Part shown: positions 1 to 57,138 of the stretch, piece by piece
How the letters are laid out: each line of letters begins with the position of its first letter
How positions within the stretch are numbered: position 1 is the first letter of the stretch
Origin: Polyangiales bacterium
GTDB taxonomy: Bacteria > Myxococcota_A > Polyangia > Polyangiales > Ga0077539
Length of the DNA stretch: 57,138 bases
NCBI GenBank assembly: GCA_046351535.1
Contig: JAXLYG010000023.1
Span: forward strand, 128,001 to 185,138
Direction: 5' to 3'
Translations under genes and position numbers: made by a program
The notes under the pieces: model-generated
The model's input: the letters and a program-made list of their open reading frames with translations, nothing else
Database searches by the model: none
What the model was told of the DNA's origin: nothing

Positions 1-507
1 GCGCTCGGCGAGGTGCGCGCGGTCGTGGCGCCGAGCCTCTTTCACCACCTCTACGTGGGCCAGTGGATGCGCGCGTACCCGAAGGCCGTCTTCGCGGCCT
101 GTCCGGGCCTCGAGTGGAAGCGCCCCGACCTCGCGTTCACCTGCGTGCTCGCCGACGAGCCGCTCCCCGTCTGGGAGGCTGAGATCGAGCAGGTGTACTT
201 CTCGTCGCGCCGCGAGAACGAGGTGGTGTTCTTTCACCGCAGGAGCCGCACGATGGTGTGCTCCGACGCGCTGCTCAACCTCTCGACGCACCGCTCGCTC
301 GTGACGCGCGCCGTGGCGGCCTTCGCGCGCAACACCGCGCCGGGCTTCGGCTGGCCCGAGCGCCTCATGGTGCGAGACCGCCGCGTCGCGCGACGCCAGG
401 TCGACCGCATCCTCGCGTGGGACATCGACAAGATCGTGCTCGCCCACGGCGACCTCGTGGAGCGCGACGGCCGCGAGACCGTGCGACGCGCCTACGCGTG
501 GGTCTGA
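1..507 (+). CDS. DUF4336-family protein, 5' end cut by window edge
   Basis: Frame is open from base 1. Motifs HHLY..W.AYP, FFHRRSRT and ILAWD..VLAHG match DUF4336. Codon usage is GC3-rich. Confidence 0.5.
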   Translation, partial: ALGEVRAVVAPSLFHHLYVGQWMRAYPKAVFAACPGLEWKRPDLAFTCVLADEPLPVWEAEIEQVYFSSRRENEVVFFHRRSRTMVCSDALLNLSTHRSLVTRAVAAFARNTAPGFGWPERLMVRDRRVARRQVDRILAWDIDKIVLAHGDLVERDGRETVRRAYAWV

Positions 508-516
508 GCGATCACG

Positions 517-1206
517 TCACGCCGTGACCGGGAGCCGCCTCCGTCCGCCGCGCGCGGCCGTCTCGGCGACGAGCGCCGCGGCGACCTCTGCGACCGCGGG
601 GAGGAGGCGCGCCTCGGGGTCCGTGGCGAGTCGCGCGGCGTAGACCGAGATCCAGCGGGCCGTGTGCGACACGGCGAAGTCTGCCGCATCGACGACGGCG
701 AGACGCTGCGCTTCGAAGTCACCGCGATCGAGCGCGGCGACCTCACGCGCGGCGAGCTCCGCCAGAAACGCGAGCTCGCACCCCAGGTGATCGGGGAGCT
801 CGGGCGCATCGAGGGCGAAGCCCGCGACGGCGTACGCGCGCTTCACGGCGTCGCTCGACGCGCCCAGGAGGAGCCCTCCGACGACGCCCTCGTCGAGCTC
901 CCGCGCGTCGCAGTAGACCGACTCGAAGGGCGGCTTGTAGCGAGGGCCCGGGATGGCCACGAGGTCGAAGAACTCGCGTCGCGTCTCGTCACCGAAGCGC
1001 AGCGCGGCGATCGCCGAGAGCGGCGCGGCGACGCGATCACCGAGGAACTCCACGAGCACGTCTCTCGCGTCGGGGTCTTGAAGCGCCGCGACGACGGAGG
1101 CTTCGGGCGCGGCGAGAAAGAGCCCCGAGAGGAGCTTGTAGAGGTCACGACGAAGCGCCGCGACGGAGGCTTCTTCGGTGGGGTCGCGCGACGAGGCTTC
1201 GGTCAC
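517..1206 (-). CDS. TorD/DmsD-family redox-enzyme maturation chaperone
   Basis: C-terminal 229 aa of the ORF 517..1752. LYKLLSGLFLAAP and ELPDHLGCELAFLAELA resemble TorD-family chaperones. The proposed GTG start at 1206 overlaps the stop of the upstream ferredoxin gene (GTGA). The N-terminal part of the long ORF is a shadow frame of the ferredoxin gene. Confidence 0.55.
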   Translation of the reverse strand: MTEASSRDPTEEASVAALRRDLYKLLSGLFLAAPEASVVAALQDPDARDVLVEFLGDRVAAPLSAIAALRFGDETRREFFDLVAIPGPRYKPPFESVYCDARELDEGVVGGLLLGASSDAVKRAYAVAGFALDAPELPDHLGCELAFLAELAAREVAALDRGDFEAQRLAVVDAADFAVSHTARWISVYAARLATDPEARLLPAVAEVAAALVAETAARGGRRRLPVTA

Positions 1207-1766
1207 GGACGAATGAATCGGATCGAGGGGTTGGTGAGCGCGGGGTCCGCGAAGCCCGTGGGCGGCTCCGACGAGCCCGGGGTGAAGTCTCGCGTGAACT
1301 GGAGCGCGCCCGTGGGGCACGTCGAGACGCACGCGGGCGCGAGGTTCTCGGCGAGGCGATGCGCGCAGCCGGTACACTTCTCGACCTTGCCCGAGAGGTC
1401 GTTGAACTGCACCGAGCCGTAGGGGCACGCCCACTCGCAGTAGCGGCAGCCGATGCAGGTCGCGTTGTTGATCTGCACGAGGCCCGTGGCGGCGTCCTTG
1501 GTGATGGCCGCGACGGGGCACGCGGGCAGGCACGCGGGCGACGCGCAGTGGTTGCAGGCCGACGTGACGAACACCTTCGAGAGCGATGGAAAGGCGCCGC
1601 TCTCGACGGTGAGCACCGCGCGGTAGTTCACCTGGATGGGGTGCGTGTTGCGGAAGACGAGCGGCGAGGTCGCGGGCTCGGTGTTCATCTCCGACTTGCA
1701 GGCGACCGTGCAGGCGTTGCAGCCGACGCAGCGGCGGAGGTCTACGATCCAACCGAACTGAGCCAT
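1203..1766 (-). CDS. four-cluster 4Fe-4S ferredoxin subunit of a Mo-bisPGD oxidoreductase (PsrB/TtrB/DmsB-like)
   Basis: Four Cys clusters: CVGCNACTVAC, CNHCASPACLPACP, CIGCRYCEWACP and CTGC...CVSTCP. 187 aa with no signal peptide, consistent with hitchhiking on the TAT-exported catalytic subunit. It lies directly downstream of the catalytic subunit. Confidence 0.85.
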   Translation of the reverse strand: MAQFGWIVDLRRCVGCNACTVACKSEMNTEPATSPLVFRNTHPIQVNYRAVLTVESGAFPSLSKVFVTSACNHCASPACLPACPVAAITKDAATGLVQINNATCIGCRYCEWACPYGSVQFNDLSGKVEKCTGCAHRLAENLAPACVSTCPTGALQFTRDFTPGSSEPPTGFADPALTNPSIRFIRP

Positions 1767-1784
1767 GGTGGTCCGTCCTCCTGA

Positions 1785-4700
1785 TCAGCGCGTCACGACG
1801 GGCTCGATGCGAACCCAGGTGTCATTGAACGAAGCGCTCCCGCCGATGGGGTCCTGGAGCGTGACGTCTCCCGAGAAGTCGTCGAGGCGCATCACGGGGT
1901 TGGCCGTGATGCCCGCGCCGCGCGAGGGATCGAAGGCCGTCGCGCGTCCCGCGACGGTGTGCGCCTTCGCGCCGCCCTCCCAGTGACCGAAGCCGGTGGA
2001 GACGGCCACGACCCCGGGGCGCAGGCCCTTGATGACCTTCGCGAAGCCCACGACGCCGACGGGGTTCGACGCCGAGGTGATGCGCACGCGGTCGCCGGTC
2101 TCGACCCCCGCGGTGCGCGCGTCGGGCTCCGAGAGCTCGACGAAGTTCTTGGGCTGGATGCCCATGAGCCACGGGCTCGTGTGCGTTCGCGACTCGGCGT
2201 GCAGCGCGGGCGTGTACGTCACGAGCTGGAGCGGGAAGGCCGCGTCTCGCACGGGCGTCCCGTCGAGGTGGCGCTTCACGTCGTAGTGCGCGACGCCGCG
2301 GTACTTGCGACCCGTCACCGGGTTCACCGTCGTCGCGAGCTTCGGGACGTAGAAGTGCAGCACCGAGCCGTGCTTGTTGTTGAGCAGCGCGGCGTTGGTG
2401 GTGTCGTAGCCGCTGTTGAGCGCCGCGAAGGCGCCGCCGCGCGCCATGATGTCGCCCGCCGCGACGGTGGCGCCGTTGAGGGCCGTGCCCACGTTGCGCG
2501 CGAGGTTGGCGAACTGGTGGCGGTAGAAGTCCCACGCGCGGTCGAGGTTCACGCCCGCGCCGAGCGCGTTGGCGCCCACGCCGGGGAAGGTCGGCGAGAT
2601 CGCCTTCGCGAGCCCGATGAGAATGTCACCGTGCATCTTCGTGTCGGGCAGGAGCGGCGTGTACGCGTTGCGCGCCGAGGGGTCGAAGCTCCAGCGCCCC
2701 GTGGCGCCCACGGTGGTGCCGTCGAAGGCGCCGACCACGGGCTGCTGAATGGGCGTCTGCTTCGTCGAGATGGCCGCGCTCTGCCCGGGGAATCCCCACG
2801 ATTCCAGGTACGTCGCGTCGGGGAGCACGTAGTCGGCCCACGTCGCGACCTCGCCGAACACGGGGCTGATCGAGACGAGCAGCGGCAGCGCGGTCTCGTT
2901 CGAGACCGTGCGCTCCCACACCGACTTGCCGCCGGGGACCGCGTAGGGCCAGTCGGTCCACGCGGTGATGAGCGCCTTGATCGCGTACGGATACCCCTGC
3001 GCGATCGACGGGACGAGCTCCTGATAGTTGCCCTTCGCCGCGAAGGGGAACCACTGCCTCGGCGCCGGATAGCCTCGGAAATACGACTTGTCCGCGGTGT
3101 AGTCCGCGCCCGCGCGATCGATCCTCGGCCCCACGGGCGTCACGCCGCCGGTGACCGCGGCCGTGTTCACGCCGCCCGTCGCGTTGACCTCGGCCCAGCC
3201 TCCGCCGCCGCGCGAGAGACCGCCCGCGTAGTCGACGTTGCCGATCATCCAGTTGAGCGCCATCACCGCGAGCTGCGTGTACGTGCCGTTGGTGTGCTGC
3301 ACGGCGCCGCGGTACGCCCACGCCGACGCGCGCCGCCCCGACGAGGTGAGCTCCGTCGCGAGCTGCGAGATCACCGCCGCGCTCACGCCCGCCGCCGTGG
3401 CGTACTGATCGAGCGTGTATTCGAAGACCGCCGCGCGGTAGATCGCGAAGGCCGACCTGCAACGGATGCCGTTGACGGTCACGTAGTCGGCGCCCGTGTC
3501 GACGGGCTCGAGGGTGCCCACGACGGCCGTCGCGGTGCCGCCCGTGGGCGCGTTGATCTGCACCTCGACGGGCACGCCATCGCTCGACCGGATGCACACG
3601 GGATGAGCGGGGTTGACCACGCCCGTGAGGCCCGCCTCGGCGGGCGCGAGGAGCTTGCCCTCGTTGGGGTGTCCCGCCTCGACGATGACGAGCCAGGTCG
3701 CGTCGGTGTAGCAGGGCTCGCTCGCCGCCGTGGCCGCGGCCTTGTTGGCGTTGCGGAGGAAGGCCACGTTGTGCCGCGCGCCAGCGATCATCGCGCGGGC
3801 GATGCCGAGCGCGAGGGCCGCGTCGCCGCCGGGCTTGATGGGCACCCAGAGGTCGGCCTTCGCGGCGCTGTTCGAGAAGCGCGGATCGACCACGACGATG
3901 CGGCCCATGCCGCCCGTGCGACGCGGGTCGCGCATGTCGGTGGTCTTGCGCGCGAGGGCGAGCATCGGCGGCGACGACTCGACGGGGTTGGCGCCGAAGA
4001 CGAGCATGTAGGCGGCGCGGTCCATGTCGGTCTTGAGCTCGCTCAGACCGGGGGTCCCGTTGACGTGCTCGTAGGTCGCGAGCTGCGTCCCGACCTGCGC
4101 GCTGCCCTCGATGATCGAGGCGTCGTCGATGTCGTAGTTGGCGGTGCCGTAGCCCGACCTGAAGATCCGCTCGGCGAGGGATTTGTCGACGCCGCGGCCG
4201 GGGCAGTAGACGAGCCCGTTGGCGATCTTGCCGAGGTCGGCGTTGGCGGGGTCGATGTCTCGCGTCACGCGCTCGGCGAAGGGGATGAGCGCGTTGATGC
4301 GCGCGGCGATCTCGGTGAAGGCCTGGTCCCAGGTGATGACCTCCCAGCGCCCCGAGCCGCGCGCGCCGGCGCGGCGGAGCGGGTGCTGGATGCGGTACGG
4401 GTCATAGAGCGTCTGCACGCCGGCCTGGCCGCGGGGGCAGAGGCGCCCGAACTCGTTGCGAGAGTCCGTCGGCGTGCGCGTGAACGCGAGGCGCTCGTCG
4501 TCGCCGCGGTTGTTGGGGTGATACGGGTTGCCGTCGATCTTCACGACCTGACCCGCGCGGAGCTTCGCCTTGATGCCGCAGCGGCTCGGGCAGATGCGAC
4601 AGGTCGAGTGGAGGTAGAGCACCTCGGCGTCGGAGCTCGGCGGATCGGGGTCGGCGAGCACCTCGCGCGCCTTGAGCACCACCGGCGTCGCGGCCGCGGC

Positions 4701-4790
4701 GGCGCAGAGGAGGCCCGCGGCCTTCATGAACTGTCTGCGGCTTACGCCGCCTTCCGGGGTGCCGGGGCCCGTGTTGTTCGATCCGTCCAT
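1785..4790 (-). CDS. molybdopterin (Mo-bisPGD) oxidoreductase catalytic subunit with TAT signal (TtrA/PsrA-like, about 1000 aa)
   Basis: The chosen ATG at 4790 gives MDGSNN...SRRQFMKAAGLLCAAAAA, a twin-arginine signal. It is followed by the N-terminal FeS motif CRICPSRC...C. The long ORF has molybdopterin oxidoreductase character, and the upstream in-frame extension to 4949 is Arg/Thr-rich junk. Confidence 0.8.
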   Translation of the reverse strand: MDGSNNTGPGTPEGGVSRRQFMKAAGLLCAAAAATPVVLKAREVLADPDPPSSDAEVLYLHSTCRICPSRCGIKAKLRAGQVVKIDGNPYHPNNRGDDERLAFTRTPTDSRNEFGRLCPRGQAGVQTLYDPYRIQHPLRRAGARGSGRWEVITWDQAFTEIAARINALIPFAERVTRDIDPANADLGKIANGLVYCPGRGVDKSLAERIFRSGYGTANYDIDDASIIEGSAQVGTQLATYEHVNGTPGLSELKTDMDRAAYMLVFGANPVESSPPMLALARKTTDMRDPRRTGGMGRIVVVDPRFSNSAAKADLWVPIKPGGDAALALGIARAMIAGARHNVAFLRNANKAAATAASEPCYTDATWLVIVEAGHPNEGKLLAPAEAGLTGVVNPAHPVCIRSSDGVPVEVQINAPTGGTATAVVGTLEPVDTGADYVTVNGIRCRSAFAIYRAAVFEYTLDQYATAAGVSAAVISQLATELTSSGRRASAWAYRGAVQHTNGTYTQLAVMALNWMIGNVDYAGGLSRGGGGWAEVNATGGVNTAAVTGGVTPVGPRIDRAGADYTADKSYFRGYPAPRQWFPFAAKGNYQELVPSIAQGYPYAIKALITAWTDWPYAVPGGKSVWERTVSNETALPLLVSISPVFGEVATWADYVLPDATYLESWGFPGQSAAISTKQTPIQQPVVGAFDGTTVGATGRWSFDPSARNAYTPLLPDTKMHGDILIGLAKAISPTFPGVGANALGAGVNLDRAWDFYRHQFANLARNVGTALNGATVAAGDIMARGGAFAALNSGYDTTNAALLNNKHGSVLHFYVPKLATTVNPVTGRKYRGVAHYDVKRHLDGTPVRDAAFPLQLVTYTPALHAESRTHTSPWLMGIQPKNFVELSEPDARTAGVETGDRVRITSASNPVGVVGFAKVIKGLRPGVVAVSTGFGHWEGGAKAHTVAGRATAFDPSRGAGITANPVMRLDDFSGDVTLQDPIGGSASFNDTWVRIEPVVTR

Positions 4791-4818
4791 CTCGATTGCT
4801 CCGTTACCCACTGTGCTC

Positions 4819-5418
4819 TCAAGGGAGGTAGTAGTCCCAGCGCCCGTCGCGGTGGCATCCCGCGCAGTACTGCGTCGGCACCTGTCGCCGCAGGCCCGCC
4901 GCCGAGTGATCGCCGCTGAAGTCGACGCCGCCGCGGTGGCAGAACGCACAGTCCTCGTTGCGGGGCGTGCCTCGCCAGGTGCCCAGGTAGGGCAGCATCC
5001 GGCGGTGGATCTCCTGCACCCTGGGGTCGAGGGTGGTGCGATTGAGGATGTCCTGGTGACAGTGGAGGCAGTTGGCGTTGTAGCGGGTCGACTCGGGGTT
5101 GTGGATCGCCGTGAGGTTCAGCAGCGACACGTCGAGGCTCGGATGACAGCTCTGGCAGACCGCGCGCGGATCGGGCCTGCCCGCGTCATCGAGGACGACC
5201 GCGTCGGGCGACACATCGGGCGTCGCGCCGTCGGGCGTGTCGGTGGGGGTCACCGCGTCGGCGGGCACATCGACCGATGAATCGAGACCGGGCCCCGCGG
5301 GCCCACGCGGACCGGGAGGTCCCGCAGGTCCGACCGGCCCCTCACACCCGGCGAACATCGCCACCGCCAGAGGGAGCACGAGAATGACAAACTCCCTCTT
5401 CGAGCAAGCACCGGGCAT
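4819..5418 (-). CDS. tetraheme c-type cytochrome lipoprotein with collagen-like Gly-Pro linker
   Basis: Four CxxCH motifs: CQSCH, CLHCH, CAFCH and CAGCH. Signal peptide with lipobox (LAVAMFAGC) from the internal ATG at 5418, followed by GPAGPPGPRGPAGPG. It sits immediately upstream of the Mo enzyme genes on the same strand. Confidence 0.75.
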   Translation of the reverse strand: MPGACSKREFVILVLPLAVAMFAGCEGPVGPAGPPGPRGPAGPGLDSSVDVPADAVTPTDTPDGATPDVSPDAVVLDDAGRPDPRAVCQSCHPSLDVSLLNLTAIHNPESTRYNANCLHCHQDILNRTTLDPRVQEIHRRMLPYLGTWRGTPRNEDCAFCHRGGVDFSGDHSAAGLRRQVPTQYCAGCHRDGRWDYYLP

Positions 5419-5662
5419 GGTCCTCGACCTCCGTCGCTGTTCCGCGTCTGCCAACGCAGAACGGTCGCGACAAAGCACGCACCATACCCGTCATCCCCCG
5501 ATCCCCCGCCCGTTCCCCAACGGGCGAAAAGTCAGGGACTATGACCTTGCGCAGTCCGCGCGCACGCACCGCACGCACGCACAAGGCGCGCGAACGCGCT
5601 GCAACGATCGCGGGACAGTCCGCCACGTGGCGTGTTAGCGCTCTCGTTCACGAGGTGAATGA

Positions 5663-6724
5663 ATGAGGTTCGATCCGTCACGCGCCCGTGAGCGCGTCGA
5701 GAAATTCTGGTCGCTCAACGCCGAGTTCGGCCTGGAGCACAACGCCTATCGCGTCTACCTGAACGAGATCGTGAGCGACCGCTACGTGCTCGTGAACGGG
5801 CTCCAGCTCCTGCGCGACGAGCTCCAGCTCGCGGGCGAGCGCGACCTCGGCGACGACGTGATCGCGTGCGGCGCCGACCTCTCGATCCCCAGCGTGATGA
5901 CCACGCTGGCGCACACCAACTGCGGCGACCGCATCCACCAGGGCGAGGCGACGACCTCGTACGAGCAGGTCGTGGCGTCGCGCTTCGCCTGCATGTCCGA
6001 GATCGGCGAGCACAAGCTCGAGGCCTTCTCGCCCACGGGCGGCGGCACCGACGACGGCCACACGCTCGCGCACGTCACCGTGGCGCACGCCCTCGACGCG
6101 CCCATCCGCAAGCGGCTCTACGAGGGCAACGCGTCGACCTTCGTGCTCGTCAACATCGACCTCAAGACCCACGTGGGGCGCCTCGACGGCGAGAACGGCA
6201 AGCTCATCATCGGCCGCACGCAGGAGTCGAAGTGGCGCGAGCCCCGCACCGCGTGTGGCGCCGTCGTCGGGACCGTCAAGCACTACAACCCCGACAACGG
6301 CGTGCACCGGCGCATCCGCGAAGACCTCGGCGAGGCGAACTTCGAGCTCCTCTCGACGAAGGGCGTCCACAGCAAGGACGGCGTCGACATCACCGCCGCC
6401 GTGGCCGCGTCGATCGTCGCGATCCAGGGGATGCTCAACACCGCGAAGGCCCTCGAGACCGAGCTCGACGAGCGCGGCGTCGGGCACCTCACGGCCTCGA
6501 CCACCGTGAACCGCCCCCACATGGACGACACGATCATCTACCTCGCGCGCGCCACCGTGTTCAACGGCGAGACCCGCGTGCAGGGCTTCGGCACCGACGC
6601 CTCGAAGTACTCGGGGCGCACCGTGGAGCACCGCGGCGACAAGCGCCTCCTGCTCCTCTACGACCGCCTCGACTCGGGTGAGCACGAGATCCGGTCGAGC
6701 ACCTACGCGCCGCGTCCGGCCTGA
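5663..6724 (+). CDS. hypothetical cytoplasmic protein (353 aa)
   Basis: Long ORF with balanced amino-acid composition (W, F, Y, H, K, N all present). Strong SD GAGGTG 7 nt before the ATG. I recognise no domain. Confidence 0.5.
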   Translation: MRFDPSRARERVEKFWSLNAEFGLEHNAYRVYLNEIVSDRYVLVNGLQLLRDELQLAGERDLGDDVIACGADLSIPSVMTTLAHTNCGDRIHQGEATTSYEQVVASRFACMSEIGEHKLEAFSPTGGGTDDGHTLAHVTVAHALDAPIRKRLYEGNASTFVLVNIDLKTHVGRLDGENGKLIIGRTQESKWREPRTACGAVVGTVKHYNPDNGVHRRIREDLGEANFELLSTKGVHSKDGVDITAAVAASIVAIQGMLNTAKALETELDERGVGHLTASTTVNRPHMDDTIIYLARATVFNGETRVQGFGTDASKYSGRTVEHRGDKRLLLLYDRLDSGEHEIRSSTYAPRPA

Positions 6725-6735
6725 CGACGCCCCGG

Positions 6736-7842
6736 CTACGCGCCCCACGCGTCGCGCATCAGCACGCGCTCGAGCTTGGCCACGGCGGGCTCCAGCGACT
6801 CGGGGTCGAGGCCGCCGGAGCGCGCCACGGCGGTGAGCAGAAAGCGCTGCTCGCCCGCGCTGAAGATCCGGTGCGCGATCACGCGTCCGCCGAGGTCGAG
6901 CACGCGCACGCCGACGGGCGCGGGCTCGCCGTTCTCGACCACGCGATCGGCCACGATGAGGAGCTGCGACCAGACGCCCGCCAGCACGTCGGGTCGCTCG
7001 GAGCCGTCGCTCGCCGCCAGCGGCAGCCCCGAGTCATCGCTCAGCACCAGCGCGCTCAGGCTGCCCGCGGTCGCGATCGCGTTGAGGAGCCGCGGGAGCT
7101 CGTCGCGCGTCCCGCGGCCGAGGTCGATGTGCTGGATGGCCTGCGCCACGCGCTCTTTTTCGAGGAGCGGCGAGAGGATCCGCTCGACCTCGCGCAGGTC
7201 GCTGCGCCCCGTCTCTCGCACCTGCGCCACCGTCGCAGCGAGGCGCTTGAGCTCGCTCTGCGTCTGCGCGCTGAGCGCGTCGGAGCGCTTCACCTGCCCC
7301 ATCGCGGCGTTGAGCTCGGCCTCGGCGAAGGCGAGCCTGTCGCGCAGCTCGCGCACCTGCTTGAGCTCGCCCTGCGCCTGCGCGTTGAGCGCGTCGGCCC
7401 GCTGGAGCTGCGTCCGCACCGACTCGAGCTCGGCCTCGGCCCGCGCGACGCGCTCTCGGAGCTCCTGCGCGCGATCGGCCTGCGACCGCGCGGCCTCGAC
7501 CTCGGCCTCGGCCCGCGCGACGCGCTCTCGGAGCTCCTGCGCCTCGCGGCGCGCGCCGCCCTGCTCGGTCTCGAACTCTCGCGTGCGCCCGTGGACGCGC
7601 TCGAGCTCCGCCATCGCGAGCCCCGCGTTGACGGCCTCGCGCTTCGTGGCCTCCTGCGCCTCGGCGAGGGCGGCCTCGAGGCGCTGCGCGTCGGCGCGCG
7701 CGTGGCCCCGATCGGACTGGGCTGCCGAGAGCTCGGCGCGTAGCGCGTCGCGGGCCTCGAGGGCGCGACGGACGCCGACCATGTAACCGCCGAGCAGGAA
7801 GAGCCCGCACGCAAGCGCGACAAGAGTGAGTGAGAGAATCAC
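6736..7842 (-). CDS. membrane-anchored coiled-coil protein with internal repeats and roadblock/LC7-like C-terminal region
   Basis: N-terminal TM helix (ILSLTLVALACGLFLLGGYMVGV). Long Ala/Glu/Arg coiled coil with repeated ELRERVARAEAE modules; an imperfect DNA direct repeat (one mismatch over about 60 bp) lies in 7425..7550. C-terminal 130 aa (ALVLSDDSGLPLAAS...VRVLDLGGRVIAHRIF) resembles a roadblock fold. Last gene of a tightly packed minus-strand operon. Confidence 0.6.
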   Translation of the reverse strand: MILSLTLVALACGLFLLGGYMVGVRRALEARDALRAELSAAQSDRGHARADAQRLEAALAEAQEATKREAVNAGLAMAELERVHGRTREFETEQGGARREAQELRERVARAEAEVEAARSQADRAQELRERVARAEAELESVRTQLQRADALNAQAQGELKQVRELRDRLAFAEAELNAAMGQVKRSDALSAQTQSELKRLAATVAQVRETGRSDLREVERILSPLLEKERVAQAIQHIDLGRGTRDELPRLLNAIATAGSLSALVLSDDSGLPLAASDGSERPDVLAGVWSQLLIVADRVVENGEPAPVGVRVLDLGGRVIAHRIFSAGEQRFLLTAVARSGGLDPESLEPAVAKLERVLMRDAWGA

Positions 7843-8630
7843 GGGTCGACGACCTCCTCGGAGACACCTGCACAGGGCGCGACACCGCGCACGCGGACCT
7901 CGACCCGTCGAAGCGCGTCGGAGTCCTCCGCGCCCTCGACCTCCGCCGTGAACGCGCCCACGCCGCCGACGGTCACCTTCGTCGCGGGAACGCCCGCGCG
8001 ACGGATCGAGACCGCCACCGCCGCCGCGCGACGGACGCTGAGCGCGTGGTTGTCACGGTCGGTCCCGAGGGGGTCGGCGTAGCCGAGCACGAGCACGTTC
8101 GCGCGAGGGTTTCGCGCGAGGTATTCCCGCAGCGGGACGAAGTGAACCGCGAGCCTCGGCGGCGTCGACCACGACCCTCGACGAAAGCGAATCGACCACC
8201 GCGGCGGACATCGCGGATCGATGGGCCCCGAAGGCGCCGCGTCCGCCGACGCTACGAACGCGTGCGCCGTCGCGGGCGCCTCAGCGACCGTCGCGCTCGC
8301 GCCACCCGCGTCGACCGTCGCCACCGCGGGCGCGCCCGGCGACGCGGCGTCGGGCGACGTCGACGGCGCCGGCGCGGCAGGCTCCGCGGTCGTCGGAGAC
8401 GCGGGCGTCGGAGGCGCGGTCGTCGAAGACGCGATCGACGGCGCGGTCGTCGGTGGCGGCGCGACGGGCGCCGTGACGCGGAGCGCGGGCGGCGCGGGTT
8501 CGGCCCGTTGCGCGGCGGGAAACTGAAGCGCGCCGGTGACCGCGAGGCCCGTCGCCACGACGAAGATCGCGACGGTGACGCCGGGCGGCGTTCGCTCCCA
8601 CGGGAGCGAGTGGTGGAGCGCGGCGGTCAT
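7839..8630 (-). CDS. OmpA/MotB-like peptidoglycan-binding protein with N-terminal TM helix and Pro/Ala/Thr-rich linker
   Basis: The internal ATG at 8630 overlaps the stop of the upstream regulator gene (ATGA). TM helix VTVAIFVVATGLAVTGAL, then a PT-rich linker. C-terminus NVLVLGYADPLGTDRDNHALSVRRAAAV is an OmpA_C-like motif. The upstream part of the 462-aa ORF is a shadow frame. Confidence 0.65.
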   Translation of the reverse strand: MTAALHHSLPWERTPPGVTVAIFVVATGLAVTGALQFPAAQRAEPAPPALRVTAPVAPPPTTAPSIASSTTAPPTPASPTTAEPAAPAPSTSPDAASPGAPAVATVDAGGASATVAEAPATAHAFVASADAAPSGPIDPRCPPRWSIRFRRGSWSTPPRLAVHFVPLREYLARNPRANVLVLGYADPLGTDRDNHALSVRRAAAVAVSIRRAGVPATKVTVGGVGAFTAEVEGAEDSDALRRVEVRVRGVAPCAGVSEEVVDP

Positions 8631-9709
8631 GTTCCGAATCCCATCGTGCGGAGCCTCGCGAGGTTGGCCGTCAGGCTCGGCGACGCGCCCACGCGGCTCG
8701 CAGCCTCGAAGGCCTCGTAGGCGTCCTGGTAGCGTCGATCGAGGAGCGCCTCGACGCCCTTCGCGTAGAGCACTTCGAAGCTCAGCGAGCGCGTGGCCGA
8801 GGGCGGCGCCTGCTCGGGCGCGATGGCGCGCGGCGCGGGCGTGATGGGCCTGGACCCCGGCGTCTCTCGGAGCATCGGCCCGGGCTCGACGGTGCGCGGG
8901 GTGACGGGCTTCGGCGGCGCGGGCTCGGACTGAATCGGATACGGCATCGGACGCGCGGGCGTCGGGCGCGAGGGCGCCGGCCTCGACTGCGGGGGCCGCG
9001 AACCGACCACGCGACCGAGCTCCGCGAAGGCGAACTCCTCGCCCTCGCCCTGGACCTTGACCTCGTCTTGACGGCGGAGGCTGTCGAGGAGGAGCGCCTC
9101 GCAGCTCCCCGTGAGCGTGCGCGGGATCTCGACCCCCATGGGGTGGGCGCCGACGGTGACCCCGGTGGCCGCGACGAGCCGCGAGAAGGCCTCGACGCCC
9201 TGCCCGCCCTCGTCGCGCGCGTGCCACGCCTCGCCGCGGTGGATCACCACCTCGCCGAGCTGCTTGCCGTCGCGCGAGACGTCGAGCCGCACGGACCGTC
9301 GGCCCATGCTCGCGAGCTGGATGTAGTCCGCGAGGGTGAAGGGCGCGGCGACGTCGCGGAGCCCGAGCTGCTCGACGACGACCTCGCGGAGGTTGGCGAG
9401 CGCGACGGGCTTCTCGAGCACCACGATCCCGGGGCGCTGCGGCACCTTGAAGCGCCGCAGGTACGCCGACGCGATGACGATGGGGACGCGCGCGCCGATG
9501 CGGTCGAGCTCCGCGATGACCTCAAGGCCCGAGCGATCGGGGAGGTTCAGGTCGGTGATGAGGAGCTGCGGCACCGTCGCGCTGATGATGGCGTTGGCCT
9601 CGTCGACGGAGCCCGCCGCGAGCACCGACACACCGCTGAGCTTCGAGAGCCCGCGCACCATCGAGGCGCGCAGCATCGGCTCATCTTCGACGACGAGGAC
9701 GGTGGGCAT
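8627..9709 (-). CDS. response regulator: receiver domain + DUF4388 (PilZ-like) + Pro-rich linker + short helical C-terminus
   Basis: Receiver with LVVEDEP, ITDLNLPD and KPV. The middle region FTLADYIQLASMGRRSVRLDVSRDGKQLGEVVI matches DUF4388. A proline-rich segment follows. Confidence 0.75.
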   Translation of the reverse strand: MPTVLVVEDEPMLRASMVRGLSKLSGVSVLAAGSVDEANAIISATVPQLLITDLNLPDRSGLEVIAELDRIGARVPIVIASAYLRRFKVPQRPGIVVLEKPVALANLREVVVEQLGLRDVAAPFTLADYIQLASMGRRSVRLDVSRDGKQLGEVVIHRGEAWHARDEGGQGVEAFSRLVAATGVTVGAHPMGVEIPRTLTGSCEALLLDSLRRQDEVKVQGEGEEFAFAELGRVVGSRPPQSRPAPSRPTPARPMPYPIQSEPAPPKPVTPRTVEPGPMLRETPGSRPITPAPRAIAPEQAPPSATRSLSFEVLYAKGVEALLDRRYQDAYEAFEAASRVGASPSLTANLARLRTMGFGT

Positions 9710-9716
9710 CAGCGTT

Positions 9717-10481
9717 TCACTCGGGGATCTCGATGGGGTCGGTCATGAGGTCGGTGCCGCAGGGCAGCGCGTCGGCCCAGTCGATGAAGCGCTTGACCAG
9801 CGCGCGCCCGCGGAACATCGCCCCGTGCTGCGGCGCGATGATCTCGATGTCGAGGCGACGGGCGGCCGCGGCCCAGCGCTTCATCGCAGCGTTGTTGGCC
9901 ATGTACCGCCGGTGAAAACCCTCCATGAACTGGAGGTGCGCGTCGAAGTCGGCGACCTCGACGGCCTCGGTCCCCACGGAGGCCCCGAGGTCACCCGAGT
10001 AGAGGACCTTCGAAGTCGGGTCATAGACCTGGAAGTTGCCCGGCGAGTGGAGGAAGTGCGCGGGCAGGATGACGAGCTTCGCGCCGCCGAGCATGAGCAC
10101 CATGCCCTTGTCGGGGATGGGCTTGAGGCGCTCGACCACGAGGTGATCGAGGCCGAAGTGGGGCACGAAGCGGGTCCACAGGGCCGAGATGTACGCGTCG
10201 GCGTCGGTGGTCATGAGCCAGCCGTTGGAGGCCGCCACGATGTCGGGGTCCTGATGCGAGAGGAAGATGTACTTCAGCTTCGCGCTCTGGAGCTGCTGGC
10301 TCGTGGCCGCGAGGACGCGCGAATAGACCTTGTGCCCGCCGGGGTCGAGGATCATCCCCTCGCTGCCGTGGATGATGAGGTGCTGGTTGGCCTGCACGGC
10401 CACGCCGCCCGCGCTGAAGTCGGGCAGGAGGAGGTTGCGATGGGCTCCGCTGGCGTAGAGCGTGGTGACTTGATTCGACAT
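9717..10481 (-). CDS. MBL-fold metallo-hydrolase / ODP-like di-metal protein
   Basis: FLSHQDPD metal-binding motif and H/D ligands through the sequence; 254 aa. Lies between the roadblock gene and the response regulator with gaps of 8 to 25 nt. Confidence 0.7.
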   Translation of the reverse strand: MSNQVTTLYASGAHRNLLLPDFSAGGVAVQANQHLIIHGSEGMILDPGGHKVYSRVLAATSQQLQSAKLKYIFLSHQDPDIVAASNGWLMTTDADAYISALWTRFVPHFGLDHLVVERLKPIPDKGMVLMLGGAKLVILPAHFLHSPGNFQVYDPTSKVLYSGDLGASVGTEAVEVADFDAHLQFMEGFHRRYMANNAAMKRWAAAARRLDIEIIAPQHGAMFRGRALVKRFIDWADALPCGTDLMTDPIEIPE

Positions 10482-10505
10482 GGTCGGTTGCCTCTTCGCC
10501 CTCTC

Positions 10506-10871
10506 TCAGAGCACCTTGCGGACGTCTTCGATGGCGCGCCGCACATCGAGGAACAGCAGGCCCAGCTTGGCGCTCTTGCTCGCGAGCGCGAGGAGCAGCG
10601 TGCCCGAGCTCGAGCTCATCATCACGGCGTAGCCCTCGGTGCCGCGGACGAGCACCTCCTGCACGTCGCCGCGCGAGAGCTCCGTCGCGGCGCGCGTGCC
10701 GAGCGAGAGGAGCGTCGCGCTCATGGCGCCGACGCGGGCCTCGTCGACGTGCTGCGGCAGCGCGCTCGCGATGATGAGCCCGTCCTCCGAGATGAGCGCG
10801 CAGGCCTCGACGTCGGGCGACGAGCTCTGCAGCGAGCGCAGGATCCGGTTCAGTTGATCGACTCTCGACAT
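10506..10871 (-). CDS. roadblock/LC7 (MglB-like) domain protein
   Basis: 121 aa from the internal ATG at 10871: MSRVDQLNRILRSLQSSSPDVEACALISEDGLIIAS...GYAVMM...LLLALASKSAKLGLLFLDVRRA, the classic roadblock pattern. It starts 5 nt after the kinase stop. Confidence 0.7.
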   Translation of the reverse strand: MSRVDQLNRILRSLQSSSPDVEACALISEDGLIIASALPQHVDEARVGAMSATLLSLGTRAATELSRGDVQEVLVRGTEGYAVMMSSSSGTLLLALASKSAKLGLLFLDVRRAIEDVRKVL

Positions 10872-10875
10872 GACT

Positions 10876-11901
10876 TCAATCTCTCGGGGGAACGAGGGGA
10901 ATTCGCACGAGCACGGTGGTCCCCACTCCCGGCTCACTGGTGATCGTAAGGCTGCCCTGACCTCGCTCGGCGAGCTGTCGGCAGATCGCGAGCCCGATCC
11001 CCGAGCCGTTGGGCTTGCTCGTGTAGAAGAGCTCGGTGCAGCGCTCGAGCTCGTCGGGCGACATCCCCCGCCCCGTGTCGAGCACCGAGAGTTCGAACGC
11101 GTCTTCCTTCACGCCCGCCGAGACCACGACCTGATCGCCGGGCCTGCACGCGTCGATGGCGTTCCGCACGAGGTTGAACACCACGCCCTTGACCGCGGCG
11201 CGGTCGAGCAGGAGCAGCGGCATCGCCTCGACGGCGATCCGGAGCGACACGCCCACGGCGCGCGCGCTCGACGCGAGCACCTTGCAGGCCTCCTCGACGG
11301 CGCTGTCGATGGCCTCGGGCGTGATGCCGTGCACGACCTGGTTGAGCCCGCCGATGCCCTGGAGCCCGAGCCCCAGCCGACGCAGCTCCCAGAGCACCGC
11401 GTGGAGGTCTTGCTGGAGCCCGTCGGGCGCCTCTTCGACCAGCACCTCGAGCGTGGTGGTCACCGCGGCGAGCGGGTTTCGAAGCTCGTGCAGCAGCGAC
11501 GGGAGCACCTCTCCCACCACCGCGAGCTGAAGGAGCCTGTCGCGCTGCGTGCGGATCTCCTGCACGCCGTCGATCTGCTGATAGAGCACCGCGGTGAGGT
11601 CTTCGCCGTCGGCGCTCTTCCACCCCGACAGGGAGTACCCCAGGGTCCGCCGTCGGCCCGACGCCTCCGTGAGCGAGAGCTCGCCGCGCCGCTCGCGATT
11701 GCGAACGCCCTCGCGGAGCTGCTCCATCGGCGCGAGCAGCGCGCTCACGGGCATCCCTTCGAGCCCGTCGCCCGCGGGGCCGTGGAACGTGCTCGCGAAG
11801 CGATTCGCGTAGCGAACGATCCCGGCCGCGTCGACCACGACGACGCCCGCAGGCATGTGCTCCATCGCCTGTTGGGCGATCGGTGATGACCGGGTCTCCA
11901 T
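10876..11901 (-). CDS. PAS-domain sensor histidine kinase (cytoplasmic)
   Basis: ATG at 11901 (METRSSPIAQQAMEHMPAGVVVVDAAGIVRYAN..., a PAS fold). H-box LHELRNPLAAV, N-box NLVRNAIDA, G1 DTGRGM, G2 GSGIGLAI. The upstream 100 codons of the long ORF overlap the divergent gene and look non-coding. Confidence 0.75.
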   Translation of the reverse strand: METRSSPIAQQAMEHMPAGVVVVDAAGIVRYANRFASTFHGPAGDGLEGMPVSALLAPMEQLREGVRNRERRGELSLTEASGRRRTLGYSLSGWKSADGEDLTAVLYQQIDGVQEIRTQRDRLLQLAVVGEVLPSLLHELRNPLAAVTTTLEVLVEEAPDGLQQDLHAVLWELRRLGLGLQGIGGLNQVVHGITPEAIDSAVEEACKVLASSARAVGVSLRIAVEAMPLLLLDRAAVKGVVFNLVRNAIDACRPGDQVVVSAGVKEDAFELSVLDTGRGMSPDELERCTELFYTSKPNGSGIGLAICRQLAERGQGSLTITSEPGVGTTVLVRIPLVPPRD

Positions 11902-12196
11902 CCGAGGTGTTCGCGGGTTGAACGCTCGAAGAAAAATCGCAGAGCGACGGTTTCTGCAACGCCTGTGCGCAGCGCCGATCCGCGCCGTGATCGAGCGATT
12001 CTTCGGACGTACCGGGGAATTCTCTCCGCGGGGGGTCATCGTTGACGAGGTGCCGACGAACGTCGTTCTCGCGCGCGAACCGGATGCGTCTGCGTCGAGG
12101 CTTCGATGTGCGCGCGTCGCAGGATCGCAGCGCGAGAACCCGCGAAAAGCGCGAGGACGAACCCCCGACGGCACGTCGCGAGCACCCACCGGGGTC

Positions 12197-13666
12197 ATGT
12201 TGCCCGCACGCGAACCCGAGGCGACGGCGCTGCCTCCTGGCTGGCGTCGTCACGATGACCGCTGGAACGGCTTCGCCTTCGATCTCCCGCCCGCGTGGCG
12301 CGTGGTGATCGACGGGGCGAAGGTCTACGCCTTCGACGACGCCGACGACGCGGTGCTCTTCTGGCCCCGCGCCACGCACGGCGACGCGTCGCTCGCGTCG
12401 ATCACCGACGACGTGGTGCGCGAGCTCGCCGCGGGAGACTCAACCTTCGAAGCCTGGGGCGCGCCCGCCGGAGGGCGCTCGCAGACCGTGATGTTCCGTC
12501 GCGCGAGCCGCGCGGGCGCGCCGCTTCGTGGCGTGTTGCGCGTCGAGCGTCACGGGCCCGAGGCCGTGCTGGTGCGTGGCTTTCAGACCCGCGCCGAGCG
12601 TCAGGCCGAGATGCGCCCCACGATCGAGCGCGTCGCGCGGAGCTTCACGCCGGTGCCCGCGCCGAGGCGACAGCGCACCGTCGACCCGAGCGAGGGCGCG
12701 TGGAGCGTCGAGCACCCCGAGGGGTGGCGCGTCACGGGCGGCGTCGACCGCGCGAGGGCGCAGGGCGGAGGCATCATCGTGTGGCGCGTCGAAGACCCGC
12801 GCAGCGGCGCGAGCGTGGGCAACGACGGCACGATCATCCCCATGCAGGAGCCCGCGATGGGCGGCTGGATGAGCGCCATGATGGGCTTCGCCGCGCCGGG
12901 GATGGGCTGGAACGCGCGCCCCTTCTGCGACGCCGCGACCTGCGCGCGCGAGGTGCTTCTGCCGCTCGTTCGACAGCAGCGGCCCGACATCGTGATCGAG
13001 CAGACCGCGACCGACGCCGAGGTCGAGCGCATCACCCGCGCGCAGATGGAGGAGCCCGCGCGCAGGCTCGGCGGCGTCGCGGAGGTGAGCACCTGCCTCG
13101 CCTACACGCGCTACACCGAGGGCGGCGTCGCGTGGCGCGAGTGCGCGATCGTCGTCGCGTGGCGCGTGGTCCCGTCGGGCTTTCACATGGGCGGACCGAC
13201 GGCGCCCGCGGGGAGCTGGTTCATCTCCGTGGGGCCCGTGATGCGCGCGCCCGCGGCGCAGTTCGAAGCGACGCTCCCGATCCTCGCGGCCGTCGCGCGG
13301 TCGTTTCACGCCGACGCGGGGTGGGAGCACCGCGAGATGGATCGCGCGGGCCAGCGCATGGTCGCGGACCGCATGCGCGCCGAGGCCGAGCGCGCGAAGA
13401 TCCTCCGCGACACGATGGACTACATCCACAAGGTCGACGCCGAGATCGTGGCGCACCGGCAGGCCACGAACGCCGAGATCAGCCGCATCGGATACAACAC
13501 CGTGATGGGCAAGGAGGACGTGCTCGATTCCGACGGGTACTCCTACAAGGTCGACACGGGCTACGACACGTACTGGACGCGCGACGACCGCATCCTCGGG
13601 TCGAACTCCAGCGACCTCGACGCGCACCTCGAGAGCGACGGCTGGCACAAGATGAAGATCTTCTGA
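12197..13666 (+). CDS. hypothetical protein (489 aa)
   Basis: Real-looking composition from ATG 12197 (MLPAREPEATALPPGWRRHDDRWNGFAF...), rich in W/F/Y/H. I recognise no domain. The upstream part of the ORF overlaps the divergent kinase start. Confidence 0.45.
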   Translation: MLPAREPEATALPPGWRRHDDRWNGFAFDLPPAWRVVIDGAKVYAFDDADDAVLFWPRATHGDASLASITDDVVRELAAGDSTFEAWGAPAGGRSQTVMFRRASRAGAPLRGVLRVERHGPEAVLVRGFQTRAERQAEMRPTIERVARSFTPVPAPRRQRTVDPSEGAWSVEHPEGWRVTGGVDRARAQGGGIIVWRVEDPRSGASVGNDGTIIPMQEPAMGGWMSAMMGFAAPGMGWNARPFCDAATCAREVLLPLVRQQRPDIVIEQTATDAEVERITRAQMEEPARRLGGVAEVSTCLAYTRYTEGGVAWRECAIVVAWRVVPSGFHMGGPTAPAGSWFISVGPVMRAPAAQFEATLPILAAVARSFHADAGWEHREMDRAGQRMVADRMRAEAERAKILRDTMDYIHKVDAEIVAHRQATNAEISRIGYNTVMGKEDVLDSDGYSYKVDTGYDTYWTRDDRILGSNSSDLDAHLESDGWHKMKIF

Positions 13667-13689
13667 CGGCCGCTCGAAATTCGCTGGAA

Positions 13690-15198
13690 CTACCGCGCCG
13701 CGACGGTGATCGCGTGCACGCCCTCGCCGCCGCAGGGCACCTCGACGCGCCCCGTCGCGACGTCTCGCGTGACGGTCACGGCGCGACCGTCGCAGGTCAC
13801 TTCGAAGGTCGCGGAGAAGTCCTCGGGCGCGGGGACGTAGAGCACGTTGGACGCGGTCACCGCGGGGTCTCCGCGGAGGTCCATCGTGAAGCGCCGCGCG
13901 GCGCGGTCGTAGCCGTAGCGCAGGGGTGTTCCGGCGACGGCCTCGGGGCGCACGCGCGCGATGCGGCGGCGCATCGAAGGGCGCAGCGTCCACGACGAGC
14001 CGGCGTGATCGTGGAGGCCCCAGGCGCCCTGGCTGCTCTCCTTCCACACCCAGAGCATCGCGCTCGCCATCGCGCGCTCCTGAAGCGTCTGTTGAGCGTC
14101 GTAGTAGGCGTCTGCGCGGATGCCGTTCGGGTCGTAGCCCCACTCGGTGATGAGCAGCGGCGTCGCCCACGCGCGGGCCTCGTCTCTCGCGCTCTCCGTC
14201 GCGGGCGCCAGCGACTCGACGGTGAAGGCCATGCGCTGCGCGTCGGTGGCCGTGAACGACAGCGGGTACACGTGCGGCGCATACACGCCGCCCGCCACGG
14301 GAAAGGGCGTCGCCGAGACCTCGGAGCGGTTGAAGAAGCCCCGCTGCGTCACGTCGGGTTCGAAGGCGATGAGGTGCCCCGGGTCGGCCTCTCGCATGGC
14401 CCGCGCGACGGCGACGTTCAGCCGCGTCACCTGCGCGTCGGTGCCGATGGGCTCGTTGTAGATCTCGTAGCCGAGCACCGTGGCGTCGCCCGCGAAGCGC
14501 CTCGCGACGTGCGCCGCGGCCGCGGTGAAGCGCGCCCTGAGCCGCTCTCCGTCGGCCCCGTCGCCGAAGAAGGTCTCGAACGCGCGCAGCACCTGCCGCG
14601 AGGTCCGCCGCGCGCCGAGGTCTCCGAGCGGCCCCCCGAGGAGCATCTCGGGCGCGGGAACGATCGCCCATCGCGGCGCGCCGTCTTCGCCGATCTCCTT
14701 GGAGTACGCGTCTTGATGGAGGTCGAGGAGCACGAGCACGCCCGCCTGACGACACAGCGCGACGACGGCCGCGACGCGATCGAGGTACGCGCCGTCGAAG
14801 CCTCCCGCCTCGGTGGGCTCGATGGCCGACCACTGAATGGGCAGACGGAGCGCGTTGAACCCGAGGGCCCGCATCGACCGCGCGTCGTCGAGGGTGAACG
14901 CGGGGATCTCTTCGAGCGGCGCGCGCCCCATGTCGAGCGCCACGTCGAAGACCCCGTCGACGCGCGCGTTGACGCCGAAGATCAGCGCCGTGCGCCCCTG
15001 CGCGTCGAGGAAGTGACCGCAGCGGGTCGAGAGCGGCGCGAAGGCGCCCGCGCGCTCGACGCAGGTCGGCGCGACGTCGGGGGCTACGTCAGCGCGCGCG
15101 TCGAGGGCCGCGTCCGGGGGAGCCGAAGCGTCGCCCGAGGGCGAAGGCGACGAGGTGCACGCGGCGACGAGGGCGAGCGGGAGGAGCGCGAGACGCAT
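13690..15198 (-). CDS. glycoside hydrolase family 5 (cellulase-like) lipoprotein
   Basis: Signal peptide plus lipobox (LVAACTSS) from ATG 15198. GH5-like NEP catalytic acid (YEIYNEP) and ITEWG nucleophile context, followed by a C-terminal beta-rich domain. Confidence 0.7.
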   Translation of the reverse strand: MRLALLPLALVAACTSSPSPSGDASAPPDAALDARADVAPDVAPTCVERAGAFAPLSTRCGHFLDAQGRTALIFGVNARVDGVFDVALDMGRAPLEEIPAFTLDDARSMRALGFNALRLPIQWSAIEPTEAGGFDGAYLDRVAAVVALCRQAGVLVLLDLHQDAYSKEIGEDGAPRWAIVPAPEMLLGGPLGDLGARRTSRQVLRAFETFFGDGADGERLRARFTAAAAHVARRFAGDATVLGYEIYNEPIGTDAQVTRLNVAVARAMREADPGHLIAFEPDVTQRGFFNRSEVSATPFPVAGGVYAPHVYPLSFTATDAQRMAFTVESLAPATESARDEARAWATPLLITEWGYDPNGIRADAYYDAQQTLQERAMASAMLWVWKESSQGAWGLHDHAGSSWTLRPSMRRRIARVRPEAVAGTPLRYGYDRAARRFTMDLRGDPAVTASNVLYVPAPEDFSATFEVTCDGRAVTVTRDVATGRVEVPCGGEGVHAITVAAR

Positions 15199-15303
15199 CA
15201 ACCCGGTTGTCTCAGAACGCCGCCCCGGCGTCATCGGAGTACGATCGCCGCGCGACGCGACGTTGCCCGAGGCGCGACGACGTCACCGCGAGGGAGCCCC
15301 ACC

Positions 15304-16164
15304 ATGGCGCGCAACGGAACGCTGGTCACCGACGTCCCACCGTATCGACGTCTCGCGGCGATGCTCTTCACGCGCCGCAACGAGTCCGCGGTCTACTTCG
15401 AAGAGGCGATCGACGTCACCGACACGCTCCCGTGGATCGAGCGCTGGAACGCCGAGGGGCGCCCGCGCATGACGCTCTTCATCCTCTCGCTGCACGCGCT
15501 CGCGAAGACGCTGCACGCGCACCCGCGCATGAACCGCTTCATCGCCGCGGGGCGGCTCTACCAGCGCGACGGCGTGTGGCTGTCGTTCACGGCGAAGCGC
15601 TCGATGGAGCCCGCCGCGCCCCTCGTCGTGGTCAAGCGCCGCTTCGAAGCGAACGAGACGCTCGAAGACCTCGCGCGCTCGATGGACGCGCGGATCCGGG
15701 ACGTGCGCGCGCACGGCGACAGCCACGCGGACCGCGAGTTCGATCTGCTCCTGAAGGTCCCGCACCCGATCCTGAGGAGGCTGCTGGCGCTGGCGCCGTG
15801 GGCCGACGCGATGGGGCTCCTCCCCTCGTCGTTCACGCGCAACGACCCCTTCTTCGCGAGCTGCTTCATCAGCAACCTCGGCAGCGTCGGGGGCAACGCG
15901 GCGTGGCACCACCTCTACGAGTACGGCGACATCCCCCTCTTCGGCATGCTCGGGCGCACGGCCGAGGAGGTCGTGGCGCGCGAGGGCAAGGCCGTCGTTC
16001 GGACCCTGGCGCGGGTGCGCTTCACCTTCGATGAGCGCATCGAAGACGGCTTCAACGCCGTGCGCGCGGTCACGTATTTCCGCTGGCTGATGGAGCGCCC
16101 CGAGCGGCTCGTCGAGGGCGGCGGGGCCCTCACGGACGGAGCGCCACCCGCGTCGAAAGGCTGA
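15304..16164 (+). CDS. stand-alone 2-oxoacid dehydrogenase acyltransferase (E2) catalytic-domain-like protein
   Basis: ATG at 15304. LHALAKTLHAHPRMN, SNLGSVGG and the ...DERIEDGFNAVRAV (DHRxxDG-like) region resemble the E2 catalytic core. No lipoyl or E3-binding domains are present. Confidence 0.55.
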   Translation: MARNGTLVTDVPPYRRLAAMLFTRRNESAVYFEEAIDVTDTLPWIERWNAEGRPRMTLFILSLHALAKTLHAHPRMNRFIAAGRLYQRDGVWLSFTAKRSMEPAAPLVVVKRRFEANETLEDLARSMDARIRDVRAHGDSHADREFDLLLKVPHPILRRLLALAPWADAMGLLPSSFTRNDPFFASCFISNLGSVGGNAAWHHLYEYGDIPLFGMLGRTAEEVVAREGKAVVRTLARVRFTFDERIEDGFNAVRAVTYFRWLMERPERLVEGGGALTDGAPPASKG

Positions 16165-16783
16165 ACCCGTCGCGCCCGAGGTCGTGGAACTCGGCCTCGA
16201 GCGCGGCGAAATCGACGACCATCACGCAGGGGTCGTGGGGGCGGTAGAGCGTCCCCGCGTTGAGCACCGTGAGGTGATCGAAGCGGCGGACCATGCGCGT
16301 GTGCGTGTGGCCGCCGAGCATCCAGCGCACGTCGCCCGCGCCGTGGAGGCGCCAGAGCGCGGTGTTGTTCTCGAGGCCGTAGCCGTAGTCGTCGGGCTTG
16401 AGGCAGGCCATGTCGTCGCGGCCGATGCCGTGGCAGAGCAGCGCGGGGCCCGCGTCGGTCTCGAAGGCCCACGTCTCGGGGAGCCCTGCCAGAAAGGCGT
16501 TGGCGCGCTCGGACACGGCTTCGAAGCGCGTCCACTCGGGCACGAAGCGCTCGCCGCCCGCGAGGAACCACCGCTCGTGGTTGCCCCGCACGCAGACGAC
16601 CCCGCGCGCCTGGAGGAGCTCGCAGGTGCGCTCGGCGTCGCCGGGCCCGTCGACGATGTCGCCGACGCAGAGCACGGCGTCGAGCGACATCGCGTCGAAG
16701 TGGCGCAGCGCGAGGTCGAGGGAGGCGTCTTCGGTGTGGACGTCACCGATCACACCGACGCGACGGAGGGTTCTCTGTGACAC
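16130..16783 (-). CDS. calcineurin-like metallophosphoesterase
   Basis: Motifs GDVH, GDIVD, GNHE and GHTH. 217 aa. Its 3' end overlaps the convergent E2-like gene by 35 nt. Confidence 0.75.
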   Translation of the reverse strand: MSQRTLRRVGVIGDVHTEDASLDLALRHFDAMSLDAVLCVGDIVDGPGDAERTCELLQARGVVCVRGNHERWFLAGGERFVPEWTRFEAVSERANAFLAGLPETWAFETDAGPALLCHGIGRDDMACLKPDDYGYGLENNTALWRLHGAGDVRWMLGGHTHTRMVRRFDHLTVLNAGTLYRPHDPCVMVVDFAALEAEFHDLGRDGFSLSTRVALRP

Positions 16784-16816
16784 GCGGGGAGCGTATCGGA
16801 GGGAGCGGAAGCGGCG

Positions 16817-18859
16817 CTATCCCCTCGCGTCGGCGAGGGCCTTGCGACGGATGGCGACCACGCGCTCGGACTCCTTGGGGTCGACCTCGCGCATGTGATC
16901 GACGGCCCAGGTGAAGGTGCCGACGCCCTGCGTGACCGTGCGGAGCTCGGTGGCGAGCTCGCGGAGCTCGGCCTGGGGAACGAGCGCCTGGACGACGTCC
17001 CAGCCCTTCGTCTGCGGGTGCTGGTCGAAGCCGAGGAGCTGACCGCCGCGGCGCCCCGTCACGATGCGCTGCACGCGCGGCGTGAACTCGCTCGGCGTCG
17101 TGACGTGGAGCGCGAGCACGGGCTCGAGGAGCACCGGGTCGGCCTTGGGCATCGCCTCGGTGAGCGCCACGCGCGTGGCCTGCTGAAAGGCCATGTCGGA
17201 GCTGTCGACGGCGTGGTAGCTGCCGTGCGTGAGGACGACCTTCACGTCGACCACGGGGTAGCCGAGGGGGCCCTGCTTGAAGTACTCGCGCGAGCCCTTC
17301 TCCACCGAGGAGAAGTACTGCTTGGGCACCGCGCCGCCGGTCACGGTCTCGTCGAAGGCGAAGCCCTCGCCGCGGCCCATGGGGACGATGTCGATGAACA
17401 CGTCACCGAAGGCGCCGTGGCCGCCGCTCTGGTGCTTGAAGCGCCCGTGCTGCGAGACCTTCTTGCGCACGGTCTCGCGGTAGGGGACCTGCGGCGCCTC
17501 GGCGCGCACCTCGAGGCCGAAGCGGGCCTTGAGGCGGTCGAGGGCGAGGCGCAGGTGCTTGTCGCCCTGGCCCCAGAGGATGAGCTCGTGGGCCTCGGCG
17601 CTCTGCTCGACGCGGAGGCTCGGGTCTTCTTCGGTGATCTTGCCGAGGGCGCCCGAGAGCTTCACGTCGTCGCCCGCGCGCATGGGCTTGAGCGACAGCG
17701 CCACGAGGGGCTGCAGCGCGTCGACCCAGGGGAGCGCGACCATGTCCGACTCGCTCGCGCCCTGCCCCGTGTGGAGGGCGTCGAGGTGACCGAGCGCCAC
17801 GACCTCGCCCGCGCCGGCCTTCTGCACCTTGATCTGCTTGGAGCCCAGGAGCTTGTAGAGGCCCGAGACGCGGTCCTTGCCGAGGGTCATCCCGTCGGTG
17901 ACCTCGCCGCGCCAGACGCGCGCGTAGCTGAGCTTGCCGACGTGCTGTGCGTGGACGGTCTTGAAGCTCTGGACCAGCGTGTCGGCCACGGGGAGCGCGG
18001 CGCGAGAGGCCGACTCGTGGGCCTCGGGGGCCTCGTGGCGCAGGGCCTTGAGGAGGCGCCGCACGCCGTTGTCCTGCTCGGCGGAGCCGAAGAACACGTC
18101 GACGATGAGGTCCTGCTTGAGGTCGTTGCGGAGGCTCGCGTAGACCTCCTCCGGCGGCGGGTTCACGTCGTCGAGGAGCTCGGCGAGGAGGTGGTCGTCG
18201 AGGTCGGCGAGGTGCTCGAGCATCACGCGCCGCGCCTCGTGCTCCTCGGGCAGCACGGCCTCGGGGAGCTGCGCGATGGCGGCGTCTTCGTGGCCCTTGA
18301 AGCCGTACGCGCGCTCGCTCACGAGGTCGACGAAGCCCGTCACGTTCTGCCCGTCACGGAGCGGGAGCTCGCGCATGACGAGGGGCCGCGCGCTGAGCGC
18401 CTGGAGCGCCGAGAGCGTCTCCTTGAGCTTCACCGCGGAGCCCGGGACGTCGACCTTGTTCACGAACACCACGTGCGGGATCTTCCGCTCGTCGAGGAGG
18501 CTCAGCAGGGGCGAGACCGCCGCCGCGCGCGACGGGTCGGCGTCGACCACCACCACGGCCACGTCCGCCACGAGGAGCCCGTGCATCGACTCCTGCCAGA
18601 ACTCCGAGGAGCCCGGGCAATCGATGAAGGTCCATCGCTCTCCCTCGTACTCCGCGCTCGCGACCGCGAGCTCGGCGCCGACGCCGCGGCTCTTCGCGTC
18701 CGAGGCAAGGTCACCGAGGGTGCTGTGGTCCTTCGCGCTGCCCTTCTTCGCGAGCGCGCCGCACGAGAGCAGCAGCGCCTCGAGCAGCGAGGTCTTTCCA
18801 GTCATCGACGGCCCCACCAGGGCCGCCACGCGCGGTGCGCGCAGGGTCTTTCCTTCCAC
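16817..18859 (-). CDS. elongation factor G-like GTPase (EF-G paralogue)
   Basis: G1 GPSMTGKTS, DCPG, NKVD, and domains II-V with EF-G-like sequence to the C-terminus. The GTG start at 18859 is my choice; the ATG at 18967 adds a non-EF-G-like leader. Confidence 0.75.
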   Translation of the reverse strand: MEGKTLRAPRVAALVGPSMTGKTSLLEALLLSCGALAKKGSAKDHSTLGDLASDAKSRGVGAELAVASAEYEGERWTFIDCPGSSEFWQESMHGLLVADVAVVVVDADPSRAAAVSPLLSLLDERKIPHVVFVNKVDVPGSAVKLKETLSALQALSARPLVMRELPLRDGQNVTGFVDLVSERAYGFKGHEDAAIAQLPEAVLPEEHEARRVMLEHLADLDDHLLAELLDDVNPPPEEVYASLRNDLKQDLIVDVFFGSAEQDNGVRRLLKALRHEAPEAHESASRAALPVADTLVQSFKTVHAQHVGKLSYARVWRGEVTDGMTLGKDRVSGLYKLLGSKQIKVQKAGAGEVVALGHLDALHTGQGASESDMVALPWVDALQPLVALSLKPMRAGDDVKLSGALGKITEEDPSLRVEQSAEAHELILWGQGDKHLRLALDRLKARFGLEVRAEAPQVPYRETVRKKVSQHGRFKHQSGGHGAFGDVFIDIVPMGRGEGFAFDETVTGGAVPKQYFSSVEKGSREYFKQGPLGYPVVDVKVVLTHGSYHAVDSSDMAFQQATRVALTEAMPKADPVLLEPVLALHVTTPSEFTPRVQRIVTGRRGGQLLGFDQHPQTKGWDVVQALVPQAELRELATELRTVTQGVGTFTWAVDHMREVDPKESERVVAIRRKALADARG

Positions 18860-19037
18860 GTCTTCCTCCAACGAAACGGACGTTTCGTGGGCGCGCTCCG
18901 CTGCAAGTACGGTGCGCACGCACTGCGGCCGTAGAAGCGCCCACATCGCCGCCCATCTCGCGCACATTCATCGCAGGCGTTCGTGCGGCGGGTCAAGCGG
19001 TGCGCGGCCCCCGCGAGGGTTTCCGTCTGCCCCAAGT

Positions 19038-19077
19038 GATCAATTGGTGCGAGGGAGCCTCGATCCCTCGATTGATC
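19038..19077. promoter_or_regulatory. about 40-bp nested palindrome in divergent intergenic region (candidate operator)
   Basis: gatcaat-tggtg-cgaggga-gcctcga-tccctcg-attgatc. Outer arms gatcaat/attgatc and inner arms cgaggga/tccctcg. Locally AT-rich for this genome. Lies between the divergent EF-G-like and PAS genes. Confidence 0.4.
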
Positions 19078-19125
19078 GTGTGATAGCCACGGAGGCCCAC
19101 CCGCGCGTCGCCGCGCACGAGCCCG

Positions 19126-20481
19126 ATGGCCAAGAGCACCTCCACCGCGCCGACGCCTTTCGACCTCGCGACCGACCCGCTTCGAATCGTCCGACTCGCG
19201 ATCGACAACGCCAGCGAGGGGCTCTCGGTGACGACGCCCGACGGGGTGGTGATCTTCGCCAACGAGTCCGCCGCGAGCCTGCTCGGGCTCCCCCTCGACC
19301 AGATCGTCGGTCGCCACGTGTGGGACCTCGACCCGACCTACTCCTTCGAGCGCTGGTCGGCCACGCTCGCCGTGCTGCGCGCGCGGGGACGCTTCGAAGC
19401 CCGAGGCGCCCTCCTCCGCCCCGACGGCCACGAGGACATGCTCGAAGCGCTGGCCATCATGGTGCTCGACGAGGGCCGCGAGTTCGTCGTGACGCGGACC
19501 CGCGACGTCACCGCGGAGCACCTGCTCTCGATCGAGCGCCGCAAGAAGGACGAGCACGAGCGCGAGGAGGCCCTCCAGCGCGCGCGCCTCGAAGGCCTCG
19601 GTCATCGCATGAACGAGATCGAGCTCGTGCTCACCGAGGACGGCGCCGTCGTCGAGGCCAACGACCACGCCGTCACGGCCTACGGGCTCAGCCGCGACGA
19701 GCTCCGCACGCGCAACATCCGCGACCTGCGACCGCCGGACGGGCGGGGCAACGTGGGGGCCATGATGCAGCGCGCGATCTGCGAGGGCGGCCTGCGCTTT
19801 CGCGCGGAGCACCTCCGCAGCGACGGGACCGTGTTCCCCGTCGAGGTGAGCTCGCGGCCCTTCACGGTCAACGGCGCGCTCTACCTCCACAGCCTCGTGC
19901 GCGACCTCACCGAGGAGCTCCGCGTCGACGCCGACCGGCACCTCCTCGCGGGGCTCATCTCGAACATGCGCGACGCGGTGATCGTCACCGACGCGTCGCT
20001 GCGCATCACGCGCTTCGCGGGCGCCGCCGAGGCCATCTACGGCGTCCGCGAGTCCGACGTGGTCGGTCGCGAGCCGCTCGCGGGCATCGGCCTCGACGCC
20101 TCGGAGCCGTCGAGCGCCGACTTCATCGCGCGCATGCGCTCGGGCGAGAGCGCCCGCACGAGCCACACGCTCCGCCGCAGCGACGGCACCACGGTCGACC
20201 TCGACGTGATCGCGAGCCCCCTCCGAGACGCTGGCGGCGCGGTGACGGGCCACCTCCTCGTGAGCCGCGACGTGTCGGCGCAGAAGGCGCTCGAGCGCGA
20301 GCTCCGCGACGCGCTCCAGAGCGTGAAGACGCTGAGCGGGCTCGTGCCGATCTGCGCGTGGTGCAAGAAGATCCGCAACGACGAGGGCTACTGGGATCGC
20401 CTGGAGCACTACCTCAGCGAGCACACCGAGGCGCACTTCACCCACGGCATGTGCCCCGACTGCGCGAACAAGTGGCGTTGA
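19126..20481 (+). CDS. multi-PAS domain sensor protein with C-terminal Cys/His mini-domain
   Basis: Three PAS-like blocks, then LVPICAWCKKIRNDEGYWDRLEHYLSEHTEAHFTHGMCPDCANKWR (CxxC...H..H...CxxC). No kinase or GGDEF output domain. Confidence 0.7.
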   Translation: MAKSTSTAPTPFDLATDPLRIVRLAIDNASEGLSVTTPDGVVIFANESAASLLGLPLDQIVGRHVWDLDPTYSFERWSATLAVLRARGRFEARGALLRPDGHEDMLEALAIMVLDEGREFVVTRTRDVTAEHLLSIERRKKDEHEREEALQRARLEGLGHRMNEIELVLTEDGAVVEANDHAVTAYGLSRDELRTRNIRDLRPPDGRGNVGAMMQRAICEGGLRFRAEHLRSDGTVFPVEVSSRPFTVNGALYLHSLVRDLTEELRVDADRHLLAGLISNMRDAVIVTDASLRITRFAGAAEAIYGVRESDVVGREPLAGIGLDASEPSSADFIARMRSGESARTSHTLRRSDGTTVDLDVIASPLRDAGGAVTGHLLVSRDVSAQKALERELRDALQSVKTLSGLVPICAWCKKIRNDEGYWDRLEHYLSEHTEAHFTHGMCPDCANKWR

Positions 20482-20494
20482 GCCGCGCCGTCGC

Positions 20495-21520
20495 TCAGCC
20501 CGCGGTGCCCGTTCGCTCGTCGCTGCCGAGGAGGTCGTCGTTGCCCACGGCGTCGCCGATCTCTTCGGGTCGCTCGGTGTCGCGCGCGCCGGGCCCCTCG
20601 GACATGAGCGCGAGGCGGAGCGTGATCGCCGAGAGGGCCGCGCGCATCGCGCTGATCTCGCGCGCGGTCTCCTCCCAGCGGGCGTTGCTCGCGAGCTCCT
20701 GCGCGTCGTGCTGCGCGAGGCGTCGGCCCGTGGCGGCCTCGTCGCGCTGCCGCGGCGCCTGTCGCTCGGCGCGGGCGAGCTGCTTGCGCGCGCTGGCGGC
20801 GTCGGCGCGGGCCTGATCGGCCTCCTCGCGGCTGCGGCGCGCGTCCTCGTTCGCGCGACCGAGGAGCGAGCGGGCGCGCTCCTCGGACTCCTTGGTGCGT
20901 CGGAGGTCGTCGGTGAGCGCGCTCGCGAGGAGCCGGTAGCGCCCCGCGTCGTTGCGCGCCCGCGTGAGCTCCGCGGCGGCCTTCGAAGCGCCCTCCTTCG
21001 CGCGGTCGTGCTCCGTCGTGAGCCGCTCGACCTGCGCCTGGAGGCGCTCGCACTCGGCCCTCGCGCGATCGTCGACTGCCTGGAGCGACGCGTACGCCGC
21101 GCGCAGCGTCGAGAGCTCATCTTCGAGCTTCACGAGCTGGTCCCTGAGCTGCCCGTCGGGCGCCTCGGCGGTGTCTTTCTCTGTCACGGGCGCGTCGGTC
21201 TGCTTGCGGATCCGCGCCACCTCCGACTGGAGCGACATGCAGGTCTTCCGCGTGCGCTGGAGGGTCGTTCGCGTCTGCGTGAGCTCGATGTTGAGCCGCG
21301 TCGCCTCGACCTTCGCCTCCGCCGCGGAGCCGCGGAGCCACTCGGCCTCGGCGTGCGCGGTGGAGGCGACGGACCTCGCGTCGAAGGCGGACTTGCGCGC
21401 GCCTTCGAGCTCGATGCGCAGGGCCTCGCGCGCGCCCTGACCGCGCCACAGGCCGAAGAGGTAGCCCGCCAGGAGGGTCGACGTGACGGCGCCGACCACG
21501 AGCGCGACGGTGACGATCAT
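20495..21520 (-). CDS. membrane-anchored coiled-coil protein
   Basis: ATG at 21520 (MIVTVALVVGAVTSTLLAGYLFGLW, a TM helix), then about 300 aa of Ala/Glu/Arg coiled coil. The upstream part of the ORF is Arg/Pro shadow. Confidence 0.55.
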   Translation of the reverse strand: MIVTVALVVGAVTSTLLAGYLFGLWRGQGAREALRIELEGARKSAFDARSVASTAHAEAEWLRGSAAEAKVEATRLNIELTQTRTTLQRTRKTCMSLQSEVARIRKQTDAPVTEKDTAEAPDGQLRDQLVKLEDELSTLRAAYASLQAVDDRARAECERLQAQVERLTTEHDRAKEGASKAAAELTRARNDAGRYRLLASALTDDLRRTKESEERARSLLGRANEDARRSREEADQARADAASARKQLARAERQAPRQRDEAATGRRLAQHDAQELASNARWEETAREISAMRAALSAITLRLALMSEGPGARDTERPEEIGDAVGNDDLLGSDERTGTAG

Positions 21521-21816
21521 GAGCGCGCTCCGCGGAGCTCGGAGGTCGGGTCGGCGGGCGCGAGGGCGCGGTGCTGCGGCGCGGGAGGGAGCCCCGCGGC
21601 CGTGATGCGCCGGATGGCGAGCACCGTGAAGCACACGCCGAGGGCGCAGAACACGAGGGCGAAGACCACGGGGAGCGACTCGCCGAGGGGGCGATCGGCG
21701 CCGGGCGCCGGGGCCGTCGAAGCGTCGCGCGAGGCGAACCACCGGGGCAAGGCGAGGCGTCGCGCTCTCTGCCCGCGGGGGCCCTTCGACGGCTCAGGGT
21801 TCACCTGCTCGCTCAT
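21517..21816 (-). CDS. small membrane protein (99 aa)
   Basis: MSEQVNPEPS...LPVVFALVFCALGVCFTVLAIRR, one TM helix. Its stop overlaps the start of the coiled-coil gene (ATGA). Confidence 0.4.
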   Translation of the reverse strand: MSEQVNPEPSKGPRGQRARRLALPRWFASRDASTAPAPGADRPLGESLPVVFALVFCALGVCFTVLAIRRITAAGLPPAPQHRALAPADPTSELRGARS

Positions 21817-21983
21817 CGTGTCGCTCTCTCTGTGGAGGGGAGTGAAGTGCTGTGTCCGCGCGCCTCCGCGGTCGGCGACCCCGACGGCGCTCTCACCAGT
21901 GCTCAACGGAGGAACGAGGAGAAAACACGAGTCGGAAACGACCCCCGAAGCGCGCGGGCGTCGGGGCCGTGGTCGGGCCGCGG

Positions 21984-23591
21984 TCAGGGGCGGCAGATGC
22001 GGCGGCGTACGCGCGACGCGAAGCCCGCCATTGTCTCGGCGTACGAGCTCGCGCAGATGGAGCCGAGGACGCCGTTGCCGTAGCGGTCGTCGAAGCGGCG
22101 GACGACCTGCGCGATGCGCCGCGAGGGCCACGCGAAGTACTGGTCGGTGGCGGAGCACGAGGTCGTCGGCGAGGAGCCCTGGCGGCGGCACGCGGGGACG
22201 ACGCGCGTGGAGCACATGGGGTCCATGTTGCGCTGGCGCATCGAGACGGGGCCCTCGGCGCTCATGGCGACGTAGCCGTCGGAGCCGTCGGCGCTGCGTC
22301 CGAGGAGGGCGTCCCAGTCCGTCGATCCGTCGGCGCGTCGGGGCTGCGCGAGGGGAACGCCCGCGATGGCGCCCACCACGACGAGGTCGGGGCGGCCGGG
22401 CTTGAGCGAGGTGAAGCCTCGGGCGGGGCGCGCGGGATCCATGTAGCGGTCGAGGGACCACGTCGGGTCTTGCGGCCCGCCCGGCGTGTACATGTAGAAC
22501 CGGAGGTTGAGGTCCGACGACGCCCAGCTCATCGAGAGGAAGTCGAAGACCGCGATCGCGTCGTTGCAGGGCTGCCCCGCCTCGGCGTAGCGGCAGTCGC
22601 GCGTGGAGCCGTCTTCTTCATCGGTGACGAAGAGCACGCCGAGCACGGCGTCGTTGCGCACGAAGCCCGCGTTGGGGTCGCGGTTGCCGACCTGCTCGCG
22701 GGGGTTGCGGATCACGAGCGCGCGGTACGCCGACTCGAGCTGCTGTTCGAGTCCGCAGCCTCCGATCGAGAGGTACGCGTTGCACACGAAGTCCTCGCGG
22801 AACGCCGCCGTGTCCGAGGTCGCCGACGTGTACGAGAGGAAGCTCGGGTACTGCGTGGGGTCCATCGTGCAGCGCGCGGGGCGACGTCCGTCGGGCGCCG
22901 TCGTCCACGGCTGGTGCGCGCGCAGCGCGAAGCCGTTGCGAATGGGGTTGAGCAGCCCGTCGTCGCCCGTGTCGCTGTTGGCGCACGAGGGCACGACGAC
23001 GCCGGGCGTCCCGAGGTCCGCCGACACGACGCCGATGTGAACGTCTCGCAGCGGCGTGCTCGTCGCGTCGGCGCGAATGAGCCCGTCGAGGAGCGAGCCG
23101 AACTGGGCGGCGACGGTGGCCTGGTTCTCGGCCATCGAGTTCGAGTTGTCGATCACGAACAGGAGGTCGAGCGCGCCCGTGGGCGAGCAGCTCGAACCTC
23201 CATCGCTCGGCGGGAGATCGGGCGTGGGCACGTCGGGCGCGGGCACGTCGGGCGCGGGCACGTCGGGCGCGGGCGTGTCGCCGATGGGCAGGTCGGGTGC
23301 GGGCACATCGAGCGGCGCGTCACTCATCACGCGATCGAAGAGGGGCGCATCCGACACGGGCGTGTCCATCGCGGGCGTATCCGTCACGGGCGTGTCCGTC
23401 ACGGGCGCATCCGTCACGGGCGTGTCCATCACGGGCGCGTCGGTGATGGGTGTGTCGGTGATGGGCGTGTCGGTGACGGGCGCGTCGGGGCCTGCGTCGG
23501 GGGTGGCGGTGACCGACGACGAACAGGCCGCGAGGCCGAGCAGCGCGAAGGCCGCGAGGCGCGAGGTGGAGCGCGTTGAGGAGGGCTGCAT
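21984..23591 (-). CDS. secreted lipoprotein with P-[VI]-TDTP tandem repeats and von Willebrand factor A-like domain
   Basis: Lipobox LLGLAACSSS. About 15 repeats of PxTDTP/PAPDV (DNA tandem repeats 23215..23520). LDLLFVIDNSNSMAENQ is a vWA MIDAS-like DxSxS motif. Cys-rich C-terminus. Confidence 0.65.
   Translation of the reverse strand: MQPSSTRSTSRLAAFALLGLAACSSSVTATPDAGPDAPVTDTPITDTPITDAPVMDTPVTDAPVTDTPVTDTPAMDTPVSDAPLFDRVMSDAPLDVPAPDLPIGDTPAPDVPAPDVPAPDVPTPDLPPSDGGSSCSPTGALDLLFVIDNSNSMAENQATVAAQFGSLLDGLIRADATSTPLRDVHIGVVSADLGTPGVVVPSCANSDTGDDGLLNPIRNGFALRAHQPWTTAPDGRRPARCTMDPTQYPSFLSYTSATSDTAAFREDFVCNAYLSIGGCGLEQQLESAYRALVIRNPREQVGNRDPNAGFVRNDAVLGVLFVTDEEDGSTRDCRYAEAGQPCNDAIAVFDFLSMSWASSDLNLRFYMYTPGGPQDPTWSLDRYMDPARPARGFTSLKPGRPDLVVVGAIAGVPLAQPRRADGSTDWDALLGRSADGSDGYVAMSAEGPVSMRQRNMDPMCSTRVVPACRRQGSSPTTSCSATDQYFAWPSRRIAQVVRRFDDRYGNGVLGSICASSYAETMAGFASRVRRRICRP
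23215..23520. repeat. coding tandem repeats (18-bp units) encoding P-x-TDTP/PAPDV linker
   Basis: Repeated cacgtcgggcgcgggc and cgtcacgggcgtgtcc units visible in the sequence. Confidence 0.7.
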
Positions 23592-23773
23592 GCGAGAGAT
23601 CTCCCAGTGGGGTCACGTTGTCGCAGAGCGCCCTCGCGGGTGTCCAGCAGCACGGAATCGGAACGCTCTCGCAGCCGCGGGACATGGGCGTCCGAGGGGG
23701 AAATCACCGTTGACTTTCGATGTATTCTGATGTAGGCGTCGCGCCCGTCGAGAGACAAGAATCGAGGACGACG

Positions 23774-24748
23774 ATGCGCGCGATGAAGTGGGTGCTGGTG
23801 CTGTCGATGGCCGCGGGCTGCGGGCACGAGGCGCTCGACGAAGAGGGCGCGACGGTCTCCGCGGTCGAGTCGCCGACGCTGACGTTCAGGGCCGACTGGA
23901 CCCGCAGCGTGACGGGCGAGCTCACGGCGGGGAGCTCGGTGCGCGTGGTGTATGACGCCGCGCGGCTGCCCCAGTGCCGCGGCGAGCAGAACGGGTATCA
24001 GCTCTGGTCGATCACGGGGTACTACCGGGTGAACGGCGGAGCGGCGCAGAGCTTCCCCGTGGCGCCCGCGTCGGTGCAGACGCCGACGCCCGCGGTGATC
24101 ACGCTGCCCGACGTGCAGGGCACGCTGGAGATGTGGTTCCAGAACAACAACCGCTGGGGCTGCAACGCGTACGACTCGAACTACGGGGCGAACTACACCT
24201 TCCGCGTGGGCCCCAACGCGCGCGCGCCGGGCTGGATCGGCGACGGCGCCGTGGTGATCTCTCGCGCGACCTGCTCGGGCGGCTTCGCGTGCGACAGCGA
24301 CCGCAGGCCCATCACCACCCCGTGGACCTACGAGACCTGGGCCCGTCAGCGCGCGGCCATCCGCACCGTCTCCTTCGACGTGTGGAAGCAGGGCGTGACC
24401 GACCGCGACAACCCCGACCTCTGGCGTCAGCTCGACGTGCAGATGCGCTACCGCTTCGGCACCTCGGGCGCCTTCGCGATGCGCTACGTGAGCTTCGAAC
24501 GCCGCGTCGGCAACAACGCGCGCTACACCGTCGACCTCCGCGGCGTCGACCCGCTGCCCGACTTCCCCGCGCTCACGGCGTGCCCGAGCTTCGCGCTCAC
24601 GGCCTCGCCCGACGGGACGCTCGTCTCCACGAGCTTCGAGTACTACTTCACCGTCAACGGCGTCGAGTACCGCCCCTCCCCCGGCGCGACCTTCAGGGCC
24701 ACGTTCACCAACTACAAGACCCCGCTCCTCGCCACCTGCCTGCGCTGA
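23774..24748 (+). CDS. hypothetical lipoprotein (324 aa)
   Basis: ATG at 23774 (MRAMKWVLVLSMAAGCGHE, a lipobox). Balanced composition with many W/Y/N. I recognise no domain. Confidence 0.5.
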   Translation: MRAMKWVLVLSMAAGCGHEALDEEGATVSAVESPTLTFRADWTRSVTGELTAGSSVRVVYDAARLPQCRGEQNGYQLWSITGYYRVNGGAAQSFPVAPASVQTPTPAVITLPDVQGTLEMWFQNNNRWGCNAYDSNYGANYTFRVGPNARAPGWIGDGAVVISRATCSGGFACDSDRRPITTPWTYETWARQRAAIRTVSFDVWKQGVTDRDNPDLWRQLDVQMRYRFGTSGAFAMRYVSFERRVGNNARYTVDLRGVDPLPDFPALTACPSFALTASPDGTLVSTSFEYYFTVNGVEYRPSPGATFRATFTNYKTPLLATCLR

Positions 24749-24934
24749 CCGGCGCCTGTCGACGACCGTCGACACCTGTCGCGCCGCGACCTCACCCCGT
24801 CGACCGCCGCGCCCCTGCGAACAAAGCGAATTCCGTCTGGCTGCGCGCGTGCATCGCCGCGCCCTGGCCGCGGTACGCTTGCCGCGTCCTCGCAGACGAG
24901 CGCTGCCCCCACCCCACACCCCGACGCCAGCCCC

Positions 24935-26983
24935 ATGCGCAACCCCTCTGCCCTCGCGCTGACCCTCGCCCTCTTCGGCTGCGGCACCAGGAGCCCGACC
25001 ACGCCCGACGCCGCCGCCGATCGACCGCAGGGCAGCGATGCACCCGCCGATGTCGTCGTCGACACACCCGTCGCGGATACGCCCATCGCGGATACGCCCG
25101 TCGCAGATATGCCCGTCACCGACGTGCCCATCGCAGATAGGCCCATCGCAGATGTGCCCGACGCTGCGGTGATTCCGGGGTCGTCGGTGACGTACACCGA
25201 GACGCGCGCCGCGTGTCGTGACCGCAATCCGCTGCGGAACGCGTACTTCGGCGACTTTCACGTGCACACGTCGCTCTCGTTCGACGCGTACGGGTGGGAG
25301 AACCGCAACGACCAGTCGGCCGCGTACCGCTTCGCGCGGGGAGAGACCATCCGGCTCGCGCCCCTCGGCCCCGACGGTCAGGGCACGCGCCCCGTACGGC
25401 TGGAGCGTCCGCTCGACTTCACCGCGGTCACCGATCACTCGGAGTTCCTCGGCGAGGTGAGCATCTGCAACGACCCCACGGCCACGGGCTACGACTCGAC
25501 GATCTGCCGCGGCTTCCGCTCGGGGGGAATGATCGGCTTCGCGGAGTTCGGCCTCCAGCTCGCGCGCACCGACCCCTCGCGATACCCCTTCTGCGGCGCG
25601 GCGGGCGCCAACTGCCTCGCCGCCGAGGGGCGCGTGTGGCGCAACGTCCAGAGCGCCGCCGAGGGCGCGTACGACCGCACCGCCGACTGCCGCTTCACGT
25701 CCTTCGTGGCCTACGAGTGGACGGGCACCACGGGCGGCGCGACGCTCCACCGCAACGTGATCTTTCGCAACGGCCAGGTGCCCGCGCGGCCCATCACGTA
25801 CATCGACGAGCCCACGGCGCCGGGCCTCTGGGCCACGCTCCGCCAGCGCTGCAACGCCTCGACGCCGGGCTGCGACGTGCTCGCGATCCCGCACAACTCG
25901 AACCTCTCGAACAACCGCGCCTTCGCCGTCGAGTACCCGTCGGGCTCCACGATGGAGCAGCAGCGCATGCTCGCTTCGCTGCGCGCCGACATGGAGCCCC
26001 TCGTCGAGATGGTGCAGCACAAGGGCGCGTCGGAGTGCAACCGGGCCTTCAGCGCCACCGACGAGGCCTGCGGCTTCGAGATGGCCAACGACGCCCCCAT
26101 GTGCACCTCGATGCCGCCGGGGATGGGCGGCTGCGTCGGCCGCGGAGACTACGTGCGATACGCGCTCCAGACGGGACTCAGCGAGGAGCGGCGCCTCGGC
26201 GTCAACCCCCACCGCCTGGGCTTCATCGCGTCGACCGACACGCACAACTCCACGCCTGGCAACACCGCGGAGCAGAGCTTTCCCGGTCACGTCGGGACGC
26301 AGGACGACGCGCCCGACGAGCGGCTCACCGACTCGATCAAGGTCTTCAGCCCCGGCGGCCTCGTGGGCGTGTGGGCCATCGAGAACTCCCGCGACGCGAT
26401 CTTCGACGCCCTCCGCCGCCGCGAGACCTTCGCCACCAGCGGCAACCGCATCCGCGTGCGCATGTTCGGGGGATGGACCTATCCCGCATCGATCTGTTCG
26501 GACCCCGAACTTGTTCGTCGCGGCTACACCGAAGGCGTCGCGCAGGGCGGGTCTCTCCCCGCTCGTTCGGGGACGAACAATCCCCGCTTCGTGGTGATGG
26601 CGACGGCCGACGCGACGCCGCTCCAGCGCGTCGAGATCATCAAGGTCTGGATCGACGCCGCGGGCGAGGCCCACGAGCGCGTGGTCACCGCCGCGGGCTC
26701 GGCCTCGAACGGCGCCTCGGTCGACACCAACACCTGCGCCACCACGCCGGGCGCCGGTCAGATGTCGCTCTGCGGCGTGTGGACCGACGACCAGTACAAC
26801 CCCGCCGAGCGCGCGGCCTACTACGCCCGCGTCCTCGAGAACCCCACGTGCCGGTGGAGCACCTGGGCGTGCAACGCGCTCGCGGCGTCGAGCCGCCCCG
26901 CGGCCTGCACCGACGGGTCGATTCCCCGGAGCATCCAGGAGCGCGCGTGGAGCTCGCCGATCTACTCCTCGCCGACGCCCTGA
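24935..26983 (+). CDS. DUF3604-family lipoprotein with N-terminal P-[VI]-ADTP repeats
   Basis: Lipobox LALFGCGT. Repeats DTPVADTPIADTPVADMPVTDVPIADRPIADVPD. YFGDFHVHTSLSFDAY is the DUF3604/PHP-like metal motif. Confidence 0.7.
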   Translation: MRNPSALALTLALFGCGTRSPTTPDAAADRPQGSDAPADVVVDTPVADTPIADTPVADMPVTDVPIADRPIADVPDAAVIPGSSVTYTETRAACRDRNPLRNAYFGDFHVHTSLSFDAYGWENRNDQSAAYRFARGETIRLAPLGPDGQGTRPVRLERPLDFTAVTDHSEFLGEVSICNDPTATGYDSTICRGFRSGGMIGFAEFGLQLARTDPSRYPFCGAAGANCLAAEGRVWRNVQSAAEGAYDRTADCRFTSFVAYEWTGTTGGATLHRNVIFRNGQVPARPITYIDEPTAPGLWATLRQRCNASTPGCDVLAIPHNSNLSNNRAFAVEYPSGSTMEQQRMLASLRADMEPLVEMVQHKGASECNRAFSATDEACGFEMANDAPMCTSMPPGMGGCVGRGDYVRYALQTGLSEERRLGVNPHRLGFIASTDTHNSTPGNTAEQSFPGHVGTQDDAPDERLTDSIKVFSPGGLVGVWAIENSRDAIFDALRRRETFATSGNRIRVRMFGGWTYPASICSDPELVRRGYTEGVAQGGSLPARSGTNNPRFVVMATADATPLQRVEIIKVWIDAAGEAHERVVTAAGSASNGASVDTNTCATTPGAGQMSLCGVWTDDQYNPAERAAYYARVLENPTCRWSTWACNALAASSRPAACTDGSIPRSIQERAWSSPIYSSPTP

Positions 26984-27811
26984 ATGACCCCGCGTACCCG
27001 CTGGTGGCGCGAGCCCGCGCTTCATTTCGTGCTCCTCGGCGCCGGGGTGTTCGCCCTCGACGCGTGGCGACGCCCGAGGGCCTCTCCGCGCGACGTCGAG
27101 GTCTCGGCCACCTACGTGACCGGCCTGCGCGAGGAGTACACGCGGCGCTACGGCCGCGCGCCGACGCGCGACGAGCTGCGCGCCGAGGTCGACCGCTTCG
27201 TCCGCGAGGAGGTGCTCTACCGCGAGGCCCTCGCGCTCGGCCTCGACCGCGGCGACCTCATCATCCGAAGGCGCCTCGTGCAGAAGATGGAGTTCTTTCT
27301 CGAAGACGTCGCGCCGCCGCGGAGCCCTTCAGACGAGACCCTCGGGGCCTATCTCGCAGCCCACGCCGACCGCTACGCGTCGCCGCCGAGGGTGAGCCTG
27401 CGCCACGTCTTCTTCGACCGCGGTCGACGCGGCGCGCGCCTCGACGCCGACGCCCGCGCGGCCCTCGCGGCGCTCCGTGGCGGGGCCGATGCAGCGACGC
27501 TCGGCGATCCCTTCGTGAGCGGGAGTTCCATCGTCGACGCGGAGGTGTCGCGCGTGGCGGGCGACTTCGGCGACGGCTTCGCGCGCGCCGTCGAGGGCCT
27601 CTCGACGGGGAGCTGGCAGGGGCCCGTGGCGTCGTCGTACGGGCTCCACCTGGTGCTCGTCACGGCGCGCGCTGCGGGGACGGCGCGGCGCCTCGACGAG
27701 GTGCGCGATCGGGTGATCTCAGACTGGCGCGTCGACGACCGCGAGCGGGCCAACCGCGAGGCGTACCGCCGCGTCGCCGAGACCTACCGCGTGCGCGTGG
27801 AGGGGCTGTGA
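26984..27811 (+). CDS. parvulin/SurA-like peptidyl-prolyl isomerase family protein (weak)
   Basis: ATG immediately after the stop of the DUF3604 gene (TGAATG). N-terminal TM/signal anchor. The C-terminal region GSWQGPVASSYGLHLVLV resembles a PpiC-type PPIase core. The assignment is tentative. Confidence 0.45.
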   Translation: MTPRTRWWREPALHFVLLGAGVFALDAWRRPRASPRDVEVSATYVTGLREEYTRRYGRAPTRDELRAEVDRFVREEVLYREALALGLDRGDLIIRRRLVQKMEFFLEDVAPPRSPSDETLGAYLAAHADRYASPPRVSLRHVFFDRGRRGARLDADARAALAALRGGADAATLGDPFVSGSSIVDAEVSRVAGDFGDGFARAVEGLSTGSWQGPVASSYGLHLVLVTARAAGTARRLDEVRDRVISDWRVDDRERANREAYRRVAETYRVRVEGL

Positions 27812-28830
27812 GGGCGCGCGTCGCGGCGCTTCTTGCGGCGCTGATCGCGGCGCCCACGGTGGCGCGCGCGCACGGGTTCTCGCCCGCCTACCTCGAACTT
27901 CGTGAGCGCGCCGACGGCAGGGTCGAGGTGCTCTGGAAGGTCCCCCTCGCGGGCGAGGGCGGCGTCGAGGGGAGAGAGCCCGTGAGCGTGCGCCTCCCGC
28001 GCGCGTGCCGCGAGGTCGCGCGCAGGGAGCCCGCGAGCGTTCCGGGGGCCGTGATCGATCGCTACGCGGTCGACTGCGGACCGGGCGGAATCGGCGGCGC
28101 GACGGTCACCCTCGTGAGCCCCGAGGGACGCGGCTGCGACGTGATGGTCTCGCTGCGCTTCGCCTCGGGGCAGCGATACACCGGGCTCCTGCGCGCGGGC
28201 GCGGCCTCGCTGGAGCTTCCGCGGTCGACGGGCGGGTCCGCGTGGCGCGTGGCGAGGAGCTACCTCGGCGAGGGCGTGAAGCACATCGCGACGGGCGCCG
28301 ATCACCTGCTCTTCGTGCTCGGGTTGCTGCTCCTCGTGCGAGGCGTCGGCGCGCTCATTCGAACGGTGACCGCGTTCACCGTGGGGCACAGCGTGACCCT
28401 CGCCCTCGCGACGCTCGGCGTCGTGCGGATGCCCTCGGCGCCCGTCGAGGCCGTCATCGCCCTCAGCATTCTTCTGCTGGCCGTCGAGCTCTCGCGCGAG
28501 GGTGACGGCGAGACCCTCACGCGGCGCGCTCCGTGGCTCGTGGCGGGCGGCTTCGGGCTGCTCCACGGCTTCGGCTTCGCGGGGGCGCTCATGGAGGCGG
28601 GGCTCCCGGCGCGGAACGTTCCCCTCGCGCTGCTGTTCTTCAACGTGGGCGTCGAGCTCGGGCAGGTGGTCTTCGTGGCCTTCGCGCTCGCCGCGCTCGC
28701 CGCCGTGAAGCGCCTCTCGCGCGATCGTTCGGACACCGTACGATCGGCGCTCACCTACGGCATCGGCGCGGCGTCGACCTACTGGTTTCTCATGCGATTC
28801 GCTGTCGTCGCAGGATGGTTCGAACCCTGA
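27808..28830 (+). CDS. HupE/UreJ-family membrane protein with N-terminal periplasmic domain
   Basis: GTG start overlaps the stop of the preceding gene (GTGA). Signal peptide and a 130-aa soluble domain. TM region with HLLFVLGLLLL, TVGHS and HGFGFAGAL, which are HupE/UreJ signatures. Confidence 0.65.
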   Translation: MRARVAALLAALIAAPTVARAHGFSPAYLELRERADGRVEVLWKVPLAGEGGVEGREPVSVRLPRACREVARREPASVPGAVIDRYAVDCGPGGIGGATVTLVSPEGRGCDVMVSLRFASGQRYTGLLRAGAASLELPRSTGGSAWRVARSYLGEGVKHIATGADHLLFVLGLLLLVRGVGALIRTVTAFTVGHSVTLALATLGVVRMPSAPVEAVIALSILLLAVELSREGDGETLTRRAPWLVAGGFGLLHGFGFAGALMEAGLPARNVPLALLFFNVGVELGQVVFVAFALAALAAVKRLSRDRSDTVRSALTYGIGAASTYWFLMRFAVVAGWFEP

Positions 28831-28852
28831 ACGATCGGCGCGATCCGCCGCC

Positions 28853-30688
28853 TCACGCAGCGTCGCGCGGGATCGTCACGGTGAAGGTGCTCCCCGCCCC
28901 CGGCGCGCTCTGCACGCGGAGCTCGCCGCCGTGTTGCAGCACGATCTCTCGCGCGATGCTCATGCCGAGGCCGTGCCTCCACCCGCCCGACTGCGTGGGG
29001 CGCTGCCGCGCGGTCTCGCTGTCGAGCATGCGCGCGAGCTCGTCGACGGCGACCCCTTCGCCCGTGTCGACGATCGAGATCGAGAGCGCGCGCTCGTCGC
29101 ACGCGGCGCCGAGCGTGACGCTGCCTCCCGCGGGCGTGTGACGGATCGCGTTCGAAACGATGTTCGCGAGCACGATGCTGATCTTCTCGACGTCGAGCTC
29201 GACGTCGGGCAGGGCGCCGGGCTCCGTGAGGTCGAGCGAGACGCCCTTGTCGCGCGCGATGGCGCGGTGCATCTCGATGGCCGAGAGGAGCAGGCGCCGC
29301 GGCTGCACGGCCGTGCGTCGGAGGTCGCCTGCCTCGGTCTCGATGCGCACGAGGTCGAGGAGCTCGTCGACGAGCGCGCGGAGGCGCTCGGTGTCGTCGC
29401 GCGCGGAGGTCACGATCTCGCGCTGCGTGTCGGTGAGCGCGCCCGCGGATGGTTCGAGGAGCAGGTGCGTCGCCATGCGCAGCGAGGTGAGCGGCGTCTT
29501 GAACTCGTGGCTCACGGTGGCGACCATGTCGCTCTTGAGCTCGTCGATGCGGCGAAGGCGCGTGACGTCTTGCGCCACCACCACGGCCCCGCGAAGCGTC
29601 GCGCCGTCGCCCCGCAGCGGCGCCGCGCGCACGAGGAAGTACCGATCGCCGCCGCGGTCGCGCCAGCGCATCGCCTCGGAGAGGTTGCGCGGCGTGACGG
29701 GGCGCCCCGCGGCGAGCACCTCGTCTCGGGCGCGCGCGAAGGCCTCGGGGAGCGAGGCGTCGCGTGAGGGGGCGCCCTCGGCGTCGGCGCGGAGTCCGAA
29801 GGTGCGCACGGCGGCCTCGTTGGCGAGGAGCACGGCGTCGCCCTCGCCGCACACGACCACGGGGTCGACGAGGCAGCGCACGGTGGCGTCGGCGAGGTCC
29901 TGCGCGGCGCGGAGCTCGCCGAGGGAGCTCGCGCGGTACGCCCGCAGCCGCGTGAGCATCTTCTGGAACGACTCGACGAGGGGCGCCAGCTCGCGCACCT
30001 CGGGGTCTTCGATCACCACGTCGAGCTCGCCGTCGCCGATGGCCTTCGCCGCGTCGGAGAGCGCGCGGATGGGCCGCACGATGCCCGAGGGGACGCGCCA
30101 CGCGACCCACAGCGCGAGCGCGAGCGCCGCGGCCACGAGCGCGAGGGTCGTGAGCGTGCTCCGGCGCGCGAGGGCGCGGGCGTCGCGGTCGGCGGCCTCC
30201 ATCGCGGCCTGGTTCATGTGTCGCACGGCGAGCACGGCCGCCTTCACGCCCGCGAAGCGCGGGAGGAGCTCGCGGAGGTAGGTCGCGCGGCGCCCCGGCT
30301 CGGGGCTCGCGAGCGCCTCGTCGACGGCCGTCACGTAGGCCCGATAGCGCGCTTCGAGCGCGTGCACGGCGGCGCCCTCGGCGGCCAGGGTGATGTTCGA
30401 AGCCTCGACGCGAAAGGCCGTCTGAAAGCGCGCGCGGTGCTGTTCGAGCATCGTCCGCGCGATGTCGTCGCGGCCCGTCGACGCGAGGAGCGCCGCGGAG
30501 TCGAGGCGCTCGAGGGCCTCGTTCATCGCGTCGCAGGCCACGACGGAGCGGTAGTTCTCGCGGAGGATCGTGTCGATGGCGCCGCCGAGGCGCGTGAGCG
30601 AGACCATCGCCGAGCCCGCCACGACGGCGAGCGCGACGGTGATCGCCGCGAGGGCGAAGGTGACGCGGGCGCGCAGCGAGCGTTGCAT
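28853..30688 (-). CDS. membrane sensor histidine kinase (2 TM, periplasmic loop, HAMP, HisKA, HATPase)
   Basis: TM1 near the N-terminus and TM2 TLTTLALVAAALALALWVAW, followed by HAMP. H-box SHEFKTPLTSL, N-box LANIVSNAIRH, G1 DTGEGV, G2 GLGMSIA. Confidence 0.8.
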   Translation of the reverse strand: MQRSLRARVTFALAAITVALAVVAGSAMVSLTRLGGAIDTILRENYRSVVACDAMNEALERLDSAALLASTGRDDIARTMLEQHRARFQTAFRVEASNITLAAEGAAVHALEARYRAYVTAVDEALASPEPGRRATYLRELLPRFAGVKAAVLAVRHMNQAAMEAADRDARALARRSTLTTLALVAAALALALWVAWRVPSGIVRPIRALSDAAKAIGDGELDVVIEDPEVRELAPLVESFQKMLTRLRAYRASSLGELRAAQDLADATVRCLVDPVVVCGEGDAVLLANEAAVRTFGLRADAEGAPSRDASLPEAFARARDEVLAAGRPVTPRNLSEAMRWRDRGGDRYFLVRAAPLRGDGATLRGAVVVAQDVTRLRRIDELKSDMVATVSHEFKTPLTSLRMATHLLLEPSAGALTDTQREIVTSARDDTERLRALVDELLDLVRIETEAGDLRRTAVQPRRLLLSAIEMHRAIARDKGVSLDLTEPGALPDVELDVEKISIVLANIVSNAIRHTPAGGSVTLGAACDERALSISIVDTGEGVAVDELARMLDSETARQRPTQSGGWRHGLGMSIAREIVLQHGGELRVQSAPGAGSTFTVTIPRDAA

Positions 30689-30698
30689 CGTCGTCGCC

Positions 30699-32039
30699 TC
30701 AGCGAAGGCCGTAGCGCTCGCGCTTGCGGTAGAGCGTCGAGGGGTCGATGCCGAGGGCCTTCGCCGCGGCGTCGAGGGAGGGCGTCCGCGCGAGCACGTC
30801 GGCGATGTGCCTGCGCTCGGCCGCTTCGAGGGAGTCGTCGTCGAGGGCCGCGGCCGCGGGCGCGCCGCCGCGAATCTCTTCGGGCAGGAGGTCGGGCGTG
30901 ATCGTGTCGCTCTCGCAGAGGATCACCGCGCGCTCGATGACGTTCGCGAGCTCGCGCAGGTTGCCGGGCCAGCGGTACGCGCAGAGGGCCGCGCGCGTGG
31001 CGGGGGCGAGCGTGAGGGCGCCGCGGCGGTGCTGCGCGCCGAGGTCGGCCACGGCGGCGGCGCAGAGGTCGGCGAGGTCTTCGCGGCGCTCGCGCAGCGG
31101 AGGGAGCGTGGCGGACACGACGTCGAGCCTGAAATACAGGTCTTCGCGGAAGTTCCCCGCGGCGACGGAGGCCTTGAGGTCGCGGTGCGTGGCGGCGATC
31201 ACGCGGGCGTCGAAGCGCCGCGGCTCGGAGTCTCCGACGCGCACGTACTCGTGCTCCTCGAGGAGCCGCAGGAGCTTGCCCTGCGCGTCGCGCGGGAGGT
31301 CGCCCACCTCGTCGAGGAAGAGGGTTCCGTTGCCCGCGGCCTCGACGTGTCCGACGCGTCCGCGGTCGGCGCCGGTGAAGGCCCCCTTCGCGTGTCCGAA
31401 GAGCTCGCTCTCGACGAGCGAGGCCGCGACGACGGCGCAGTTGAAGGTCACGAAGGGCCGGTCGCGGCGCGGCGAGAGCGCGTGGATGTGCCTCGCGAGG
31501 AAGCCCTTTCCCGTACCCGTCTCGCCGAGGAGGAGGATCGTCGCGTCGGTCATCGCGGCGCGCGTGGCGACGGCGAGGCACTGCTGCATGGCGGGGCTCC
31601 GCGTGTCGAAGCGCGCGCGCACGCCGCGGCCGCCCGCGCGCTTGAGCTCCGCCAGCTCGTGCTGGACGCGCGCCTGCGAGAGCACCTTCTCGACGGCGTG
31701 GAGCACCTGCGCCGGGGTGAAGGGCTTGGCGAGGTAGTCGACGGCGCCCGCGCGCATCGCGTCGACGGCGTTGTCGATCGTGGCGTACGCGGTCATCAAG
31801 ATCACGGCCGTCGCGGGCGCGTCGTGGGCGAGCGCGCGCACCACGGCGAGGCCGTCGAGGCCCGGCATGCGCAAATCGACGAGGGCCACGTCGGGCGGCG
31901 CGCGCCGCGCGGCGGCGAGGCCCGCCTCGCCGTCGGGCGCGAGGGTAACGTGGTAGCCCGCGCCTTCGAGGCACACGCGGAGCATCATGCGGATGTTGGC
32001 CTCGTCGTCGACGACGAGCACGCGGCCGCTGGCGCTCAT
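30699..32039 (-). CDS. sigma-54-dependent response regulator (NtrC family: receiver + AAA+ + Fis HTH)
   Basis: ATG at 32039 (MSASGRVLVVDDEANIRMML). Walker A GETGTGKG, the sigma-54 contact motif ESELFGHAKGAFTGA (GAFTGA), and a C-terminal HTH LGIDPSTLYRKRERYG. Confidence 0.85.
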   Translation of the reverse strand: MSASGRVLVVDDEANIRMMLRVCLEGAGYHVTLAPDGEAGLAAARRAPPDVALVDLRMPGLDGLAVVRALAHDAPATAVILMTAYATIDNAVDAMRAGAVDYLAKPFTPAQVLHAVEKVLSQARVQHELAELKRAGGRGVRARFDTRSPAMQQCLAVATRAAMTDATILLLGETGTGKGFLARHIHALSPRRDRPFVTFNCAVVAASLVESELFGHAKGAFTGADRGRVGHVEAAGNGTLFLDEVGDLPRDAQGKLLRLLEEHEYVRVGDSEPRRFDARVIAATHRDLKASVAAGNFREDLYFRLDVVSATLPPLRERREDLADLCAAAVADLGAQHRRGALTLAPATRAALCAYRWPGNLRELANVIERAVILCESDTITPDLLPEEIRGGAPAAAALDDDSLEAAERRHIADVLARTPSLDAAAKALGIDPSTLYRKRERYGLR

Positions 32040-32992
32040 CGCGCGGCCTCGCGGGCGTCGAGGAGGGCCGCGGCGTCGAGGGGCGGATCGGCGGTGAGCG
32101 GTCCGTCGCCAAGGCGCGCGAGGAGCGGGCCGATGCGCTCGGGGCGGGCGTCGGTGAGGCACAGCGCGAAGGCCTCGGAGCCCCGCGCGCGGAGGTGCAT
32201 CGCGGGCGGCGTGTTGAGGGAGAGCGAGGCGGTCATCACGGTGATCCTCGGTTCGTCGGAGGGCGCGTCGACGCGCCGATGGTGCTCCGAAACGTGCTGC
32301 GGCACATGGGAGAATCGCGCGTCGAGGGAATCGACGGGGCGCGCGCCCTCGTAGCGCGCGACGCGGGCGATGGCCTCGTGGAGGTCGATGCCGAGGTCGT
32401 CGTCGCGGCGCAGCGCGAGGGCGGCGCGGTAGCCGCGGAGGGCGTCGTCGTCGCGTCCTTCGAGCTCGGCGCGGAGGGCTTCGAGCGAGAGCACCTCGGC
32501 GTCGAGGGGGGCGCGGGCCCAGGCGCGCGCGAGGGGCGCCGCGGCGCGCGCGGGGGCGTTCTGCGAGAGGGCGACGGAGGCCGCGCGCACGGCCGCGGCG
32601 TGGTCGAGCGACGAGGTCTCACCGGGCGCGGCGCGGACGAGGGTGCGCGCCACGGCGTCGCGGAGCTCGGTGGGGGTGAAGGGCTTGGGGAGCGCCTCGT
32701 ACACGCCGAGTCTCAGGAGCTCGACGAGCACCGGCGCCGTGAGCGTGGTGCCCGTCACGATCACCGCGACGCGGGGGAACTGCGTTCGAAGCAGGCGCAC
32801 CTCCTGAAGCGGCGCGCCGTCGCCCGCGAGCTGATCGATCACCGCGAGTTCGAAGGCCTCGTCGTCGAGGAGCACGCGGGCGTGTCGAACGGAGGCGAAC
32901 TCCTCGACGGTGTACCCCGCGGCCGTGAGGGCCCGGTCGAGCATGGTCCGCCCCGAGGCGTCGGGCTCCACGACGAGCAGACGGCGGGTCAC
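32036..32992 (-). CDS. orphan response-regulator receiver protein with long Ala-rich C-terminal extension
   Basis: GTG at 32992 overlaps the stop of the KdpD-N gene (GTGA). Its own stop overlaps the ATG of the sigma-54 regulator (ATGA). Receiver core LLVVEPD...VIDQ...KPF. No recognisable output domain. Confidence 0.55.
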   Translation of the reverse strand: MTRRLLVVEPDASGRTMLDRALTAAGYTVEEFASVRHARVLLDDEAFELAVIDQLAGDGAPLQEVRLLRTQFPRVAVIVTGTTLTAPVLVELLRLGVYEALPKPFTPTELRDAVARTLVRAAPGETSSLDHAAAVRAASVALSQNAPARAAAPLARAWARAPLDAEVLSLEALRAELEGRDDDALRGYRAALALRRDDDLGIDLHEAIARVARYEGARPVDSLDARFSHVPQHVSEHHRRVDAPSDEPRITVMTASLSLNTPPAMHLRARGSEAFALCLTDARPERIGPLLARLGDGPLTADPPLDAAALLDAREAAR

Positions 32993-34155
32993 GGCGACTC
33001 CGTGGTGCCGGGGTCGTCTTCGCGGGTGCCGACCACGAGCACGTCGACCTCGGGCGCCGTGCGCATGAAGCGATCGAGCACCGAGCCCAGGAGCCGGTCG
33101 CGCCACGCGGATCTGCGCGAGCGACCGAAGACCGCGTGGGTGATCCCGCGCTCACGGGCGAAGCGCGCGAGGGCCTCGGCCACGTCGCCGCCTTCGAGGC
33201 GAACGACCTCGGCGCCGAGCTCCTTCGCGAGCCGGATGTTCTCGGTGAGCGAGCGGAGGGCGGCGGTCTCGATGCGCTCGGGGGTCTCGTCGCGGGTGCG
33301 CACGTACACGACGAACCAGCGGCTGTTGAGCCCGCCCGCGAGGCGCGCGCCCTGACGGAGAAGCCTCCGCGTGGCGCTCGGGGCCGACGACATCGAGACC
33401 ATGACGCGCTCGGCGTCGACGACGGAGAGCGGTCCGCGAGTCTCGTCGCGTCCGCGCGTGGCGTTGGCGCGCGCCCTCGCCCGCTGCTCGACGGCGTTGG
33501 CGACCTCGCGCAGCGCGAGCTGACGGAGCGCGGTGAGGTTGTCGGCGCGAAAGAAGCCCTGCAGCGCCCGCTCGACGCGCGCGGGGGGGTAGACCTTGCC
33601 CGCGCGGAGGCGCTCTTGAAGCTCGTCGGGCGCGAGGTCGACGACGACGATCTCGTCGGCGCGGTGAAGCACCCGGTCGGGCACGCGCTCTCGCACGTCG
33701 ACGCCGGTGGCCCTCAGCACGAGGTCGTGGAGGCTCTCGAGGTGCTGCACGTTGAGGGCGGAGAGCACGCTGATGCCCGCGGTGAGGAGGGTCTCGACGT
33801 CCTGGTGGCGCTTCTCGTTGGTGCTGCCGGGCACGTTGGTGTGCGCGAGCTCGTCGACGACGGCCACGTCGGGCTTGCGCGCGAGCACGGCGGCGAGGTC
33901 CATCTCTTCGAGGGGTACGGCGCGGTACTCGAGGGTGCGTCGGGGGATGATCTCGAGGCCCTCGGTCTCGTCGACGGTCTCCTTGCGGCCGTGCGTCTCG
34001 ACGAAGGCGCACACGACGTCGACGCCCTCGTCGCGGAGGCGCCGCGCGTCGCGCAGCATGGCGACGGTCTTTCCGACGCCCGCGGCCATGCCGAGAAAGA
34101 CCTTGAGCCTCCCCTGCCTGGCCGTGCGGAGCCCGTCGAGAAACGAGTCGCCCAT
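32989..34155 (-). CDS. kdpD: KdpD N-terminal sensor domain + universal stress protein domain (stand-alone; no kinase domain)
   Basis: N-terminal Kdp-type P-loop region RLKVFLGMAAGVGKTVAMLRDARRL...VVCAFVETHGRKETV. C-terminal USP domain (VMVSMSS...FVVYV...AHAVFG). Ends without TM, GAF or HisKA domains. Confidence 0.75.
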   Translation of the reverse strand: MGDSFLDGLRTARQGRLKVFLGMAAGVGKTVAMLRDARRLRDEGVDVVCAFVETHGRKETVDETEGLEIIPRRTLEYRAVPLEEMDLAAVLARKPDVAVVDELAHTNVPGSTNEKRHQDVETLLTAGISVLSALNVQHLESLHDLVLRATGVDVRERVPDRVLHRADEIVVVDLAPDELQERLRAGKVYPPARVERALQGFFRADNLTALRQLALREVANAVEQRARARANATRGRDETRGPLSVVDAERVMVSMSSAPSATRRLLRQGARLAGGLNSRWFVVYVRTRDETPERIETAALRSLTENIRLAKELGAEVVRLEGGDVAEALARFARERGITHAVFGRSRRSAWRDRLLGSVLDRFMRTAPEVDVLVVGTREDDPGTTESP

Positions 34156-34191
34156 CGCGTCACGCGCTCTCTCGCAGGGGTCTCACCAGGG

Positions 34192-34431
34192 TCACGGTCG
34201 CCTCGCGCGAAGCCATCGCATCACGACGACGAGGGTCACGGCCACGAGCATCGCGGCCAGCGTGTCGACGCTCCCGATGATGCTCCGCGCGCGCAGCACG
34301 GTGTAGAGGTGCGCGGCGGTCGACGCGCCTGCGAGCAGCCACACGACCACCTCGTAGCGGGCGAGCGTGCGGTCCTCCTCCTCTTCGGGCGACTTTGGCT
34401 CCATGGGCTTCACGGGGAGGGTCGGGAGCAC
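34192..34431 (-). CDS. small hypothetical membrane protein (79 aa)
   Basis: Two hydrophobic stretches (VVVWLLAGASTAAHLYTVL; LAAMLVAVTLVVVM). Lies between the porin and kdpD-N genes. Coding status is uncertain. Confidence 0.3.
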   Translation of the reverse strand: MLPTLPVKPMEPKSPEEEEDRTLARYEVVVWLLAGASTAAHLYTVLRARSIIGSVDTLAAMLVAVTLVVVMRWLRARRP

Positions 34432-34549
34432 ACCGGGTGCCGTCGGCCACGACCGCGCGATTCGGGGCCTGCGCGCGTCGCGGTCGTGCGAATTGCACGA
34501 AGTCCCACGGCGGTGACCGTGCGCCGCCGCACGGCGATCTGGGAGCGGG

Positions 34550-35785
34550 TCAGAACCACGCGGTCATTCCGAGGGTGAGGGTGTCTTGCGCGCGGGCGTT
34601 GGCGACGGGCGCGTGCGTCGTCGCGTCGTTCGAGACGGCGCCGCGAAAGTACGTGTCTCCGTCGGCCTGATCGTGGCGGTACTCGAGGCGCATCGAGACG
34701 TTGTCGTGGGGGCGCGCGTCGACGGTGAGGGTCTGCGAGCTCACCCAGGCCGAGGGCCAGAAGATCGACGACGCCGCGCCCGACGCGTTGCTCGGGACGC
34801 TCTCGTAGAAGGCGTCACCGCGCGCGGCGACGAAGAGCCACGGGCGCACCCTGACGCGCGCGTAGAGGGCCCCGGCGCCCCACCACGACACGCCGAAGGC
34901 GTTCGGTTCGAAGCCTCCGTTGGCGTGCGCGAGGAGCGACAGCCACGGCGTCGGATAGAGCGCCACGTAGGCGTCGAAGACGCTGCGCCACGGGGTCGAG
35001 CCCGCGCGCTCGGGGGCGCCCGCGGCGCGCTCGACGCCGCCGAAGTAGAGCGCGTGAACCGTGATCCGATCGGTCACGACGTAGTCGAGCGCGACGGAGA
35101 CGGACTTCTCGTCGTTGTTGTCGACGACGCTGTTCCAGCCGTTGTAGCCCGCGAGCGAGAGGGTCGTGCGGTCGCCGAGGGGATACGAGAGCCGCGCGCC
35201 CGTGTGATAGAACGGGAGGCCGAAGAAGAGGTTCGAGCGCGACCAGTTCCACTGGTCCTTCACGGCCATCCCCTCGGGGCCGATGGGCGAGAGAAAGATC
35301 CCCGCTTCGACGAGGAGCCCCGCGCCCACGGGGGCACGCCACGCGACGGTGGCCTGCTGGATGAACTTCCACACGTTGCTGTTGCTCGCGCCCGCGCCGC
35401 TCGCCCCGGCGAACGAGGGCTCGCCGAGGTAGTACGACTCGGGCGTGTGCCCGAACTGCAGCGCGAGGTGCGCCGTGACGGGTCCGAGCGTCCCCGTGGC
35501 GTCGAGCACCACGTTCGAAAGCGTCACCGCGTTGTGTCGATTGTCGAAGCCGCGATAGTTCGTGATGCCGTTCGAGGGCGCGTTGAAATTCCACTGGTAG
35601 AAGGTCTCGACGTAGCCCGAGAGGGTGATGTCGGGTCGCGCGGCGCTGCGAGACGTCCCCTCCGACACGTTCGCGACGGGCGCCAGGGTGGGTGTCGCCG
35701 CGTCCGTGCTCTGCGCCGACGCCGCGCGCGCGCAGAGCGATCCGATCGTCGCGAGCGCGCTCGCGAGCCTCCGTGAAAGTCTCAT
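34550..35785 (-). CDS. outer-membrane beta-barrel porin, kdp-associated
   Basis: Signal peptide (ALATIGSLCARAASAQ). Alternating beta-strand pattern rich in aromatic and Gly residues. Ends with ...TLGMTAWF, a C-terminal Phe typical of OMPs. Lies between kdpC and kdpD-N. Confidence 0.6.
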   Translation of the reverse strand: MRLSRRLASALATIGSLCARAASAQSTDAATPTLAPVANVSEGTSRSAARPDITLSGYVETFYQWNFNAPSNGITNYRGFDNRHNAVTLSNVVLDATGTLGPVTAHLALQFGHTPESYYLGEPSFAGASGAGASNSNVWKFIQQATVAWRAPVGAGLLVEAGIFLSPIGPEGMAVKDQWNWSRSNLFFGLPFYHTGARLSYPLGDRTTLSLAGYNGWNSVVDNNDEKSVSVALDYVVTDRITVHALYFGGVERAAGAPERAGSTPWRSVFDAYVALYPTPWLSLLAHANGGFEPNAFGVSWWGAGALYARVRVRPWLFVAARGDAFYESVPSNASGAASSIFWPSAWVSSQTLTVDARPHDNVSMRLEYRHDQADGDTYFRGAVSNDATTHAPVANARAQDTLTLGMTAWF

Positions 35786-35813
35786 CGGTGATCTCCGTGT
35801 TCGCGGTCGGCGG

Positions 35814-36398
35814 TCAGCGCCCCGCGCGGGCGTCGAGGTCGAGGTTGAGCGCGAGCACGTTCACGCGGGCCTCGCCGAAGAGCCCGAGCGTGCGACCTTC
35901 GGTGTGCTTCGCGACGAGCGCGCGCAGCGAGGCCTCGGACATCGCGCGGGCCCTCGCCACGCGAGGGACCTGCACCTCGGCCGCCGCGGGGGAGATGTGC
36001 GGATCGAGTCCGCTCGCGCTCTTCGTCACGAGGTCGACGGGGATCGTGCCCGTGACGCCCGTGGCGCGGAGCGCGGCGACGCGAGCCGAGACCTCGTCGG
36101 TGAGCGAGGGGTTGAGCGGCCCGTAGTTGCTGCCCGACGAGTACGTGACGCCCGTCGCGCCGTCGACCGTCGCGGCCGAGGGCCTCCCCCAGAAATACTC
36201 GGGGTGCGCCGACGGATCCGCGAAGGTCTGACCGATCAGCATCGAGCCGCGCACGCGGCCGTCGCGCGCGATCAGGCTCCCGTTGGCCTCGCGCGGAAAC
36301 GCGGCCTGCGCCACGCCCGTGACGAATGCGGGATACGCCGCGCAGCAGAGCGCGAGGAGGAACGCGGTCACCACCAGACAGGGACGAATGAGCTTCAT
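35814..36398 (-). CDS. kdpC: potassium-transporting ATPase subunit C
   Basis: 194 aa. N-terminal TM helix. Conserved KdpC blocks (SGSNYGPLNPSL, SASGLDPHISPAAA). Directly downstream of kdpB. Confidence 0.85.
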   Translation of the reverse strand: MKLIRPCLVVTAFLLALCCAAYPAFVTGVAQAAFPREANGSLIARDGRVRGSMLIGQTFADPSAHPEYFWGRPSAATVDGATGVTYSSGSNYGPLNPSLTDEVSARVAALRATGVTGTIPVDLVTKSASGLDPHISPAAAEVQVPRVARARAMSEASLRALVAKHTEGRTLGLFGEARVNVLALNLDLDARAGR

Positions 36399-36413
36399 CG
36401 AAACACCAACCTC

Positions 36414-38528
36414 TCAAGCCAGTCCGAGCGCGCCGACGACCACGTCGATGGCCTTGATCGCGACGAAGGGCGCGACGACGCCACCCGCGCCGTAGACCAC
36501 GAGGTTCCGCCGCAAGAGGGCCGCGGCGCCGAGGGGGCGATACGCGACGCCGCGCAGCGCCAGGGGGATCAGCGCCACGATCACGAGCGCGTTGAAGATC
36601 ACCGCCGAGAGGATCGCGCTCTGCGGCGAGCCGAGGCGCATCACGTTGAGCGCCCAGAAGTGCGACGAGTGCGCGTCGCCGCGCGTCGTCTGAAAGGCCA
36701 CGAGGCCCGTGAACATCGCGGGCAGGATCGAGAAGTACTTCGCGACGTCGTTGGAGACCGAGAAGGTCGTGAGCGCGCCGCGCGTCATCAGGAGCTGCTT
36801 GCCGATCTCGACGACCTCGATGAGCTTGGTCGGGTCGCTGTCGAGGTCGACCATGTTGCCGGCCTCCTTCGCGGCCTGCGTGCCGGTGTTCATCGCGACG
36901 CCCACGTCGGCGCGCGCGAGGGCCGGCGCGTCGTTGGTGCCGTCGCCCGTCATCGCGACGAGGCGCCCGCCCTCCTGCATCTTGTGGATGTAGGCCCGCA
37001 TGGCCTCGGGGGTGGCCTCGGCGAGGTAGTCGTCGACGCCCGCCTCGGCGGCGATCGACTTCGCGGTGAGGGGGTTGTCGCCCGTCACCATCACGGTCTT
37101 GATGCCCATCGCGCGGAGGCGTTCGAAGCGCTCGCGCATGCCGGGCTTCACCGTGTCTTTGAGGTAGACCACGCCGAGGAGGCGCGGGCCGTCGGCCACG
37201 ACGAGGGGCGTTCCGCCGACATTGGCGACGCGGTCGACGAGGCCCTGGAGGTCCGCGGGGATGTCGGCGTTGGCGCGTCCGCCGACGTGCGAGAGCACCG
37301 CGTCGCTGGCGCCCTTTCGAAGCACGCGGTCGCCCGCGTCGATGCCGCTCATGCGGGTGCGCGCGGTGAAGGGCACGAACACGCTGCCCGCAGGGAGCGA
37401 CGGCGTCACGCCCATGCGCTCGGCGAGCGCGACGATGCTCCGCCCCTCGGGGGTCTCATCGGGGAGCGACGAGAGCGCCGCCACCGCCGCGAGCTCGCGC
37501 ACCTCGACGCCCTTCACGGGGAGAAACTCCGCCGCCTGGCGGTTCCCGTAGGTGATGGTGCCGGTCTTGTCGAGCATGAGCACGTCGATGTCGCCCGCGG
37601 CCTCGACGGCGCGACCCGAGGTGGCGAGCACGTTGTGCTGCACGAGCCTGTCCATGCCCGCGATGCCGATGGCCGAGAGCAGGCCGCCGATGGTCGTGGG
37701 GATGAGGCACACGAGCAGCGCGACGAGGGCGCCCACGCCGAGCGATCCGCCGAAGAAGCGCGCGAGCGCGTCGAGCGTGACCGTCGCCACGAGGAAGATC
37801 AGCGTGAGGCCCGCGAGGAGGATCGTGAGGGCGATCTCGTTGGGCGTCTTCTGCCGCTCGGAGCCCTCGACGAGGGCGATCATCCGGTCGACGAAGCCGC
37901 CGCCGGGGTCCTGCATCACCTCGATCTTGAGCCAGTCGCTCGTGACGCGCGTGCCGCCGGTGACCGCGCTGCGATCGCCGCCGGCCTCGCGCACGACGGG
38001 TGCGCTCTCGCCCGTGATGGCGCTCTCGTCGACGGAGGCGATGCCCTCGATGATCTCTCCGTCGGCGGGGATGAGCCCTCCGGCGGCCACGTACACGACG
38101 TCGCCGCGCTTGAGGTCCGCGGCGCTCACCTCGCCGCCCGTCGTGGGGTCGGGGCCGGCCGCGAGCGGGGTCTCGTCGCCCGCGTGACGGATGCGCCGCG
38201 CGGTGGTGGTCGTGCGCATCTTGCGGAGCGTGGCGGCCTGGGCCTTTCCGCGTCCCTCGGCCATGGCCTCGGCGAAGTTGGCGAACAGCACCGTGAACCA
38301 CAGCCACGCGATGAGCTGCGCGTTGAAGCGCACGTCGACGTGGGCGCCGCGCGCGAGGTCGTAGACGAAGAGCGTCGTGACGAGGAGGCTCCCCACCTCG
38401 ACGACGAACATCACGGGGTTCTTCGCCATGACGCGGGGGTCGAGCTTTCGAAGCGCGTCGACGAGGGCGGAGCGGACGATCTTCGCGTCCCAGAGCGACG
38501 CGGAGCGGTGTACCGGATGGGTTGTCAT
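36414..38528 (-). CDS. kdpB: potassium-transporting P-type ATPase subunit B
   Basis: 704 aa. Phosphorylation motif DKTGTIT and hinge [13 protein letters not shown] (GDGxND). TM helices typical of KdpB. Confidence 0.9.
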
Positions 38529-38537
38529 GGGTGGTGC

Positions 38538-40304
38538 CTATGCGTGACCGAGCATGAAGTGCTCGACGATCGGACCGAGCGAGAGGGCCGGGAAGAAGGT
38601 CAGCGCGCCCACCACGACGACCACGCCGACGAAGAGCCCGACGAAGAGCGCGCCGTCGACGGGAAAGGTCCCGGGCCCCGCGGGCACGAGGCGCTTCTTC
38701 GCCATGTTCCCCGCGATGGCGAGGGCCGCGACGATGAGCGGAAAGCGCCCGACGAACATCCCGAGGGCGAGCGTGAGCGAGTAGAAGACCGGGTGCGCGT
38801 CGGAGTACGCCGTGAGCCCCGCGAAGGCGCTGCCGTTGTTGCCCGCCGCCGAGCTGAACGCGTAGAGCATCTCCGAGAGCCCGTGCGGGTGCGGGTGCCA
38901 CGCGGGGCCCGGCGCGCCCTGCGACGCGACGTTCAAGACGCCCGCGCGCCCCGCCTCGGTGAGCGCCGCGACCGCCGTCAGCCCGAGGATCGCGAGCGCC
39001 GACACGAGGATGTAGATCGACGCGAAGCGCATGTCGCGGCTGTCGATCTTCTTGCCGAGGTACTCGGGCGTACGGCCCACCATGAGGCCCGCGAGAAAGA
39101 CCGCGATGATCACGTACACGAGGGCGCCGTAGAGCCCCGCGCCGACGCCGCCGAAGACCACCTCGCCGAGCTGGATGTTGAGCATCGGGATGAGCCCGCC
39201 GAGGGGCGTGAAGCTGTCGTGCATCCCGTTGACCGCGCCGCACGACGCGTCGGTGGTGACCGCGGCGAACAGGGCCGTGTCGGCGATGCCGAAGCGCAGC
39301 TCCTTGCCCTCCATGTTGCCGCCGGGCGAGAGGGCGCTCGCGACCTGGTCGACGCCGAGGTGCGAGAGCAGGGGATTGCCCTGCTGTTCGAAGCGCGCGA
39401 GGAGGGCGATGCCCGCGATCGAGAGGATCGCCATCGCGACGAAGAGCGCGGCGCCGTGGCGTCGGTTCTTGAGCGTCTCGCCGAGCGTCACGCAGAGCGC
39501 CGCGGGGAGCGCGAAGATCGAGAAGACCTCGACGAGGTTCGTGAGCGGCGAGGGGTTCTCCCAGGGGTGCGCGCTGTTGGCGTTGAAGAAGCCGCCGCCG
39601 TTGGTGCCGAGCATCTTGATGGCCTCCTGCGAGGCCACGGGGCCGCGGACGATCGACTGCGCGGCGCCGTCGAGCGTGGTCCAGTGCGCGGCGCCCGCCC
39701 ACGTCTGCACGACGCCCTGCGAGACCAGGAACACCGCGTAGACGACGCTGAGCGGCACGAGCACGTAGAGGTGCGCGCGCACGAGGTCGACCCAGAAGTT
39801 GCCGAGCTTGTCGGTCTCGCGGCGCGCGATTCCGCGCAGGAGCGCGATGGCGACGCAGAGCCCGACGGCCGCGGAGAAGAAGTTCTGCGACGTGAGCGCG
39901 ACGGACTGCGACGCGAGGCTCATCGTCGTCTCGCCGCCGTAGCTCTGCCAGTTGGTGTTGGTCGTGAAGCTCGTCGCGGTGTTGAACGCCAGCCACGGCG
40001 CCACGGCCCCGAGGCGCGAGGGGTTCATCGGCAGCGCCGACTGCGCGCGCATCAACACGTAGGTGATGAGCTGCGTGAAGGCCGAGAAGCCGAGGAGCGC
40101 GAGGGCGTACTGCTTCCAGTCGTGCTCGTCGGCGGGGTCGATGCCCGCGGCGCGGTAGAGGGCGCGCTCGACGGGGCCAAAGAGGCGCGCGCCGAGGTGG
40201 CGCTCCCCCGCGAACACGCGGGCGATGTAGCGGCCGAGGGGCACCGCGACGGCGGCGAGGAGGGCGAAGTACACGGCGATGACGGCCCACATGCGCGGGG
40301 TCAT
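38538..40304 (-). CDS. kdpA: potassium-transporting ATPase subunit A
   Basis: 588 aa polytopic membrane protein with KdpA selectivity-region motifs (TNGGGFFNANSAHPWENP, TAAGNNGSAF). Sits between kdpF and kdpB. Confidence 0.9.
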   Translation of the reverse strand: MTPRMWAVIAVYFALLAAVAVPLGRYIARVFAGERHLGARLFGPVERALYRAAGIDPADEHDWKQYALALLGFSAFTQLITYVLMRAQSALPMNPSRLGAVAPWLAFNTATSFTTNTNWQSYGGETTMSLASQSVALTSQNFFSAAVGLCVAIALLRGIARRETDKLGNFWVDLVRAHLYVLVPLSVVYAVFLVSQGVVQTWAGAAHWTTLDGAAQSIVRGPVASQEAIKMLGTNGGGFFNANSAHPWENPSPLTNLVEVFSIFALPAALCVTLGETLKNRRHGAALFVAMAILSIAGIALLARFEQQGNPLLSHLGVDQVASALSPGGNMEGKELRFGIADTALFAAVTTDASCGAVNGMHDSFTPLGGLIPMLNIQLGEVVFGGVGAGLYGALVYVIIAVFLAGLMVGRTPEYLGKKIDSRDMRFASIYILVSALAILGLTAVAALTEAGRAGVLNVASQGAPGPAWHPHPHGLSEMLYAFSSAAGNNGSAFAGLTAYSDAHPVFYSLTLALGMFVGRFPLIVAALAIAGNMAKKRLVPAGPGTFPVDGALFVGLFVGVVVVVGALTFFPALSLGPIVEHFMLGHA

Positions 40305-40306
40305 GG

Positions 40307-40396
40307 TCAGAACCTCTCGGGTCGAGCGAGCACGTAGAACAGGTAGAGCGCGAGCCCCGCGGCGGTCGCGAGGCCGAGGATCACGTCGAGGCTCAT
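40307..40396 (-). CDS. kdpF: potassium-transporting ATPase subunit F (29 aa)
   Basis: MSLDVILGLATAAGLALYLFYVLARPERF matches the KdpF pattern (single TM, YL.Y.L..PE.F). It is the C-terminal part of a longer shadow ORF, immediately upstream of kdpA. Confidence 0.6.
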   Translation of the reverse strand: MSLDVILGLATAAGLALYLFYVLARPERF

Positions 40397-40401
40397 GGCG
40401 G

Positions 40402-40485
40402 TCACATCCGGTCGAAGAGCGTCACGAGGCCCGCGGTCGCCGCGTAGAGGCACGCCGTGAGCGCGAGGATCAGCAGGTCGGTCAT
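40402..40485 (-). CDS. additional 27-aa single-TM micro-protein upstream of kdpF
   Basis: Hand translation of the reverse strand gives ATG...TGA MTDLLILALTACLYAATAGLVTLFDRM. It ends 6 nt before kdpF. Below the ORF-track size cutoff. Confidence 0.3.
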   Translation of the reverse strand: MTDLLILALTACLYAATAGLVTLFDRM

Positions 40486-40698
40486 GCCCGCGCTCTCTCC
40501 ACGCCTCGTGCCGAGACCTGGAATCACAGCGATTTCTGCGATCTCGCGGGCGCCTCGTGCAGCGCTGCACGATCGCCGCGAGGGCCCCTCGTGCGGGGTC
40601 GCACGGCCTCACGCGGCACGGCGCCCGCGCGTCTGACGTCGCCGCGGACGAGAACGCGCGCCTCGCGAGGGCAGAGCGCGGGTACACTCGCGGCCCCC

Positions 40699-41943
40699 AT
40701 GGCACAGGTACGCGAACTCACGAACGCTCTCTGGAACGGCTCCCTCGACACGACGGACGCGCACCCCTTCACGGCCCTCGTGGGCCTCGAGGAGTACCGC
40801 CCCGGCCTCGCGTTCGTGTCGAGCCTGGCCAACGTCATCGCCGCGCGCACGGGCGAAGGCATCGTGCTCATCGACACGGGGAGCTTTCTCTCCGGCGAGA
40901 TGATCCGCGCGCAGCTCCGCGAGTGGTCGACGGACGCGATTCACACGGCGGTGTACACGCACGGCCACGTCGATCACGCGACGGGCATCGGCGCCTTCGA
41001 AGCCGAGGAGAGGCCCGCGAACGCTGCGCCCATGCGCGTCGTGGCGCACCGCGCGGTCAACGCCCGCTTCGCGCGGTACAAGCGCACCGCGGGGTACAAC
41101 GGCGCGATCAACGCGCGGCAGTTCCGCGCGGCGTTGGATTGGCCCACGGAGTACCGCGCGCCCGACGCGGTCTACGACGACCGCCTCGACCTCGACGTGG
41201 GCGGCGTGCGCTTCGAGCTCCACCACGCGCGCGGCGAGACCGACGACCACACGTGGCTCTGGATCCCCGAGCACCGCGCGGTCTGCACGGGCGACCTCTT
41301 CATCTGGGCCTCGCCCAACTGCGGCAATCCCCAGAAGGTGCAGCGCTTCGCGGGCGATCAGGCCGAGGCGCTCGACCGCATGGCCGCCCTCGACGGAGAG
41401 CTTCTCTTTCCCGGTCACGGCCCCGCGATCGAGGGCGCGGCGCGCGTGCGTGAGGCGCTCACGACGACGGCGGCGCTCTTGCGGTACCTCCACGACGAGA
41501 CCGTGGCGCGCATGAACGAGGGCGCCTCGCTCGACGCGATCATCGCGAGCGTCAAGGCCCCGAAGGAGCTGCTCGAACGCCCCTGGCTGCGGCCCGTGTA
41601 CGACGAGCCCGAGTTCGTGGTGCGCAACGTGTGGCGTCAGTACGGCGGCTGGTGGGACGGCGACGCCTCGCGGCTCAAGCCCGCGCGCGACGAGGCCCTC
41701 GCGAAGGAGATCGCGGCGCTCACGGGCGGCGCGTCGAAGCTCTCGTCGCGCGCAGCGGAGCTGTCGTCGCAGGGCGAGCACGCGCTCGCGTGTCACCTCG
41801 CGGAGTGGGCCGCGCGCGCCGCGCCCGAGGACGCAGACGTCGCCGCGACGCGGTCGGAGATCTACGCGCGCCGCGCGGAGTTCGAGACGAGCCTCATGGC
41901 GAAGGGTGTGTACTTCGACGCTTCGAACACGAAGCCGCGGTAG
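40699..41943 (+). CDS. alkyl/aryl-sulfatase-like MBL-fold hydrolase (SdsA1/BDS1-like core, no SCP2 tail)
   Basis: ATG at 40699 (MAQVRELTNALWNGS...). MBL motif YTHGHVDHATG, then ETDDHTWLWIPEHRAVCTGDLF and the dimerisation region typical of alkyl sulfatases. 414 aa. Confidence 0.6.
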   Translation: MAQVRELTNALWNGSLDTTDAHPFTALVGLEEYRPGLAFVSSLANVIAARTGEGIVLIDTGSFLSGEMIRAQLREWSTDAIHTAVYTHGHVDHATGIGAFEAEERPANAAPMRVVAHRAVNARFARYKRTAGYNGAINARQFRAALDWPTEYRAPDAVYDDRLDLDVGGVRFELHHARGETDDHTWLWIPEHRAVCTGDLFIWASPNCGNPQKVQRFAGDQAEALDRMAALDGELLFPGHGPAIEGAARVREALTTTAALLRYLHDETVARMNEGASLDAIIASVKAPKELLERPWLRPVYDEPEFVVRNVWRQYGGWWDGDASRLKPARDEALAKEIAALTGGASKLSSRAAELSSQGEHALACHLAEWAARAAPEDADVAATRSEIYARRAEFETSLMAKGVYFDASNTKPR

Positions 41944-42987
41944 TCACGCGGTCTGAGCGCGGGTCATGGGGAGGCCGAGTCGGCCCACGGCCGCGGGCTC
42001 CATGAACACGCGGATCGCGGAGATCTCACCGAAGGCGTCGAGCTCGATGACGTGCACGCTGTGAGCGTGGAGCGTCTTCGGGTCGGCGCGGTCGGGCGCG
42101 TAGAGCGCCAAGGAGGGAGCCCCGTTCACCGAAGGGCCGTCGATCATGTCGAAGGGGACCTTCATCGCGAAGACGAAGCCCGAGAGGAAGCGCTCCACGG
42201 CCTCGCGACCGGCGTACCACGCGGGCGACGGAGGCATCGCGAGCGTCGCGTCGTCGCGCAGCGTCGAGGCGAGGAGCGTCGCGTCACCCGTTCTCCACGC
42301 GCGGGCGTAGCGGCTGAGCACGTCGGTGTCGGAGGGCTTCGGCGCGCGGGCGGACCTTCGCCACGAGGGCGCGCGCTCGTCGAGCGTGGCGCGGGCGCGC
42401 TGCGCGGCGCTGTTCACCGCGGCGACCGTGATGTCGAGCGCGTCGGCCACCTCGGCGGCGCTCCACCCGGCGACTTCGAGCAGGAGCAGGGCCGCGCGCT
42501 GCGTGCCGGGGAGGAGGTGAATCGCCGCGAGGAAGGCGATGGCGACGCTCTGCCTACGCGTGAGTCCCGCCTCGGGGCACTCGCCCGCGTCGAGGCTGCC
42601 CTCACACCATGCGGCATCGGGGAGCGCTTCGAGCCACACGGGGTCGAGGAGCGGATCGGTCGGCGGCGACGATGGATCGGCGGGGCCGCTGTCGTCGAGC
42701 GAGGGGTAGCGACGCGCGGGACGGTCGCCGAGGTGATCGAGGCACACCCTCGTCGCGATGGCGTAGAGCCACGACCGAAACGACGATCGCCCTTCGAACG
42801 ATCCGACGTGGCGCCACGCGCGGAGGAGCGCCTCCTGCACGGCGTCTTCGGCCTCACCGGCCGCGCCGAGCATGCGGTAGCAGTGCGCGAGGAGCCGCTT
42901 GCGGTGGGGGTTCACGAGCGCGTCGAAGGCGCCGCGGTCCCCAGCTCGCACGGCCTCGATGAGAGACGCGTCCACGCCCTGTTCCAT
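41944..42987 (-). CDS. ECF sigma-70 factor with C-terminal SnoaL-like extension (SigJ/ECF41-56-like)
   Basis: Region 2 (AEDAVQEALLRAWR, FRSWLYAIATRVCLDHL), region 4 (RQSVAIAFLAAIHLLPGTQRAALLLLEVAGWSAAEVADAL), and a 130-aa C-terminal extension. Confidence 0.8.
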   Translation of the reverse strand: MEQGVDASLIEAVRAGDRGAFDALVNPHRKRLLAHCYRMLGAAGEAEDAVQEALLRAWRHVGSFEGRSSFRSWLYAIATRVCLDHLGDRPARRYPSLDDSGPADPSSPPTDPLLDPVWLEALPDAAWCEGSLDAGECPEAGLTRRQSVAIAFLAAIHLLPGTQRAALLLLEVAGWSAAEVADALDITVAAVNSAAQRARATLDERAPSWRRSARAPKPSDTDVLSRYARAWRTGDATLLASTLRDDATLAMPPSPAWYAGREAVERFLSGFVFAMKVPFDMIDGPSVNGAPSLALYAPDRADPKTLHAHSVHVIELDAFGEISAIRVFMEPAAVGRLGLPMTRAQTA

Positions 42988-43140
42988 GGCTCACCGCGAT
43001 ACCACGAAAACGTGCCGCGGGAGGCATTCGTACGGGTCGTGACGATTCACCGATGAGTCTCCGCGGGCGGCGCGCCGGTCTCTGTGAATGTGAGGGCGAC
43101 GCGACGGACGCGACGCCGCTCCTACGGAGGTCCAACGGTC

Positions 43141-43524
43141 ATGGCGATTCCCGTCACTGCGCTCTTCGGTGCGATCCACGGTGTGCTCAACGTCGCGCTC
43201 GCGATCGGCGTCACGAGGGCCCGCGCCCAGTCGAACATCTTCCTCGGTACGGGCGACTCCGACGCGCTCCTGCTCGCCTCGCGGCGCCACGGGAACAACG
43301 CCGAGTACGTGCCCCTCGCCCTGCTGCTCCTCCTCGTGGCAGAGGTCGCGGGCGGCGGCGCGACGGTGCTCTACGCCCTCGGCGGCGCGCTCACGCTCGG
43401 GCGCATCCTGCACGCGATCGGCGTCGGCTCGAAGCCCTCTCCGCTGCGCGCGATCGGCGCGGTGCTGACGTGGCTCACCATCGTCGGCGCGGGCATCTAC
43501 GGACTCATCGCCTCGATGCACTGA
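43141..43524 (+). CDS. MAPEG-family small membrane protein
   Basis: 127 aa from ATG 43141. Three or four TM helices. RRHGNNAEYVPLALLLL resembles the MAPEG motif. Confidence 0.55.
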   Translation: MAIPVTALFGAIHGVLNVALAIGVTRARAQSNIFLGTGDSDALLLASRRHGNNAEYVPLALLLLLVAEVAGGGATVLYALGGALTLGRILHAIGVGSKPSPLRAIGAVLTWLTIVGAGIYGLIASMH

Positions 43525-43543
43525 CACGAGAGGACCACGCACC

Positions 43544-43894
43544 ATGACGAGCTTCGGACGCAACATGAAGGTCGATGTCGACAACGCGCAGCGCGACGCC
43601 GTGCGGCGCTTCTGGGAGGAGGGCCTCGGCTGCAAGCGCCGCAGCCCCAAGGAGCAGTTCGACCTCTTCGACTTCGAAGACGGCGGCTGCCTCGGCGTCT
43701 TCTACGTCGAGGGCGGCGCGCTCGAACCCGCGCTCTGGGCGAAGACCGTGTGGCTCGAGTTCATCGTCGACGACCCCGCGGTCACCGCCGAACGGCTCCT
43801 GTCGCTCGGCGGAACGAGCGTGAAGGGCATGACGGAACACCCGTACGTCATGGCCCCCGGCGGCCCCATCTTCAGGCTCGCCCCCCGGGGCTGA
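43544..43894 (+). CDS. small hypothetical protein (possibly VOC/glyoxalase-like)
   Basis: 116-aa ORF with balanced composition. No confident domain. Confidence 0.4.
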   Translation: MTSFGRNMKVDVDNAQRDAVRRFWEEGLGCKRRSPKEQFDLFDFEDGGCLGVFYVEGGALEPALWAKTVWLEFIVDDPAVTAERLLSLGGTSVKGMTEHPYVMAPGGPIFRLAPRG

Positions 43895-43970
43895 CCCCCG
43901 CTCCCCGCGTCGCGGACCGTGGAGTGACTCGCAACGACCGCGCGCGTCCCGTACGATCCGCGCCCTCGTC

Positions 43971-45503
43971 ATGGCACCCCCTTCACTTCGGTCTCTCACT
44001 GCGGCGCTGCTCCTCGCGGCGTGTGGCACGTCGGAGCCCGTCGCCCCGCGCGACGCGGGCAACGACCTCGCCGACTCGCCCCCCACGTCTGATGTCACCG
44101 CCGACGCGGCCGACGTCACCGACGTCACCGACATCACCGATGTCCCGACGCGACGATTGCCCGTGATTGAAGGGCTCTCCGAGCTGCCCGACAGGAACCC
44201 CGACCCCCGCATCGTCGAGGTGAACCTCACCTCGGCGCCCGCGGTCGCGCACTGGCGCGAGGGCGTCGACTCCGACGTGCTCGCCTACAACGGGATGATC
44301 CCCGGGCCCATGATCCACGCGCGCGTCGGCGACCGGGTGATCGTCCACTTTCGCAACGAGATGGAGGACGACACCACCGTGCACTGGCACGGCCTGCGGA
44401 TCTCGGACCTGATGGACGGCTCGCCCGCCCTTCAGGAGCCCGTGCGACCGGGCGGTGAGTTCACCTACGACTTCGTCGTCCCCGACGCGGCGACCTTCTG
44501 GTACCACTCGCACATCGGCACGGCCGAGCAGATCGAGCGGGGGCTCTACGGCGCGCTCGTCGTCCACGAGGCCGATCCGCCCGCGGTCGATCGCGAGCGC
44601 ATCTTCGTGCTCGACGACGTGAAGCTCGCGTCGAGCGGACAGATCGCGCCGGCCCTCACGAGCGGCCCCGACATCGGCCGCGGACGCTACGGCAACGTGC
44701 TCCTCACCAACGGCCAGGCGACGCCCGTCACGGCCACGGCCGCCCGCAACGCCGTCGAGCGCTGGCGCATCGTGAGCGCAGCCAACGCGCGCTCCCTCCG
44801 CGTGCGCGTCGACGGCGCCGTGTGGAAGGTCGTCGGCACCGACGGGGGGCTTCTCCCGACGCCCTATGAAACAAGCGAGATCGTGGTGGGGCCCGGCCAG
44901 CGCTACGACCTCGAGGTGCGCATGGAAGACGGCTCCGCGAGCGCCGCCGAGCTCGTCACCACGGTGCTCACGGCGCTCTCTGACGGCGGCATCGCGGACC
45001 GCGACTACACCCTCGCCTCGGTCACCCTCGACGGAGAGGTCGCGCCCAGGCCCGCGTGGGTCGCGCCCGCGGTGACGCTCCCCAACGCGGCGCCCGCGAT
45101 GGCGCAGGCGCTCAACTGGGCGCTCAGCGGTCGCGTCGTCGACGCCGGCGTGGAGTTCACCATCAACGGCGTCGCGGGCCTCGGCCACGGGAGTCACACG
45201 GCCACGCACGACTACATCGAGCGGGTGCCGCAGAACGCGCCCGTGCGCATCACGCTGCGGAGCGACGTGAGCCCCGAGCACCCCTTTCACCTCCACGGGC
45301 AGTTCTTTCAGATCGTGGCGCCGCAGTCGCGCGCGCGCCTCGAGCCGGGCTTGAAAGACGTGGTGCTGGTGCGCGGCGCCGAGCCCGTCACGATCCTCTC
45401 GTACTTCGAAAACCCCGGGCGCTGGATGGTCCACTGCCACATCTCGGAGCACGCCGAGCGCGGGATGATGAGCGAGATCATGGTGCTCCCCCCGTCGCCA
45501 TGA
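43971..45503 (+). CDS. multicopper oxidase (laccase/CueO-like) lipoprotein
   Basis: Lipobox LLLAACGTS. DVTDVTDITDV repeat linker. Copper ligand motifs HWHG, HSH, HPFHLHG and HCHISEHAERGMM. Confidence 0.85.
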   Translation: MAPPSLRSLTAALLLAACGTSEPVAPRDAGNDLADSPPTSDVTADAADVTDVTDITDVPTRRLPVIEGLSELPDRNPDPRIVEVNLTSAPAVAHWREGVDSDVLAYNGMIPGPMIHARVGDRVIVHFRNEMEDDTTVHWHGLRISDLMDGSPALQEPVRPGGEFTYDFVVPDAATFWYHSHIGTAEQIERGLYGALVVHEADPPAVDRERIFVLDDVKLASSGQIAPALTSGPDIGRGRYGNVLLTNGQATPVTATAARNAVERWRIVSAANARSLRVRVDGAVWKVVGTDGGLLPTPYETSEIVVGPGQRYDLEVRMEDGSASAAELVTTVLTALSDGGIADRDYTLASVTLDGEVAPRPAWVAPAVTLPNAAPAMAQALNWALSGRVVDAGVEFTINGVAGLGHGSHTATHDYIERVPQNAPVRITLRSDVSPEHPFHLHGQFFQIVAPQSRARLEPGLKDVVLVRGAEPVTILSYFENPGRWMVHCHISEHAERGMMSEIMVLPPSP

Positions 45504-46222
45504 GCATCGACCGAAGCATCGATGACGTGCTCCGTGACGCGGGCACGCCCGAGCGCGCCGAGCAGGAGAGGCGCTACCTCAAGAGCGAGCTCACCCACTA
45601 CGGCGTGCCCGTTCCCGCGATCCGTCGCGCGGTGAAGGGCGCCCTCGCGGAGGCGCCCGACCTCACGCGGGTGGAGCTCGTGCGCGCCGTCGCGGCGCTG
45701 TGGTCTCAGCCCGTGCACGAGCGCCGCTCGGCGGCGATCGAGCTGCTGGTGCAGCGGGTGAGGCTCCTCGAAGACGGCGACCTCGCGCTCGTCGAGCGGC
45801 TCTTGCGAGACTCGAAGACGTGGGCCTACGTCGACGTGCTCTCGGCGCACGTGGCGGGCGCGCTCGTCGAGCGCTCGCCGAAGCTCAACGCGACGCTCGA
45901 CCGCTGGGCCACGGACGAGAACTTCTGGCTCCGTCGCTCGGCGATGCTCGCGCTCCTCGTGCCGCTTCGAAAGGGCGGCGGAGACTTCGACCGCTTCGGT
46001 CGCTACGCCGACGCGATGCTCGACGAGAAGGAGTTCTTCATTCGCAAGGCCATCGGGTGGGTGCTCCGCGAGGTGGCGAAGAAGCGCCCCGCGCTCGTCG
46101 CGGCGTGGATGCTCCCGCGGGCGAAGCGGGCGTCGGGCCTGACCTTCCGCGAGGCGACGCGCGCCCTCCCCGACGCGCAGCGCGCGAAGCTGGAGCGGGC
46201 GAGAGACGCGAAATCCCGGTAG
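45500..46222 (+). CDS. DNA alkylation repair (AlkD-like HEAT-repeat) protein
   Basis: ATG overlaps the oxidase stop (ATGA). ERRYLKSEL..YGVPVP and WAYVDVLS...FWLRRSAMLALL...FIRKAIGWVLRE are AlkC/AlkD-family blocks. 240 aa. Confidence 0.6.
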   Translation: MSIDRSIDDVLRDAGTPERAEQERRYLKSELTHYGVPVPAIRRAVKGALAEAPDLTRVELVRAVAALWSQPVHERRSAAIELLVQRVRLLEDGDLALVERLLRDSKTWAYVDVLSAHVAGALVERSPKLNATLDRWATDENFWLRRSAMLALLVPLRKGGGDFDRFGRYADAMLDEKEFFIRKAIGWVLREVAKKRPALVAAWMLPRAKRASGLTFREATRALPDAQRAKLERARDAKSR

Positions 46223-46354
46223 ACGGGGGTTCGGCGCACCCCGGCGCGCGGCGCTCGCGAGGGGGCGAAGGCGCTCTGCGCTGGATCGGCGACGCGATTC
46301 GTCCGAGGATGCGCCCGCGACCCGCGAGCGGAGCGGAACCGGGAGTGTGCGCAC

Positions 46355-47872
46355 GTGCGATCGGCGGAGACCGTCATCATCGGAGCTGGCGCAGCCGGGT
46401 CGGTGATCGCCGCACGCATGACCGAGCGCAGCGACCACGAGGTGCTCCTCCTCGAAGCGGGCGTCGACTATCCCTCGCCCGACGACCTCCCGAGCGACCT
46501 CCGCGACGGGACGCGCAACTCCACGAAGCTCCACGACTGGGGCTACAAGCACCGCGTGAACTCCGTGGCGGCGCTGCGCTTTCCGCTGCCGCGGGGGCGC
46601 GTCGTCGGGGGGTCGTCGGCGGTCAACACGTGCATCGCGCTGCGCGGCGTTCCCTCGGACTTCGACGAGTGGGCCGCGCTCGGCCTCGACGACTGGTCGT
46701 GGGCGCGGTGCCTCCCCGCGTTCAAGCGCCTCGAGCGCGACCTCGACCACCGCAACGAATGGCACGGCGCCGACGGCCCGATCCCCATTCGCCGTCACAC
46801 GCGCGACGAGCTCGTGCCGTGGCAGGCCGCGTTCCTCGACGCGTGCGAGCGCATGGGCCTCCCGCGAACGGACGATTCGAATCACCCCGAGGCCACGGGC
46901 GCCGGCGCGCACCCGATGAACAAGATCGACGGAGAGCGCATGGGCGCCGCGCGCTGCTACCTCACGCCCGAGGTCCGCGCGAGGCCCAACCTGCGCATCC
47001 AGCCCGGCGCGCTCGTGCGCAGGGTCATCGCGCGCGGAGGCCGCGTGACGGGCGTCGAGTTCGAATCGCTCGGCGTGGTGCGCATGGTGGCCGCGAAGCG
47101 CGTGGTGCTCTGCGGCGGCGCCATCGCGACGCCGGGCGTGCTCCTGCGGTCGGGCATCGGACCGAAGGCGCGCGTCGAGGCCATCGGCGTGACGCCCCTG
47201 CTCGACGTCGCGAACGTGGGCGCGCGCCTCCTCGATCACCCCGGCGCGGCCTTCTTTCTGTGGCCGAAGCGCGGCGTGTGCGACGTGAAGCACCCGCTCA
47301 TCCAGACGGCGTATCGCTTTCGATCGGAGCGCGGCGCGCACCTCAACGACCTCCAGGTGCAGCCGGGGTCGGCGGTGGTGCTCCCCTTCGCGTCGCTGCC
47401 CCTCGTCTCGATCATGTGTCACGTCGGCAAGCCGCGCGGACGCGGCTCGATCACCTACGCCACCGCGCGCGCCGACGAGCGCCCGATGATCGAGTCGCGG
47501 CTGCTCGATGACCCCTACGACCGCGCCCTCGCCGTCGAGGCCCTCTCGATGGCGTGGGCGATCTCGCAGACCGCGCCGATGAAGGACATGGCGAAGGTCG
47601 TGTGGCCTCCCCCGCGCGCGGTGGCCGACCGGGCCTCGCTCGACGGATGGATCCGGCGCGTGTGCGACTCGGGCTATCACGCGTGCGGGACGGTTCCGAT
47701 GGGGCGACCGGGCGAAGGCGCCGTCGACGGACGCGGGCGCTTCGACGGCATCGAGGGGCTCATCGTCGCCGACGCGAGCCTCATGCCCACGGTGCCCACG
47801 GGGAACATCCACCTCCCCTCGCTGATGATCGGCGAGCGCTTCGGCGAGTGGCTCCGCGACGGCGCGCTCTGA
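46355..47872 (+). CDS. GMC-family FAD oxidoreductase (choline dehydrogenase-like)
   Basis: GTG start. Rossmann motif IIGAGAAGSVIAARMTE. GGSSAVN. C-terminal HACGTVPMG active-site region (His) and GLIVADASLMP. Confidence 0.8.
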   Translation: MRSAETVIIGAGAAGSVIAARMTERSDHEVLLLEAGVDYPSPDDLPSDLRDGTRNSTKLHDWGYKHRVNSVAALRFPLPRGRVVGGSSAVNTCIALRGVPSDFDEWAALGLDDWSWARCLPAFKRLERDLDHRNEWHGADGPIPIRRHTRDELVPWQAAFLDACERMGLPRTDDSNHPEATGAGAHPMNKIDGERMGAARCYLTPEVRARPNLRIQPGALVRRVIARGGRVTGVEFESLGVVRMVAAKRVVLCGGAIATPGVLLRSGIGPKARVEAIGVTPLLDVANVGARLLDHPGAAFFLWPKRGVCDVKHPLIQTAYRFRSERGAHLNDLQVQPGSAVVLPFASLPLVSIMCHVGKPRGRGSITYATARADERPMIESRLLDDPYDRALAVEALSMAWAISQTAPMKDMAKVVWPPPRAVADRASLDGWIRRVCDSGYHACGTVPMGRPGEGAVDGRGRFDGIEGLIVADASLMPTVPTGNIHLPSLMIGERFGEWLRDGAL

Positions 47873-49642
47873 TCAGATGCAGTAGCTCCCCGAGCACCGC
47901 GCGGGCGCGACGCAGGTCCCGGCGCAGCAGAGCTGTCCTCGCGCGCCGCACGCGCGGCAGTAGCCCGCGGAGCAGGCGTTCCCCGCGGAGCAGGAGCTGC
48001 CCGGGCAGCAGGTCTGGTTCGCGAGCCCGCACACGCGGCAGAAGCCTGCGGAGCAGTAGTTCCCCGCGGAGCAAGAGCTCCCGGGGCAGCAGGTCTGGTT
48101 GGTGAGCCCGCACACGCGGCAGAAGCCCGCAGAGCAGTAGTTCCCCGCGGAGCAGGAGCTCCCCGGACAGCAGGTCTGGTTGGTGAGCCCGCACACGCGA
48201 CAGAAGCCCGCGGAGCAGTAGTTCCCTGCCGAGCAGGAGCTCCCGGGGCAGCAGGTCTGGTTGGTGAGCCCGCACACGCGGCAGTAGCCCGCGGAGCAGT
48301 AGTTCCCCGCCTCGCAGACGCTGCCGGGGCAGCACACGGCGCTCGTCGATCCGCACGCGCGGCAGTAGCCCGCGGAGCAGTAGTTCCCTGCGCCGCAGAC
48401 GCTGCCGGGGCAGCAAAGCTGGCTGGTGGTCCCGCACGCGCGACAGAGGCCGCCGGAGCAGTAGCTCCCCGCCGCGCAGACGCTCCCGGTGCAACACGTC
48501 TGGCCCGCGGAGCCGCAGGTGGTGCCCGTCACGCAGGTGCCCGAGAGGCAGCGGAGTCCCGTTCCGCAGATCGTGCCCGAGCAGCACGCGGCGCCGAGCG
48601 TCCCGCATGCCGTGGTCATCGTCACGCAGAGGCCCGACGCGCACATGAGCCCCGCGCCGCAGAGCGTCCCCGCGCAGCACGCGGCGCCGAGCGTCCCGCA
48701 CGTGGTCGACGTCGTGGAGCACGTCCCCGACGAGCAGGTGAGGCCCGCGTTGCAGACCGATCCGCCGCAGCACGCCTGCCCCGCCATGCCGCACGGAGGC
48801 GGCGTGCACGCGCCCGCGGCGCACGTGAGCCCCGCGTTGCAGACGCTCCCCGAGCAGCACGGTTGACCGCTCGCGCCGCAGGTCACCGTCGACATGATGC
48901 AGCTCCCCGCGGAGCACTCGAGGCCCGTGTCGCAGAGGCGTCCGCCGCAGCACGTCTGACCGAGCATCCCGCACGCGGTCGAGGTGATGCAGCTCCCCGA
49001 GGAGCACTCGAGGCCCATGTCGCAGAGGCGTCCGCCGCAGCAGGTCTGACCGCGCATGCCGCACACGGTCGACGAGGCCACGCAGCGGTTGTCGACGCAC
49101 GACGCGCCCGAGCCGCAGACGTTGCCCGCGCAGCACACCTGATCGACCATGCCGCAGGGCGGCGCCGCGCAGGTCCCCGCGGTGCAGAGGAGGTCGCGCT
49201 CGCAGCTATCGCCGCGGCAGCAGAGGGCGCCCATCCCCCCGCACGCGACGCACATCCCCATGCGGCACACGCCGCCCGAGTCGCACACGTCGCCGCAGCA
49301 CGGCGCGCCCACGGGTCCGCACGCGACCATCGCGTCCATCGCGTCCATCGCGGGCGCGGTGTCGATGCTCACATCGGGAGGGCTCACCGCGTCGATCGAC
49401 GCGTCGAGGTCGACATCGGCCGCGGGCGCGTCGTCGCCCAGATCCGAGACGTCGTCGGCGTCGGCGGCGTCGGCGGGGTCAGCGTCCGCGGTCAGCGCGT
49501 CGTCGGCGTCTTTCGCGTCGGGGCGATCGTCGTAGATCGTGAGGGCGTCGTCGAAGTCGACGGGGGGCGGGACGAACACCTCCGCGGCGCGCGCGCAGGC
49601 GAGCGTCGAGAAGCAGAGCAGCACCCACGCGATACGACGCAT
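47873..49642 (-). CDS. secreted cysteine-rich tandem-repeat protein (Myxococcus-type Cys-rich repeat, about 19 modules)
   Basis: Signal peptide from ATG 49642 (MRRIAWVLLCFSTLACARA). Acidic linker. Then repeated 24-27-aa modules C-G-x2-G-Q-x-C-C-x-G-x2-C-x-x-G-x-x-C-x-x-G-x-C. Three or four consecutive modules are identical (RVCGLTNQTCCPGSSCSAGNYCSAGFC), reflecting about 81-bp near-identical DNA repeats in 47900..48320. Confidence 0.7.
   Translation of the reverse strand: MRRIAWVLLCFSTLACARAAEVFVPPPVDFDDALTIYDDRPDAKDADDALTADADPADAADADDVSDLGDDAPAADVDLDASIDAVSPPDVSIDTAPAMDAMDAMVACGPVGAPCCGDVCDSGGVCRMGMCVACGGMGALCCRGDSCERDLLCTAGTCAAPPCGMVDQVCCAGNVCGSGASCVDNRCVASSTVCGMRGQTCCGGRLCDMGLECSSGSCITSTACGMLGQTCCGGRLCDTGLECSAGSCIMSTVTCGASGQPCCSGSVCNAGLTCAAGACTPPPCGMAGQACCGGSVCNAGLTCSSGTCSTTSTTCGTLGAACCAGTLCGAGLMCASGLCVTMTTACGTLGAACCSGTICGTGLRCLSGTCVTGTTCGSAGQTCCTGSVCAAGSYCSGGLCRACGTTSQLCCPGSVCGAGNYCSAGYCRACGSTSAVCCPGSVCEAGNYCSAGYCRVCGLTNQTCCPGSSCSAGNYCSAGFCRVCGLTNQTCCPGSSCSAGNYCSAGFCRVCGLTNQTCCPGSSCSAGNYCSAGFCRVCGLANQTCCPGSSCSAGNACSAGYCRACGARGQLCCAGTCVAPARCSGSYCI
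47900..48520. repeat. coding tandem repeats, about 81-bp units, several near-identical
   Basis: Repeated gcaggagctcccggggcagcaggtctggttggtgagcccgcacacgcggcagaagcc... units. They correspond to identical 27-aa protein modules. Confidence 0.75.
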
Positions 49643-49921
49643 TCGAGCGCGATTCGAGCACCTCACGACGGCCCGTGTCCAGCGGCGCGCAGCGGAACGA
49701 CCCGCGGGTCATCCCCCGACGCCGCCCGCCCCGTTGCCCTGAGAGTGACGCCCCTCGATCTGGCGGGTCGAGACGCGCGACCGTCGCGCCCATTCGTGCT
49801 CGGGACTCACCCCGCGAGCGACGGCGAGAATCCCTGAACACCCGTCGTTCAAGGGCAAATGCGAAGGTCGATCGACGCGCTTCCCCTCGCGGAGGGCGAG
49901 GTGATAGCGGTCAGTGACCCC

Positions 49922-51547
49922 ATGCAACGACACGTCATGCTCCTCGCGGGCGCGCTCCTCGGCGCGTGTGACGCCGGCACGCAGCAGCCGACCTACAAGC
50001 CCGATGTCGACGCGTCGGTGCCCGTCGATGCGCCCGCGAGCGTCGACGTGCGACCCGCGAGCGACGTGAGCGCCACGGTCGATCGCCCCGTGGCGGTCGA
50101 TCGACCGGCGGGCGACGTGACGACGCAGTCCGACGCGAGCGGCGACGTGAACAGCCGCTACGACGTGACGCCCGCGAGCGACGCGCCGACCTGCGACGCG
50201 GGCGGCGCGTGCGCCACGCGGCCCGAGGGGTGTGTCGCCACGGAGGTCTGCTACGACGGCCTCGACAACAACTGCGACACGCGCGTCGACGAGGGGTGTC
50301 CGTGCATCCCCGGCGCGGTGCAGCGGTGCTCGCTCGCGCCGCCCGGACACCGCGGCGTCGGAACGTGCAGCGACGGCAACCAGACCTGCGTGGGCACCGG
50401 AGAGTTCGGGTCGTGGAGCGCCTGCGTGGGCGCGATCTCTCCGTCGGCCGAGACGTGTGACGGCGCCGACAACGACTGCGACGGATGCCCCGACGACGGC
50501 CTCTGCTGCCGCCCCGCGGGGACGTGTCCTTCGGCGGGCGACCCGCGCGTGCCGACGGGGAGGCCCTTCGCGGCGTACTCGCTCCGCGGCTCGACCTTCT
50601 TCCCCGGGACCGCACGCGCGTGGCGCTGGCGCGTGGTGGGCGGCCCCTGCGATCAGCTCCTCTACGCGACGCGCTCGCGCGTGTCGTACCGCGTCGACGG
50701 CGCGAGCGCAGACCCGCGCGAGTCGAGCGCCGAGACGCTCTCGTTCACGCCGACGCTCTCGGGCGACTACACCGTCACGCTCACGGTCACCGCGGCCGAC
50801 GGGTCGACCTTCGAATGCACCTTCGTGGTCTCGGTGCGCGCCCCGGGACTCCGCGTCGAGCTCTGCTGGGACCGCACCGGCAACCCCCGCGCGACCGATG
50901 GAACCGCGGGCGCCGACGTCGACCTCTGGGTGCGCCGCCCCGGCGCCGGCGGACCGTGGGCCTTCACCGTCTTCGACCCCGACGAGACCTGCGGCGCCTA
51001 CAACTGCTTCAACCGCGACGCCGACATCCCGTCGATCTATCGCTCCGACCGCCCCGACTGGGGATACGCGCCCTCGACGGGCGGCGCGTGCCGCACGCCC
51101 GACGTCGGCGGGGTGTGCAAGAACCCGCGCCTCGACCTCGACAACAACGGCCTCAACGACGCGACGCACAGCGACACCGACCCCGAGAACATCAACGTCG
51201 ACAGCCCCCGCGACGGAGACTCGTTCCGCGTCGGCGCCTACTACTGGCGGGGCTCCGTGGCGACGCAGCCGATGGTGAACATCTACTGCGGCGGCGCGCT
51301 CCGCGCGACCTTCGGCGGCGCGACGGTCGGCGGCACGCTCTACGGCTCGGCGCCCATCTCGGGCTTCACCACGGGCCGCGGCGGCTTCGACACGGCGTCG
51401 TCGTTCTGGCGCGTCGCCGACGTCACGATGCGCGACGCGGGCAACGCGTGCGACGTCACGCCGCTCGTGCTGAACGACGGCAGCCGCGCGGCCTGCGTGC
51501 AGACCGACACCGACCGCAGCTACAACGGCCGGTGCCAGCGTCGCTGA
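49922..51547 (+). CDS. lipoprotein with MopE-like CxDxxDNDCD putative metal-binding motifs and a PKD/Ig-like region
   Basis: ATG at 49922 (MQRHVMLLAGALLGACDAG, a lipobox). VDxP repeats. CYDGLDNNCDTRVDEGC and CDGADNDCDGCPDDG. SFTPTLSGDYTVTLTVTAADGSTFECTFVVSV is PKD-like. Confidence 0.55.
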   Translation: MQRHVMLLAGALLGACDAGTQQPTYKPDVDASVPVDAPASVDVRPASDVSATVDRPVAVDRPAGDVTTQSDASGDVNSRYDVTPASDAPTCDAGGACATRPEGCVATEVCYDGLDNNCDTRVDEGCPCIPGAVQRCSLAPPGHRGVGTCSDGNQTCVGTGEFGSWSACVGAISPSAETCDGADNDCDGCPDDGLCCRPAGTCPSAGDPRVPTGRPFAAYSLRGSTFFPGTARAWRWRVVGGPCDQLLYATRSRVSYRVDGASADPRESSAETLSFTPTLSGDYTVTLTVTAADGSTFECTFVVSVRAPGLRVELCWDRTGNPRATDGTAGADVDLWVRRPGAGGPWAFTVFDPDETCGAYNCFNRDADIPSIYRSDRPDWGYAPSTGGACRTPDVGGVCKNPRLDLDNNGLNDATHSDTDPENINVDSPRDGDSFRVGAYYWRGSVATQPMVNIYCGGALRATFGGATVGGTLYGSAPISGFTTGRGGFDTASSFWRVADVTMRDAGNACDVTPLVLNDGSRAACVQTDTDRSYNGRCQRR

Positions 51548-51759
51548 TCAGACGCGACACGCGCTCACGGCCACGAGCGGGCGCGCTCCTCGACGACGCC
51601 CCATCGCAGCGCACGTTCCGCCTTGAAAATAGGGCTTTCGTGCGGTCCGTTGTGCGGCCCCCTCGCGTCGCTGCCCCCGACGACTGCGCGGCGGGGCGCG
51701 CTTCGTCGCGCGACGCGGCCGCCATTGACGCAGGCGCGGCGCCGGGGGAGCGTCGGCCC

Positions 51760-52263
51760 GTGCGAGTCGTGGCAGCGGTGTTCTTCGGCGCGATGATGTT
51801 CTTCCTCGCGGCGACGTCGTGCGGCGGGTTTCAGCGGTCGGGCTCGTCGACCTCGGTGCCGCCGTTGAGTCCGCGCGTCACGGTCTTCGGCGCGACCGTC
51901 GCGACTGCGACGCCGGTGCCGCGAGGAGAGGCCATCGAGGCGCCGCTCGCGTGCGGTCAGACGGGCTTCGCGGGCCCCTTCTGGCTCTCGTCGCGCGGTG
52001 AGCTTCTGGTGCTACGGGTGACGGTGCGGGGCGCCGAGACGGCCGAGACCTGCGCGCGCGCGACGTGGATCGACGCGAGCGGCGCGACGCTCGAAGAGGC
52101 CGGCGGCCTGGGGTGCAGCGTCAACGGGGCCGCGGCGTTCACGACGATCCAGCGGTTTCTCCCGCCGAAGGAGGGACCGGAGCGCGAGACCGCGGTGTTC
52201 CTCTCGGTGTCCGCGGCGCGCGCGCGCTGTCACGCCGCGACGATCACGCTCCACCGCCCCTGA
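51760..52263 (+). CDS. hypothetical lipoprotein
   Basis: GTG (or ATG at 51793) followed by FFGAMMFFLAATSCGG, a lipobox. Real-looking composition. It is the 3' part of a long shadow ORF. Confidence 0.4.
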   Translation: MRVVAAVFFGAMMFFLAATSCGGFQRSGSSTSVPPLSPRVTVFGATVATATPVPRGEAIEAPLACGQTGFAGPFWLSSRGELLVLRVTVRGAETAETCARATWIDASGATLEEAGGLGCSVNGAAAFTTIQRFLPPKEGPERETAVFLSVSAARARCHAATITLHRP

Positions 52264-52816
52264 CCGGCGGCCGCTGGAGCGGAGGACGCGCCCCGCCCGG
52301 TCGCACCACGCCCCGGCCCCGCGCGACGGGCGGCGGCGGCGCGTTGGGATCGGGCTCGCCGCACGCGCGCACGGCCACGGCGGCGCGCTCCATGCCGATC
52401 GAGCGACGCAGCGCGGGCACGGCGGCGCGGAGGTAATCGCACGACTCGTAGACGGTGTTGACCCCCGCGTCCCAGAGGTCTGTCGCGTGGAGCTCGACGG
52501 AGTCGTCGTCGCGCACGACCACTTGAATCCCGGAGCCCTCGTAGGTGCCGGGGACGCCCACGCTCTGCGCCGCCTGCTCCGTCGCCGCGTCGTCGGCGAC
52601 GAGGGGCGCGGCCACGGGGACCGCGGCGTCGACCTCTGCGATGTTCTCGGCCACGGCCGCGGCGTGGGCCACGGGGACGCTCGGATCACGCTGCGCAGGA
52701 GGGGTCACCATCGGTCGCTCGGGGCCTCGCCCCCCGCGGGGCTGCGAGGGCGCGTCGCGCTTGCACGCGACGAGCAGGAGGAGAGCTGCGATGGAGAACA
52801 TCCGCGTCATCACCAT
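52244..52816 (-). CDS. hypothetical lipoprotein
   Basis: MVMTRMFSIAALLLLVACKRD (lipobox), with a low-complexity Pro/Gly/Arg C-terminus. Overlaps the convergent gene by 20 nt. Confidence 0.4.
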   Translation of the reverse strand: MVMTRMFSIAALLLLVACKRDAPSQPRGGRGPERPMVTPPAQRDPSVPVAHAAAVAENIAEVDAAVPVAAPLVADDAATEQAAQSVGVPGTYEGSGIQVVVRDDDSVELHATDLWDAGVNTVYESCDYLRAAVPALRRSIGMERAAVAVRACGEPDPNAPPPPVARGRGVVRPGGARPPLQRPPVRGGGA

Positions 52817-53011
52817 GAAACCACCTCTCGATGCGCGACGCGGTCATCCTCTGCTGACGCCGCGCGAGTCGCCGGGAGGATACGTCGCGCGGAGAAGGAG
52901 AGTACAGCCTCGCCATGCGCGGAGGGCCCGCGGAGAAAACGCCCCTATCGTCGTATCGGGTCTCCGAGCGGCGCCGCGGGGCCCCACCGTTCGCGCTACG
53001 ATCGCACGGTC

Positions 53012-53650
53012 GTGAGCGTGACGTCGGCCCCCTCCCCCATCGTGTGGCTCCTGCTCGTCGCGCTGGTGCTCGGCTGCGACGCGCTGGCGCGCTGGGCCGA
53101 CGTGTACGCCGCGACGCTCGAAGGGTGGCGCGCGCGCTGGCGTCTTCGAAGCGTCCAGCGCTCCGATGCCGAGGCGCCCTACCGCAGCGCCGTGCACGGA
53201 GACTGGGAGGAGGTCTCCCCCGCGGGGATTCCGCGCCTCGTCTCGTGCGCGCTCCTCCCCGTCGTGGGCCTGACGCTGGCCTGGACGATCGCCGTGTTCC
53301 TCTCGTTCGGTGACCTCCTCGGCGTGATCGCGGGTCATCGAACCCTCGCCCGCACGCTCGCGGTGATCGTGTTCTGCGTGATCCGCGGCGGCCTCGGGTG
53401 GGCCGTCCTCGGCGCGGGCTACGCGCGCAACGTCCAGCCGATGGTGCTCTGCAGCATGGCGGCGTTGACGCTCGACGGGGCGCTGTCGCAGTTCGAGATC
53501 CCCTGCTCCGACGTGCGTGCGGAAGACGTTCGCATGGGCTACTGGGGCGCCGCGATCGACGCGCTCGCGCTGCTCGCGTTCGCGCTGAAGACGCTGCGCC
53601 CCCGCGGCACGACCGAGGTCGACCCCACCTCGCTCCCTCGCATGAACTGA
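53012..53650 (+). CDS. hypothetical polytopic membrane protein
   Basis: GTG start (alternative at 53018). Four predicted TM helices: IVWLLLVALVLGC, LVSCALLPVVGLTLAWTIAVFL, LAVIVFCVIRGGLGWAVLGAG and MVLCSMAALTL. Confidence 0.4.
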   Translation: MSVTSAPSPIVWLLLVALVLGCDALARWADVYAATLEGWRARWRLRSVQRSDAEAPYRSAVHGDWEEVSPAGIPRLVSCALLPVVGLTLAWTIAVFLSFGDLLGVIAGHRTLARTLAVIVFCVIRGGLGWAVLGAGYARNVQPMVLCSMAALTLDGALSQFEIPCSDVRAEDVRMGYWGAAIDALALLAFALKTLRPRGTTEVDPTSLPRMN

Positions 53651-53707
53651 CCCCTCCCCCGAGCCCCGCGGGAAGGTCTCCTCCGCGCCGCGGGTTGCGC
53701 CCCTACG

Positions 53708-54187
53708 ATGACCGCGACGGAGGCTCCCATGCTCGCGATCGCGCGCGCCGTGGCTCACACCTCGGGCGCGGCGGCGATGCGACGCGCGTGGCCCCTCGCG
53801 CTCGGCCTCGGCGTGGTGGGCGCGGTGCTCTTCGGCCCCAACGGACTCTCGGCGCGAGACCTCACGCTGCCCGCGCGTCACAGCCCGCTCCTCCGCGCGG
53901 TCCTGTGGAGCGCGTGGATGCTCGCGTCGTTGCCCTTCGCGCGCGCGCTCCTCGGCGACCGCTCGCTGCGCCTGGTGCTCTCGCAGCCCGTGTCTCGCCC
54001 GCGCCTCGCGGCGGTGCTCTCGGCCTGGCTCGTCGTGGGCCACGCGCCGTGGATCGCGTTTCGCGCGCGCGGCGAGGGCCTCCGCGACGCGCTCGCCTCG
54101 GCCCTCGTCGGCGTCGTGGGGGCTGGACTGGCCGCCCGCCCCCGCCGTCGCCCGCTGCGCCTCGCGTCGACGCTGCTTTCGCGGTGA
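53708..54187 (+). CDS. hypothetical membrane protein (possible ABC-associated permease component)
   Basis: 159 aa with 3-4 hydrophobic helices. Stop overlaps the GTG of the next membrane gene (GTGA). Confidence 0.4.
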   Translation: MTATEAPMLAIARAVAHTSGAAAMRRAWPLALGLGVVGAVLFGPNGLSARDLTLPARHSPLLRAVLWSAWMLASLPFARALLGDRSLRLVLSQPVSRPRLAAVLSAWLVVGHAPWIAFRARGEGLRDALASALVGVVGAGLAARPRRRPLRLASTLLSR

Positions 54188-54939
54188 CGCTCGTGATGAC
54201 GCCGGAGCCGTGGGCGCTCGCGGCCGTCGCGGCGCTCGTCGGGGCCGTGTTGATCCCCGCGGCGATGGCCGCGCTCGGCGCGCCGACGGCGCTCGAACGA
54301 TCGACGAAATCGCTGCCAGAGAAGCCGTTTTCGGCGCTCGTCGCGGTGCACGCGAGGCTCCTCGCGCGCACGTCGTCGTGGCCGCTCGCGCGGCAGGCGG
54401 CGCTCGTCTGCGCGGGCGCGGCGCTCATCGTCCCGACGCTTCGAAACAACCCCCACGAGGCCACGGAGGCGCGCATCCGACTCGCGCTCGCGTGCGTCAC
54501 GCTCCCGATGGCGACCTTCGGCGCGGCGCTCTCTGACGCCTTCGATCGCACCGACCGCGCGCTCCGCGCGAGGCTCACCGCAGAGGCCGTCGCGCCCTCG
54601 ACGCGCGCGGGCGTGGCGCTGGCGGTGACCTGCCTCCCGACGGCGGCGATCGGGGCCTTGCTCGTGACCGTCGCGACGACGTATTCGGGCGCGCGTGACG
54701 CGCTCACGCTCGGGGCGTCGGCGTCGTTGTGGGGCGCGGGTCTCGCGGCCTCGTCGCTCGTCGCGTCGAGGCGCGTCGAGGGCGCCGACGTGTTGAAGGG
54801 CGCCGGCCGTACGGCGTTGGTGGTGGCGGCCGCGTTCGGACTCCTTCTGGGCGCGGGGCCGCTGGCGCTCGCCGCGCCGATGCTCGCGCTGATGTTCGCG
54901 GCGCGCGCCGAATTCGTGGAGGCTGCGCGATGCGCTTGA
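54184..54939 (+). CDS. hypothetical polytopic membrane protein (possible ABC-associated permease component)
   Basis: 251 aa, about 6 hydrophobic helices. Its 3' end overlaps the ABC ATPase start by 10 nt. Confidence 0.4.
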   Translation: MTLVMTPEPWALAAVAALVGAVLIPAAMAALGAPTALERSTKSLPEKPFSALVAVHARLLARTSSWPLARQAALVCAGAALIVPTLRNNPHEATEARIRLALACVTLPMATFGAALSDAFDRTDRALRARLTAEAVAPSTRAGVALAVTCLPTAAIGALLVTVATTYSGARDALTLGASASLWGAGLAASSLVASRRVEGADVLKGAGRTALVVAAAFGLLLGAGPLALAAPMLALMFAARAEFVEAARCA

Positions 54940-55544
54940 AGGTCACCGGGCTCGGGCTCTCGCTCGGCGGGCGACGCGTGCTCGACGGGGTCGACCTCGC
55001 GCTCGACGCGGGCGTCGTGGCGCTGCGCGGCGACAACGGGAGCGGCAAGACGACGCTCCTCAACGCGCTGGCGGGCCTTGTTTCATGGGACGACGGCGAG
55101 ATCGAGATCGTCGGACGCTCGCTCGCACGCGACCGCGTCGCGCTCCGTTCGGTCGGTTGGGTGCCTGAGCGCAGCGACGCGCCCGACGCGCTCACGGGCC
55201 GCGAGGTGGTCGAACTCGTGGCCGCGCTGCGCAGCCGCGAAGCTGGCGAGGCCGAGATCGATCGCTTCGGGCTCCGCGACGTGTACGACGTGCGACGCGA
55301 CGCGGTCTCGCTCGGTCAGCGCCGGCGCGCGGACCTCCTCGCGGCCTTCGTGGGATCGCCGCCGGTGCTCCTCCTCGACGAGCCCACCAACGGCCTCGAC
55401 GCCGCGACGACGCGGTGGCTCGCGGAACGGCTTCGCGCGCACGCCGACGGCGGCGGACTCGCGCTCGTCGCCACGCACGACGCGGCCTTCGTCGAGGCCT
55501 GCGCCGACCGATCGCTCCGGATGCGCGCGGGGCGCGTCTCGTAG
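54930..55544 (+). CDS. ABC transporter ATP-binding protein (short, CcmA-like)
   Basis: Walker A GDNGSGKTT, Q-loop, signature LSLGQRRR, Walker B VLLLDEPT, H-loop ATHD. 204 aa. Confidence 0.75.
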   Translation: MRLKVTGLGLSLGGRRVLDGVDLALDAGVVALRGDNGSGKTTLLNALAGLVSWDDGEIEIVGRSLARDRVALRSVGWVPERSDAPDALTGREVVELVAALRSREAGEAEIDRFGLRDVYDVRRDAVSLGQRRRADLLAAFVGSPPVLLLDEPTNGLDAATTRWLAERLRAHADGGGLALVATHDAAFVEACADRSLRMRAGRVS

Positions 55545-55573
55545 CGCGCCGCGAGGAGCGATATCATCGCGCG

Positions 55574-55846
55574 ATGAGCGCCACCTGCCCCACCTGCGGA
55601 CCTCGCCAGGACTCGGACCTCGAGCCGCTGCCCTTCAGACCTGCGTACTTCGCGCTGCTCAAGGACTGGCGCACCTGGGCCGCCGCGATCGCGATGATGG
55701 CGTTCAGCGGCCTGCTCGTGGGCGTGCTCCGCCTGCCGAGCGCATCGGCGGGCGCGGGCGGAGGTGTAGCGATCGCGTTCTACATGATGTCTCGCCTGGG
55801 TCGCGTGAGGCGCTGCCGCACGTGCGGCGCGACGATTCAAGCCTGA
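55574..55846 (+). CDS. small zinc-ribbon membrane protein (90 aa)
   Basis: Internal ATG at 55574. CPTC...CRTC pairs flank one TM segment (AAIAMMAFSGLLVGVL). The upstream part of the ORF is Arg-rich shadow. Confidence 0.4.
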   Translation: MSATCPTCGPRQDSDLEPLPFRPAYFALLKDWRTWAAAIAMMAFSGLLVGVLRLPSASAGAGGGVAIAFYMMSRLGRVRRCRTCGATIQA

Positions 55847-56388
55847 TGCGCTCACCCCTCGACGAGGGAACACAGTGGCGCTGGCCGCTCGCGCGGAGGC
55901 TTCACCCGGTGCCGGCGTCGCCCTCACAGGGCGCGTTCGGGGCCCTTCGCCGTCACGACGTTCACACGGGGGTCGACCTCTACGCGGAGCCCGGCGACGC
56001 GGTGTTCGCCGTCGAGGCGGGCGTCGTCGTGGCGATCGAAGAATTCACCGGCGCGCGCGCGGGTTCGCCGTGGTGGCACGACACGCTCGCGGTGCTGATC
56101 GAGGGCCCGAGCGGCGTGGTGCTCTACGGCGAGCTCGCCCCTGCGGTGGCCGTCGGCGCGCGCGTGGAGCGCGGCGACCTCGTGGGCCGCGTGCTCACAG
56201 TGCTCAAACACAACAAGGGGCTCCCGATGACGATGCTGCACCTCGAGCTCTACGAGCCGGGGACGCGCGCCTCGGTGTGGTGGCACCACGACGCGCCGAA
56301 ACCCTCCGGGCTCCGAGATCCTTCGGACTCGCTCCGAGCGGCGACCGACGCGGACATGGAGCTTCGCGCGCCCGACCGGGTACGGTAG
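55846..56388 (+). CDS. M23/LytM-like metallopeptidase domain protein (small)
   Basis: ATG overlaps the previous stop. HTGVDLYAEPGDAVFAVEAGVV (HxxxD) and MLHLELYE (HxH-like) resemble an M23 fold. The assignment is tentative. Confidence 0.4.
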   Translation: MRSPLDEGTQWRWPLARRLHPVPASPSQGAFGALRRHDVHTGVDLYAEPGDAVFAVEAGVVVAIEEFTGARAGSPWWHDTLAVLIEGPSGVVLYGELAPAVAVGARVERGDLVGRVLTVLKHNKGLPMTMLHLELYEPGTRASVWWHHDAPKPSGLRDPSDSLRAATDADMELRAPDRVR

Positions 56389-56398
56389 AACCGATCGG

Positions 56399-57055
56399 GT
56401 GACGACACCCCGCACGCGCTTCGCGACCGCTCTCTGTGCGCTGCTCTCGGCCTGCGGCGACGACGCGACGACGCCAACGCCTCCGACGCCGACGGTGACC
56501 CCGCCGACGGAGCAGCCGTCGCGGGTGAGCGTGCGCTTCGAGCTCTCGGGCGGATCGGGCTTCGCCGTGACGCGCGGCCGGTCGTGCAGGACCTTCGAAA
56601 TCGAACGGGTCACCGACGGAGGCTTCGAACGGGTCCCCCTCGATCTGGGTGCGAGCTGCGTGTGCGAGTGCTCGCCGCCGGGCGCGCCCTCGTCGATCGA
56701 GCTCGCGCCGGTGAGCGTCGCGACGCGGGTGATCCCGTGGGACGGTCGGCAGATGGTGTCGGTGACGCGCACGATCGACTGCTCGACGCGGTCGTTCACG
56801 GTCCACGGACGGGCGACGGAGATCGTCGGCGCGCTCCAGCCCCTCCCCGCGGGGCGGTACCGGGTGAGCGTCGCGGTGGTCGACGCGGCGCCGAGCGGTT
56901 GCCAGAAGCTCATGGAGGGCTACTGGTGTCCGCCCTCGAACGCGACGGCGACGATCCCCGCGGGGTCCTACGCGCTGTGTCCCGGCAGGCGCGTGTCGAC
57001 AGAGTTCGACCTGCCGAGCGAGGGCGCGGTCACGGTCCCCGTCGCGATCCGCTGA
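56399..57055 (+). CDS. hypothetical lipoprotein
   Basis: GTG start. LCALLSACGDD lipobox. TPTPPTPTVTPPT linker. Cys-containing beta-rich domain. Confidence 0.45.
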   Translation: MTTPRTRFATALCALLSACGDDATTPTPPTPTVTPPTEQPSRVSVRFELSGGSGFAVTRGRSCRTFEIERVTDGGFERVPLDLGASCVCECSPPGAPSSIELAPVSVATRVIPWDGRQMVSVTRTIDCSTRSFTVHGRATEIVGALQPLPAGRYRVSVAVVDAAPSGCQKLMEGYWCPPSNATATIPAGSYALCPGRRVSTEFDLPSEGAVTVPVAIR

Positions 57056-57138
57056 GGGGAGCGCGCCCTGTCGGTGACCAGGACTCGCGAGCGCGAGCCG
57101 TCACTGCGGACTTCGAAAAGCGAGAAGCCCCGCATGGC

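Follow-up and report, generated by a model that had tools for sequence, protein, structure and literature searches.

A predicted surface protein of a Myxococcota bacterium built from 17 six-cysteine modules of a family found across environmental bacteria

The window, by which we mean the whole stretch of 57,138 nucleotides that was analysed, contains a gene for a cysteine-rich array protein. The locus, which an earlier note on this DNA had described, contains a single ORF on the minus strand, and the ATG at 49642 coincides with the end coordinate given in the note. Table 1 lists the parts of the gene together with its neighbours. The ORF has a GC3 of 0.93 and the encoded protein contains 105 cysteines, amounting to 17.6% of its residues. 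A sigma-70-like promoter and an intrinsic terminator were sought around the gene and neither was found.

Table 1. Features of the array gene and neighbouring genes (positions in the window)
Feature	Position	Strand	Description and basis
Whole ORF	47873..49666	minus	597 aa from GTG 49666, 589 aa from ATG 49642; ORF list and translation
Signal peptide with lipobox-like end	49583..49642	minus	MRRIAWVLLCFSTLAC followed by ARAA; read by eye from the sequence
Acidic tether	49322..49582	minus	Asp/Ala/Pro-rich, low complexity, 87 aa; composition
Modules 1-9	48518..49321	minus	'GL-type', six-Cys; module table and identity matrix
Modules 10-16	47951..48517	minus	Seven 27-aa (81-bp) units; TRF and module table
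Modules 13-16	47951..48274	minus	CGL[TA]NQTCC..., block with the signature of concerted evolution; within- versus between-genome nt distances, three genomes
Module 17	47876..47950	minus	Terminal, divergent (C-x6-CC-x3-C-x5-C-x4-C-I-stop), conserved in L003 and L004; module table
Stop codon of array gene	47873-47875	minus	
Multicopper oxidase	43971-45503		Neighbour of array gene
GMC oxidoreductase	46355-47872		Neighbour of array gene
Protein with MopE putative metal-binding motif	49859-51547		Neighbour of array gene

The protein had been called secreted, and its N-terminus supports this: MRRIAWVLLCFSTLAC combines a positive n-region and a hydrophobic core with a lipobox-like LAC, in which Cys16 is the candidate lipidated residue as read from the sequence. 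By eye, the peptide fits a relaxed lipobox ([..][LIV..][AGS]C, PROSITE PS51257) with a non-canonical Thr at position −3, and the N-terminus resembles those of other ORFs in the window that look like lipoprotein genes. Signal peptidase I might alternatively cut at ARA/AE. We consider the protein to be probably exported and lipid-anchored, with lipidation suggested by the lipobox-like end. The tether that follows contains 26 Asp and no Cys and has a pI of 4.05; the part of it that was included in the AlphaFold2 model of the full array has a pLDDT below 50.

By scoring the array with the expression C-x6-CC-x3/4-C-x5-C-x4-C we obtained 17 successive matches, compared to a maximum of one match in 2000 shuffles of the array. 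The pattern proposed in the earlier note (CG..GQ.CC.G..C..G..C..G.C) is correct, but its figures need revision, since the array has 17 modules where about 19 were counted, with a period of 26-31 aa instead of 24-27 aa, and each module has exactly six cysteines, where six to seven had been stated and seven were never seen. Modules 1-9 are joined by linkers of 2-6 aa, Thr/Ser/Pro-rich starting at module 2, and include the local duplicate pairs 4/5 (88% aa identity) and 8/9 (76% aa identity). Modules 10-16 have linkers of 2 aa (RA or RV), and most of them carry aromatics at positions 19 and 24, the exceptions being an Ala at position 19 of module 16 and a Leu at position 24 of module 10. The 81-bp DNA repeats described previously were recovered by TRF (47946-48503, 6.9 copies, 85% matches, score 692), but are restricted to modules 10-16; modules 1-9 have units of 87-93 bp, and TRF finds periods of 90 and 93 bp in their region. 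Three consecutive modules (13-15, window 48032-48274) are indeed identical at the protein level. Their DNA, however, is not nearly perfect as had been thought, but differs at 5-6 of 81 nt (93-94% identity), all differences being at synonymous third positions.

We identified a syntenic orthologue in an independent Myxococcota MAG (L003), with a DNA identity of 92.5%. The 17 modules recur in it in unchanged order, all 102 module cysteines are conserved, and dN/dS between the two genomes across the array is 0.135. This conservation argues strongly that the array gene is real and under purifying selection. A comparison of copy number among strains had been proposed earlier, and the shared number of 17 bears on two further suggestions. 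The first, that the locus is a hotspot for assembly collapse, is not supported here, given the agreement of two independent assemblies and the length of the longest exact DNA repeat within the gene, which is 48 nt. The second, 'recent expansion or ongoing gene conversion', survives in part. Recent expansion is disfavoured, since the synonymous divergence of the identical modules (5-6 of about 19 synonymous sites) is as large as the divergence between the two genomes and the copy number is 17 in both. Conversion is supported, but locally, in modules 13-16. Here 5-6 nt separate the copies within a genome, compared to 9-15 nt between the modules and their positional orthologues in L003, and orthologue divergence reaches 14.2% against 6.3% for the remaining 13 modules (Fisher p = 1.5e-5). 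Across three genomes the C-terminal copies are closer within than between genomes (mean 8.7 versus 12.7 nt), and the peptide CGLTNQTCCPGSSCSAGNYCSAGFCR recurs in three genomes. Such distances firmly indicate concerted evolution in modules 13-16 only, and the locus thus offers a clean small case in which four of 17 repeats evolve in concert at a fixed copy number.

A metagenome scan for more close orthologues gave none, the best match having 42% identity. In another relative, L004, the contig breaks off within the array, and the array of a homologue (P0037) contains a frameshift.

For three modules AlphaFold2 predicted a β-hairpin mini-domain (pLDDT 92.5, pTM 0.71). In the model of the full array the strand pattern recurs from module to module, the pLDDT is above 90 in modules 10-17, and the pTM of 0.44 is expected for a chain of modules without a well-defined mutual arrangement. 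Natural variants bear on the pairing of the cysteines: 18 modules of nine proteins lack both C1 and C3, and seven modules of three proteins lack both C2 and C5. Because these cysteines are lost as pairs, we infer disulfides 1-3, 2-5 and 4-6, a wiring that differs from the inhibitor cystine knot and so speaks against the 'disulfide knot' once suggested. The modular, disulfide-rich architecture itself is borne out by the paired losses and by the predicted mini-domain. Sequence searches of the PDB, whether with the protein or with profiles of three modules or one, returned nothing significant, the best matches being a CREMP eggshell protein (E = 0.26), Dkk4 and an atracotoxin (E = 0.083).

A profile search retrieved 2257 cluster representatives at E≤1e-3, with 723 at E≤1e-10. 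The commonest spacing in the family is C-x6-CC-x4-C-x5-C-x4-C. Apart from Cys, Gly, one Gln and one Leu, no residue of the module is conserved across the family, His, Met and Asp included, and the linker residues vary freely, with no conserved cleavage motif. Usually the modules form tandem arrays within secreted multidomain proteins. A Peptidase_S8 (subtilase) domain was present in 14 of the 70 multidomain members scanned, with the array placed between this catalytic domain and a C-terminal one. The other partners among the 70 were GH5 cellulase, CHAP, trypsin-like, FG-GAP and RCC1 domains and β-propellers. Pfam placed a domain on the module in none of 47 word-indexed homologues, and searches of the whole protein against Pfam and NCBIfam gave only spurious matches to collagen-like Scl adhesins, which stem from its Gly-rich composition. 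In the literature on the motif and on myxobacterial cysteine-rich repeats we found no description of the module. We regard it as a widespread accessory domain of extracellular proteins that Pfam and NCBIfam do not contain: a compact unit of about 25 residues with three predicted disulfides, which occurs in over 2000 protein clusters of environmental bacteria and is often joined to secreted subtilases or glycosidases. A name for it would help to annotate many 'hypothetical' secreted proteins, and protein engineers may find in it a naturally concatenable, hyper-stable scaffold.

On balance, and with some caution, we favour a reading of the protein as an exported, probably lipid-anchored stalk or adhesin of the surface or matrix, in which an acidic tether carries 17 disulfide-bonded mini-domains. 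The lipoprotein-type signal peptide would export the protein, and an acidic, probably disordered tether of about 90 aa would precede the mini-domains, each of which is predicted to fold independently as a small β-hairpin unit with three disulfides (C1-C3, C2-C5, C4-C6). Strung on linkers of 2-6 residues, the modules would make up a long chain that resists proteases and heat. In the secreted enzymes of other bacteria the array is most plausibly a stalk, a spacer or an avidity-binding element; here, because the protein is without a catalytic domain, the array itself would be the working part. The seven C-terminal modules may present a near-identical repeated face, with Tyr at position 19 and Phe/Tyr at position 24 on one exposed side of the C-terminal hairpin, a geometry that we deduced from the DSSP string of the hairpin. 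Such an aromatic face would suit multivalent binding of a repetitive ligand, for example a polysaccharide, and purifying selection together with local gene conversion may keep the C-terminal modules uniform. For the family as a whole we favour 'scaffold' over 'binding module', because the conserved residues mark no shared ligand site. Both the stalk or adhesin role and the ligand are what we infer for this protein. CBM1/hevein-like carbohydrate binding is a hypothesis on the ligand alone, prompted by a resemblance of motif and by the aromatics of modules 10-16; none of the tools used gave support for it.

Alternatively, the protein could be a polyprotein precursor that is cut between modules and releases disulfide-rich peptides of 25-31 aa with a toxin-like, antimicrobial or signalling role. 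Granulins arise in this way from progranulin, as do sets of several knottins from certain precursors in plants and venoms. Consistent with such processing, the framework, predicted connectivity and CGxxGQPCC motif of the module are as in framework-XXXII conotoxins, a three-module segment just reaches the gathering score of Pfam Toxin_12 (21.9 versus 21 bits), and an Arg-Ala or Arg-Val that may be a trypsin-like cleavage site follows each of modules 10-16. Protease fusions are also frequent among family members, and myxobacteria are predators. However, the linkers of modules 10-16 are only 2 aa long in a family with no conserved cleavage motif, the array is internal between domains in other members, the surrounding DNA lacks dedicated genes for a protease, an exporter or immunity, and a lipid anchor and acidic tether would suit a protein retained at the surface. 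We therefore consider release of peptides unlikely. Similarly doubtful is a broader proposal, namely that a large undescribed bacterial family has the framework, wiring and motif of framework XXXII and that the protein described here, with its 17 modules, is either a polyprotein akin to progranulin or a multivalent display of toxin-like units, used by a predatory myxobacterium on prey cells or membranes. If this were true, the fold would either be an ancient one shared by bacteria and animal venoms or have passed between them by horizontal transfer.

Compared to a surface stalk or adhesin, a metallothionein-like role in thiol metal binding or redox buffering, perhaps linked to copper through the neighbouring genes, appears very unlikely. 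The high cysteine content and the neighbours, a multicopper oxidase, a GMC oxidoreductase and a protein with a MopE putative metal-binding motif, would be in keeping with it, and the earlier note had raised metal binding. Yet metallothioneins are cytosolic and hold Cys-x-Cys/Cys-Cys thiolate clusters with no disulfides, whereas the array protein has an export signal, exactly six cysteines per module, a confidently predicted β-hairpin fold and a loss of cysteines in defined pairs among natural variants, as expected for disulfide partners; moreover, His, Met and Asp are unconserved in the module. The neighbours are on opposite strands, separately transcribed or unrelated, the downstream gene differs in L004, and they give no functional support for the array protein. 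It is more improbable still that the array is an assembly artefact, whether the number of repeats was collapsed or expanded or the GC-rich DNA gave rise to a spurious ORF. Tandem 81-bp repeats invite such errors, and both the break of the L004 contig and the frameshift in P0037 fall inside the array, but an independent MAG has the same modules in order, dN/dS is low, and with copies at most 94% identical and exact repeats of at most 48 nt the modules are distinguishable. Finally, membership of an annotated and thus ordinary, catalogued repeat family, which the host being a Myxococcota bacterium and the label 'Myxococcus-type / TIGR02232' would suggest, was ruled out by the HMM tests run and deserves almost no credence: TIGR02232 and Pfam DUF4215 gave no match at E≤1 with the whole protein or at E≤10 with 89 three-module family segments, and the match to TIGR04201 (Myxo_Cys_RPT, a 22-position repeat HMM) covers 12 residues at 13.2 bits versus a cutoff of 25 (E = 0.073) and is confined to the query segment, one of the 89.

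In its general plan, the stalk or adhesin that we propose fits the architecture of the SCREPs, in which a signal peptide precedes a 'pure domain repeat' of disulfide-rich units and which were reported to include many uncharacterised bacterial sequences (PMC6262176): it is predicted to be secreted and has tandem cysteine-rich domains. SCREP is, however, a description and not a family or function, and its characterised members are mostly venom or inhibitor proteins of two to four domains. Matches to the Dickkopf Cys-rich domain/colipase fold were below significance, and this fold has five disulfides in about 50-90 aa and belongs to eukaryotic signalling or cofactor proteins. We also considered DUF7107 as a Pfam home for the module (28 of 89 segments with weak matches) and rejected it; in one member (P0053) the DUF7107/Dickkopf_N hits mark a separate Dickkopf-like N-terminal domain.

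Knottin spider toxins resemble the module in size, in having three disulfides and in their C-terminal hairpin. Among the Foldseek matches the best were the double-knot toxin DkTx, ProTx-I, ProTx-II and hanatoxin; no match had an E below 0.1, and ProTx-I aligned with a TM of 0.63 normalised to the target (2.2 Å over 31 columns). The Toxin_12 score of the three-module segment (E = 2.7e-4) sums three stretches, and its alignment works only when the register is shifted to take in the final Cys of the module before; six of the 89 family segments match Toxin_12 and the whole protein does not. The frameworks also differ, knottins having C-C-CC-C-C with disulfides 1-4, 2-5 and 3-6, and the module C-CC-C-C-C with predicted disulfides 1-3, 2-5 and 4-6.

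Progranulin, too, is secreted and consists of small disulfide-laddered modules in tandem, but the granulin spacing (C-x5-6-C-x5-CC-x8-CC..., 12 Cys) does not fit the module. Pfam Granulin (PF00396) was absent from the matches of the 89 family segments at E≤10, and no granulin appeared in the PDB sequence or fold searches. The mini-granulin has the connectivity I-III, II-V, IV-VI, a C-terminal β-hairpin and the spacing C-x6-C-x5-CC-x7-CC (PMC12270677); the module would have the same ordinal connectivity and likewise a C-terminal β-hairpin, with a different cysteine spacing.

By framework and wiring, the closest system is conotoxin framework XXXII (Mo3964, PDB 2MW7, a 'disulfide-stabilised beta-sandwich'). 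The arrangement C-CC-C-C-C that defines this framework (PMC9741281) is common to it and to all 17 modules. The connectivity of Mo3964, 1-3, 2-5, 4-6, is the one that the co-loss of cysteines suggests for the module, and the CGxxGQPCC motif is likewise found in both. The precursors differ, since that of Conus has an M-superfamily signal and a propeptide and yields one mature peptide, while the bacterial protein has a lipoprotein-type signal and an array of 17 modules. That the module agrees with a rare class of conotoxins in framework, predicted wiring and motif, and with mini-granulin in predicted connectivity, raises the question of whether this fold is ancient or convergent.

The Cys-rich gene is real and well conserved, and the earlier note described it largely correctly. 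It is a single long ORF (GC3 0.93; window GC 72%) encoding 597 aa from a GTG start, or 589 aa from an alternative ATG at 49642, where that note had placed its end; residues are numbered here from the ATG. The N-terminus resembles several other lipoprotein-like N-termini encoded within the window. Each of the 17 modules holds six cysteines without exception (102 in the array), and whereas the real array gives 17 consecutive matches to the module pattern, 2000 shuffles of it gave at most one. Thus the kind of module had been recognised, but its details need revision: there are 17 and not about 19, they measure 26–31 aa rather than 24–27, and the six cysteines are never seven. Modules 13–15 do share one protein sequence, as claimed, but to call the DNA repeats nearly perfect overstates the case, since these modules differ at 5–6 of 81 nucleotides and the longest exact DNA repeat within the gene is 48 nt. 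All the differences lie at synonymous third positions, and because they are silent the peptide of modules 13–15 is under strong purifying selection. No second copy of the module was found elsewhere in the window.

Features of the Cys-rich gene and its surroundings, in window coordinates unless residues are stated
Feature	Position	Strand	Description
Cys-rich ORF	47873-49666	-	
Stop codon	47873-47875	-	
N-terminus		-	MRRIAWVLLCFSTLAC followed by ARAAE; positive n-region, hydrophobic core, lipobox-like LAC
Tether	after N-terminal segment		87 aa; 26 Asp, pI 4.05, zero Cys
Module array	residue 108 to penultimate residue		17 consecutive C-x6-CC-x3/4-C-x5-C-x4-C units
Modules 1-9			linkers 2-6 aa, Thr/Ser/Pro-rich from module 2 onward; DNA periods 78-93 bp
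Modules 10-16			27 aa each; two-residue linkers RA/RV; the 81-bp tandem array in TRF
TRF 81-bp array	47946-48503		6.9 copies, 85% matches
MopE/PKD-like gene	49859-51547	+	562 aa, lipoprotein-like, 29 Cys
GMC oxidoreductase	46355-47872	+	
Multicopper oxidase	43971-45503	+	lipoprotein-like; three Cu-oxidase domains; Asp/Thr-rich tether behind lipobox
kdpA, kdpB, kdpC	32989-40304	-	complete operon; KdpD sensor-domain/Usp protein downstream
Histidine kinase	28853-30688		HAMP/PAS
Lipobox-tether ORFs	13690-15234, 21984-23591, 24935-26983, 43971-45503, 49859-51547		lipobox (L-x-[AG]-C), low-complexity Asp/Ala/Pro/Thr-rich tether, then folded domain

The gene and the GMC oxidoreductase gene run towards each other, their stop codons abutting at 47872/47873 with zero intergenic bases; on its other side the Cys-rich gene is divergent from the MopE/PKD-like gene, with 192 bp between them. 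Neither a promoter-like nor a terminator-like site was found around it. PF11617, the MopE 'putative metal-binding motif', is found in the MopE/PKD-like product at E = 3.6e-7, alongside weak matches of PKD type. Against TIGR03970, the model for the mycofactocin dehydrogenase MftG, the GMC oxidoreductase obtains 314 bits, under the cutoff of 387, and no further mycofactocin genes were seen in the window. In many ORFs a lipobox and tether precede a folded domain (GH5 cellulase, DUF3604, multicopper oxidase and others), a design that appears to be the house style of the organism's exported proteins.

In kind, the protein belongs with the secreted cysteine-rich repeat proteins (PMC6262176). The 'Myxococcus-type' TIGR02232 label is wrong: TIGR02232 and Pfam DUF4215 ('Myxococcus cysteine-rich repeat') matched neither the whole protein at E ≤ 1 nor any of 89 three-module family segments at E ≤ 10, and TIGR04201, whose cutoff is 25 bits, reached only 13, results that contradict membership of the known Myxococcus repeat family. 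A different Cys repeat, of CxAGxYCPGG type, was found via the word 'EAGNYC' at about 7400–9200 of a locus (L005) in an alphaproteobacterial MAG from yak colon; it is unrelated to the module and may be the kind of repeat behind the weak TIGR04201 match.

PDB sequence searches gave nothing significant. A word-indexed search returned 47 homologues (best identity 37%), none with a Pfam domain on the module. The unit seen most often in them reads x-A-C-G-[AG]-x-G-Q-[PA]-C-C-[AS]-G-x-x-C-x-x-G-L-x-C-x-x-G-x-C; besides cysteine, conservation above ~70% is limited to three Gly positions and a single Gln, one Leu reaching 55%. Aromatic residues make up ~1% of these modules and the modal linker is 2 aa. 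Among 1.84 billion cluster representatives, a three-module profile found 2257 hits at E ≤ 1e-3, of which 723 remain when the threshold is 1e-10 and 56 when it is 1e-30, and arrays of 2–19 modules occur across 185 homologous proteins. The module is a bacterial disulfide-rich domain, undescribed yet widespread. A subtilase (Peptidase_S8) domain is present in 14 of the 70 multidomain members scanned, the other partners being GH5 cellulase, CHAP, trypsin-like, FG-GAP, RCC1, NHL and other propellers, Stig1 and fibrinogen-C. In the subtilase fusions the array separates the catalytic domain from a C-terminal domain of ~100 aa or less, and in one homologue (P0053) a Dickkopf-like domain from the cellulase; such placement is the behaviour of extracellular accessory, stalk or binding modules.

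A subfamily from loci L001 and L002 (proteins P0004 and P0037) combines an N-terminal lipoprotein domain (CDRPATQIVLRVDSD...), acidic repeats, the array and a Stig1-like tail, and adjoins an M16 peptidase gene pair and a PEGA/CarboxypepD_reg-like gene in two unrelated assemblies. Beyond two modules, P0037 (L002 6001–7578, GCA_963853115.1) turns into Arg-rich nonsense resembling an off-frame reading of further Cys modules, probably through a frameshift within the array (sequencing error or pseudogene).

AlphaFold2 predicted modules 10–12 with a mean pLDDT of 92.5 and pTM of 0.71 (89-row alignment of three-module segments), each module having three beta-bridge residues and then a four-residue hairpin. 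In the whole-array prediction (68-row alignment) this strand pattern recurs in nearly every module, pLDDT exceeding 90 in modules 10–17; its pTM of 0.44 is expected, since the mutual arrangement of modules is not well defined. The best Foldseek matches were two ICK spider toxins, namely the double-knot toxin and ProTx-I (TM 0.63 normalised to target), but no match was significant. With a three-module segment, Pfam Toxin_12 barely attained its gathering score, and only in a register where the preceding module's last Cys is borrowed. We read the disulfide wiring from natural variation, using a one-module HMM and 1108 module instances in the 185 proteins. Of the instances gapped at no more than two positions, 724 keep all six cysteines (C1–C6, in order), and only two four-Cys forms recur, one without C1 and C3 (18 modules, 9 proteins) and one without C2 and C5 (7 modules, 3 proteins). 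This paired loss implies C1-C3 and C2-C5 and, by elimination, C4-C6. This implied wiring differs from the knottin pattern, and a disulfide knot, for which the earlier note suggested looking, is not supported.

Relatives were sought by scanning one genome per species. The locus is syntenic in 'MAG: Myxococcota bacterium isolate MAG_1' (L003), with 92.5% DNA identity over window 39886–51586 and the MopE/PKD-like gene again adjoining. The L003 orthologue also has 17 modules, identically ordered, and retains 102 of 102 module cysteines, with 94.8% amino acid identity and a dN/dS of 0.135 over the array. Since two independent assemblies share the copy number, the suspected assembly collapse is unlikely at this locus, and an assembly artefact is contradicted. 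In a more distant Polyangiales MAG (L004) only the 3' part of the orthologue, with nine modules, is visible, the contig beginning within the array (1–746; the assembly breaks inside the repeats). There, only one Tyr-type module precedes the four CGLTNQTCC modules, compared with three Tyr-type modules at that place in the window, so the module number may differ in more distant relatives. No close relative of the gene was found in JGI metagenomes.

Between the window and L003, positional orthologues of modules 1–12 and 17 are 2–7 nt apart; paralogues of these modules differ by 13–26 nt, which is ordinary divergent evolution. In modules 13–16 the relation is reversed: copies within a genome are 5–6 nt (window 13–15) or 5–10 nt apart (L003 14–16), positional orthologues 9–15 nt. 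Orthologue divergence is 14.2% in these modules versus 6.3% in the others (Fisher p = 1.5e-5), and the twelve CGLTNQTCC-type modules of the three genomes differ by a mean of 8.7 nt within and 12.7 nt between genomes. Such a pattern marks concerted evolution, by gene conversion or unequal exchange, limited to four modules and leaving copy number unchanged. The ongoing gene conversion proposed earlier thus fits modules 13–16 alone, and recent expansion was overstated: synonymous divergence among the identical modules (5–6 of ~19 synonymous sites) is no smaller than that between the two genomes (pS 0.22).

Disulfide-rich mini-proteins typically withstand proteases and heat very well. We picture an exported, probably lipid-anchored protein whose acidic flexible tether would hold 17 rigid three-disulfide units at its end, and we lean towards a surface or matrix stalk or adhesin built from the six-Cys module. 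Where the family usually has Leu18 and a small residue 19, the seven C-terminal modules have Asn/Ser-Tyr, with Phe/Tyr at position 24. The strands span 18–21 and 24–27 and are joined by a two-residue turn (DSSP string of the modules 10–12 model), so residues 19 and 24 should share one exposed face, opposite the two cysteines. Seven near-identical faces, kept uniform by selection and conversion and conserved in three genomes, would suit avidity binding of a repetitive ligand. A polysaccharide would be the most plausible such ligand, although a glycan specifically is a tentative proposal, much less likely than the stalk or adhesin itself. It is improbable that the protein is a progranulin-like precursor releasing toxin-like peptides; the conotoxin and Toxin_12 resemblances and an Arg at every junction of modules 10–16 would suit one, but the linkers are two residues long, no cleavage motif is conserved across the family and the array is an internal spacer in other proteins. 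Metal binding, raised in the earlier note, has multicopper oxidase, GMC oxidoreductase and MopE-motif neighbours in its favour, but these genes are transcribed separately and the pairwise loss of cysteines points to disulfides, making it very improbable.

The module resembles the framework-XXXII conotoxins in four respects, namely its framework, its motif, its wiring and its backbone, a likeness short of demonstrated homology. Mo3964, the structural type of that framework, shares the arrangement C-CC-C-C-C, and its reported connectivity is exactly the wiring proposed for the module (PMC9741281). The module's motif is present in these toxins, for example Qc32.1 (SSCGYLGQPCC...CHGDLEC), and the module HMM scores the eight tested at 11.9–15.4 bits, compared with a maximum of 8.1 for 200 shuffled controls, with E only 0.14–1.8 at PDB-size search space. 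The mini-granulin fold, which has 'granulin connectivity' and a terminal beta-hairpin, likewise matches the module in its proposed wiring and its beta-hairpin end (PMC12270677).
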